Shown piece after piece: positions 1 to 32,000 of a DNA stretch of 32,000 nt. The notes beneath the pieces are model-generated. The model was not told the DNA's origin. It ran no database searches and saw nothing but the letters and a program-made list of their open reading frames with translations. The translations under genes and the position numbers were made by a program. This stretch comes from Flavobacteriaceae bacterium. Lineage in GTDB: Bacteria; Bacteroidota; Bacteroidia; Flavobacteriales; Flavobacteriaceae. Within the stretch, counting starts at the first letter, position 1; every line of letters starts with the position of its first letter. The stretch lies in contig OZ245049.1 in assembly GCA_965224465.1 (NCBI GenBank), positions 2,820,001 to 2,852,000 of the forward strand, in the 5' to 3' direction.

Positions 1-82
1 AGGGAAATACAATTAAAAAACAATTGTCGCATATAACTATTTTTTATATATTTGAAGAACATTTATAGATATAGGCACCTAA

Positions 83-409
83 ACACTAACAATTATTTTA
101 ATTCTAACTAATTTAAAATGTTCTCGAATTAATAAAGATGGTTTAACAGAGCGTACTAATGGGTTTTCACTAACAGCTCAGGGTATTTCTATAATGGCAT
201 TAGGAAATAAGGAAATTTCTCCATCAGTTGAAATACCACACGAAATAATGCATGCAATCTGCTTAGAACACACTTTTAATATAGATAGTGGGTTTGAAAT
301 ATTAAAAGGTAAAACAGATAATTATATGGATTATGACAACACTAAAAAACACACCTACAAATGGCAATGGGCTAAACTTCATAAATCTAAATATTCAAAT
401 GAAATATAA
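83..409 (+). pseudogene. Orphan C-terminal module of a metzincin-type polymorphic toxin, same family as the C-terminus of 24917-26800. It has no credible N-terminus.
   Basis: The frame is open from the stop at 80-82, and upstream DNA is stop-rich in all frames. Translation is ...GLTERTNGFSLTAQGISIMALGNKEISPSVEIPHEIMHAICLEHTF..KTDNYMDYDNTKKHTYKWQWAKL. This aligns with LVHETFHAMGLYHSF..KTDNIMDYSD..WVWQWSVM of the full-length toxin. The only ATG (194) would give 71 aa. Confidence 0.6.
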
Positions 410-1046
410 ATTTATTTATATACTCTTAATAAGCTTATCAGCTTGTAGTCTCCCCAGAAAATTCATTAAAAATAATGATATATGTTCTTTTAATGATAAA
501 ATAAATCCTAATGACTTTATTTTAGACACCTCATATTTTAACATTATAAAAAGAGAACGTCATTTTTATGATATTTATAATAACAAAACGAAACGAAAAC
601 GTATTATGTCTCATAATGGTGAATATGTTTTAAATGAAAGAAATAAAAAAACTAAAATTATAAAATGGCTTATCTATAATGACAGTTTACAATTAACAAA
701 ATCTCATTTTAATTATATATTAGATAATTATTTAGATATAGGTGTAAAAAAATATTATGATAAGAAAGGTAATATAATTAAAACTATAGATTACCGCCAA
801 AAAAACAAGTACCCTATTTGCTATAGAGAAGCATATAGGATCGTTGAAAAATGGAAACCAAAAAGCTATATAATCAATCATCTGGAACGTGATTTTATTG
901 TAAAAGAAAAAGACACCATTTATACTTGGAATATTCATATAAAAGATCTCGGAACACCTAAACGAAAAAGTTTTTTATACACTATTAATGCTAAGAATGG
1001 TAAAAAAATAAAAAAATCACAAACGGTTGTAATCTGTAACGATTAA
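399..1046 (+). CDS. Lipoprotein, candidate cognate immunity protein for the orphan toxin module
   Basis: An internal ATG at 399 gives MKYKFIYILLISLSAC, a signal peptide plus lipobox Cys. This start overlaps the toxin-fragment stop by 11 nt. The architecture matches the other immunity candidates: KKYYDKKGNIIKTIDY in the middle and a C-terminal W..I....INAKNGKKI. Confidence 0.7.
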   Translation: MKYKFIYILLISLSACSLPRKFIKNNDICSFNDKINPNDFILDTSYFNIIKRERHFYDIYNNKTKRKRIMSHNGEYVLNERNKKTKIIKWLIYNDSLQLTKSHFNYILDNYLDIGVKKYYDKKGNIIKTIDYRQKNKYPICYREAYRIVEKWKPKSYIINHLERDFIVKEKDTIYTWNIHIKDLGTPKRKSFLYTINAKNGKKIKKSQTVVICND

Positions 1047-1367
1047 TAATTTACACTAAGTTAATGCAAAGCCCTATCACCAATAACTAGGAATATTCGT
1101 GCTGTGCGTAGCGTCCAGCATAAATACCTATTGCTGATGCCGTATCAAAAGAGGGCACTTTGGGATTGCGTGTAATTAAGAGGCTAGCGACAACTCCATT
1201 ACTGGACGTTGGGGCTATGTTTGGAGATGGGTAGAAATAAACACCCACCCTATAAACTGGGGATGGAATGGTAACTGGAATGGTTGGTATAATGGTCTAA
1301 ATAATTCAGCAGGTGATTTCAGTTACAAATCTGGTGTAATTTATAATATCAGAAAATAATAGAACGT

Positions 1368-1853
1368 ATGAAAAATATTTTAGTTACAGTTTTAGTTTTA
1401 GTGCTTTTTTCTTGTGACAACTACAAGGAAGAATGCTGCCAAAACATTGAGGCTGATTTACAAATTTCCATTACAAATAGTGAAGGAAAAGATTTATTAA
1501 ACCCTCTTAGTGGGGAAATAAACATGAATAACTTCAAGCTTTATTATAAAAATAAATCAGGAAATTTAATTTTATTTGACAAACCTAATTTAGATAATTC
1601 TAGAGGGTTTAAATTAGTAAGTCCAGAAGGTAGTGGACTTCAATTTTACACTATTATTTTAGCTCTAAATACAGAGTACTTAGAAAATAATACGTCATTG
1701 AATATTATTAGTTGGAGTAAAGAAAAAAAACATGAAATTAAAACCTTATTCTCAAAAGAAAACAATAATCTGATTGCTGAAAACATTTATATTGACAATA
1801 AATTAGTTATTAAGGTTGGAGAAAAACGTTTCACTACTATTATCGACTTGTAA
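1368..1853 (+). CDS. Hypothetical lipoprotein
   Basis: 161-aa ORF. MKNILVTVLVLVLFSC is a signal peptide with a lipobox Cys. I recognise no family. Confidence 0.65.
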   Translation: MKNILVTVLVLVLFSCDNYKEECCQNIEADLQISITNSEGKDLLNPLSGEINMNNFKLYYKNKSGNLILFDKPNLDNSRGFKLVSPEGSGLQFYTIILALNTEYLENNTSLNIISWSKEKKHEIKTLFSKENNNLIAENIYIDNKLVIKVGEKRFTTIIDL

Positions 1854-2401
1854 CCCTTAAAATAAGAGTCACGTAATAAACTAATATTCGTGTGATGCAT
1901 AGCGAAATGCACGTATGTACTAGGGTCTGCAATTAATTAAGAGCCTCTCGACAACTTCTTTTACGAGACACCACCTGTTTTAGATTCTTTGATTCTACAC
2001 TCTTTCGCAGGCATTGATTTGTACTGTTTTTTCCTGTTGATTGCAGTTAATCAACAGAGGCAGGTAAACCAACACGTATGCGCCTGGTAAAACAATTATT
2101 AAGAATGCATCAATAATCTCTCCTCAAGGGCACAAGGCATACTTCCTACAACTAATTTTTATTTCACGGCAGAGCCTCGAGGATTTAACCACTCAATAAG
2201 GGATTAAACACATAAACAATACCTGCACATAACATTTTTATGTATCTTTGAACAAGATTCACAAAAGTATATACATCTAAATAAAATATCCCTGAGTTGA
2301 CGGTTCATTAAATGTATCGTCATGCTTAGAATTGTTATTGAAGAAAAAATAATAGTACAATACATTTCCTGACAGCCCAAGTGCATTATTTAAAATAAGT
2401 T

Positions 2402-5374
2402 ATGAAAATCCAATGTAAAGTTTGCAAGTCCAACAACAACATCGAAAATATATTGTGCATTAATTGCACAAAACCTTTAGGAGACAAAGAAGCACTTACA
2501 AAAAAACTATACAATCGCATTGTCCAATTAGAGAACAAATATCAGCAAGATATTTATGCCCTTAAAAAAGACATCTCTGATTTTAACAAAATCAACGATT
2601 CTGTTTCAGAATTGCTAGTAATCCCTGACAAGAAATATACAGAAATAAAAGAGGACGTCAGGGAAACAGTTCGAATTCAAAAAACAAATACGCTCGCGGT
2701 CGTTAGCAGCAAAACGGAACATCGAAAGATCAAGATTTCCAAACCCATTGTGCCTTCAAAATTAGAGCTTAAATTAAAAGAAATACTGGCGCCGTTAAAT
2801 GAAGGTATAGAATTGTTTTTAGATGCTTATGAAAAATACAAAAGAGAAGGAAAACTACCAATATTCTTTATGACAATAGCTGGTATTATCGCTATTCTAT
2901 TTGGCTTTGGATATTTAATGCAGCTTTCATTAAACTCTTTGGGAGCATATCAAGTGCTTGTTAAAATAGGTATGGGATTTACTTCTTCTATTGTGTTGGG
3001 TATTATTGGAACGAAGCTTTCACAAAAAAAAGAAACACTCAAAGAATATGGTTCAGCCCTAATAAGTCTAGGGATAATTCTCAACTATCTCATGATCTAT
3101 TTTATGTCAGATTTAGGAGAGTTTCCAATGTTATCTTCTGGCATTATCGGATTTAGTTTGATCTGTATAAATACAATTATTTCCATATATTTCTCATTGA
3201 AATACAATGCTAAAATAATTTCTGTTATTTCATTAATAGGTGGGGCATTTGCACCTCTATACCTCAACGCAATGGGAGATGGAAACCTTTACTATTTATA
3301 CCTATGGTTCCTTGCCATTGGCTCTTGTTACGTAGCAAAGAAAAAAAACTGGATCGAACTCAATTATTTAACGTTTGCAATAACACTAGGAAGCCTTGAA
3401 TTTATGGTTTTTAACCAAGGCCCAAGCAATATCATTTACGCTGTCTATTACCATCTTTTTGCGTATCTATTTTTCTATGTATCGCTATTTGATGGATTTA
3501 AACTAAAAAACAAGTACGTAAAACCTGACATAATTATCCTCGCTGCTAGTTTAAGTTTTTTCCTTTATAATTTATACAATGTATTTGAAAACAACCTTCT
3601 TGCATTAGGAATAGTTTATAGTATTAATGGCGTTGCTTTTGCCACCATATTACTTATAAAATGGAAGGCATTAAATAGAGACACCAGACTCATTTTATTC
3701 GTAGTAATCGGAGCCCTCATCGGTTTTGCTATACCGTCTATTTTTGATCAGAAATTAATGGGCTTATTCTGGTCTATTGAAGCATTATTACTAGTAATTC
3801 TTGGATTTTATTTCTCCATACCTACGGTACGAAAGGAAGGCTATATTCTATTAGCTGTTGCTTTCGGAAAACTAACACTTAGCAGTCTTTCAATAGTAGA
3901 TCATTGGAATCAAACAATATGGCATCAAGGACTTCTGAATTATATTGCTTTAGGTGCTGTTTTCACCTCCAACTGGTTTATTGGTAGAAAGCACATTAAA
4001 AAACTTATTGGATTTGAGAATGCACTCTACTCCTATACACAAGAAATAGTCCCACTATGGCTGGCATCGGCATATTTTATTATAGGATACCATCTGATTG
4101 GTGAATGGATATTTAACCTGTCAATAATTCCTTTATTCGGCTTTATTTATTGGAAGAAATACTTCCATACAAAACTAAGCGACCTGATAGGACTGAGCCA
4201 TTTATTATTGTTTCTCGCTGGGTTTTTATGGTCAATTCAAACCACAGGTTCATTTCATATATCAGATCAAAAACTATATGCTCAAATAGCGATCATAGAG
4301 TTTATGGCAAGTATTTGGGCTTTGAAATATTTTTACAAAATCATAAAAACAGAAAACAACAGTACTTTTAAATTTACACAAAGTTTAAGAATCATATTTT
4401 TCTGTCTTCTTCCGCTAATTTTGATCAATTTTATTAGAAGAAATGCTTTCGAATTTATCGAATTAGGACTATGGATTGGCGTATTAACAACGTACTTCTT
4501 GTACAAAAAATTAAAATACAAAGCACTTCAAACTGAGTTTTATCTTTTATCAGTAATTGCATTTCTTCTTTGTTATTTAGAATGGGATTCAGTTGGATTC
4601 ATCGCTGGTATTGGTTTTATTATTACAACCGTTATTTTAGAAAAAGCTGTGAATTATGAAGCACTACAAAAGTCTAATTTTAAGGAATACCTAACAATAC
4701 TCCCTTTTCTTTTGACCGTCTTAATTGGAAGCTTTATATTTTCATTGGATAATAGATTTCTTTCTCTTAGCCTCAGTGTTTCTTCATTTTCATTATTAAT
4801 TCTTACTTATTTTTACAATAAAATAGGCCCTATTAAGGAAGGCTATAAGACAGCAAGAAATATTGGCTTAATATTAAATCTATGTAGCATCTTATCATTG
4901 TTGTATTATGCATCTATCTTTTCAATGGCAATTTCAATCATTAATCTTGTACTCTTTTCAGTGCTACTGAACAATAAAAAAAATTGGTTCTCTAGTCTTT
5001 ATGGAAGACACTGGAATATTGCAATAATACTTCATCAAATTGAATGTGTTCTTGCAATCGGTATCATTCTTATATACATGAGAATCAGCATTACAAGCCC
5101 TATCTATTCCATACTATTGGCTATACATGCTATTATTGTATTATTTATAGCAATGAAAAATCAAATTAAAATTTTAAATAAAATAGCTATCGTGCTTTTT
5201 GCTGCAACATTACTTAAGGTGGTCTTTCACGATATCAACGGCATCAATACAACTCAAAAAGTAATTGTATTAATCATCCTTGGTTTCATACTTTTAAGTG
5301 CTTCCTACGCCTATGTTAGACTCTCGAATTATTTCGAAAAAAAACAGAATCAAATAAAACAGCAAAACAATTAA
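2402..5374 (+). CDS. Large polytopic membrane protein with an N-terminal zinc ribbon and coiled coil (DUF2339-like architecture)
   Basis: 990-aa ORF. It starts with CKVCKS...CINCTKPL (CxxC..CxxC), then a charged helical stretch, then more than 20 hydrophobic segments through to the C-terminus. Confidence 0.85.
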   Translation: MKIQCKVCKSNNNIENILCINCTKPLGDKEALTKKLYNRIVQLENKYQQDIYALKKDISDFNKINDSVSELLVIPDKKYTEIKEDVRETVRIQKTNTLAVVSSKTEHRKIKISKPIVPSKLELKLKEILAPLNEGIELFLDAYEKYKREGKLPIFFMTIAGIIAILFGFGYLMQLSLNSLGAYQVLVKIGMGFTSSIVLGIIGTKLSQKKETLKEYGSALISLGIILNYLMIYFMSDLGEFPMLSSGIIGFSLICINTIISIYFSLKYNAKIISVISLIGGAFAPLYLNAMGDGNLYYLYLWFLAIGSCYVAKKKNWIELNYLTFAITLGSLEFMVFNQGPSNIIYAVYYHLFAYLFFYVSLFDGFKLKNKYVKPDIIILAASLSFFLYNLYNVFENNLLALGIVYSINGVAFATILLIKWKALNRDTRLILFVVIGALIGFAIPSIFDQKLMGLFWSIEALLLVILGFYFSIPTVRKEGYILLAVAFGKLTLSSLSIVDHWNQTIWHQGLLNYIALGAVFTSNWFIGRKHIKKLIGFENALYSYTQEIVPLWLASAYFIIGYHLIGEWIFNLSIIPLFGFIYWKKYFHTKLSDLIGLSHLLLFLAGFLWSIQTTGSFHISDQKLYAQIAIIEFMASIWALKYFYKIIKTENNSTFKFTQSLRIIFFCLLPLILINFIRRNAFEFIELGLWIGVLTTYFLYKKLKYKALQTEFYLLSVIAFLLCYLEWDSVGFIAGIGFIITTVILEKAVNYEALQKSNFKEYLTILPFLLTVLIGSFIFSLDNRFLSLSLSVSSFSLLILTYFYNKIGPIKEGYKTARNIGLILNLCSILSLLYYASIFSMAISIINLVLFSVLLNNKKNWFSSLYGRHWNIAIILHQIECVLAIGIILIYMRISITSPIYSILLAIHAIIVLFIAMKNQIKILNKIAIVLFAATLLKVVFHDINGINTTQKVIVLIILGFILLSASYAYVRLSNYFEKKQNQIKQQNN

Positions 5375-5482
5375 CAAAGATATATTTTAGGGAATAGCCC
5401 CACTACTCCCTAAAAGACACCGTAATTCTAGACAACAACCATCAAACATGTAAAATAACTTACACATATACAAGTCGTTTTA

Positions 5483-5600
5483 CACCAATTACAATCCAAA
5501 ACGACCTATATAAATAGTTTATTTTACGTTCTAGCGTTGTTGAAAAAGAGAACAATAACTAAGGCTATCCTTAGATTTTCACCTAGCTAATAAAAATATT
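5483..5600 (+). repeat. MITE-like repeat copy with left end and core present and right terminus missing
   Basis: caccaattacaatccaaaacgacctatataaatagtttattttacgttctagcgttgttgaaaaagagaac..ggctatcc aligns with the copies at 19934 and 23019. Confidence 0.6.
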
Positions 5601-5742
5601 CATATCATTAAAAATAAAAAATACTTTTTTTCGTTAGTATAATCTCTTCTGTTAGAATCATTAAGAAATATTTTATCTTGAAATAGATATAAAAATACAG
5701 CGAATAAACATGTAATTCTTCAGGTTAACACTTAAATAAACT

Positions 5743-6858
5743 ATGGCTATTTTCTTTTCGATTATCGTTGTCTTGCTAATTCTTTTATCATTTATTTTTG
5801 TTTTAGTCAACTTTATTTATTTTCTCTTTAAAGGTCGCATCATAACAAATCGAAAGTTTTTTATAGGTATAGAACTATGGACGGTTGTAATTTTACCAAT
5901 TATTTTTTTGTGTTTTTTTGACTATCCGTTTGAAAATAACTGCTGTAATGATTCTTCCGTTTTTTCACCAGAACACCATCTTGGCATTTATATACTGTTG
6001 CTTGTTTACACTATATCATACACAATTTCCATATTTAGACAACACATTTTACCTCCAATAGCAGAACTACTTTTAAATACATTTTTAATTCTTGGGATCC
6101 TTCTCAATATTTTACTTTGTATTCAGCTGGGACTGTTCTTTTTGGCTATAGGAAACATACCAATAATAATGCTTTTACTAATAAAACTGTATCATCGTCA
6201 GCATTTAATAAAAACATATCTTCAAGAAAATAAAATTGAAGCGACTGGAAAAATAAGTGAATTTTGCTTGGCGATATTAGATTTAAAACCATTACTAAAA
6301 TTCCCGTTATTAGTACTTCTACTAATCCCTATTCTAATTTTACTTTCATTATTTTTAATGATCTTTGGACAAAAACCAGATTCAATTATAAAGGCATTTA
6401 CAGATACTTATAAACACGGGTTTTCACAACTTGACTATATGTGTGATGATTTTTCTTGTCCTGACATTCATTTTCTATGTACAGTTGGTACTCATGGTCA
6501 TAAAGCAATTGTAAAACCAATAAGACTTGGAGAACGCAGAGACCGTACAATTATATGTAACAGGCAGCTACTTATTTCAAATGCATTTGAAGAGCTATTG
6601 CAAGAGAAACAACCTATAACGCATAAATTTATTAGAACAAATTACAATAAGGTTGGAGATTTCGTGCATCGTTATTATTGTTTTTTCAATATTAAGATTG
6701 TTTCAGACGTTGTTTATATCCTGATGAAACCCCTTGAATGGTTTTTCTTATTGATTCTTTATACATTCGATAAGAAACCAGAGAATAGAATTGCAGTTCA
6801 ATATTTAAACAAAAAAGACAGAGCTCAGATTATTGAAAAAGGCTCAACTAGCATTTAG
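5743..6858 (+). CDS. Hypothetical multi-pass membrane protein whose last 5 codons were replaced by the IS1595 insertion
   Basis: 371-aa ORF with several N-terminal TM segments and a Cys/His-rich soluble C-terminal part. Its 3' end runs 18 nt into the IS left end at 6841. Confidence 0.8.
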   Translation: MAIFFSIIVVLLILLSFIFVLVNFIYFLFKGRIITNRKFFIGIELWTVVILPIIFLCFFDYPFENNCCNDSSVFSPEHHLGIYILLLVYTISYTISIFRQHILPPIAELLLNTFLILGILLNILLCIQLGLFFLAIGNIPIIMLLLIKLYHRQHLIKTYLQENKIEATGKISEFCLAILDLKPLLKFPLLVLLLIPILILLSLFLMIFGQKPDSIIKAFTDTYKHGFSQLDYMCDDFSCPDIHFLCTVGTHGHKAIVKPIRLGERRDRTIICNRQLLISNAFEELLQEKQPITHKFIRTNYNKVGDFVHRYYCFFNIKIVSDVVYILMKPLEWFFLLILYTFDKKPENRIAVQYLNKKDRAQIIEKGSTSI

Positions 6859-7931
6859 CGTTGTTATAAAAATTTTGTCATAATCAGTTTGGATATTGTT
6901 ATATATTTTAATTGCATTTGAACGTTTCATTGAGTACTTAAGGACAGTAACTACCCAATTTGATTCTTTACGATATGAATCTTTAATTGTTTGCCAATTT
7001 AAATATTTTTGAAGATATTTTGTGGATACTCCTTTTAATTTTACGTTACAAAATGTCTTTAACCTACTATGCAAACTATTGATGTGCTGAATATGATAAG
7101 TCCCTTTGACTCGTTGGTTTTTACTGCTGTTTAAAACATGATGCTCTAAATGTAAATCCTTACTAAACCCAGTAAAACTACGGTGTCCATCAGAACAAAA
7201 TACGGTTCTATTATCTACCATGCTTCCGATAGTGTTTTTTATATTACTCTTGGTAATTCTGCCCATATTTGTAAATTTAGAAACGCATAGTTCTGCTCTA
7301 TCTTGGGTTGTTAATACCGTTGCGTATTCTTTTGTTATACCTGCCCCTTTCTTTTCGGATCTACTTCTGGGAGGTCTATGTACACACTTTTTACCTTTTT
7401 GACTGTGTAAATAAAAGGTCTCATCACTCTCGGTGATTCCTTTGAAATGACCTGTGGTTTCTTGGAACATAGCAGATAAAAAACGATGACGCCATCTAAA
7501 TGCCGTCCCTGGATCTATGGAAAGATCCTTTCCTGTTTTAACCAAACTTAAATTCAATTCAAGTGTTTTTAAAAAGGCTGGTATGCGTTGCTTTTTGTGT
7601 ATCCCAGCTAGCCAACTGCCGGTAAATTCAGTAAAAGTACGTTTACAATCTTTACATTTATAACGCCTGCTGTTTTTATCTACACCTGCTTTTATATAGT
7701 GATAGCCATTGCAGTAAGGGCATTCACCCCTTCTGTCATCTAAAGCATTCCCTCTCATTTTAATAATATCTACATAACTTCCTGATTTGCAAAGAGACTG
7801 AAATTCTTTAAGCAAAATATCCTGCTTAGTTACATCTAGACAGTCAAAATATTTTAAAATAGCTGAATTATCCATAATGATTCTGTTTTTCAGTAAGTTA
7901 CGAAATAAATACGCTATTTACAAGTTGAGCC
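6841..7931 (-). mobile_element. IS1595-family insertion sequence, 1091 bp
   Basis: Terminal inverted repeats are ggctcaactagcatttagcgt (6841-6861) and the reverse complement of 7911-7931, ggctcaacttgtaaatagcgt, matching at 17 of 21 positions. A perfect 8-bp direct repeat ttgaaaaa flanks it at 6833-6840 and 7932-7939. Confidence 0.85.
6844..7875 (-). CDS. IS1595-family (ISXO2-like) DDE transposase
   Basis: 343-aa ORF with an N-terminal zinc ribbon (CPYCNG..YKCKDCKRTF). The C-terminal part has DETF..., FCSDGHRSF and HIQHINSLHSRLK..GVSTKYLQKYLNW, typical of IS1595 transposases. Confidence 0.85.
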   Translation of the reverse strand: MDNSAILKYFDCLDVTKQDILLKEFQSLCKSGSYVDIIKMRGNALDDRRGECPYCNGYHYIKAGVDKNSRRYKCKDCKRTFTEFTGSWLAGIHKKQRIPAFLKTLELNLSLVKTGKDLSIDPGTAFRWRHRFLSAMFQETTGHFKGITESDETFYLHSQKGKKCVHRPPRSRSEKKGAGITKEYATVLTTQDRAELCVSKFTNMGRITKSNIKNTIGSMVDNRTVFCSDGHRSFTGFSKDLHLEHHVLNSSKNQRVKGTYHIQHINSLHSRLKTFCNVKLKGVSTKYLQKYLNWQTIKDSYRKESNWVVTVLKYSMKRSNAIKIYNNIQTDYDKIFITTLNAS

Positions 7932-8108
7932 TTGAAAAATTGCGTCAGACCAAATAGACAGACTAAAATAACTGGAAGTAATCACTTATAGCACTTCCAG
8001 ATTAAGTGCGATAAATACCTGTGATTTTCTATATCATACCTAAAAAAGCCGAACAGTATTCACCTTTATCACAGCCTTAATAATGTTCCCGACAGCTACG
8101 ATATAAAT

Positions 8109-8230
8109 AACAATACAAAATAATCGATATACATAGTTTGTGTTACGTTCTAACCTTGTTGAAAAAACAGAACGATCCCTAAGGTTATCCTTCCATTATT
8201 AAACCGTCACATGGAAATATATTTGGTACT
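8109..8230 (+). repeat. MITE-like repeat copy, short form with a degenerate left end
   Basis: ..acgttctaaccttgttgaaaaaacagaacgatccctaaggttatccttccattattaaaccgtcacatggaaatatatttggtact aligns with the core and right terminus of the family. Confidence 0.55.
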
Positions 8231-8380
8231 ATTAAAAACAATCACCCTATGAATAAGGAACTTGCACCCTCTAAAATAATTGGCTATCTTTCCGTAGTTT
8301 AAAACCACCCAGAATGGGTACATAACGGAATGATTCATGCCCTGGAAACAGGCGATTACTTAAAAAACAACCCAAAACAA

Positions 8381-10300
8381 ATGAAAACTATAATTTTAGG
8401 ATTCGCAATTTCAATGCTCTTGTTTTCTTGTAAAGAAGAAGCGAAGAAGCCTCAAAGAGAGGTTCAGCAATACACGATTGAACAATTTATGAATAATGAA
8501 GCTATTGGTGGCGGAAGCTTTTCGCCAGACAACAGTAATTTATTAATTTCTAGCAACCGCTCTGGCATTTACAATGTGTACACAATCCCTGTAAAAGGAG
8601 GGGAAATGACAGCGATTACAACATCTGATAGCACTTCGTTTTTTGCAAAGTCATACTTTCCTAACGACCATAGAATGTTACTCAGTGCCGATGGGAATGG
8701 CGATGAAATCAGTCACCTTTTTGTAAGAGAAACAGATGGAACAATTAAAGACATCACTCCATATAAAGGTGCAAAAGCAGGTTTCTACGGTTGGTCAAAG
8801 GATAAAAAACACCTGTATTATGGTTCCAACAAAAGAGATTCACGATATTTTGATATTTATAAATTATCGATTGATGACTATACTGCTAAAATGATCTACC
8901 AAAACAATGAAGGCTTAACCTACCATGAAATTTCGAATGACGAGAATTTTTTCGCATTGTCAAAAAAGATAACGACCAATGACAAGGATTTATTTCTTTA
9001 CAATGTAAAAACGAAAGAAATGACAAAGATCAATGCGAATCTCAGTTCAAATGCTGCACAAGCTTTTTCTGAAGACAATTCAACATTTTATTACACAACA
9101 GATGATGGCAATGAGTTTTCTTATTTAATGTCCTATGATTTGAATTCGAAAGAAAAGAAAAAGATTATTGAAAAATCTTGGGATATTCTGGGGATGAGTT
9201 TCACTTCTAAAGGAAAATACATGACTATTTTTATCAACGAAGACGGTAGAAATGTAATTGAAGTATTGGACACCAAAAAAACAACACCCATTAAACTTCC
9301 AGACTTTAAAGACAAAAGTATCACCAGTGTAAGCTTTAGTCAAGACGAAAAATGGATTCGAATGTATGTTGGCGGATCTAACACGCCATCAGACTTATAC
9401 TCGTACAATTTAGAGAACAAGAAATACTATAAATTAACAAATGTACTAAATGATGAAATTGATATTTCTGATTTAGTTACTGCAAAAGTAATCCGATTTA
9501 AATCCTTTGATGGCACCGAGATTCCAGCAATTTATTATGTACCTCATCAAGCTTCAAAAGCCACTAAAGTACCGGCAATGGTATGGGTACATGGAGGACC
9601 TGGAGGGCAAAGTCGTCAAGGATTTAGTTCCCTCATACAATACATAGTAAATCATGGTTATGCCGTTTTAGCAGTAAACAATAGAGGAAGTAGTGGATAC
9701 GGAAAAACCTTTTATAAAATGGACGACAAGAACCACGGTGAAAAAGATTTACAAGACTGTGTAGAAGGTAAAAACTGGCTAGCAAAGCAAGTTGAGATAG
9801 ACGGTGAAAAAATAGGGATTATGGGAGGATCGTATGGTGGTTACATGACTATGGCAGCATTGACCTATACTCCAGAGGAATTTGACCTAGGAATTAACTT
9901 ATACGGCGTAACTAACTGGATTCGTACTTTAAAAAACATACCTCCTTACTGGGAGTCGTTCAGAGCATCGCTATACTTAGAATTGGGAGATCCCTATTCG
10001 GCAGATTCTATTCGTTTAAAAAGAATTTCACCCTTATTTCACACAGATAAAGTGACCAAACCACTGCTTGTTTTACAGGGCGCAAAAGACCCGAGAGTTT
10101 TACAAGTAGAGTCAGACGAAATTGTTGCAAACGTAAGAAAAAACAACATCCCTGTGGAATATGTTTTGTTTGAGGATGAAGGTCATGGATTTGTAAAAAA
10201 AGAAAATCAGATGGAAGCATATCGTAGAATACTTAAATTCTTAGACACATATCTTAAAAAAGAAAACACCCGTATCAGTTCAGGAAATCACGATGGCTAA
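8381..10300 (+). CDS. S9 family (prolyl oligopeptidase / dipeptidyl peptidase-like) serine peptidase, lipoprotein
   Basis: The ATG at 8381 gives MKTIILGFAISMLLFSC, a signal peptide with lipobox. The track start at 8330 adds 17 non-signal residues. The N-terminal part looks like a beta-propeller. The C-terminal alpha/beta hydrolase part has the nucleophile elbow GGSYGGYM, then QGAKDPRV (Asp) and EDEGHGF (His). Confidence 0.9.
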   Translation: MKTIILGFAISMLLFSCKEEAKKPQREVQQYTIEQFMNNEAIGGGSFSPDNSNLLISSNRSGIYNVYTIPVKGGEMTAITTSDSTSFFAKSYFPNDHRMLLSADGNGDEISHLFVRETDGTIKDITPYKGAKAGFYGWSKDKKHLYYGSNKRDSRYFDIYKLSIDDYTAKMIYQNNEGLTYHEISNDENFFALSKKITTNDKDLFLYNVKTKEMTKINANLSSNAAQAFSEDNSTFYYTTDDGNEFSYLMSYDLNSKEKKKIIEKSWDILGMSFTSKGKYMTIFINEDGRNVIEVLDTKKTTPIKLPDFKDKSITSVSFSQDEKWIRMYVGGSNTPSDLYSYNLENKKYYKLTNVLNDEIDISDLVTAKVIRFKSFDGTEIPAIYYVPHQASKATKVPAMVWVHGGPGGQSRQGFSSLIQYIVNHGYAVLAVNNRGSSGYGKTFYKMDDKNHGEKDLQDCVEGKNWLAKQVEIDGEKIGIMGGSYGGYMTMAALTYTPEEFDLGINLYGVTNWIRTLKNIPPYWESFRASLYLELGDPYSADSIRLKRISPLFHTDKVTKPLLVLQGAKDPRVLQVESDEIVANVRKNNIPVEYVLFEDEGHGFVKKENQMEAYRRILKFLDTYLKKENTRISSGNHDG

Positions 10301-10332
10301 AACACCATCGATCTTGGAGCCGTCACAACATA

Positions 10333-10370
10333 TAATACCAAATACATTTCCAAGTGACGGTTTAGAAATG
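10333..10370 (-). repeat. Solo right-terminus copy of the MITE-like family
   Basis: taataccaaatacatttccaagtgacggtttagaaatg is the reverse complement of the ...catttctaaaccgtcatttggaaatgtatttggtatta end. It lies 33 nt after the peptidase stop. Confidence 0.5.
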
Positions 10371-10410
10371 TAATTTGTATAATACAATTATACCGAGGTA
10401 TTTCTAAGTA

Positions 10411-10449
10411 AAAACGCCCAACTTCTGTTTAGAAATTGGGCGTTTTTTA
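10411..10449. terminator. Bidirectional intrinsic terminator between the convergent peptidase and sucB genes
   Basis: The stem aacgcccaa (10413-10421) pairs with ttgggcgtt (10436-10444). An A-run precedes it and a T-run follows it. Confidence 0.7.
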
Positions 10450-10530
10450 TATATTATTTTCCAATACCTATATTTTGAAGCATCCAAGGCTTCACTGTAC
10501 AGGTTTTGATGAACTAATTAAAGAATGGAA

Positions 10531-11733
10531 CTACATTTCTAGCGCTTTACTAGGATTGTTATCCATCAATAATGCTACAGGATTTTCCAATGCATCTTTA
10601 ACTGCCACTAAGAATCCAACAGATTCTCTACCATCAACAATACGATGATCGTAAGACAGAGCAACATACATTATAGGCTGTATCACAACTTCGCCATTTA
10701 CTGCCATAGGGCGTTGTACAATATTATGCATCCCTAAAATCCCACTCTGAGGTGGATTTAAAATAGGAGTAGAAAGCATCGATCCAAAAACACCACCATT
10801 GGTGATAGTAAAGGTACCTCCCGTCATTTCATTTATTGTAATTTGTCCATCTCTAGCGCGTAAAGCAAGTCTTTTTACTTCACTTTCTACGCCTCTAAAG
10901 CTCAATACTTCGGCATTTCTAATCACTGGAACCATCAATCCTTTAGGCCCCGAAACTGCGATTGAAATATCTTGAAAATCGTGAGATATCTGATAGTCTC
11001 CATCTAGCATAGAATTTACGTCTGGATACATTTTAAGCGCCCTAACTACGGCTAAAGTAAAGAAACTCATAAATCCAAGTCCCACACCGTGTTTGGCTTT
11101 AAAATCCTCTTTAAACTGGCTACGTAAATCAAAAATAGGCTGCATGTTCACCTCGTTAAAGGTTGTTAACATGGCGGTTTCATTTTTAACAGTAACCAAT
11201 CGTTGTGCCACCTTACGGCGCAGCATCGACATTTTCTTGCGTTCTGTACCACGAGCACCTCCCGTTGGAGTTCCCATACTTGGCACAGCCTTTACAGCAT
11301 CGTCTTTGGTAATACGACCGTCACGGCCAGAACCTTTGACAGTAGAACTAGCAATCCCTTTCTCTTCCAATATTTTTTTAGCAGCGGGTGAAGTAGTTCC
11401 ACTAGCATACGTATCTTTTTTCGGAGCAGCAGCCACTACTGGAGCTGTTGTGTTGGTTTCGGTAGCTACAGGAGCTTCTGAACCTTCTGGTCTTTTACCT
11501 TCTAAATCAATCAAGCAAACCACAGACCCTACGGCTACAGCATCACCTTCTTCAGCTTTTAAAGTAATAATTCCACTTTCTTCCGCTGGCAATTCTAAGG
11601 TTGCCTTATCAGAATCTACTTCTGCAATTGGTTGATCTTTTTCTACATAATCACCATCTTCAACTAACCAAGCTGCTATTTCTACTTCTGTAATTGATTC
11701 TCCTGGTGAAGGAACTTTCATTTCTAAAATCAT
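10531..11733 (-). CDS. sucB: 2-oxoglutarate dehydrogenase E2, dihydrolipoyllysine-residue succinyltransferase
   Basis: 400 aa. The N-terminal lipoyl domain has [13 protein letters not shown], followed by an Ala/Pro-rich linker and a peripheral-subunit-binding domain ([13 protein letters not shown]). The catalytic domain carries SYDHRIVDG. It sits directly downstream of sucA. Confidence 0.95.
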
Positions 11734-11774
11734 CTTTTATAATTTTAATGTACTGTATCAATATGATTGATAAG

Positions 11775-14522
11775 TTAGTTGATGTTTGTTTTTTCTATTG
11801 TAAATACACTGTCTATCACACGTTGGTGACGTCGTTTAAATCTGGTTGATGATCCTGCTGCAGGCACCGCATAATACGGCTGAGAGGCTACTTGTAAACG
11901 CACCAAGTCAAAACGTTGTAATAGGTGACTCCAAGCCCCCATGTTTTTAGGTTCTTCTTGTGCCCATACGTAATCTTCTACGTTTGGATAACGATCTATA
12001 ACAGCTTGTAGTTTTTCTAAATGCAACGGAAACAATTGTTCTATTCGCACCAATGCCACATCTTTTCGTTCTAATTTTGTACGTTCTGCGAGTAAATCAT
12101 AATAAAATTTACCTGTACAAAAAACCAATTTTTTAACCGCTGTTGTATCTATCGTATCATCTATTACTTCTTGGAAAGATCCCGTAGCAAATTCCTCAAT
12201 ACTAGACACAGCCAATGGATGACGCAGTAAACTCTTTGGAGTAAACACAATCAATGGTTTACGGAAATTTCGTTTCATTTGTCTTCGTAACAAATGGTAG
12301 AAATTTGCAGGCGTGGTACAATCCGCTACGGTCATATTATCAATAGCGCAGAGTTGTAAAAAGCGTTCCATACGTGCAGATGAATGCTCAGAACCTTGCC
12401 CTTCGTATCCATGAGGAAGCAATACAACCAATCCATTTTGTAATTTCCATTTGTCCTCAGCAGCTGAAAGATATTGGTCAAAAATTATTTGTCCACCATT
12501 AGAAAAATCCCCAAACTGTGCTTCCCAAATAGTCAAGGCATTTGGATGCGCCATGGCGTATCCATAGTCAAAACCAAGAACTCCATATTCTGACAACAGA
12601 GAATTATAGATACTCATTTTTCCTTTTCTATTCTCAATGGTATTTAGCAGGTTGATACGTTCTTCGGAAATTTCGTCACGTAAGATCGCATGTCGGTGAG
12701 AAAAGGTTCCACGTTCTACGTCTTGACCCGAAATCCGAATATCAAAACCTTCTTGTAATAAACTCCCGTATGCAAGGGTTTCTCCAACACCCCAATCAAT
12801 TTTATTAGTCTCAAAAACCATTTTTTCACGATCCCGTAAAATACGTTCTGCTTTGCGGACAAATTTTACATTTTCGGGTACGGTAGAGACCGTTTTCGCG
12901 ATACATTTCAGGGCTTTTTCTGAATACGTAGTATCAACACTTTTAAGCAATCCTGGAAGTCTTTGTCTTGGCAGATCTTTCCAAGTGGCTTTCATAAACT
13001 CACGTAATTTAGACGTGGTTTCCAATTTTGAAGCTTGGTATTCCTCTTCTAAAAAAGCTTTGAATTCAGCCGCTTCCTTGTCTACATAAGCTTTATCAAC
13101 AACACCTTGAGAAATTAGTTTTGCTGCATAAATATCACGTGCGTTGCTGTGTTTAGCAATTGCTTTATACAAACGTGGTTGTGTAAAACGTGGCTCATCT
13201 CCTTCGTTATGACCATATTTACGATAGCCTAATAGATCGATAAAAATATCCCGTTTAAATGTCATTCTATAAGCCAATGCCATTTCTATAGCGTGCACCA
13301 CTGCTTCTGCATCATCTGCATTTACGTGGAGTACAGGAGACAGAGTAACTTTAGCAACATCGGTACAATAAGTACTAGAACGTGCGTCCAAATAATTGGT
13401 TGTAAATCCTATTTGATTGTTCACCACCAAATGTACGGTCCCCCCTGTTGTATATCCGTTAAGGTTACTCATTTGGGTGAGTTCATAAACCAATCCTTGA
13501 CCGGCAATGGCAGCATCCCCATGAATAATTAGGGGTAATAATTTAGAGTTATCGTTGTTGTATTCTTTTTCGATTTTAGCGCGTGATATTCCTTCTACAA
13601 TAGGACCTACAGTCTCTAAATGTGAAGGATTTGGCACTAAATTCATTTTAATCTCTTTGTTGTTTTTAAGCGTTTTATTGATGGTTAAACCTAAGTGATA
13701 TTTTACATCTCCATCAATGTTTTGATCCTCAAAATCTTTTCCTTCAAACTCGCTAAACAAATCTCGAACAGGTTTTCTAAAAATGTTTATCAATGTGTTT
13801 AAGCGCCCTCTATGTGCCATACCTAAAACAAATTCATCCACATCGTATTTTTCTGCTGCGGTTCTAATGATAGAGCCCAGTGCAGGAATCAATGTTTCAC
13901 CACCTTCTAAAGAAAAACGTTTTTGTCCAACGTATTTGGTTTGTAAAAAATTCTCAAACACAACGGCTTGGTTAAGCTTTGTTAGAATGTATTTTTTAGA
14001 ATCTGCAGTATATTCTGGATGATTGGAATTTTTATTTAACTGAGACTGAAACCATTTAATCTCCTTAGGATTACGAATATACATATATTCCACCCCGATA
14101 GAGTCACAATAAATAGTTTCTAGATGCTCTATTATTTTCCTTAAAGTATCCTTACCAGTTCCAATAATGTTTCCCGCATCAAAAACAGTATCTAAATCGT
14201 TTTCGGAAAGTCCAAAATTTTGCAAATCTAAGCTCGGTGTGTATTCACGACGCGAACGAACGGGATTAGTTTTTGTAAATAAATGCCCTCGTGTCCTATA
14301 TCCGTTAATTAAATCTACAACACGAAATTCCTTTAAAACATGTTGAGGAACATCGCTATTTTGCGTGTCATCTTCAATCGAATAGTTTTCGTTGGCTAAA
14401 TCATAGCCTTGAAAAAAGCTTCTCCAACTTGGTTCAATAGCATCAGGATTTGTCAAATACTGATCGTATAAATCAGCAATATAGCCAGTTGAGGCTGCAT
14501 TTAAAAATGAATATTTATCCAT
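11775..14522 (-). CDS. sucA: 2-oxoglutarate dehydrogenase E1 component
   Basis: 915 aa with an N-terminus typical of OGDH E1 (FLNAASTGYIADLYDQYLTNPDAIEPSWRSFF). It has ThDP-binding regions (HGDAAIAGQGLVYE, NNQIGFTT) and an operon partner in sucB. Confidence 0.95.
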   Translation of the reverse strand: MDKYSFLNAASTGYIADLYDQYLTNPDAIEPSWRSFFQGYDLANENYSIEDDTQNSDVPQHVLKEFRVVDLINGYRTRGHLFTKTNPVRSRREYTPSLDLQNFGLSENDLDTVFDAGNIIGTGKDTLRKIIEHLETIYCDSIGVEYMYIRNPKEIKWFQSQLNKNSNHPEYTADSKKYILTKLNQAVVFENFLQTKYVGQKRFSLEGGETLIPALGSIIRTAAEKYDVDEFVLGMAHRGRLNTLINIFRKPVRDLFSEFEGKDFEDQNIDGDVKYHLGLTINKTLKNNKEIKMNLVPNPSHLETVGPIVEGISRAKIEKEYNNDNSKLLPLIIHGDAAIAGQGLVYELTQMSNLNGYTTGGTVHLVVNNQIGFTTNYLDARSSTYCTDVAKVTLSPVLHVNADDAEAVVHAIEMALAYRMTFKRDIFIDLLGYRKYGHNEGDEPRFTQPRLYKAIAKHSNARDIYAAKLISQGVVDKAYVDKEAAEFKAFLEEEYQASKLETTSKLREFMKATWKDLPRQRLPGLLKSVDTTYSEKALKCIAKTVSTVPENVKFVRKAERILRDREKMVFETNKIDWGVGETLAYGSLLQEGFDIRISGQDVERGTFSHRHAILRDEISEERINLLNTIENRKGKMSIYNSLLSEYGVLGFDYGYAMAHPNALTIWEAQFGDFSNGGQIIFDQYLSAAEDKWKLQNGLVVLLPHGYEGQGSEHSSARMERFLQLCAIDNMTVADCTTPANFYHLLRRQMKRNFRKPLIVFTPKSLLRHPLAVSSIEEFATGSFQEVIDDTIDTTAVKKLVFCTGKFYYDLLAERTKLERKDVALVRIEQLFPLHLEKLQAVIDRYPNVEDYVWAQEEPKNMGAWSHLLQRFDLVRLQVASQPYYAVPAAGSSTRFKRRHQRVIDSVFTIEKTNIN

Positions 14523-14796
14523 ATATCAGGTAGTAATCAGCAATTTAAATTAGCTAGGGTCAAAAATACAAATTTTAAGGGAATGACCATTTTAATAATT
14601 GATTTGTTTTGATTTTATTAAAATCACACGTTTCTAGAAACACAAAAAAACAGGATATCAGCGCATTAAACCAATTACAACATCCTCTTCTCTATCACTA
14701 CCTTCAACCTAATCTTCCCAAACTAAAAAAAACAGCTCTTAAAAACGTGATATAAAACCACTTGAGAAATAAAATGAAAAAATCTTTACAAAACAC

Positions 14797-14826
14797 TTGC
14801 AAAACGTAGAAAACGGTGTATATTTG
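14797..14826 (+). promoter_or_regulatory. Bacteroidota sigma-A type promoter for tRNA-Asn copy 1
   Basis: TTG at 14797-14799, a 19-nt spacer, then TATATTTG at 14819-14826. This fits the -33 TTG / -7 TAnnTTTG consensus and lies about 20 nt upstream of the tRNA. Confidence 0.6.
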
Positions 14827-14846
14827 CACTCGCAAAACGGATATAT

Positions 14847-14920
14847 TCCTCCTTAGCTCAGTTGGTTAGAGCATCTGACTGTTAATCAGAGGGTCCTTGG
14901 TTCGAGCCCAAGAGGAGGAG
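14847..14920 (+). tRNA. tRNA-Asn (anticodon GTT)
   Basis: 74-nt cloverleaf. Acceptor tcctcct pairs with aggagga, with discriminator g. The anticodon loop is ctGTTaa and the T-arm is cttgg-ttcgagc-ccaag. CCA is not encoded. Confidence 0.95.
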
Positions 14921-14930
14921 CAACGTTTCT

Positions 14931-14962
14931 AAAGCCTTTACAGCAATGTAAAGGCTTTTTTT
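14931..14962 (+). terminator. Intrinsic terminator after tRNA-Asn copy 1
   Basis: aaagcctttaca-gcaa-tgtaaaggcttt hairpin followed by a T-run. Confidence 0.75.
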
Positions 14963-15037
14963 ATGCCCTTATATTTCCTGTTTCTTGTTGATTTAGAAAC
15001 GTCTACGTTTTTCTTGTAAAATTTATTGAAAAAACAC

Positions 15038-15067
15038 TTGCACCCCCTATAAAACAGTGTATATTTG
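15038..15067 (+). promoter_or_regulatory. Bacteroidota sigma-A type promoter for tRNA-Asn copy 2
   Basis: TTG at 15038-15040, a 19-nt spacer, then TATATTTG at 15060-15067. The geometry is the same as in copy 1. Confidence 0.6.
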
Positions 15068-15089
15068 CACTCGTATTATCACAATACAG

Positions 15090-15163
15090 TCCTCCTTAGC
15101 TCAGTTGGTTAGAGCATCTGACTGTTAATCAGAGGGTCCTTGGTTCGAGCCCAAGAGGAGGAG
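15090..15163 (+). tRNA. tRNA-Asn (anticodon GTT), second copy
   Basis: Identical 74-nt sequence, 243 bp downstream of copy 1. Confidence 0.95.
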
Positions 15164-15172
15164 CAAGATTAT

Positions 15173-15204
15173 AAAAGCCTTTACAGCAATGTAAAGGTTT
15201 TTTT
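15173..15204 (+). terminator. Intrinsic terminator after tRNA-Asn copy 2
   Basis: aaagcctttac-agcaat-gtaaaggttt hairpin followed by a T-run. Confidence 0.7.
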
Positions 15205-15366
15205 ATGCTTTATTTTATTTTTTTGTAATTTTGAATCATTACAACTACAAACCAATAAAAACTACATATCTATCTATACGATCTTTCTTCCGTGTCATCA
15301 TAGAATGTTCGAAAAAACGACCTCAACGTAAGGGATCAGAAGAATAAACAACAGCTAAATTAAACT

Positions 15367-15389
15367 CCCAAGTGACAGTTTAGAAATGG
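15367..15389 (-). repeat. Short degenerate solo fragment of the MITE-like right terminus
   Basis: cccaagtgacagtttagaaatgg matches ccaagtgacggtttagaaatg at 10351-10370. Confidence 0.35.
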
Positions 15390-15574
15390 AATTATACACC
15401 TTCGAAAAGCACTGCTTTCAAATATCATCTTTAAAAGCAGGCTGATTGAAATAGGAATTCCTATATTGAAACCATGTACACCCTATTCAATAACTACAGA
15501 TAGCATTTCATCATTTATAAAAAATAAATACCAAAACAAGTAAAATAACCCCCTACTAACTATAAAATTACACC

Positions 15575-16198
15575 ATGAGTTTTTATACGATCCCACAAGC
15601 CTTAAAAAGTGTTTTAGATAACGAGTCTATCGATTTTAGTATCAAGAGCAAACGAAATCACCCCAAAAATAGCGCCATGGCAATGCTGGCATTTTCCCTG
15701 TTTTGGAATGCTTTTGTAAGTATTTTTATCGTTGCTTTTATTGTTCCATTATTTACAGAAGGAGAGGTTCATTTTTTGACAAACGACGTTCCAACAGTTG
15801 CAACTCTTGAGAACTGGAAACCCATGCTCGTTCCATGTTTAATTATAGGAGTTTTTGTACTTGTAGGACTTCTTATGCTTGGCTATGGATTGGTAATGAT
15901 GTTTCAGAGTGGCGCCTATTTCGTAGGAACTCCAACCCGTTTTATTAAATACAGAAAAGGCACTGTAACTGTCACAGATTGGGAGCAATTTTCTGGAAAC
16001 ATTAAACTGACCAATAAAAACTTAGAAGGCAGTTTATCTCTAGAACTACGTACAGGAAAAATAAGAAGCAGAGACAAGGGTGCAGATAGGTTTGTTCCTG
16101 ATATTATACATATAGCTAGCGTTGAAAATGTATTTAAAATTGAAAAATTATGCAGAAAACGAATAAAAGAAAACGATCCGACACCTGCAAAGGTCTAA
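15575..16198 (+). CDS. Hypothetical membrane protein with two TM segments
   Basis: 207-aa ORF with two clear hydrophobic helices (AMAMLAFSLFWNAFVSIFIVAFIVPLF and LVPCLIIGVFVLVGLLMLGYGLVMMF). I recognise no family. Confidence 0.7.
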   Translation: MSFYTIPQALKSVLDNESIDFSIKSKRNHPKNSAMAMLAFSLFWNAFVSIFIVAFIVPLFTEGEVHFLTNDVPTVATLENWKPMLVPCLIIGVFVLVGLLMLGYGLVMMFQSGAYFVGTPTRFIKYRKGTVTVTDWEQFSGNIKLTNKNLEGSLSLELRTGKIRSRDKGADRFVPDIIHIASVENVFKIEKLCRKRIKENDPTPAKV

Positions 16199-16249
16199 CT
16201 TCTAATACATCCCATGGAACAAACAGCTATTCCGGAAAAAACAACTAGA

Positions 16250-16329
16250 AATAACCGATATAAATAGAACAAAAAACGATTGTACTCAACGTATAACAAA
16301 TACATATCCAAGTGACGGTTTAGAAACGG
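16250..16329 (-). repeat. Rearranged or degenerate MITE-like copy
   Basis: aaataaccgatataaatag resembles the left-arm sequence. It is followed by ataacaaatacatatccaagtgacggtttagaaacgg, the right terminus in reverse orientation. Confidence 0.4.
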
Positions 16330-16492
16330 AATATTTTTTATTTTTGCGAGGCGAAAAACAAACTACTTATATCAGTCATTTTGGATTTTAGTTGGTGTTT
16401 TTTAAGCAATATACGAAACAACTCCCTTTAGGTGAATCATTACTGTATAAATGGCACTCTTAATTTTTAAGCCTCAGAATATTAAATTGTAA

Positions 16493-17815
16493 ATGAAAAA
16501 TATAAATAAGTTTTCTATTGTAAACCCCACCAATGTACCCTTTTATTACGGGTATATCATTGCTTTTATTGGAACCGTGGGGGTCTGGGCTAGTTTTCCG
16601 GGACAAACTATTGGAGTGTCGGTATTTACAGACCCCGTAAAAGACGCTTTAGGGCTGAGCAGAAATCAATTTAGCAACGCTTATTTAATCGGTACTTTCA
16701 CAAGCGCTTTACTGATTGGGAAATCTGGTAAGCTACTGGATATTTTAGGCAATCGTATTATTGCTTTTTCATCTTGTATTCTATTGGGGATTGGATTGTT
16801 ACTCGCATCTATTTCAGTAGAAATTTCACAAGCTTTAGGCGTGTTCTTAAATTCAAATTCATGGATCATACCTTTTTCCGTTATTTCATGTATGTTTTTC
16901 CTGATACGTTTTAGTGGACAAGGTTTACTTACCATGGCATCTCGCAATATGATTATGATATGGTTTGATAAAAACAGAGGGAAAATCAACTCGTTTACAA
17001 GTATTTCTGTGACTTTAGGTTTTTCATTATCGCCTTTATTAATCAATGTTTTAATTGACAATGGCGGATGGGAACAGGCATGGAGACTACTTGCAGTAGG
17101 CATTTTTATATTTAGTATTTTTGTCTGGCAATTTTACAGGAACAAACCAGAGGATCACGGCATGAGACCCGACGGGCTTCCTGTATCTAAAGCAACTATT
17201 TTAAAAATTGACAGCGACAATCAAAAGGCGTATACCGTTGCTCAAGCAACTAAAACACGAAATTTTTGGATGTATGCGCTCATATTAGCATTTAATGCTT
17301 TTATTGTTACAGGTTTGTCTTTTCATATTGTATCTGTTTTTGCAACTATTGGCATAGAAAAAACTGCAGCAGTTGCCGTATTCCTTCCTATTTCTATCGT
17401 TTCCGTAATCGTTTCTATACTGTTCAATGTTCTAAGTGATTATATAAAATTACAATGGCAATTGTACGGGATGATTTTTGCCGGAATACTTGCTTCTACA
17501 GGACTATTTTACCTGTCAGACCCTTTTGGGAAATACCTGTTAATTGTTGGAATAGGAGCTCTAACAGGCTTTTTTGCAGTTCTAAACGCAGTAGTATGGC
17601 CCCGGTTTTATGGCCGTAAACACTTGGGAGCAATTACAGGAAAAGTAATGAGTTTTATTATCGTATCAAGCGCCATAGCTCCCAGTCTTTTCAGTTTTTT
17701 CTATAGCTATTTTGGATCCTATAAGAATATCGGATTGCTGTGCTTGTTGTTTTTGTTCTTTTTATTGATAGGCTCTAGAAAAGCTATTGATTTAAGGACT
17801 TCACCGAATCCTTAA
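16493..17815 (+). CDS. MFS transporter
   Basis: 440-aa ORF with about 12 hydrophobic helices arranged 6+6 around a central hydrophilic loop (RNKPEDHGMRPDGLPVSKAT...). Confidence 0.85.
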   Translation: MKNINKFSIVNPTNVPFYYGYIIAFIGTVGVWASFPGQTIGVSVFTDPVKDALGLSRNQFSNAYLIGTFTSALLIGKSGKLLDILGNRIIAFSSCILLGIGLLLASISVEISQALGVFLNSNSWIIPFSVISCMFFLIRFSGQGLLTMASRNMIMIWFDKNRGKINSFTSISVTLGFSLSPLLINVLIDNGGWEQAWRLLAVGIFIFSIFVWQFYRNKPEDHGMRPDGLPVSKATILKIDSDNQKAYTVAQATKTRNFWMYALILAFNAFIVTGLSFHIVSVFATIGIEKTAAVAVFLPISIVSVIVSILFNVLSDYIKLQWQLYGMIFAGILASTGLFYLSDPFGKYLLIVGIGALTGFFAVLNAVVWPRFYGRKHLGAITGKVMSFIIVSSAIAPSLFSFFYSYFGSYKNIGLLCLLFLFFLLIGSRKAIDLRTSPNP

Positions 17816-18096
17816 ATCATTGTTCTGAAACCACGTAATTATGGTTTTATCAAAGTGATAAATAAAAGGCTATTCTAGAACGATAAAGAACATACAAAAA
17901 CCAACATTTTATTCGTTATTCGAAAATTCGCCTGGTTTTTGACCAACAATCGCATCGAATCATGTCAATCATCTAACCAATCAACTTATACATCTTCTTA
18001 ATATTGAAATTATTTTAAAAAAACAACGAATTAAGCTAGGTTGACTTTCACGCCTTCTCACCTTAAATCGATACAACTTGAGGGCTTTGATTCTTA

Positions 18097-18225
18097 TACC
18101 AACAACAATCCAAAATAACCTATATAAATAGAGTCTTTTACGCTCTAGCGATGTTAAAAAACAGAACGACAACAAAGACTATCCTTCCATTTCTAAACCC
18201 TTACTTGGAAATGTATTTGTATTAT
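18097..18225 (+). repeat. MITE-like repeat copy, short form of about 129 bp
   Basis: ataccaacaacaatccaaaataacctatataaatag..acgctctagcgatgttaaaaaacagaacg..gactatccttccatttctaaacccttacttggaaatgtatttgtatta. Its right terminus contains the stop codon of the gene at 18222-19673. Confidence 0.6.
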
Positions 18226-19673
18226 TCAATAGTGTAGCTAAGCCTGTAATTATACCTTACTCTTACATTCCTATTATGTTGTTTTCCTGCTTTCATTTTT
18301 GGTAGTAATTTTATAACCCGAATGGCTTCTTTTGTCAAAAGAGGATGCATCGATCGTACAGAAATGTTTGTGATTAGACCATTTTCATCAATTACAAAAC
18401 GAATCATCATATTTTTTACGCCCTTTGACAAACCTAATTTCTTAGGTACTTCTAAATTAAAATTACGAGCTACAAGATCATTTATAAAAGAATACACACA
18501 CACTTTTTTTCTGGCTATAGTCCCAGTACAAGCTCTAAAAACAGGAGGGATTTCTACCGTAGAAAACGAGAAAATAGTTATCGGCACGTCAAGCTCCTCC
18601 TCTTTAGCAATAGCTTCTGGAATTTCCACTTTCTTTTTTCCAATTTGAACAGTACTGGTTTTAGCCGTGAATTCCAAAGCATCAGACGAAGAAGCATTCC
18701 AATCAATTTTACTAGTGTAAATTATATTTACAGGAAAATATTGATTCCTGATAAAATTTTTCTTCTCACAATACAGGCTATTAAAATCTAAATCATACAG
18801 ATTATTTGCAACCCGGTTCCACAAGAGCAAGTAGGATTTTTGTATTTCTTTATAAACAACTCCCAGAAGATCTCTATTATTTTTATAATTATAAATTTTA
18901 AGATACGCCTTATTTGGATGCTCCGACGATGAAGGATTTTTAGCCCCTTGACAATAATAACATGTTTTTTGACCATACCCTAAGCCTCCATTATTCTCTA
19001 AAAATTCAGTGACATATTTAGAAACCTCTGACAGCTCGATAGATTGGTTATTTATATAAATAGTACTGTCGTTTTTTATGACAATTTTCAGAATATTCTT
19101 TTGTTTGAAAACAATCTTCATTTTTAGGTTCATATTATTTGTTAAGCTTCCATTTTTATCGATAAACAATTCGTTCACCTTATAATCACAATCAAAATTC
19201 AAATCTCTCCCAGCAACTATCATTTTACTGAAATAAGAAACCCGCAAACTATCCCCTATAAACAAGGGCTTGTTTATTAAATAAACAGGGGTATTAAATT
19301 TGGTCAACAAGCAATTAGTTTTATCGAATATAGAAGAGCCCAATTGATTGTTTACCTGTGTAGATCCATAGGTTCTATTTTTCACAACAGCCCCATCCTC
19401 AATACGGCACACCATTGCGGCCTTTTTATTATCACCATTGATTCTCGGCAGCGAAACATCAAGCCCCCCACTTAAACTAGAACTATTAATTACGGATGCA
19501 TCATAAATAAAACCAGCTAGACCAACACGATTTACTAGCGGAATAACGCTTTCAAATATCTTCGAAATATTTTTTGGTTGCGTATCTTTATTTACACCAA
19601 GCACAGACCCATAAGAAACTAAAGGCAAGGATATTAGTAAATACATGATGCTGCTTTTTATTTTATTTTTCAT
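18222..19673 (-). CDS. Secreted protein with a C-terminal TonB-C-like domain
   Basis: 483 aa with an N-terminal signal-like segment (MYLLISLPLVSYGS). The C-terminus, VEIPPVFRAC..C..FINDLVARNFN..GLSKGVKNMMIRFVIDENGLITNISV..LTKEAIRVIKLLPKMKAGKQHNRNVRVRY, fits the flavobacterial TonB C-terminal domain pattern. Confidence 0.8.
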   Translation of the reverse strand: MKNKIKSSIMYLLISLPLVSYGSVLGVNKDTQPKNISKIFESVIPLVNRVGLAGFIYDASVINSSSLSGGLDVSLPRINGDNKKAAMVCRIEDGAVVKNRTYGSTQVNNQLGSSIFDKTNCLLTKFNTPVYLINKPLFIGDSLRVSYFSKMIVAGRDLNFDCDYKVNELFIDKNGSLTNNMNLKMKIVFKQKNILKIVIKNDSTIYINNQSIELSEVSKYVTEFLENNGGLGYGQKTCYYCQGAKNPSSSEHPNKAYLKIYNYKNNRDLLGVVYKEIQKSYLLLWNRVANNLYDLDFNSLYCEKKNFIRNQYFPVNIIYTSKIDWNASSSDALEFTAKTSTVQIGKKKVEIPEAIAKEEELDVPITIFSFSTVEIPPVFRACTGTIARKKVCVYSFINDLVARNFNLEVPKKLGLSKGVKNMMIRFVIDENGLITNISVRSMHPLLTKEAIRVIKLLPKMKAGKQHNRNVRVRYNYRLSYTIE

Positions 19674-19869
19674 TTATTTTTTTGTTTTTCGCTGTTAAAT
19701 TCTGCTTCATTTAGATTGTATATTGTTCTAAAAAAACAGCAGTTAGAAATGTTGGTTGGTAGTATTTTATAGTACCTTAACGTACGTTTAAAACAATTAT
19801 TTTCCTCCTTCCAAAAAAAATAGCTTACAACAGTTGACTGATGAAACACTGCGCTTATATCCCCCTTAA

Positions 19870-19933
19870 TTTCCACTCTTTATCTATCTTAATTCTTTTG
19901 TATTTTCTTGCAACTTCTCTCCCTGTCTTTCCA
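19870..19933 (-). pseudogene. Detached 3' end of immunity paralog Imm2(B), cut off by the MITE insertion
   Basis: atttccactctttatctatcttaattcttttgtattttcttgcaacttct.tccc.gtctttcca is homologous to 23354-23417, which encodes the LDGKTGEEVARKYKRIKIDKEWK tail of the intact paralog. Confidence 0.6.
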
Positions 19934-20100
19934 AAGAACACCAATTACAATCCAAAATGACAGATATAAATAGTTTATTTTACGTTCTAGCGTCGTTAAA
20001 AAACAGAACGATAGCTATGGCTATCCTTCCATTTTTCGCCTAGCTATAACAAAAAATAATTCCATTTCTAAACCGTCATTTGGAAATGTATTTGGTATTA
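19934..20100 (+). repeat. MITE-like element, long form of about 167 bp, inserted in the immunity gene Imm2(B)
   Basis: The intact paralog at 23409-23425 reads gtctttcca|tctaatac with no insert. Here the sequence aagaacaccaatt...aaatgtatttggtatta lies between those points. The imperfect terminal inverted repeats are caccaattacaatccaaaa and the reverse complement taccaaatacatttccaaa. Boundaries are good to about 5 bp. Confidence 0.7.
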
Positions 20101-20706
20101 CACATACCACAAAACAACACTAAAAACGCGAGTAGCTCCTTTAGGCGTATAGGGAACAGGACCATACATAACACTCCATTGTATAGAATCGGTTTCTGTT
20201 AAATTAGAAGAATCAGTACGAGCCAATGTTACTTTTGCTTTTTTAGTAAACCCCAAGACATCTTTATCTACAAGATTGTTTTCTTTGCAATATTCTAGAA
20301 CATCTTCTAACGTGAACGTGTAATATTTGTCGAAGTCCTTAACCTTAGTTATATTTCCATTACTATCATACCATTTAAACAATCCTAAATGAAGGTTTGA
20401 ATCATAGTATTCTCCTTTTTGTATAATAACCCCTATATTATTGAATACGTTAGTTTTACAATACTTTGACTTTTTTCTAGAAACCCTTTCTATATAATAA
20501 TTATCTCTATATTCCTGAGTTACAAAATCTTTATTATGATTATAAAAAGTATAAACAGTTCCTTTTTTGTATTTATTAAATGTACTTATATCAAAAGTAT
20601 CTAATCCTTGAGTCATTGTTGTTGTATTTTGTTGATTTGATTTTTTTTGCCCTTTACAAGACGTGCATGTAAGAGTAATAGCCACTAATATAATTAAAAA
20701 CCTCAT
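20098..20706 (-). CDS. Lipoprotein immunity paralog Imm2(B), C-terminally truncated with its stop supplied by the MITE terminus
   Basis: The real start is the ATG at 20706 (MRFLIILVAITLTCTSCKG). The longer track ORF reads out of frame through the orphan toxin remnant. It ends ...ATRVFSVVLWYV*, whereas the intact paralog continues VVLLYVLDGKTGEE... Confidence 0.7.
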   Translation of the reverse strand: MRFLIILVAITLTCTSCKGQKKSNQQNTTTMTQGLDTFDISTFNKYKKGTVYTFYNHNKDFVTQEYRDNYYIERVSRKKSKYCKTNVFNNIGVIIQKGEYYDSNLHLGLFKWYDSNGNITKVKDFDKYYTFTLEDVLEYCKENNLVDKDVLGFTKKAKVTLARTDSSNLTETDSIQWSVMYGPVPYTPKGATRVFSVVLWYV

Positions 20707-20708
20707 AT

Positions 20709-20897
20709 TTATTCGTTTTTTATTTTGGCATTGTTCCTTAATAGTTCCCATTGTCATTTGTAAAATTGGATGACAGGGAGTGCCGGAGTAATAACATCTG
20801 AATAATCCATAATACAATCGGTTTTACCATAATCATACGTAAAAGCACCAAAATTACTAAAACTATGGTACGCTAAGTTAATATACAGCGGCGGCAA
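20709..20897 (-). pseudogene. Orphan toxin C-terminal remnant CT2(B), further decayed
   Basis: Nearly identical to 24027-24215, but the codon for the first Trp of the KWQW motif is TGA here (plus strand ttgtcatttg versus ttgccatttg). Confidence 0.6.
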
Positions 20898-21547
20898 CTA
20901 ACAAACAAAAACCTCTAGGATAAACGAAATCAAAATCACATTCTCACTGTTTGTTATTTTTTTACATAGATTGTATCATATACTGCTATTGTTCCTGTTT
21001 CGCCTAAAGCATCTTTACCTTTAAAGAGTTTTACTATAAGTTCTTCTCCTGTTTTTCCATCCAAAACAATAACAAAACGACCTTTTACATCCTTATACCG
21101 CCCATTAAAATCAAGTGTCCAAGTAGTTTCACTAGCATCACTCCATCTTGAAATACCAATCACTTGTTTTTGTATGTCTTCTACATCATGATCCATTAAA
21201 TACTTTTTTATATCTTCCCACGAAAACGTATAAGGAGCATCTAAATCTATTTCTTTTATCAATGTTCCTTGTTCGTCGTATTCTTTTAAAATACCTTTTA
21301 TAAAGTCATTCGGAAAAGACAAAAAAGATGATTTTAATTTTCCGTTTTTATAATATTCATAAATCTTTTCAAAACAATCACTTTCTCCCCTATAAAACTC
21401 CCAGTATGAATCCGTTAATTCTTGCTGCCTAATTACTATTCCTTTTTCTATTGAATACGTATACTCTCCAAAACCATTTTTTTTATTTTTAAAACCCTCT
21501 ATATCGAATGTCTTCATTGTTTTACTTGTTTTTATTTTATTTTGACT

Positions 21548-22672
21548 CTTAAATTCAACTAATAAACGCAACTTTTCGATTTGATTCTATGATGGTTATA
21601 TTTTCAAAACAGAAAAGTAGGAAAACCTACCTTTCTTGTCTTGATGGATATGTATCTTACGGTCTCAAATCTCGAAAAAAGAAGTTGTATGAAACACATC
21701 ACCCAAGCGCAAAGATACACAATTTGTTGCATGTTAAAACAAGGTTATAAACAGGTTGAGATAGCAGCTGCTATAGGAAAAGACAAGTCTGTTATTAGCA
21801 AAGAGATTAAGCGTAATTCAGACAAAAGAAATGGAGTTTACAAGCATGAATTAGCCCAAAAAAAGTATGCTAAACGTCATAAAGAAAAGCCTAAAAGAAA
21901 ACGCTTTACAGAAGATATTCAACAAGCAATAGAGTTGTTATTGCGAGACGATTATAGTCCTGAGCAAGTAGTTGGTGTCCTAAAAAAACAAGGTAAAGAA
22001 ACGGTGTCTATTGAGCGTATATATCAGCATATTAGGGAAGACAAGAGGAATGATGGTGATTTACATACACACCTTCGCAGACAGGGAAGGAGATATAGAA
22101 AACGTGGCTCATCAAAGGATTCTAGAGGGGTTATAAAGAATCGTATTAGTATAGAACAACGCCCTGAAGTTGTTGAACAAAGAAATCGATTTGGAGATTT
22201 AGAGGTCGATTTAATCATAGGTAAAAACCATAATCAAGCCATACTTACCGTAAATGATAGAGCTTCTGGAATGCTTAAAATGAAAAAAGTAAGCTCTAAA
22301 GAAGCAGTTGTTGTCACTAAAGCTATCAATGAAATATTAGAAGACTGGAAGCCTTATCTACATACTATAACAGCTGATAATGGAAAAGAATTTGCAGGCC
22401 ATGAGCAGGTTGCAGAAAATTTATGTATTGATTACTTTTTTGCGCATCCATATCACTCTTGGGAAAGAGGATCTAACGAAAATTTAAATGGTTTGATTAG
22501 ACAATATTTTGCCAAAGGAAGTGACTTTACAAACCTAACAGATCAAAGAATCAAAGAGGTAGAAACAAAATTAAATAACAGACCTAGGAAGAGACATAAA
22601 TATCAAAACCCTATATTTGTAATGGAACAATTATTATTTAACTAAAAGTTGCGTTTGTGACTTGAATTCAGC
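21548..22672 (+). mobile_element. IS30-family insertion sequence, copy 1, 1125 bp
   Basis: Boundaries come from comparison with the uninterrupted paralog, which reads tttgactattacaattg at about 24855. Here the sequence is tttgACT[IS]ACTattacaattg, a 3-bp target duplication. The imperfect inverted repeats are cttaaattcaactaataaacgcaactttt and the reverse complement gctgaattcaagtcacaaacgcaactttt. Confidence 0.9.
21689..22645 (+). CDS. IS30-family transposase
   Basis: The likely start is MKHITQAQRYTICCMLKQGYKQVEIAAAIGKDKSVISKEIKRNS, a helix-turn-helix. The DDE core includes GDLEVDLI, ITADNGKEF and WERGSNENLNGLIRQY. The track start at 21641 is a TTG 16 codons upstream. Confidence 0.9.
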   Translation: MKHITQAQRYTICCMLKQGYKQVEIAAAIGKDKSVISKEIKRNSDKRNGVYKHELAQKKYAKRHKEKPKRKRFTEDIQQAIELLLRDDYSPEQVVGVLKKQGKETVSIERIYQHIREDKRNDGDLHTHLRRQGRRYRKRGSSKDSRGVIKNRISIEQRPEVVEQRNRFGDLEVDLIIGKNHNQAILTVNDRASGMLKMKKVSSKEAVVVTKAINEILEDWKPYLHTITADNGKEFAGHEQVAENLCIDYFFAHPYHSWERGSNENLNGLIRQYFAKGSDFTNLTDQRIKEVETKLNNRPRKRHKYQNPIFVMEQLLFN

Positions 22673-22729
22673 ACTATTACAATTGACCATAGTTATTAAA
22701 ACGGCTATTATATATATATTCTTCATAAC

Positions 22730-22888
22730 TTATTCTTTATCTAGGTTATTTTGCATAATACTCCATTGCCAAACCCAAGTACTAATTACAGGTATTAAGT
22801 TTGGACCAATATCAGAATAATCCATAATAGTATCGGTTTAGCCATTTTCATACGTAAAAGAAGCTAAAAATGGACATCTCTGTACATC
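22730..22888 (-). pseudogene. Chimeric orphan toxin C-terminal remnant with an internal stop
   Basis: The reverse strand reads ..FLASFTYENG*TDTIMDYSDIGPNLIPVISTWVWQWSIMQNNLDKE*. The 3' part is nearly identical to the tail of the full toxin. The part upstream of TD.IMDY resembles the CT2 remnant (AFTYDYGKTDCIMDY). Confidence 0.55.
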
Positions 22889-22939
22889 ATTTCTGATTTT
22901 GAATCATAAAAAAACATTATAATACAACCAAATCGTTTA

Positions 22940-23294
22940 CTAATCCTCTCTTGATTTCCACTCTTTATCTATCTTAATTCTTTTGTATTTTCTTGCAACT
23001 TCTTCCCCCGTCTTTCCAAAGAACACCAATTACAATCCAAAATAACCGATATAAATAGTTTATTTTACGTTCTAGCGTCGTTAAAAAACAGAACGATAGC
23101 TATGACTATCCTTCCATTTTTCGCCTAGCTATAACAAAAAATAATTCCATTTCTAAACCGTCATTTGGAAATGTATTTGGTATTACACATACCACAAAAC
23201 CACCCTAAAAACGCGAGTAGTTCCTTTAGGCGTATAGGGAACAGAACCATACATAACACTCCATTGTATAGAATCGGTTTCTGTTAAATTAGAA
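22940..23294 (-). pseudogene. Partial third copy of the Imm2 3' end, also carrying a MITE
   Basis: It encodes SNLTETDSIQWSVMYGSVPYTPKGTTRVFRVVLWYV*, then the MITE, then the LDGKTGEE..SRED* tail. The junction to unrelated spacer is at about 23294 (ttaaattaga|attttgaatc). Confidence 0.6.
23019..23185 (+). repeat. MITE-like element, long form, at the same site as the 19934 copy
   Basis: Near-identical to 19934-20100, with the same flanks (gtctttcca| and |cacataccacaaaac). Confidence 0.7.
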
Positions 23295-23337
23295 TTTTGA
23301 ATCATAAAAAAACATTACAACACAACCAAATCGTTTA

Positions 23338-24024
23338 CTAATCCTCTCTTGATTTCCACTCTTTATCTATCTTAATTCTTTTGTATTTTCTTGCAACTTC
23401 TTCCCCCGTCTTTCCATCTAATACATACAACAAAACCACACTAAAAACGCGAGTAGCTCCTTTAGGCGTATAGGGAACAGGACCATACATAACACTCCAT
23501 TGTATAGAATCAGTTTCTGTTAAATTAGAAGAATCAGTACGAGCCAATGTTACTTTTGCTTTTTTAGTAAACCCCAAGACATCTTTATCAACAATATTGT
23601 TTTCTTTGCAATATTCTAGAACATCTTCTAACGTGAACGTGTAATATTTATTCAAATTATCTTTTTTTACTACAATTCCTTCTTCATTAATATACATATA
23701 ATTACCTATGTAAATATTACCGTAGAATTCACCTTTTTCTTTTACACTTCCATTTTTATAGAATATTTTTTTAACACCGTATTTACTGTCTTTATGAGTT
23801 GTTTTCTCAGAATAATAATCTCCCCAATCTATTTGGCACACTATATTTCCCAAAGAGTTATTAAAATTATATTCATTACCAACTCTATTCTTTTTAAATG
23901 TTTCTATATCTAATACCTCTAATTCTTGAGTCATTGTTGTTGTATTTTGTTTATTTGATTTTTCTTGCCCTTTACAAGACGTGCATGCAAAAGTAATAGC
24001 CACTAATATAATTAAAAGCTTCAT
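23338..24024 (-). CDS. Lipoprotein immunity paralog Imm2(A), intact
   Basis: The start at 24024 gives MKLLIILVAITFACTSCKG. The middle has MORN-like repeats (KKIFYKNGSVKEKGEFYGNIYIGNYMYINEEGIVV). The C-terminus is ..IQWSVMYG...VFSVVLLYVLDGKTGEEV. The start lies 2 nt after the CT2 remnant stop. Confidence 0.8.
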   Translation of the reverse strand: MKLLIILVAITFACTSCKGQEKSNKQNTTTMTQELEVLDIETFKKNRVGNEYNFNNSLGNIVCQIDWGDYYSEKTTHKDSKYGVKKIFYKNGSVKEKGEFYGNIYIGNYMYINEEGIVVKKDNLNKYYTFTLEDVLEYCKENNIVDKDVLGFTKKAKVTLARTDSSNLTETDSIQWSVMYGPVPYTPKGATRVFSVVLLYVLDGKTGEEVARKYKRIKIDKEWKSRED

Positions 24025-24026
24025 AT

Positions 24027-24215
24027 TTATTCGTTTTTTATTTTGGCATTGGCCCTTAATAGTTCCCATTGCCATTTGTAAAATTGGATGACAGGGAGTG
24101 CCGGAGTAATAACATCTGAATAATCCATAATACAATCGGTTTTACCATAATCATACGTAAAAGCACCAAAATTACTAAAACTATGGTACGCTAAGTTAAT
24201 ATACAGCGGCGGCAA
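24027..24215 (-). pseudogene. Orphan toxin C-terminal remnant CT2(A), lacking the HExxH helix
   Basis: (L)PPLYINLAYHSFSNFGAFTYDYGKTDCIMDYSDVITPALPVIQFYKWQWELLRANAKIKNE* aligns with GLYHSFSDSGEFVFEKFKTDNIMDYSDIGPNLIPVISTWVWQWSVMQNNLDKE* of the full toxin. The only start is a TTG directly preceded by an in-frame TAG. Confidence 0.65.
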
Positions 24216-24271
24216 CTAACGAACAAAAACCTCTAGGATAAACGCAATCAAAATCACATTCTCACTGTTTG

Positions 24272-24913
24272 TTATTTTTTTACATAGATTGTATCATATA
24301 CTGCTATTGTTCCTGTTTCGCCTAAAGCATCTTTACCTTTAAAGAGTTTTACTATAAGTTCTTCTCCTGTTTTTCCGTCCAAAACAATAACAAAACGACC
24401 TTTTACATCCTTATACCGCCCATTAAAATCAAGTGTCCAAGTAGTTTCATTAGCATCACTCCATCTTGAAATACCAATCACTTGTTTTTGTATGTCTTCT
24501 ACATCATGATCCATTAAATACTTTTTTATATCTTCCCACGAAAACGTATAAGGAGCATCTAAATCTATTTCTTTTATCAATGTTCCTTGTTCGTCGTATT
24601 CTTTTAGATTCCCCAAGGCAAAAGCCTTAGGAAATCTTTTTACAAAGCGTTTTACTTTTCCATTTTTAAAATACTCATAAAAATATTCTAAAACAGAGTC
24701 TACAGATTTTATTGTTTCCCAATATTCATCTTCATTTTCATATTGTTTTACACTTATACCATCATTGGAAGTGAAAAAGTAAGAATTCATCGTTTTGTTC
24801 TTTTTAAAACCCTCTATATCAAATGTCTTCATTGTTTTACTTGTTTTTATTTTATTTTGACTATTACAATTGACCATAGTTATTAAAACGGCTATTATAT
24901 ATATATTCTTCAT
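24272..24913 (-). CDS. Lipoprotein, candidate cognate immunity protein Imm1(A) of the TssD-metzincin toxin
   Basis: 213 aa, starting 3 nt after the toxin stop. MKNIYIIAVLITMVNC is a signal peptide with Cys. It has a MORN-like segment (FYEYFKNGKVKRFVKRF) and a C-terminal ..TTWTLDFNGRYKDVKGRFVIVLDGKTGEELIV. Confidence 0.85.
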   Translation of the reverse strand: MKNIYIIAVLITMVNCNSQNKIKTSKTMKTFDIEGFKKNKTMNSYFFTSNDGISVKQYENEDEYWETIKSVDSVLEYFYEYFKNGKVKRFVKRFPKAFALGNLKEYDEQGTLIKEIDLDAPYTFSWEDIKKYLMDHDVEDIQKQVIGISRWSDANETTWTLDFNGRYKDVKGRFVIVLDGKTGEELIVKLFKGKDALGETGTIAVYDTIYVKK

Positions 24914-24916
24914 AAC

Positions 24917-26800
24917 TTATTCTTTATCTAGGTTATTTTGCATAACACTCCATTGCCAAACCCAAGTACTAATTACAGGTATTAAGTTTGGTCCAATATC
25001 AGAATAATCCATAATATTATCGGTTTTAAATTTCTCAAAAACAAACTCACCACTGTCACTAAAACTGTGATATAAGCCCATTGCATGAAAAGTCTCATGT
25101 ACCAATGTACTATCAGTTAACCCCGGTCGTAAAACAATTACAGAGCGCTTTACCGAAGGAATACCAGACGCTCTACCAAACAACCCTCCTTGTTCTTCGT
25201 CTATAAAAAATATTTTGTAACACTTACTATAATCTTTTTTGTGTTGTGTTTTTAACGCAGAAATTAGATAATCTTGAAAACCATCTGTATCTGCATTAAT
25301 AAGAGTTCCTTTAGGAGCATATTTTTTGTTAAATGGTTTATCTTTAGATAGATTTAAATTCACAGTATCATAGCTAGCATTGGCTAACAACTGACTAAAA
25401 TATTTAGAAAACTCTTTCCGTCTACCTACAGTACTTCCAATCATTTTAGCGCCAATATTAAGTTCTGTAGTAACACTAACAAACACAATGTCTGCTTTAT
25501 AACGATTTGTTTTGTCGTTCGCCAATATTTTTAATTTCCCTGCAAATACGCCGTCGGCTTCTACTTCAATAAATTGGTCTACAGCAAACTCTTTAATGCA
25601 TTTAACAGTTAATCCATCTGCTAATTCCTTTTTACCAACGGTTTTGTGAGACACCTCTGAGCTACTAAGTTTAAAATAAGTTTTATCATATTTATAGGCA
25701 ATCTTTTTAGCGTCAGACCCTTCAATTTCCACCTTTAATGTAAGTGTAGCTTCTTTATATGGAAGTAAAGTTAAGACTGGAACAACGTATTTGTCGTTAG
25801 ACTTTATAGGATGTTGTGGCATTTCAAAATAGTTACCTAATTTTATATATTCTGCATCGTTTTGCACAAAACTTCCTGTAGAATAACTCCCAATAATATC
25901 TTTGTAAAATACATCTCCTTTTTTACCTGTATCAGCCATTCGTAACCAATCGAAACCATAATCTCCATTATAGCTATTTCCAGTTCTAAAATTAACAAGC
26001 ACTTTTGGTGGAGGCACAATTTGCAAGGGTTTACTTTGTTTCTTTTTTCCACTATGACTTACCTTAGCTATAAGTGCGTCCATAGTTGCTTCTTTAAAAT
26101 CTAGCCATTGTTCTTTAATTTCGAGGAACGATAATTCAAAAGATCCGTCTTTGTTTAATAGTTCACTAAAAGACAATTGTTTTACACCTTTTTCAAATTC
26201 GGTTCCATCTTTTTTAGTAATGGTAATGTTTATCGCATTTCCACTTGGATTTTCTATTTGTGTACTTAATGCCACACACTCTGAATAAGTACTTTCTTCT
26301 AAAATTTCCTTGCTTTCTGGATGAATCCAATCCACTTTTGTAATGGTTGGTGTTACTTCTATCCTATTTGTATGTATCATAGGCGCTACGTCTTCCTCTG
26401 GAAAAGTAACCCTCCACGATGCTGAATAAACACCAGAAGACATGGAATCTTCAAACCCCGCAGCGGTCAACGTAAGTGTTTCGGTCATGGGCAGGTTACC
26501 AATGGAAGAAAAATTGGTCTTCCAAGAAACAAGATGCGTATCAAATAGTTTAATTTTTCTAATTCTACCGCCCTCAATAATGGGTTCTAGCAATAATTCT
26601 AGTTGTTTTGTTTGTCTAGAAGCAAACGACCACTCCGTCAAATTGAGATCTTTTCTAGTTTCTAAAACAAGGTCTAGCCCTTTAAATAACGGAATTACTG
26701 AAGGCTTCCCGGTAGCATCAGATCCTTGTTCAAAAACAAGCCTATACCGCAGTACGTTTACTCTTTTTTCGTCGATAATCAACAGTGCTTTAAAGCTCAT
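24917..26800 (-). CDS. Polymorphic toxin with a TssD/Hcp-like N-terminal domain, an unassigned middle region of about 300 aa and a C-terminal metzincin zinc peptidase
   Basis: 627 aa with no signal peptide. The N-terminus MSFKALLIIDEKRVNVLRYRLVFEQGSDATGKPS...LTEWSF...PMTETLTLTAAGF fits the Bacteroidota T6SS-iii tube protein pattern. The C-terminus has HETFHAMGLYH (HExxHxxGxxH) and NIMDY, a candidate Met-turn. Confidence 0.85.
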   Translation of the reverse strand: MSFKALLIIDEKRVNVLRYRLVFEQGSDATGKPSVIPLFKGLDLVLETRKDLNLTEWSFASRQTKQLELLLEPIIEGGRIRKIKLFDTHLVSWKTNFSSIGNLPMTETLTLTAAGFEDSMSSGVYSASWRVTFPEEDVAPMIHTNRIEVTPTITKVDWIHPESKEILEESTYSECVALSTQIENPSGNAINITITKKDGTEFEKGVKQLSFSELLNKDGSFELSFLEIKEQWLDFKEATMDALIAKVSHSGKKKQSKPLQIVPPPKVLVNFRTGNSYNGDYGFDWLRMADTGKKGDVFYKDIIGSYSTGSFVQNDAEYIKLGNYFEMPQHPIKSNDKYVVPVLTLLPYKEATLTLKVEIEGSDAKKIAYKYDKTYFKLSSSEVSHKTVGKKELADGLTVKCIKEFAVDQFIEVEADGVFAGKLKILANDKTNRYKADIVFVSVTTELNIGAKMIGSTVGRRKEFSKYFSQLLANASYDTVNLNLSKDKPFNKKYAPKGTLINADTDGFQDYLISALKTQHKKDYSKCYKIFFIDEEQGGLFGRASGIPSVKRSVIVLRPGLTDSTLVHETFHAMGLYHSFSDSGEFVFEKFKTDNIMDYSDIGPNLIPVISTWVWQWSVMQNNLDKE

Positions 26801-26805
26801 ATTTG

Positions 26806-28014
26806 TTAGTTTAGAGAGCTGTCAAGCAGCAGAGATTCCGAATAATTATCTAATAGTTTTTTACATTCTTTAATTAATGCTTCTTCCGCATAGCTTTTTT
26901 GAAGCTCGTTAAAACACACATCCGCTTGCGCTAGATTGTTTTTTTCTAACCAAACTCTTAAAGCGATATATTGAAAATAAATAAACTCATCCAACCTTAA
27001 AAACAAATCTCTATCAGGGCAAATTTTCCTAAAGTCCAAATGCTCGTTAAGTATGCCAGTTATCTGATCTAAAATCACCTCTTTTTCTGTTCTTAATTGT
27101 TCTGACGACAAAAGCAACTCAGAAATACGAATTTTTGAAATCAAAAAACCAGGAAACTCTTTATACAAAACACTTACAGTTTCAACATATTCTGTATTCA
27201 TATTAAGATGTCGGAAGTATTCGCACAGTAAATTTTGAAAATGAGGAACCTCCAGGTTTTTATCTGCCTGAATTTGCATTTCAACTAACAAATTAGAAGA
27301 CGGCTTGCTTAATGCGTAAATTCTTTCAGAAAAATCTTCAATTTGTTCAATCTGAACATTGGTTAATTTATAGTAAGGATAAATTCTCCTCTTGTCGTCC
27401 GTCACTTCAATTAAAGTAGTTTCAATTTTTAGTTTTTCCCTTCGACAATCTGTTATTCGTTGTTTCGCTTGAATATGAGCGGGTTCGTTTTCGATTAATT
27501 TAGCCAATAAATGCTCCGTTTTAACAGCATCCTCCAACCTATCTACATTTAAAAAATAATCAATTCTAAAAAGAAAAAAATTCACGATTTCAGAAATATG
27601 AAATTCAGTTTTCCCCGGAAAAGCGGTACTTATTTCTAAATTCTCACCTAAAATAGCCCTTACTTTGGCATGTTCACCTTTGACTCCATGCAGCTGAGCC
27701 ATGCTTAATTTAGCAAAAAACTCATTCGGGAATTTTTGATAAAAAACGCTAGCATGCCCAAAGGCAACTTCGTTTTCTCCTTTCTGGATATACTCATGAA
27801 CAAGCTGCTTATAAAAGAAAGGAATTTTCGGAAACTTCTGTATATACTTTTTTAGGTTCTCTCTGTTTTTAGTTCTTCCAAAATCCTGAATAGATTCAAT
27901 CATTAAATTTTTAATATGTGGAAAATGATTTTTTAAGAAATAATCATCATCATCTATCACAGTAAGCTCCGTTCTGTCTTTAAAAAGCACCTTCTTATTG
28001 GGTATAATTTTCAT
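26806..28014 (-). CDS. Hypothetical all-helical protein made of two tandem homologous halves, first gene of the toxin operon
   Basis: It ends 5 nt before the toxin start. The preferred start is the ATG at 28014 (MKIIPNKK..); the track start at 28101 adds 29 aa. The halves align as LTVIDDDD..IESIQDF..IPFFYKQLVHEY..VFYQKFPNEFFAKLSMAQL versus LIEVTDDK..IEQIEDF..VPHFQNLLCEY..VLYKEFPGFLISKIRISEL. Confidence 0.8.
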   Translation of the reverse strand: MKIIPNKKVLFKDRTELTVIDDDDYFLKNHFPHIKNLMIESIQDFGRTKNRENLKKYIQKFPKIPFFYKQLVHEYIQKGENEVAFGHASVFYQKFPNEFFAKLSMAQLHGVKGEHAKVRAILGENLEISTAFPGKTEFHISEIVNFFLFRIDYFLNVDRLEDAVKTEHLLAKLIENEPAHIQAKQRITDCRREKLKIETTLIEVTDDKRRIYPYYKLTNVQIEQIEDFSERIYALSKPSSNLLVEMQIQADKNLEVPHFQNLLCEYFRHLNMNTEYVETVSVLYKEFPGFLISKIRISELLLSSEQLRTEKEVILDQITGILNEHLDFRKICPDRDLFLRLDEFIYFQYIALRVWLEKNNLAQADVCFNELQKSYAEEALIKECKKLLDNYSESLLLDSSLN

Positions 28015-28856
28015 ACTATTTTTTGTTGTTTTTATTTTTTGTGTTTTAAATACGATTGACCTAGACAAACGACATGGGCTGTTACGAATATAAATATACA
28101 CCTAATATCTGTATAGAGAAACGCTCTAAAAAAACACAGTATTCGCTTTTTTGTCCTTTAAAAAAATCAATTATGAATGGCTCTAATCAAAGCAAATATC
28201 ATTCCAATAACCGTATAAATCACGTATTATTAGTTTTATAAGTGTTAAAAAACAGATTCATCACAAAAGCTATCCTAAGGCATTCGGATGAGACAGACCA
28301 ACAAACAGCCACAGAACCAACTTTTAGGATAGCACTCCCGTAATCCAATATACGAATCGTGTTTATTCGGTTTTACACATGAAAATTGATTTAAAAACGA
28401 CCTGTATTTTTTATCTCAACTCAACAAAAGGACGCTTTTAAAAAGGACTGACGCTTTCAAATAAGCCCATCCACAACCTCATCCAAGGACAAGTGGTAGG
28501 CTTCTGAAGTAATAATTTCTATGTAACATCAGATTCACAAGAAAAAGAATCTTCCATAAGGGATGCTGTCAAAAAAACAAGAAAAATGATTAGATCAAAA
28601 CAATATTTCTAAAAGCAATAACCTCGAGGCAAGCCAACGAGACATGAAAAAGAAAAAACCTTAATCATTTTAATGAAAGCATAGGTAAATTAAACCCACT
28701 GGTGCAATTAAAAAAAACGTTAGTAAAAGTTAAACACAAGGGTTCTTGCTCTTAAGACCACTCTGTTTCTCAACTAATTTACATGACTTTTAACATGTTA
28801 AAAAACTTAAATATTTCTTAAATTTGTAATAATTCTTAATTCTATTTTCATGCATT

Positions 28857-29981
28857 CTTAAATTCAACTAATAAACGCAACTTTTCGATTTGATTCTATG
28901 ATGGTTATATTTTCAAAACAGAAAAGTAGGAAAACCTACCTTTCTTGTCTTGATGGATATGTATCTTACGGTCTCAAATCTCGAAAAAAGAAGTTGTATG
29001 AAACACATCACCCAAGCGCAAAGATACACAATTTGTTGCATGTTAAAACAAGGTTATAAACAGGTTGAGATAGCAGCTGCTATAGGAAAAGACAAGTCTG
29101 TTATTAGCAAAGAGATTAAGCGTAATTCAGACAAAAGAAATGGAGTTTACAAGCATGAATTAGCCCAAAAAAAGTATGCTAAACGTCATAAAGAAAAGCC
29201 TAAAAGAAAACGCTTTACAGAAGATATTCAACAAGCAATAGAGTTGTTATTGCGAGACGATTATAGTCCTGAGCAAGTAGTTGGTGTCCTAAAAAAACAA
29301 GGTAAAGAAACGGTGTCTATTGAGCGTATATATCAGCATATTAGGGAAGACAAGAGGAATGATGGTGATTTACATACACACCTTCGCAGACAGGGAAGGA
29401 GATATAGAAAACGTGGCTCATCAAAGGATTCTAGAGGGGTTATAAAGAATCGTATTAGTATAGAACAACGCCCTGAAGTTGTTGAACAAAGAAATCGATT
29501 TGGAGATTTAGAGGTCGATTTAATCATAGGTAAAAACCATAATCAAGCCATACTTACCGTAAATGATAGAGCTTCTGGAATGCTTAAAATGAAAAAAGTA
29601 AGCTCTAAAGAAGCAGTTGTTGTCACTAAAGCTATCAATGAAATATTAGAAGACTGGAAGCCTTATCTACATACTATAACAGCTGATAATGGAAAAGAAT
29701 TTGCAGGCCATGAGCAGGTTGCAGAAAATTTATGTATTGATTACTTTTTTGCGCATCCATATCACTCTTGGGAAAGAGGATCTAACGAAAATTTAAATGG
29801 TTTGATTAGACAATATTTTGCCAAAGGAAGTGACTTTACAAACCTAACAGATCAAAGAATCAAAGAGGTAGAAACAAAATTAAATAACAGACCTAGGAAG
29901 AGACATAAATATCAAAACCCTATATTTGTAATGGAACAATTATTATTTAACTAAAAGTTGCGTTTGTGACTTGAATTCAGC
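28857..29981 (+). mobile_element. IS30-family insertion sequence, copy 2, 1125 bp
   Basis: It has the same ends and the same internal ORFs as copy 1; the 334-aa translations are identical. It is flanked by a 3-bp direct repeat att at 28854-28856 and 29982-29984. Confidence 0.9.
28998..29954 (+). CDS. IS30-family transposase
   Basis: The translation is identical to that of 21689-22645. Confidence 0.9.
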   Translation: MKHITQAQRYTICCMLKQGYKQVEIAAAIGKDKSVISKEIKRNSDKRNGVYKHELAQKKYAKRHKEKPKRKRFTEDIQQAIELLLRDDYSPEQVVGVLKKQGKETVSIERIYQHIREDKRNDGDLHTHLRRQGRRYRKRGSSKDSRGVIKNRISIEQRPEVVEQRNRFGDLEVDLIIGKNHNQAILTVNDRASGMLKMKKVSSKEAVVVTKAINEILEDWKPYLHTITADNGKEFAGHEQVAENLCIDYFFAHPYHSWERGSNENLNGLIRQYFAKGSDFTNLTDQRIKEVETKLNNRPRKRHKYQNPIFVMEQLLFN

Positions 29982-30100
29982 ATTTAAAATGATAGACATT
30001 GAGAATATCGTTCTTTTAAAAGTCCAATTCACACAATTCTATTCCCTATATCAAATAGAATTGTATTTAGAATTAGAGGCTATTTATCCTATATTACATT

Positions 30101-32000
30101 ATGAAAATAACTGTTATTTTTTATTGTTTGACACTTGTACTATGCCAAGAATACGGCTTTGCTCAATCGCAGAATCCTGCATTAAAAAACAAATTAAACT
30201 TTAAACATTTATCTGTAGCAGAAGGCCTGTCTCAACGATCCGTAACAACGATTTTACAGGATAAAAAAGGCTATTTATGGTTTGGCACTAGAGATGGATT
30301 AAACAAATACGACGGCACCAATTTTGTGACCTATTCCTACAACTCAGAAGACCCAAATAGCCTGAGTCATAGTTGGGTGACTTCCCTATTTGAAGATGCG
30401 TTGGGTAACTTATGGGTCGGAACTAGAAATGGGCTTAACAAATACATCCCAAAAACAAACAGTTTTAAGCATGTTTATTTTTCATCTTTTGACGACAATC
30501 AAATTACAGCTATTTGCCAAGTTTCCGATAGCATGCTATGGGTTGCCACAACAAAAACGATTAAGACCATTGAGATTGCTACTATTCTTGAAACCTTTAC
30601 AAAAAACAACTACGATGTTCTTAATTTTGACTTTGATGATACTCGGGTTAATTATTTTTTAAAAGCATCAAATGGTGACTTATGGATTGCAACTTCAAAA
30701 AACATATACGCTCTAAATTTTCAAAAAAAAACAACCAATAGATTCAGTTATCCAACACAAAATGATCTAACTATAAATTCAGAAAAAACACCTTGTTTCT
30801 ATGAAGATAAAGACCACACTATTTGGCTAGGATACACAAAAGGATTGGCGGTATTTAATAAAAAAACAAAAGAGTTTTCTGATTTTTCGCTTGAGAATGG
30901 TACCACTATAAATTCTGTAATACGATCTGTCTGTCAAGATTCGTCCGGCACTTTATGGATTGGAGCATATACAGGTCTGTACCTATTGGATTTAAAAAAC
31001 CAAACGCTAGACCATATTACACATTATGATAGTAACTCTAAAAGTTTAAGTCAGAATTCTATTTATAAAATAATAAGAGACACCAGAGGAGATATTTGGA
31101 TTGGAACTTGGGCAGGCGGAGTCAATTATTTTAATAAAAACTACAATTCGTTTAAGCAGTTTTTTGTAGGCGAACACAAGAGCATGTTAAATTACAAAGT
31201 AGTAAGTGCAATTGTAGAGGACGCATCGGAAAACTTTTGGATAGGAACAGAAGGAGGAGGTTTAAATTATTTTAATAGCGCAACAGGAGAATTTAGCTAT
31301 TATAAAAACAAGCCCTCAGATGCAAATAGCATTAGTTCAAATAATGTAAAATCAATCCTGCGAACATCCGCTGGCAATTTGTGGATTGGTACACACGATA
31401 AAGGACTTAATTTTTTTAATACACAAAACTATACATTTAACAATTTCAATAACTATTTAGTGGATGGTAATACGCCCATATCAAATTACAGTATCTCATC
31501 GCTCTACGAGGATAAAAATAAAAACATTTGGATTGGGACATTGGCAGGAGGCTTACTATTTTACGATATAAAAACACAAGCGTTTTCTAAAATCATATCT
31601 GTAGTTGCAATCAATTGTTTGGTACCTTGTAAAGACACTAACTTTTTGTTATTTGGAGGCGTCAATGGGCTGATCAAAATAGATATAACTTCTAAAAAAA
31701 CAAAAGAAATTCATTTTGTAAAGAACACCCAAAACTATGATCCTAGGAAATTTGTGAATACCGTATATGTAGATCCAAAAAATAATTATTGGATCGGTAC
31801 AGGAGGTAATGGCCTCTTTTATTACAACACAAGCAATGGAGTATCCATAAAATATGGCATCGATGATGGTTTACCAAACGAAACTATATATGGTATTCTG
31901 CCCGATAATTACAATTGTTTATGGCTCAGTACAAACCAAGGACTAAGCAGATTTAATTTAGAAGATTATAAAATTAAGAACTATAATTTGTTAGATGGCT
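30101..32000 (+). CDS. Hybrid two-component sensor (HTCS-type), N-terminal periplasmic propeller region only; the 3' end lies beyond the window
   Basis: This gene is absent from the ORF track because it has no stop inside the window. I translated it by hand: MKITVIFYCLTLVLCQEYGFAQS (signal), then LSVAEGLSQRSVTTILQDKKGYLWFGTRDGLNKYDG. After that come at least 9 repeats of the ..(I/L)W(I/V)GT..GL..(Y/F).. two-component-regulator propeller motif, in one frame to position 31999. Confidence 0.85.
   Translation, partial: MKITVIFYCLTLVLCQEYGFAQSQNPALKNKLNFKHLSVAEGLSQRSVTTILQDKKGYLWFGTRDGLNKYDGTNFVTYSYNSEDPNSLSHSWVTSLFEDALGNLWVGTRNGLNKYIPKTNSFKHVYFSSFDDNQITAICQVSDSMLWVATTKTIKTIEIATILETFTKNNYDVLNFDFDDTRVNYFLKASNGDLWIATSKNIYALNFQKKTTNRFSYPTQNDLTINSEKTPCFYEDKDHTIWLGYTKGLAVFNKKTKEFSDFSLENGTTINSVIRSVCQDSSGTLWIGAYTGLYLLDLKNQTLDHITHYDSNSKSLSQNSIYKIIRDTRGDIWIGTWAGGVNYFNKNYNSFKQFFVGEHKSMLNYKVVSAIVEDASENFWIGTEGGGLNYFNSATGEFSYYKNKPSDANSISSNNVKSILRTSAGNLWIGTHDKGLNFFNTQNYTFNNFNNYLVDGNTPISNYSISSLYEDKNKNIWIGTLAGGLLFYDIKTQAFSKIISVVAINCLVPCKDTNFLLFGGVNGLIKIDITSKKTKEIHFVKNTQNYDPRKFVNTVYVDPKNNYWIGTGGNGLFYYNTSNGVSIKYGIDDGLPNETIYGILPDNYNCLWLSTNQGLSRFNLEDYKIKNYNLLDG

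Follow-up and report, generated by a model that had tools for sequence, protein, structure and literature searches.

Mosaic immunity paralogs behind a TssD-fused metallopeptidase effector point to recombination between conserved arms in a Flavobacteriaceae bacterium

We found that a 32-kb stretch of the genome of a Flavobacteriaceae bacterium (the window) carries, on its minus strand, a unit composed of a toxin 3' end, an immunity gene (Imm1), a toxin 3' remnant and a second immunity gene (Imm2), and that this unit is present twice, as the initial annotation had proposed. Comparison of the copies indicates that the immunity paralogs are mosaics that arose by recombination and not by local positive selection. 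The locus is very probably an effector–immunity island of a Bacteroidota-type T6SS, in a genome that resembles Tenacibaculum or Aquimarina, and is built of ancient modules whose cassettes have been moved by recombination between conserved arms. No T6SS apparatus gene was found in the 32-kb window.

The array lies behind an intact gene (24917–26800, minus strand) for a 627-aa TssD(Hcp)-fused HExxHxxGxxH metallopeptidase effector, assigned by profile and structure matches. Its N-terminal TssD/Hcp domain spans aa 1–129 (PF17642 TssD, E 2.7e-23; Hcp1 6bdc_A, E 3.9e-6), and its C-terminal metzincin-like metallopeptidase carries HETFHAMGLYH (nt 25067–25099) and a Met-turn-like IMDYSD (nt 24998–25015). 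Astacin and Reprolysin_4 matches at the HExxH were weak and below the cut-off; homologs of the effector bear the NCBI names 'TssD' or 'reprolysin-like metallopeptidase', and one of them has genes for gp25/TssE and another TssD as neighbours. The least conserved part of the C-terminal 300 aa among 33 homologs is a hypervariable loop (~aa 445–462; 25415–25468, minus strand), which lies upstream of all sequence kept in the orphan remnants.

The toxin sequences of the array had been described as orphan tails, which overstates the case for copy A, where CT1 (up to 25030) is the last ~36 codons of the intact, live effector gene. The others are short, decayed and non-functional remnants (37–62 codons of 3' sequence, most with stop codons). 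CT2-A (24027–24215, minus strand), identified by translating it and aligning it with the end of the effector, is a ~62-codon 3' remnant of a second effector subtype; it starts within the HExxHxxGxxH motif (…AYHSF…IMDYSD…), lacks the catalytic His-Glu and is 62.7% identical in nucleotide sequence to the effector 3' end. CT2-B (20709–20897, minus strand) is the same remnant with a TGG>TGA premature stop. CT1-B (22730–22885, minus strand), recognized by translation and alignment, is a decayed effector 3' remnant. Its 5' 12 codons (SFTYENG*TD) include an in-frame stop and are similar to the CT2 subtype, whereas the sequence from IMDYSD on (22839 downwards) matches the live effector at 98% identity, a pattern that suggests a conversion boundary within a toxin remnant that was already present.

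Both immunity genes of copy A are intact and predicted to encode lipoproteins. Imm1A (24272–24913, minus strand; 213 aa; ORF, synteny, AF2 pLDDT 88.5) starts 3 nt past the effector stop, and this effector–immunity synteny is kept in at least eight loci from Tenacibaculum, Lacinutrix, a Flavobacteriaceae MAG and metagenomes. Its central cassette (type alpha, ~aa 39–103; 24607–24800, minus strand) consists of three MORN-like beta-hairpins. Imm2A (23338–24024, minus strand; 228 aa; ORF and alignment), with a central cassette at 23650–23917 (minus strand) delimited by the identity profile, belongs to the same superfamily as Imm1 (29% identity, E 6e-19). No curated Pfam or NCBIfam model was found for either immunity family, only weak MORN_2 and DUF6705 matches. 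A lone homolog occurs in Porphyromonas crevioricanis with no toxin adjacent. We infer that the products of these genes work in the periplasm and confer immunity to the metallopeptidase, that the additional paralogs guard against toxin variants of non-kin and that specificity resides in the central cassette; co-variation evidence on the last point is mixed.

In copy B, Imm1B (20954–22726, minus strand) is split after codon 17–18 into a 5' piece (22674–22726) and a remainder (20954–21545) by an IS30-family insertion sequence of 1127 bp (21547–22673, plus strand; 334-aa transposase with the Pfam domains HTH_38 and rve), which is 100% identical over those 1127 bp to 28856–29982. Once the IS is removed, the reading frame stays open throughout; alignment places the central cassette (type beta) at 21289–21485 (minus strand). 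Imm2B (20098–20706, minus strand; 202 aa; central cassette by alignment at 20329–20599, minus strand) is truncated at its 3' end by a MITE-like repeat (19930–20105, minus strand) that supplies a stop codon, so that the last 26 aa are lost; the displaced last Imm2 codons lie downstream of it at 19859–19929. This repeat was recognized by imperfect ~25-nt terminal inverted repeats and its fold energy (-61 kcal/mol), and it has at least six other copies in the window. The third, partial Imm2 3' end that had been noted between the copies was confirmed at 22943–23294 (minus strand); it is interrupted by a MITE-like element at 23015–23190 and is 96.3% identical to 19859–20209. Thus, copy B in this strain is being eroded by the IS, the MITE and stop codons. 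The proposed 'stockpile' of immunity variants was an overstatement, since disruption has hit two of the four immunity genes, and with half of the array in this state current selection for such a stockpile is doubtful.

When copy A (25026–23423) was aligned with copy B (22839–20102, IS removed), divergence was not uniform along the genes; a maximum-likelihood model divided the alignment into five sharply bounded segments. In copy A coordinates, the nucleotide identity between copies was 98.2% at 25026–24801, 52.1% at 24800–24607, 98.0% at 24606–23918, 52.6% at 23917–23650 and 97.8% at 23649–23423. The log-likelihood was -430.8 for five segments compared to -680.1 for one, and in a coarser version of the test the observed value was -439.3, whereas none of 100 data sets with permuted differences exceeded -658.8. 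The conserved segments are alike down to single positions: the intergenic stretches 24216–24271 and 20898–20953 differ at exactly 2 of 56 positions, as first reported; CT2-A and CT2-B are separated by 3 differences in 189 nt, and the CT1 ends of the two copies by 3 in 110 nt. The peptides quoted in the initial annotation, shared as well as divergent, were all located in the paralogs as described. The Imm centres align without a change of frame (37% and 31% aa identity between paralogs) and every one of them has closer relatives in other genomes; the variable halves are not the result of frameshifts.

In the explanation that we favor, the lipoprotein immunity gene next to the intact Hcp/TssD-fused zinc-metallopeptidase effector, Imm1A, is the cognate one, and older modules trail after it: the CT2 remnant with Imm2A, the partial Imm2, the CT1-like remnant with Imm1B, and the CT2 remnant with Imm2B. 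These modules would be ancient, diverged members of one toxin–immunity family. Homologous recombination or gene conversion between repeats would hold the conserved stretches (the effector 3' end from IMDYSD, the signal peptides, the C-terminal immunity domain and intergenic DNA) at about 98% identity, and the same stretches could double as homology arms. The centre of the immunity gene, ~65–90 codons of MORN-like beta-hairpins, would persist as a distinct old 'cassette', and recombination in the arms may shift cassettes between array positions and change their copy number. For this array, either the flanks were homogenized by conversion or the centres were imported by double crossover.

Cassette movement is demonstrated in a relative, Tenacibaculum maritimum, whose homologous locus, at the same recQ–miaE position, holds one to three immunity paralogs. 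The cassette order is delta–eps–gamma in L006, gamma–eps–delta in L018, delta–gamma in L022 and delta only in L019–L021, and the cassettes differ by 0–2 nt irrespective of array position. The L006 and L018 arrays are 96–100% identical outside two ~200–250 bp windows, in which genes 1 and 3 have exchanged their central cassettes. Thus, the comparison of related strains that the initial annotation had proposed reveals both a cassette swap and copy-number change. The T. maritimum toxin genes are 96–100% identical save for ~100 nt, the hypervariable loop, which is their sole diverged stretch.

Could the units instead have come from different donor strains by sequential horizontal displacement alone, with flank identity reflecting recently shared donor ancestry and not intragenomic conversion? 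The remnants of the CT2 effector subtype and the separate immunity clade of Imm2 agree with the Vibrio cholerae model, and cassette types are spread across species. We nevertheless consider this unlikely, as mosaic alleles would still be needed in the donor population, so that recombination remains their generator. Moreover, the 98% block of CT1-B begins exactly at the conserved motif within a diverged remnant, and T. maritimum paralogs without toxin remnants have flanks likewise homogenized within one array.

Nei–Gojobori estimates bear on a second alternative, a recent tandem duplication of the whole unit, after which localized positive selection would have acted on the central half of Imm1 and of Imm2. 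Flanks about 98% identical are what a young duplicate would have, and fast-evolving immunity interfaces are known in other systems (PMC12247911). However, between Imm1A and Imm1B the flank dS was 0.015–0.05 while the centre was saturated (dN 0.70), between the Imm2 paralogs the flank dS was 0–0.06 and the centre dS about 2 (dN 0.65), and among three T. maritimum paralogs the C-terminal dS was 0.03–0.06 and the centre dS 0.9–1.6. With dS saturated and dN/dS <1, the centres appear to be older lineages and not fast-evolving copies. In addition, each centre is closer to that of another genome than to its own paralog. Imm1A and Imm1B share 37% aa identity in the centre and 99% in the C-terminus; the corresponding values are 72% and 73% for Imm1B and P0011, 78% and 80% for Imm1A and P0002 (from another genome) and 56% and 46% for Imm2A and P0031. 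Flanks group by genome and central types are trans-specific (72–78% identity across species). Together with the recombination boundary of CT1-B inside an older remnant, this makes duplication with selection very improbable; the dS contrast effectively refutes it, and the localized diversifying selection that had been suggested as a source of the divergence is not supported. The other suggestion, mosaic paralogs formed by cassette-like recombination, gains support from the breakpoints, the dS jump, the trans-specific centres and the position changes in T. maritimum.

It is scarcely plausible that a dedicated machine, a diversity-generating retroelement or a site-specific shufflon or integron-like (rAID) recombinase, makes the variable centres. 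The variation is confined within sharp limits and the window contains mobile-element genes, but among such enzymes the 32 kb encode just the IS30 and IS1595 transposases, and neither a reverse transcriptase nor a tyrosine or serine recombinase; a search for inverted repeats found none, the spectrum of substitutions is symmetric, with no adenine specificity, and the centres are old lineages common to several species. It is hardly credible either that the mosaic is an artefact in which assembly joined collapsed repeats into a chimera: 200–700 bp repeats at 98% identity can mislead short-read assemblers, but this sequence comes from a 5.24-Mb contig, the copies can be told apart by scattered differences and by their IS/MITE content, and T. 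maritimum genomes that were assembled independently, complete chromosomes among them, show the same architecture, as do metagenomes.

The initial annotation had assigned the array to the acquired-interbacterial-defence type. This goes too far, as the array has its own effector directly ahead of it and the window lacks a tyrosine recombinase, so that at most a functional analogy remains; arrays of the orphan or polyimmunity kind, which arise behind effector genes, fit better. Going by the definition of AID-1/rAID orphan immunity clusters of gut Bacteroidales quoted in PMC12247911, and by the description of polyimmunity loci (Zhang et al. 2012, PMC3482391), the likeness lies in tandem paralogous immunity genes and the proposed protection from non-kin toxins. 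As far as that definition reaches, our locus differs in the window's lack of a tyrosine recombinase or any sign of a mobile element carrying the array, in the adjacent cognate effector and in repeated intergenic sequence that is duplication-derived and not a recombination motif. It is not an rAID system. In V. cholerae, orphan immunity arrays form by sequential displacement of T6SS effector–immunity modules (Kirchberger et al. 2017, PMC5361080). With these, and with the orphan CT/immunity modules of Rhs and CDI loci, the array shares co-oriented immunity genes behind an active effector, short 3' effector remnants ahead of orphans, orphan modules (here CT2/Imm2) of another subtype than the resident and an implication of homologous recombination in conserved effector sequence. 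Unlike in those systems, all modules here belong to one family partly homogenized by intra-array recombination, the effector is Hcp-fused and not VgrG/PAAR/Rhs-linked, and the remnants are without HExxH and too short for re-arming as toxin tips.

Tandem immunity paralogs of the T7SS, esaG in Staphylococcus aureus and tipC in Streptococcus, also recombine (Garrett et al. 2022, PMC9484751). As here, strings of non-identical immunity paralogs adjoin a polymorphic toxin, a variable region lies between conserved 5' and 3' homology blocks that contain the breakpoints, copy number varies between strains and toxin gene fragments occur within the array. In contrast to this Firmicute T7SS, ours is a Gram-negative Bacteroidota T6SS locus with a TssD-fused effector, and the families are unrelated (here a lipoprotein of MORN-like hairpins and an alpha/beta C-terminal domain, against a metallopeptidase). 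The conserved block here, ~690 bp, comprises the C-terminal domain, intergenic sequence, toxin remnant and next signal peptide, and T. maritimum exchanges whole cassettes between positions. The locus thus unites an orphan/polyimmunity array of the kind seen in the V. cholerae T6SS and the recombination of tandem paralogs known from esaG/tipC. Antidote diversification by recombination is already known in other bacteria, and this array adds a clear case of it, not a new principle.

The two immunity gene paralogs of each type in this array were mosaics with sharp boundaries. We aligned copy A and copy B, the two occurrences of toxin 3′ end, Imm1, toxin 3′ remnant and Imm2, with MAFFT after removal of the insertion sequence (IS) and fitted a maximum-likelihood five-segment identity model. 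Identity was 98.2% (25026-24801), 52.1% (24800-24607), 98.0% (24606-23918), 52.6% (23917-23650) and 97.8% (23649-23423), with a LogL of -430.8 compared to -680.1 for a single rate. In a coarse version of the segment test the observed value was -439.3 and none of 100 permutations rose above -658.8. Because the five-segment fit beat both the single rate and all permutations, the breakpoints are real and sharp, as the initial annotation had proposed on the basis of peptides and of a count of 2 differences in 56 nt, both of which we found to be exact.

We then compared substitution rates by the Nei-Gojobori method. Between Imm1A and Imm1B (the copy A and copy B genes), dS was 0.015-0.05 in the flanks, and in the centre dS was saturated with a dN of 0.70; between Imm2A and Imm2B, flank dS was 0-0.06, centre dS about 2 and centre dN 0.65. 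Since positive selection cannot saturate synonymous sites yet spare neighbouring ones, the centres coalesce far earlier than the flanks. At the protein level, the central parts of Imm1A and Imm1B were 37% identical and their C-terminal halves 99%. When the comparison was made to related immunity proteins from other genomes, the centres reached 72% (Imm1B with P0011) and 78% (Imm1A with P0002) while the C-terminal halves of those pairs were only 73-80% identical; the centre of Imm2A was 56% identical to that of P0031 and the C-terminal halves only 46%. These region-wise identities across the family indicate that the central cassette types (alpha to epsilon, with alpha in Imm1A and beta in Imm1B) are trans-specific and that the flanks cluster by genome.

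A toxin remnant gave a further indication of how the mosaic may have arisen. CT1-B, the first remnant of copy B, was CT2-like 5′ of the IMDYSD motif (SFTYENG*TD) and 98% identical to the live effector 3′ of it, and this inner boundary favours conversion between pre-existing diverged modules rather than a simple recent duplication. The initial annotation had left the choice between cassette-like recombination and localised diversifying selection. Recombination is supported by the dS contrast, the trans-specific centres and the cassette swaps in Tenacibaculum maritimum described below; positive selection as the source of the central divergence was dropped, as dS was saturated and dN/dS was <1. 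An origin of the centres by frameshift, which had been considered from the outset, was excluded by in-frame alignments and by the existence of outside relatives. A diversity-generating retroelement (DGR) was dismissed with no reverse transcriptase in the window and a symmetric substitution spectrum, shufflon- or integron-like machinery with no recombinase or inverted repeats found, and an assembly artefact as the origin of the mosaic was rejected. In a Pfam scan of window ORFs of at least 90 aa, the only recombination enzymes were IS30-type and IS1595-type DDE transposases. No strain of the window's own species was present among the five loci from the genome scan and the five from the metagenome scan.

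The comparison across related strains suggested by the initial annotation was possible in T. maritimum, where six strains were compared at one recQ-miaE locus. Here the effector was followed directly by three paralogs, toxin remnants being absent, and the three paralogs had a dS of 0.03-0.06 in the C-terminal half and of 0.9-1.6 in the centre. The toxin was full in L006 (cassettes delta, epsilon, gamma) and L018 (gamma, epsilon, delta), and truncated in L022 (delta, gamma) and in L019, L020 and L021 (delta only). Copy number at this locus was therefore 1, 2 or 3, and the delta and gamma positions were swapped. Leaders and 3′ ends kept their position in the array and the cassettes moved, with 0-2 nt differences whatever their position; the L006 and L018 arrays were 96-100% identical, save for two ~200-250-bp windows at roughly 50%. 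Thus, in T. maritimum cassettes are exchanged and copy number changes at the population level via the conserved blocks. In four of the six strains (L019-L022) the effector was 5′-truncated to ~170-216 codons with one or two immunity genes intact, which is loss of the toxin with immunity kept. We also noted in L020 an ORF (3265-3849) of ~ten tandem 19-aa repeats (LYKILPSFSVQGFQPTPKS) located 5′ of the truncated toxin. Another repeat of toxin tail, Imm and toxin fragment was carried by the metagenome contig L013.

In the window, the array lies on the minus strand throughout and begins with an intact effector ORF of 627 aa (26800-24917), the end of which the initial annotation had mistaken for an orphan toxin tail of copy A (CT1). 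It is followed by Imm1A (24913-24272, 213 aa, intact), the toxin 3′ remnant CT2-A (24215-24027), Imm2A (24024-23338, 228 aa, intact) and a partial Imm2 3′ end (23294-22943) with a ~175-bp repeat element inside. Copy B consists of the toxin remnant CT1-B (22885-22730), Imm1B (22726-20954, interrupted by a 1127-bp IS at 21547-22673), the remnant CT2-B (20897-20709) and Imm2B (20706-20098, truncated by the repeat element, which recurs at 20105-19930). The orphan immunity genes are thus co-oriented 3′ of the effector-Imm1A pair, each after an effector 3′ remnant (CT2-A/Imm2A, CT1-B/Imm1B and CT2-B/Imm2B). Toxin tails other than the effector end were remnants of 37-62 codons without HExxH, and in-frame stops were present in CT1-B and CT2-B. 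No gene of this array is intact other than the effector, Imm1A and Imm2A. Two observations bear on whether its modules came horizontally from other strains: the GC content is the same as in the surroundings (0.319 against 0.33), and cassette types are shared across species. Directly 5′ of the effector and in the same orientation lies a 431-aa ORF (26806-28101) with no Pfam or NCBIfam match and no counterpart among the related loci compared.

Two kinds of mobile sequence have entered the immunity genes. The IS belongs to the IS30 family (334-aa transposase) and occurs twice in the window, at 21547-22673, where it breaks Imm1B 3′ of the signal-peptide codons, and at 28856-29982; as the two copies were 100% identical, the insertion into Imm1B is recent. 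The repeat element is MITE/REP-like and ~130-175 nt long. Its ends are imperfect inverted repeats of ~25 nt, it folds as a long hairpin (-61 kcal/mol), and it had no Rfam match. The window contains at least eight copies (19930-20105, 23015-23190, 5482-5596, 18098-18224, 8106-8228 and 16293-16403, with partial copies at 10333-10375 and 15368-15395), mostly in intergenic DNA just 3′ of stop codons. Two copies lay inside Imm2 3′ ends, each providing a TAA stop, and because outside homologs retain the C-terminal extension lost by the insertion, the insertion in Imm2 is the derived state. The Rfam search of the window returned two tRNA-Asn genes and nothing else; this tRNA-Asn(GTT) pair (14847-14921 and 15090-15164, 69 bits each, 243 bp apart) is located ~5 kb off the array.

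The effector that heads the array begins with a TssD/Hcp tube-protein domain (aa 1-129; PF17642, E 2.7e-23), and its N-terminus also matched the F. johnsoniae-type Hcp1 6bdc_A (E 3.9e-6). Its C-terminal region contains HETFHAMGLYH followed by the Met-turn-like IMDYSD, and both motifs were kept in all homologs. Astacin and Reprolysin_4 matched at the HExxH motif under the Pfam cut-offs (E 0.014-0.026) and the C-terminal region had no PDB sequence match, so that the toxin domain seems metzincin-like at the level of motifs only. Homologs in Lacinutrix, Aquimarina, Tenacibaculum and Cellulophaga are named 'TssD' or 'reprolysin-like metallopeptidase'. The 32-kb window contained no T6SS apparatus gene; one homologous locus had gp25/TssE and a second TssD gene close by. 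T. maritimum, which is listed with T9SS only in a review table (PMC8714846), carries intact TssD-fused effector genes at L006 and L018.

A member of the Imm family began a few nt 3′ of the effector stop in the window, in Lacinutrix, in a Flavobacteriaceae MAG, in T. maritimum and in several metagenome contigs (effector-immunity synteny in the window, L002, L003, L006, L007-9, L014, L015, L018, L023 and L024). This synteny, the retention beside a truncated toxin and a lone copy in Porphyromonas crevioricanis suggest that Imm1 and Imm2 act as immunity proteins. The P. crevioricanis gene (L004, 9929-10669) is a beta-type family member amid housekeeping genes with no toxin adjoining, and this oral Bacteroidales species may carry it as an orphan immunity gene. 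Imm1 is a homolog of Imm2 (29% identity, E 6e-19). Each of the two starts with a hydrophobic leader that closes with a Cys; read by eye, this leader resembles a lipoprotein signal. In T. maritimum, 'leader 2' (…LIGINKSIAQQ…; L006 9331-10008, L018 4331-5008 and 5001-5669) lacks a Cys after the hydrophobic stretch whereas other leaders read …INGCVAQQ…, and for this reason some T. maritimum paralogs are perhaps non-lipoproteins or differently exported.

Neither Imm family had a Pfam or NCBIfam match above cut-off; there were only weak matches to MORN_2 and DUF6705, the window proteins scoring E 6.7e-4 and 20 bits against MORN_2 (PF07661), under its cut-off of 29.6. A profile search with the immunity family returned 848 clusters at 50% identity, indicating that the superfamily is bigger than at first sight. 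Among 50 remote members, 21 matched MORN_2 (best E 1.4e-7) and two matched PepSY (PF03413; best E 4.2e-4). The AF2 models of the immunity proteins were confident (pLDDT 88.5 and 90.0), and the first of them (Imm1A) consisted of a helix, seven β-strands arranged as MORN-like hairpins (aa 44-117) and, at aa 126-211, a C-terminal domain of α plus five strands. Of the seven hairpin strands, the first six are covered by the variable cassette (aa 41-103). A Foldseek search of the PDB with these models gave nothing at E ≤ 0.001. Three weak lines, namely the PepSY matches, a weak match of the A5 profile to 9vy3 (PDB name 'Propeptide, PepSY amd peptidase M4', E 0.087) and weak Foldseek matches to YpmB/YpeB (E 0.07 with the full-length protein, E 1.5-2.1 with its C-terminal domain), hint at a PepSY-like C-terminal domain and provide a lead.

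The toxin has a variable segment as well. The least conserved part of its C-terminal 300 aa was a loop at aa ~445-462 (window 25415-25468), and in the L006 and L018 toxin genes this loop was the sole diverged ~100 nt, the rest being 96-100% identical. As this sharply bounded loop is the only divergence between near-identical T. maritimum alleles, the toxin is also a mosaic. The loop lies upstream of the sequence that the orphan remnants retain, so there is no contradiction in identical tails lying next to immunity centres that differ. A possible, if rather doubtful, explanation could be that the loop and the MORN-like cassette form a lock-and-key pair; recombination in the conserved blocks would then swap both and switch the compatibility group on one scaffold, and the trailing array would archive earlier keys. 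In the two T. maritimum strains, the loci of which are otherwise near-identical, the strain with toxin loop a had delta in its first immunity gene and the strain with loop b had gamma there; in two genomes, the toxins that precede alpha-type immunities had similar loops. However, similar loops were also found in the beta-linked toxin of L014 and the gamma-linked toxin of L023. Co-variation of loop and cassette is thus suggestive in some pairs and contradicted by the L014 and L023 pair.

Orphan modules of Rhs and CDI systems recombine at conserved toxin sequence, and the array in the window is similar to them in this respect. It also resembles the orphan arrays of V. cholerae, with co-oriented immunity genes behind a T6SS effector (Kirchberger 2017, PMC5361080), and polyimmunity loci (Zhang 2012, PMC3482391). 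For the T7SS immunity genes esaG and tipC, tandem paralogs have been described to undergo homologous recombination in conserved blocks (Garrett 2022, PMC9484751); there, as in the window, the paralogs are non-identical and each has a variable segment bordered by homology blocks. T. maritimum is like esaG/tipC in that recombination maps to the blocks and copy number varies by strain, which was shown there only. The initial annotation had assigned the array to the acquired-interbacterial-defence (AID) type. The array has co-oriented genes of 200-230 codons, and the intergenic similarity is explained by whole-block duplication or conversion. Recombinase-associated (rAID) arrays, as defined in PMC12247911, are headed by a predicted tyrosine recombinase; this enzyme is absent from the window and the cognate effector adjoins, and the locus is therefore not a rAID array. 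It is a combination of three known things and introduces no new principle. The literature, within a coverage that is incomplete and does not prove absence, held no account of this toxin-immunity family or of the mechanism in Bacteroidota T6SS.

This means that the mechanism of paralog recombination from the T7SS of Gram-positive bacteria is extended to an uncharacterised effector family of the Bacteroidota T6SS. The cassette of ~65 residues, which the initial annotation presumed to determine specificity, is swappable between otherwise identical proteins and offers a compact, testable model for asking what sets toxin-immunity specificity. As T. maritimum strains vary in the order of cassettes, the number of copies and the integrity of the toxin, competition between strains in aquaculture may be affected.

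Follow-up and report, generated by a model that had tools for sequence, protein, structure and literature searches.

A TssD/Hcp tube domain fused to a predicted metzincin peptidase: a candidate specialised Hcp effector in a Flavobacteriaceae bacterium

Domain architecture of the toxin gene

The window analysed here is a stretch of 32,000 nucleotides from a Flavobacteriaceae bacterium (GCA_965224465.1 OZ245049.1:2820001-2852000). Its minus strand carries, at positions 24917-26800, an intact open reading frame with an ATG start and a stop codon at 24917-24919, which encodes a protein of 627 amino acids. The gene product is built from a TssD/Hcp domain (residues 1-129), a beta-sandwich spacer (150-257), a beta-rich domain (261-430) and a metzincin domain (431-627), and the AF2 model of the full-length protein has a pLDDT of 88.4. 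A preliminary description of the locus had reported the 627-residue frame and the lack of a signal peptide; the frame is indeed intact, and no signal peptide is visible when the N-terminus, MSFKALLIIDEKRVNV, is inspected by eye. Homologs (n=32, 31-63% identity) occur in marine Flavobacteriaceae.

The tube-protein domain (26414-26800, minus strand) matches Pfam PF17642 (TssD) with an E-value of 2.7e-23 and 82.7 bits (cut-off 25.8) over profile positions 1-127 of 128, and it also matches Hcp1 of Flavobacterium johnsoniae (PDB 6bdc; E 3.9e-6). The closest folds found with Foldseek are Hcp structures of Bacteroides and Flavobacterium (8gra_B, 6bdc and 7yw0_A; E 5.5e-9 to 4.2e-8, target TM 0.85-0.87, rmsd 2.3-2.5 A), a match that starts from a predicted model with a pLDDT of 73-89 in that region. 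As judged from this model, residues 1-129 most probably form an Hcp beta-barrel of the T6SS-iii TssD type, and both the profile and the fold search bear out the earlier proposal that the N-terminal 125 residues or so correspond to a Bacteroidota TssD. With nothing but the Hcp domain as query, a word-indexed search yielded 5 proteins, too few to serve as a survey of structural Hcps.

Of the following 300 residues, which had been left unassigned, two parts can now be told apart. The first is an Ig-like beta-sandwich (26030-26353, minus strand; residues 150-257), all-beta in the AF2 model, preceded by a disordered linker (residues 136-147, pLDDT <50) and confined to loci with Hcp fusions (18 of 84 by tblastn). 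The second is a beta-rich domain without assigned function (25511-26020, minus strand; residues 261-430, pLDDT >90), which belongs to no curated family and has no sequence match in Pfam, NCBIfam or the PDB. A fold search with the full-length model returned mostly Hcp and generic beta-sandwich matches and nothing specific to residues 150-430. The beta-rich domain is nevertheless conserved to the same degree as the catalytic domain: in its GxxGFDWxR motif G279, G282, D284 and R287 are invariant, N428 near the end of the domain is nearly so, and nearly all family matches cover both domains together (profile positions ~30-395).

The C-terminal domain (24920-25510, minus strand; residues 431-627) has the features of a metzincin-type zinc metallopeptidase. 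The zinc-binding and catalytic motif HETFHAMGLYH (HExxHxxGxxH) is found by translation at residues 568-578 (25067-25099, minus strand), exactly as the preliminary description had read it, and it is followed by TDNIMDYS (25001-25024, minus strand; residues 593-600), in which M597 lies 19 residues past the third histidine, H578. The Met-turn role given earlier to the NIMDY motif some 20 residues on fits this position, and we retain it as a putative Met-turn. Among 139 diverse relatives H568, E569, H578 and Y599 are invariant, H572 and D598 are each conserved in 138, M597 in 124 (with leucine in 13) and G575 in 105. The position of Y599, two residues behind the methionine, recalls the arrangement in astacin and serralysin, and a profile alignment places M597 on the methionine of the '..RLM' segment of ADAMTS-5, the PDB profile matches there having E ~0.1.

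A model of residues 428-627 (pLDDT 97.2, pTM 0.93) finds as its best Foldseek matches fragilysin (BFT), MPII of B. fragilis, ADAMTS1/4/5, ADAM8/33, snake-venom metalloproteinases and PAPP-A, with E-values of 5e-5 to 1e-3 and query TM scores of 0.5-0.6. Metzincins account for 49 of the 50 fold matches listed, and 37 matches reach E<=1e-3; this is the outcome foreseen for a fold search of the C-terminus. At the level of sequence the resemblance is fainter. The window's protein stays below the curated metzincin cut-offs (Astacin 12.7 bits against 22.5, Reprolysin_4 12.4 against 22), and a profile of the toxin module gives motif-level matches only, at E ~0.1, against PDB sequences. Reprolysin_4 matches 29 of 33 family members at E<=0.1 (best 1.7e-5), and the window's protein (E 0.12) is not one of them. 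Since the curated scores are sub-threshold, the clan assignment rests on the motif and the predicted fold with its query TM of 0.5-0.6, which together indicate that residues 431-627 adopt the fold of a metzincin-clan zinc peptidase. Within that clan, the peptidase should best be handled as a separate family. Tox-MPTase1-5, HopH1 and PVC-metallopeptidase were also considered as the toxin family, and none gave any match.

Predicted immunity genes, orphan tips and insertion sequences

Four nucleotides past the toxin stop, still on the minus strand, begins immA1 (24272-24913), a predicted cognate immunity lipoprotein of 213 amino acids. Of 84 loci from soil, marine and gut Bacteroidota, 71 have a homolog of this gene directly 3' of the toxin, and at least 63 of these 71 homologs carry a hydrophobic leader with a cysteine. 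At the present locus, the genes downstream of the toxin start with the lipoprotein-type signals MKNIYIIAVLITMVNC and MKLLIILVAITFACTSC, in agreement with their earlier description as exported lipoproteins. MORN_2 is matched by 18 of 40 members of the immunity family, while the C-terminus is weakly PepSY-like; in immA this region includes VIVLDGKTGEEL. The presence of an Hcp and a toxin in one reading frame, with an immunity gene immediately 3' of it, is what characterises specialised Hcps, and, as far as the sequence can tell, the locus has this arrangement.

Further downstream, all on the minus strand, the locus continues with three pairs of a toxin tip and an immunity gene. The first consists of tip B (24027-24215, ending in ..LAYHSFSNFGAFTYDYGKTDCIMDYSDVITPALPVIQFYKWQWELLRANAKIKNE), an orphan toxin 3' end whose homology begins at the third zinc-binding histidine, and immB1 (23338-24024), an immunity-family lipoprotein of 228 amino acids that scores 173.8 bits against the immunity profile. 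The tail of tip B is of the type found in the protein P0029 and in an Hcp fusion of Aquimarina muelleri, and immB1 has 42% identity to the gene that A. muelleri carries directly 3' of its tip-B-type Hcp toxin. The second pair is formed by tip A' (22730-22885), a degraded orphan tip with an internal stop whose final 110 nt share 98% identity with the 3' end of the main toxin gene, and immA2 (20954-22726), a second immA-type copy (175.7 bits against the immunity profile) that is split by an IS30-family element into 18 5' codons (22674-22726) and a remainder (20954-21546). In the third, tip B' (20754-20897), a nonsense-mutated copy of tip B (100% identity over 78 nt), precedes immB2 (20098-20706; 143.4 bits), an immB-type copy truncated at the C-terminus and missing the ..LDGKTGEE.. 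tail. Cassettes of orphan tips and immunity genes are a hallmark of polymorphic toxin systems, and the predicted pairs correspond to it.

The IS30-family copy inside immA2 (21547-22673, plus strand) measures 1127 bp, has imperfect terminal inverted repeats and contains a transposase reading frame at 21641-22645 (NCBIfam transpos_IS30, E 1.2e-86). A second copy (28856-29982, plus strand) is 100% identical and has the same orientation, and the two bracket a 6.2-kb segment with the toxin gene.

Some other features of the window were examined. The possibility that a 431-aa reading frame upstream of the toxin gene (26806-28101) encodes an adaptor or chaperone was set aside: Pfam and NCBIfam searches gave no match to it and PDB searches no meaningful one, and homologs of it occur in 0 of 84 related loci. 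The reading frame at 333-1046 does not match the immunity profile and was rejected as a fifth immunity paralog. A sigma-70 promoter scan gave 23 sites where 23.6 are expected by chance, and is uninformative because Bacteroidota promoters differ from that model. No terminators were found on the minus strand, and an Rfam scan returned two tRNA genes and nothing else.

Carriers and T6SS context of the toxin family

The module formed by residues 261-627 is represented by at least 1430 clusters (50% identity, E<=1e-3), for which there is no Pfam or NCBIfam model; a literature search found no paper about the family. Its members abound in marine, soil, fish-pathogenic, oral or gut lineages. Among 178 of them, 33 are fused to TssD, 22 to VgrG (with Phage_GPD and Phage_base_V) and 1 to the PAAR-like DUF4280, and in 102 the module stands alone or is preceded by a short N-terminus. 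Of 84 loci, 57 contain a VgrG gene, and next to stand-alone toxin genes its end usually lies just upstream. On the basis of these sequences, the same toxin module is joined to the alternative trafficking carriers Hcp, VgrG and PAAR-like proteins, as is typical of polymorphic toxins.

The toxin gene is also found with the T6SS-iii genes themselves. In Empedobacter tilapiae, the order ClpV-TssO-TssO-PKD-TssR-TssD-VgrG is followed by a stand-alone toxin. In A. muelleri, the cluster starts with TssB, TssC, TssE, TssF-like, ClpV, TssG-like, TssN and the Hcp-toxin, and continues with three immunity genes, TssK-like, two TssO, PKD, TssR and TssD. Intact homologs placed on orphan islands are also known from Bizionia, Tenacibaculum maritimum and Aquimarina sp. 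MAR_2010_214. At least 22 contigs of T. maritimum larger than 1 Mb contain one such homolog; a review credits this species with T9SS only (PMC8714846), and it has tssC plus Hcp toxins of the kind described here.

The window itself is without T6SS structural genes, and its toxin locus, too, is an orphan island flanked by insertion sequences. In response to the earlier suggestion that the rest of the genome be searched for a T6SS-iii, one such gene was seen, namely tssC: the TssC protein P0213 (PF17541) is 84% identical to that of A. muelleri and is encoded, together with three further TssD paralogs, on a contig of 5,241,564 bp. This contig appears to be the one that carries the window's SucA, SucB, S9 peptidase, immA and MFS proteins. 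If so, the T6SS-iii apparatus, as indicated by TssC P0213, would be encoded in the same genome as the toxin.

Proposed mode of action, alternatives and known systems

Taken as a whole, the gene product quite probably serves a Bacteroidota T6SS-iii as a specialised ('evolved') Hcp effector, with an envelope-cleaving peptidase as its toxic part and a lipoprotein as its immunity protein. The earlier idea of a protease effector borne by a tube protein gains support from the Hcp and metzincin folds and from the occurrence of the same module on VgrG and DUF4280, after vgrG and inside a T6SS-iii cluster. Secretion, incorporation into a ring, catalysis, the substrate and a blocking role for the lipoprotein are our inferences, as is action in the periplasm, to which one feature points: the conserved gene downstream encodes a predicted lipoprotein.

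In the mechanism that we propose, the TssD domain would take its place in a ring of the inner Hcp tube. Probably only a single ring, or a few of them, close to the spike would include it, since the lumen cannot house six copies of the 500-aa extension. Contraction of the sheath would expel the Hcp fusion, whose linker and beta-sandwich spacer would carry the two-domain toxin module, the beta-rich part (261-430) followed by the metzincin endopeptidase (431-627). Once in the periplasm of a Gram-negative neighbour, the peptidase would cut an envelope protein or a peptidoglycan peptide. Sister cells would be guarded by the lipoprotein whose gene begins 4 nt past the toxin stop, probably through its binding to the peptidase and blocking it.

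Which of the two substrates is attacked is the point on which the best-surviving alternative turns. With delivery unchanged, the metzincin-like domain could work as an endopeptidase or amidase on the stems or cross-links of peptidoglycan while residues 261-430 bind the sacculus, a possibility that we hold to be real, if clearly the less likely one. It is consistent with a lipoprotein immunity protein, since that fits a periplasmic target, and has parallels in Reprolysin_4 candidates of Salmonella SPI-6, which come with signal-peptide immunity proteins and were proposed to be peptidoglycan hydrolases (PMC10469887), and in the T6SS cargo T6EC11 of Chryseobacterium sp. OV279, likened here by description only, a peptidoglycan-degrading protein whose toxicity is confined to the periplasm (bioRxiv 10.64898/2026.09.28.754971). 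Yet the structural neighbours of the domain, that is, fragilysin, ADAM/ADAMTS, the snake-venom metalloproteinases and PAPP-A, are protein-cleaving endopeptidases, and Pfam profile searches found no peptidoglycan-binding domain family in the toxin. The peptidoglycan metallopeptidases known to us, moreover, have other folds (LAS/M23/M15, M14), which also counts against this substrate.

The state of the locus itself might suggest that it is an inert remnant, in which the Hcp fusion is not loaded or not expressed and is kept as a reservoir for recombination: T6SS genes are lacking nearby, identical IS30 copies flank the segment and one of them disrupts an immunity paralog, and the adjacent tips and immB2 are degraded. 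We consider this very improbable, as the 627-codon frame and its immunity gene are intact and the catalytic and Hcp-domain features are all conserved, while orphan placement is the rule for intact homologs elsewhere and the genome has tssC.

Another division of labour within the protein would make the metallopeptidase a self-processing or releasing enzyme, or residues 261-430 the true toxin, matured or released by the metzincin. A precedent exists in the PVC-metallopeptidase of polymorphic toxins (PMC3482391), and the beta-rich domain has its own invariant motif and a conservation equal to that of the catalytic domain. This has little probability in our view, given that the peptidase sits at the C-terminus, the usual position of the toxin, that the immunity-paired orphan tips are pieces of the peptidase and none derives from 261-430, and that the immunity type tracks the tail type of the peptidase, tip B going with immB both here and in A. 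muelleri. The nearest folds being the host-acting BFT/fragilysin and the ADAMs, a toxin that sheds proteins of a eukaryotic host or its extracellular matrix, with a downstream lipoprotein unrelated to immunity, could also be envisaged, but this is highly unlikely in view of the signature of interbacterial toxins seen here: across free-living soil, marine and gut Bacteroidota, 71 of 84 loci have a member of one gene family directly 3' of the toxin, tip and immunity cassettes accumulate downstream, and immunity paralogs occur in tandem.

If the gene is a specialised Hcp effector, proteins of its architecture have been seen in the phylum before, as 'evolved' Hcps of the GA2 T6SS loci of Bacteroidales (Coyne et al. 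2016, PMC4714493); in Enterobacteriaceae they comprise Hcp-ET1 to Hcp-ET5 (Ma et al. 2017, as summarised in PMC13213661). With all of these the present protein shares an N-terminal Hcp and a C-terminal polymorphic toxin in one polypeptide and an immunity gene directly 3', and with those of Bacteroidales also the T6SS-iii type of Hcp. The described ones end in nuclease, deaminase, RNase or unknown domains, whereas here a two-domain module ends in a metzincin; a long extension of ~500 aa with three folded domains and a spacer, hosts among the marine Flavobacteriaceae and a location usually on an orphan island are further differences.

For the peptidase, the nearest functional parallel is VgrG2b of P. 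aeruginosa, an HExxH peptidase on a T6SS component that is toxic only in the periplasm, has the lipoprotein PA0261, encoded downstream, as its immunity protein, and whose physiological substrate is not known (Wood et al. 2019, PMC6899460). Both systems fuse a structural part of the T6SS to an HExxH peptidase and have a downstream lipoprotein. The likeness is one of analogy, as the VgrG2b domain is thermolysin-like (PMC6899460) and the toxin here a metzincin; VgrG2b chains appear neither in the PDB sequence searches nor among the top 50 fold matches of the peptidase domain. With fragilysin, MPII, the adamalysins, ADAM and ADAMTS, its best structural matches, the domain has HExxHxxGxxH and a downstream conserved methionine in common. 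Unlike them, it has sequence scores below the cut-offs, lacks a signal peptide, is predicted to be delivered by a T6SS instead of being exported, and has its methionine just 19 residues past the third histidine, followed by D-Y. Profragilysin is absent from the top 50 fold matches of the full-length model, and no similarity between the N-terminal companion and the prodomain of fragilysin could be detected.

The logic of a module on varied trafficking domains, with immunity genes and orphan cassettes, is shared with the polymorphic toxins (Zhang et al. 2012, PMC3482391). Their Tox-MPTase1-5 and HopH1 tips are small zincins, distantly related to Wss1 and usually carried on Rhs proteins (PMC3482391). 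The module found here, which matches none of those Pfam families, is by contrast an adamalysin-like metzincin that always comes with a beta-rich partner.

On a wider and more speculative level, the family could be an unnamed, phylum-wide superfamily of T6SS toxins, in which a metzincin locked to its partner is carried by Hcp, VgrG or PAAR-like proteins and owes its specificity to the part after the third histidine; we put this forward tentatively, as a doubtful proposal. The obligatory 170-aa beta-rich partner (GFDWxR) might be a built-in latency (pro)domain or a domain for substrate recognition. Because the orphan tips begin exactly at the third zinc-binding histidine, diversification and immunity specificity may be located in the small sub-domain past this residue. 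If that reading holds, the immunity proteins would block the enzyme via a PepSY-like inhibitor domain, and both this way of inhibiting a metzincin and the target in the periplasm would, if true, be new.

Evolved Hcps have been described before, and so have metallopeptidase effectors that act in the periplasm; the present protein departs from both in its combination of Hcp and metzincin, its substrate, secretion and toxicity being predictions. As the general architecture and logic are known, the gain is incremental, not conceptual. T6SS-iii effectors of Bacteroidota beyond the gut Bacteroidales are almost unstudied, and the T6SS arsenal would gain a protease class with a metzincin that serves in the periplasm as a toxin between bacteria, whose substrate could reveal an exposed, essential envelope process. 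A three-domain Hcp cargo of 500 aa also sharpens the question of how evolved Hcps are fitted into the tube; recent studies of heteromeric minor Hcps in Bacteroidales are relevant to it (PMC13213661). At 55 kDa, the three-domain extension is big for an Hcp-borne cargo. Short Hcps of 229-231 aa in the same genome have a C-terminal extension of ~100 aa that, by eye only, resembles the beta-sandwich spacer.

Domain architecture of the predicted Hcp toxin

The toxin gene at 24917..26800 (minus strand) is best filed as an evolved Hcp of a T6SS-iii, carrying a metzincin toxin module and accompanied by a conserved lipoprotein immunity. The ORF is intact and encodes 627 residues. Its Hcp domain (residues 1-129) matches the Bacteroidota Hcp family PF17642 from end to end, with 82.7 bits (cut-off 25.8) and E 2.7e-23, and Hcp1 of Flavobacterium johnsoniae (6bdc) with E 3.9e-6. 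For the full-length AlphaFold2 model, built from 33 sequences (mean pLDDT 88.4), the best PDB matches are 8gra (B. fragilis Hcp-VgrG-PAAR), 6bdc and 7yw0, all Hcps of T6SS-iii organisms (E 5e-9 to 4e-8, target TM 0.85-0.87), followed by generic tandem beta-sandwich proteins. A linker, with the sole disordered stretch of this model (residues 136-147), leads to a beta-sandwich spacer (residues ~150-257) that is confined to Hcp fusions (18 of the 84 related toxin loci). Then come a beta-rich domain (residues 261-430) with the invariant residues G279, G282, D284 and R287 (GxxGFDWxR), and the catalytic domain (residues 431-627).

The translation of the catalytic domain contains the zinc motif HETFHAMGLYH (residues 568-578) and TDNIMDYS (residues 593-600). 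Against curated metzincin families, the protein obtains motif-level scores (Astacin 12.7 bits, Reprolysin_4 12.4 bits; cut-offs near 22). Reprolysin_4 is matched at E 0.1 or better by 29 of 33 family members (best 1.7e-5), with the window protein itself falling outside these at E 0.12. A separate model of residues 428-627, derived from 139 sequences, has a pLDDT of 97.2 and a pTM of 0.93. Its fold search returned 37 matches at E<=1e-3, from 5e-5 (query TM 0.5-0.6), to fragilysin/BFT, B. fragilis MPII, ADAMTS1/4/5, ADAM8/33, snake-venom metalloproteinase and PAPP-A, and metzincins make up 49 of the 50 best fold matches listed. The order of elements (strands, backing helix, strands, the helix with HExxH and, beyond the Met, a C-terminal helix) is one that we take to fit a metzincin catalytic domain. 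H568, E569, H578 and Y599 are invariant in all 139 sequences, H572 and D598 have one exception each, and at position 597 there are 124 Met and 13 Leu. The M-D-Y arrangement presumably resembles that of astacins and serralysins, with their Met-turn and Tyr. The preliminary description, which had proposed a 627-residue Hcp-metzincin effector of T6SS-iii with a TssD-like N-terminus and a C-terminal metzincin, was essentially right.

Three TssD paralogs outside the window in the same genome (P0180, P0181 and P0183; 229-231 residues) are 62% identical to the Hcp domain. Each has a C-terminal extension of about 100 residues without a toxin, which resembles the beta-sandwich spacer by eye only; they could be adaptor-like minor Hcps.

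Link to T6SS-iii and distribution of the toxin module

The toxin module (residues 261-627) is a large mobile family. A search with its profile yields 1430 clusters (50% identity) for E<=1e-3 and 509 for E<=1e-30, nearly all spanning the beta-rich domain together with the catalytic one, and 180 stretches with a relative were found in species-representative genomes. Among 178 collected members, 33 have an N-terminal TssD, 22 a VgrG (Phage_GPD + Phage_base_V) and one a PAAR-like DUF4280 fusion, and 102 stand alone or begin with a short N-terminus. Full-length Hcp fusions come from the marine Flavobacteriaceae Bizionia (63%), Lacinutrix, Aquimarina, Cochleicola, Maribacter, Tenacibaculum, Aggregatimonas and Pseudotamlana, and the module on its own from Chryseobacterium, Chitinophaga, Flavobacterium, Pedobacter, Prevotella and Bacteroides.

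Of the 84 loci, 57 contain a VgrG gene according to tblastn, and 8 to 21 contain ClpV, TssO, TssR and TssD. At stand-alone loci the VgrG gene usually ends just upstream of the toxin gene. In Empedobacter tilapiae (ClpV, TssO, TssO, PKD, TssR, TssD, VgrG, toxin) the toxin gene begins 3 nt after vgrG and is followed by five paralogous genes of about 207 residues each. In Aquimarina muelleri, a 708-residue Hcp-metzincin fusion lies within the core T6SS cluster, preceded by TssB-like, TssC, gp25-like TssE, TssF-like, ClpV, TssG-like and TssN genes, and followed by three immunity genes, TssK-like, two TssO, PKD, TssR and TssD. The window itself contains no T6SS structural genes. Proteins identical to its SucA, SucB, S9 peptidase, MFS transporter and immA are all recorded on one 5,241,564-bp contig. 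The records of a TssC (P0213, PF17541) and of the three further TssD paralogs give a contig of precisely this length and the same sources, which is taken to be this chromosome. Therefore, a T6SS component appears to be encoded in the same genome, contrary to the outcome that the preliminary description named as refuting it, a genome devoid of T6SS. Tenacibaculum maritimum also encodes two Hcp-metzincin homologs and a TssC (L082, L083; P0010, P0014, P0233, P0236); the sole system given for this species in a review of secretion systems in fish pathogens is a T9SS (PMC8714846), and in its genome paper a T6SS goes unmentioned.

Predicted immunity lipoproteins and proposed site of action

The adjacent gene immA1 (24272-24913, minus strand), starting 4 nt downstream of the toxin, encodes 213 residues with a lipoprotein-type leader. 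A homolog lies directly 3' of the toxin gene in 71 of the 84 loci, and in at least 63 of these 71 it has a hydrophobic leader with Cys at its end, often as ..SC[KN][SA]Q. The effector-immunity assignment is held with high confidence. MORN_2 repeats are matched by 18 of 40 family members (best E 1.4e-7). M4 peptidases have PepSY domains as propeptide inhibitors. In the immunity proteins (24272-24913 and its family), the C-terminal segment (..W.i....i.lDg.TGe.i..; ..VIVLDGKTGEEL..) aligns weakly to the two PepSY repeats in PDB 9vy3 (whole-sequence E 0.0048), and one member matches Pfam PepSY (E 0.0037). As a lead from sequence similarity, the C-terminus could possibly be a PepSY-like inhibitor.

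Evolved Hcps are established in Enterobacteriaceae (as cited in PMC13213661), and bioinformatic work has noted them in the GA2 loci of Bacteroidales, where their toxin domains are deaminase, RNase or of unknown kind (PMC4714493). As functional analogue of the window toxin, P. aeruginosa has VgrG2b. This HExxH peptidase, fused to a spike protein, is toxic in the periplasm only, is neutralised by a lipoprotein and possibly targets lipoproteins (PMC6899460). It is not a relative, since its fold is thermolysin-like. For Salmonella, candidate effectors of the Reprolysin_4 type have been predicted (PMC10469887). A profile search with the Tox-MPTase families of polymorphic toxins (PMC3482391) gave no match to the toxin or its family members. 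A search of open-access papers brought up none that describes a family of metzincin T6SS effectors from Bacteroidota.

A periplasmic site of action is proposed with moderate confidence, for the one reason that the predicted immunity protein is an exported lipoprotein. As to the substrate, we lean towards a protein; peptidoglycan is less likely. T6EC11, a periplasm-acting Chryseobacterium cargo effector, is reported to degrade peptidoglycan (2026 preprint, bioRxiv 10.64898/2026.09.28.754971) and may overlap the window toxin family.

Orphan tips, mobile elements and repeats

On the minus strand, the Hcp toxin and immA1 are followed by tip B, immB1, fragments, tip A', immA2 with an inserted IS30, tip B' and immB2. 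The region 20098-24215 holds a series of orphan toxin 3' tips with an immunity-family gene behind each one: tip B (24027-24215) with immB1 (23338-24024), the degraded tip A' (22730-22885) with immA2, which is split after codon 18, and tip B' (20754-20897), with a nonsense codon, with the truncated immB2 (20098-20706). The homology of the tips begins exactly at the third zinc ligand His (..YHSFS); therefore, earlier tip replacements appear to have crossed over within the DNA for the conserved zinc motif. Tip B shares its tail type with the A. muelleri fusion, and the gene downstream of that fusion is 42% identical to immB1, so tail type and immunity type co-vary. The architecture itself would be no surprise to a specialist; what makes for a worthwhile experimental target is how large this unnamed family is, that it uses all three T6SS carriers, the zinc-motif breakpoint and the possible PepSY-like inhibitor.

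Two IS30 copies of 1127 bp, at 21547-22673 (within immA2) and 28856-29982 (both plus strand), are 100% identical and in direct orientation, and therefore bracket a 6.2-kb segment with the Hcp toxin in a composite-transposon-like manner. A 431-residue ORF (26806-28101, minus strand) lies immediately upstream of the toxin gene, its end 5 nt from the start codon. No relatives were detected among the 84 loci, neither Pfam nor NCBIfam gave a match, and none from PDB was meaningful; the ORF was discounted as part of the toxin system, to which it is probably unrelated.

An IS1595/ISXO2-like transposase gene is found at 6844-7875 (minus strand); in Aquimarina sp. MAR_2010_214, a transposase of the same family (L085, 8848-9846) lies directly upstream of an Hcp toxin homolog. 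A 95-nt intergenic repeat without Rfam match occurs in three copies (83-86% identical; 18098-18192, 19940-20034 and 23025-23119), two downstream of immB-type genes and one downstream of a TonB_C-domain gene (18222-19673). Two tRNA-Asn(GTT) genes (14847-14921 and 15090-15164, plus strand; 243 nt apart) lie downstream of sucA. A 42-nt unit that encodes a motif like FWIGTxxGGxNYFN occurs four times at 31095-31568 (plus strand), with a spacing of 141-147 nt, and looks like part of a repeat protein that continues past the window end.
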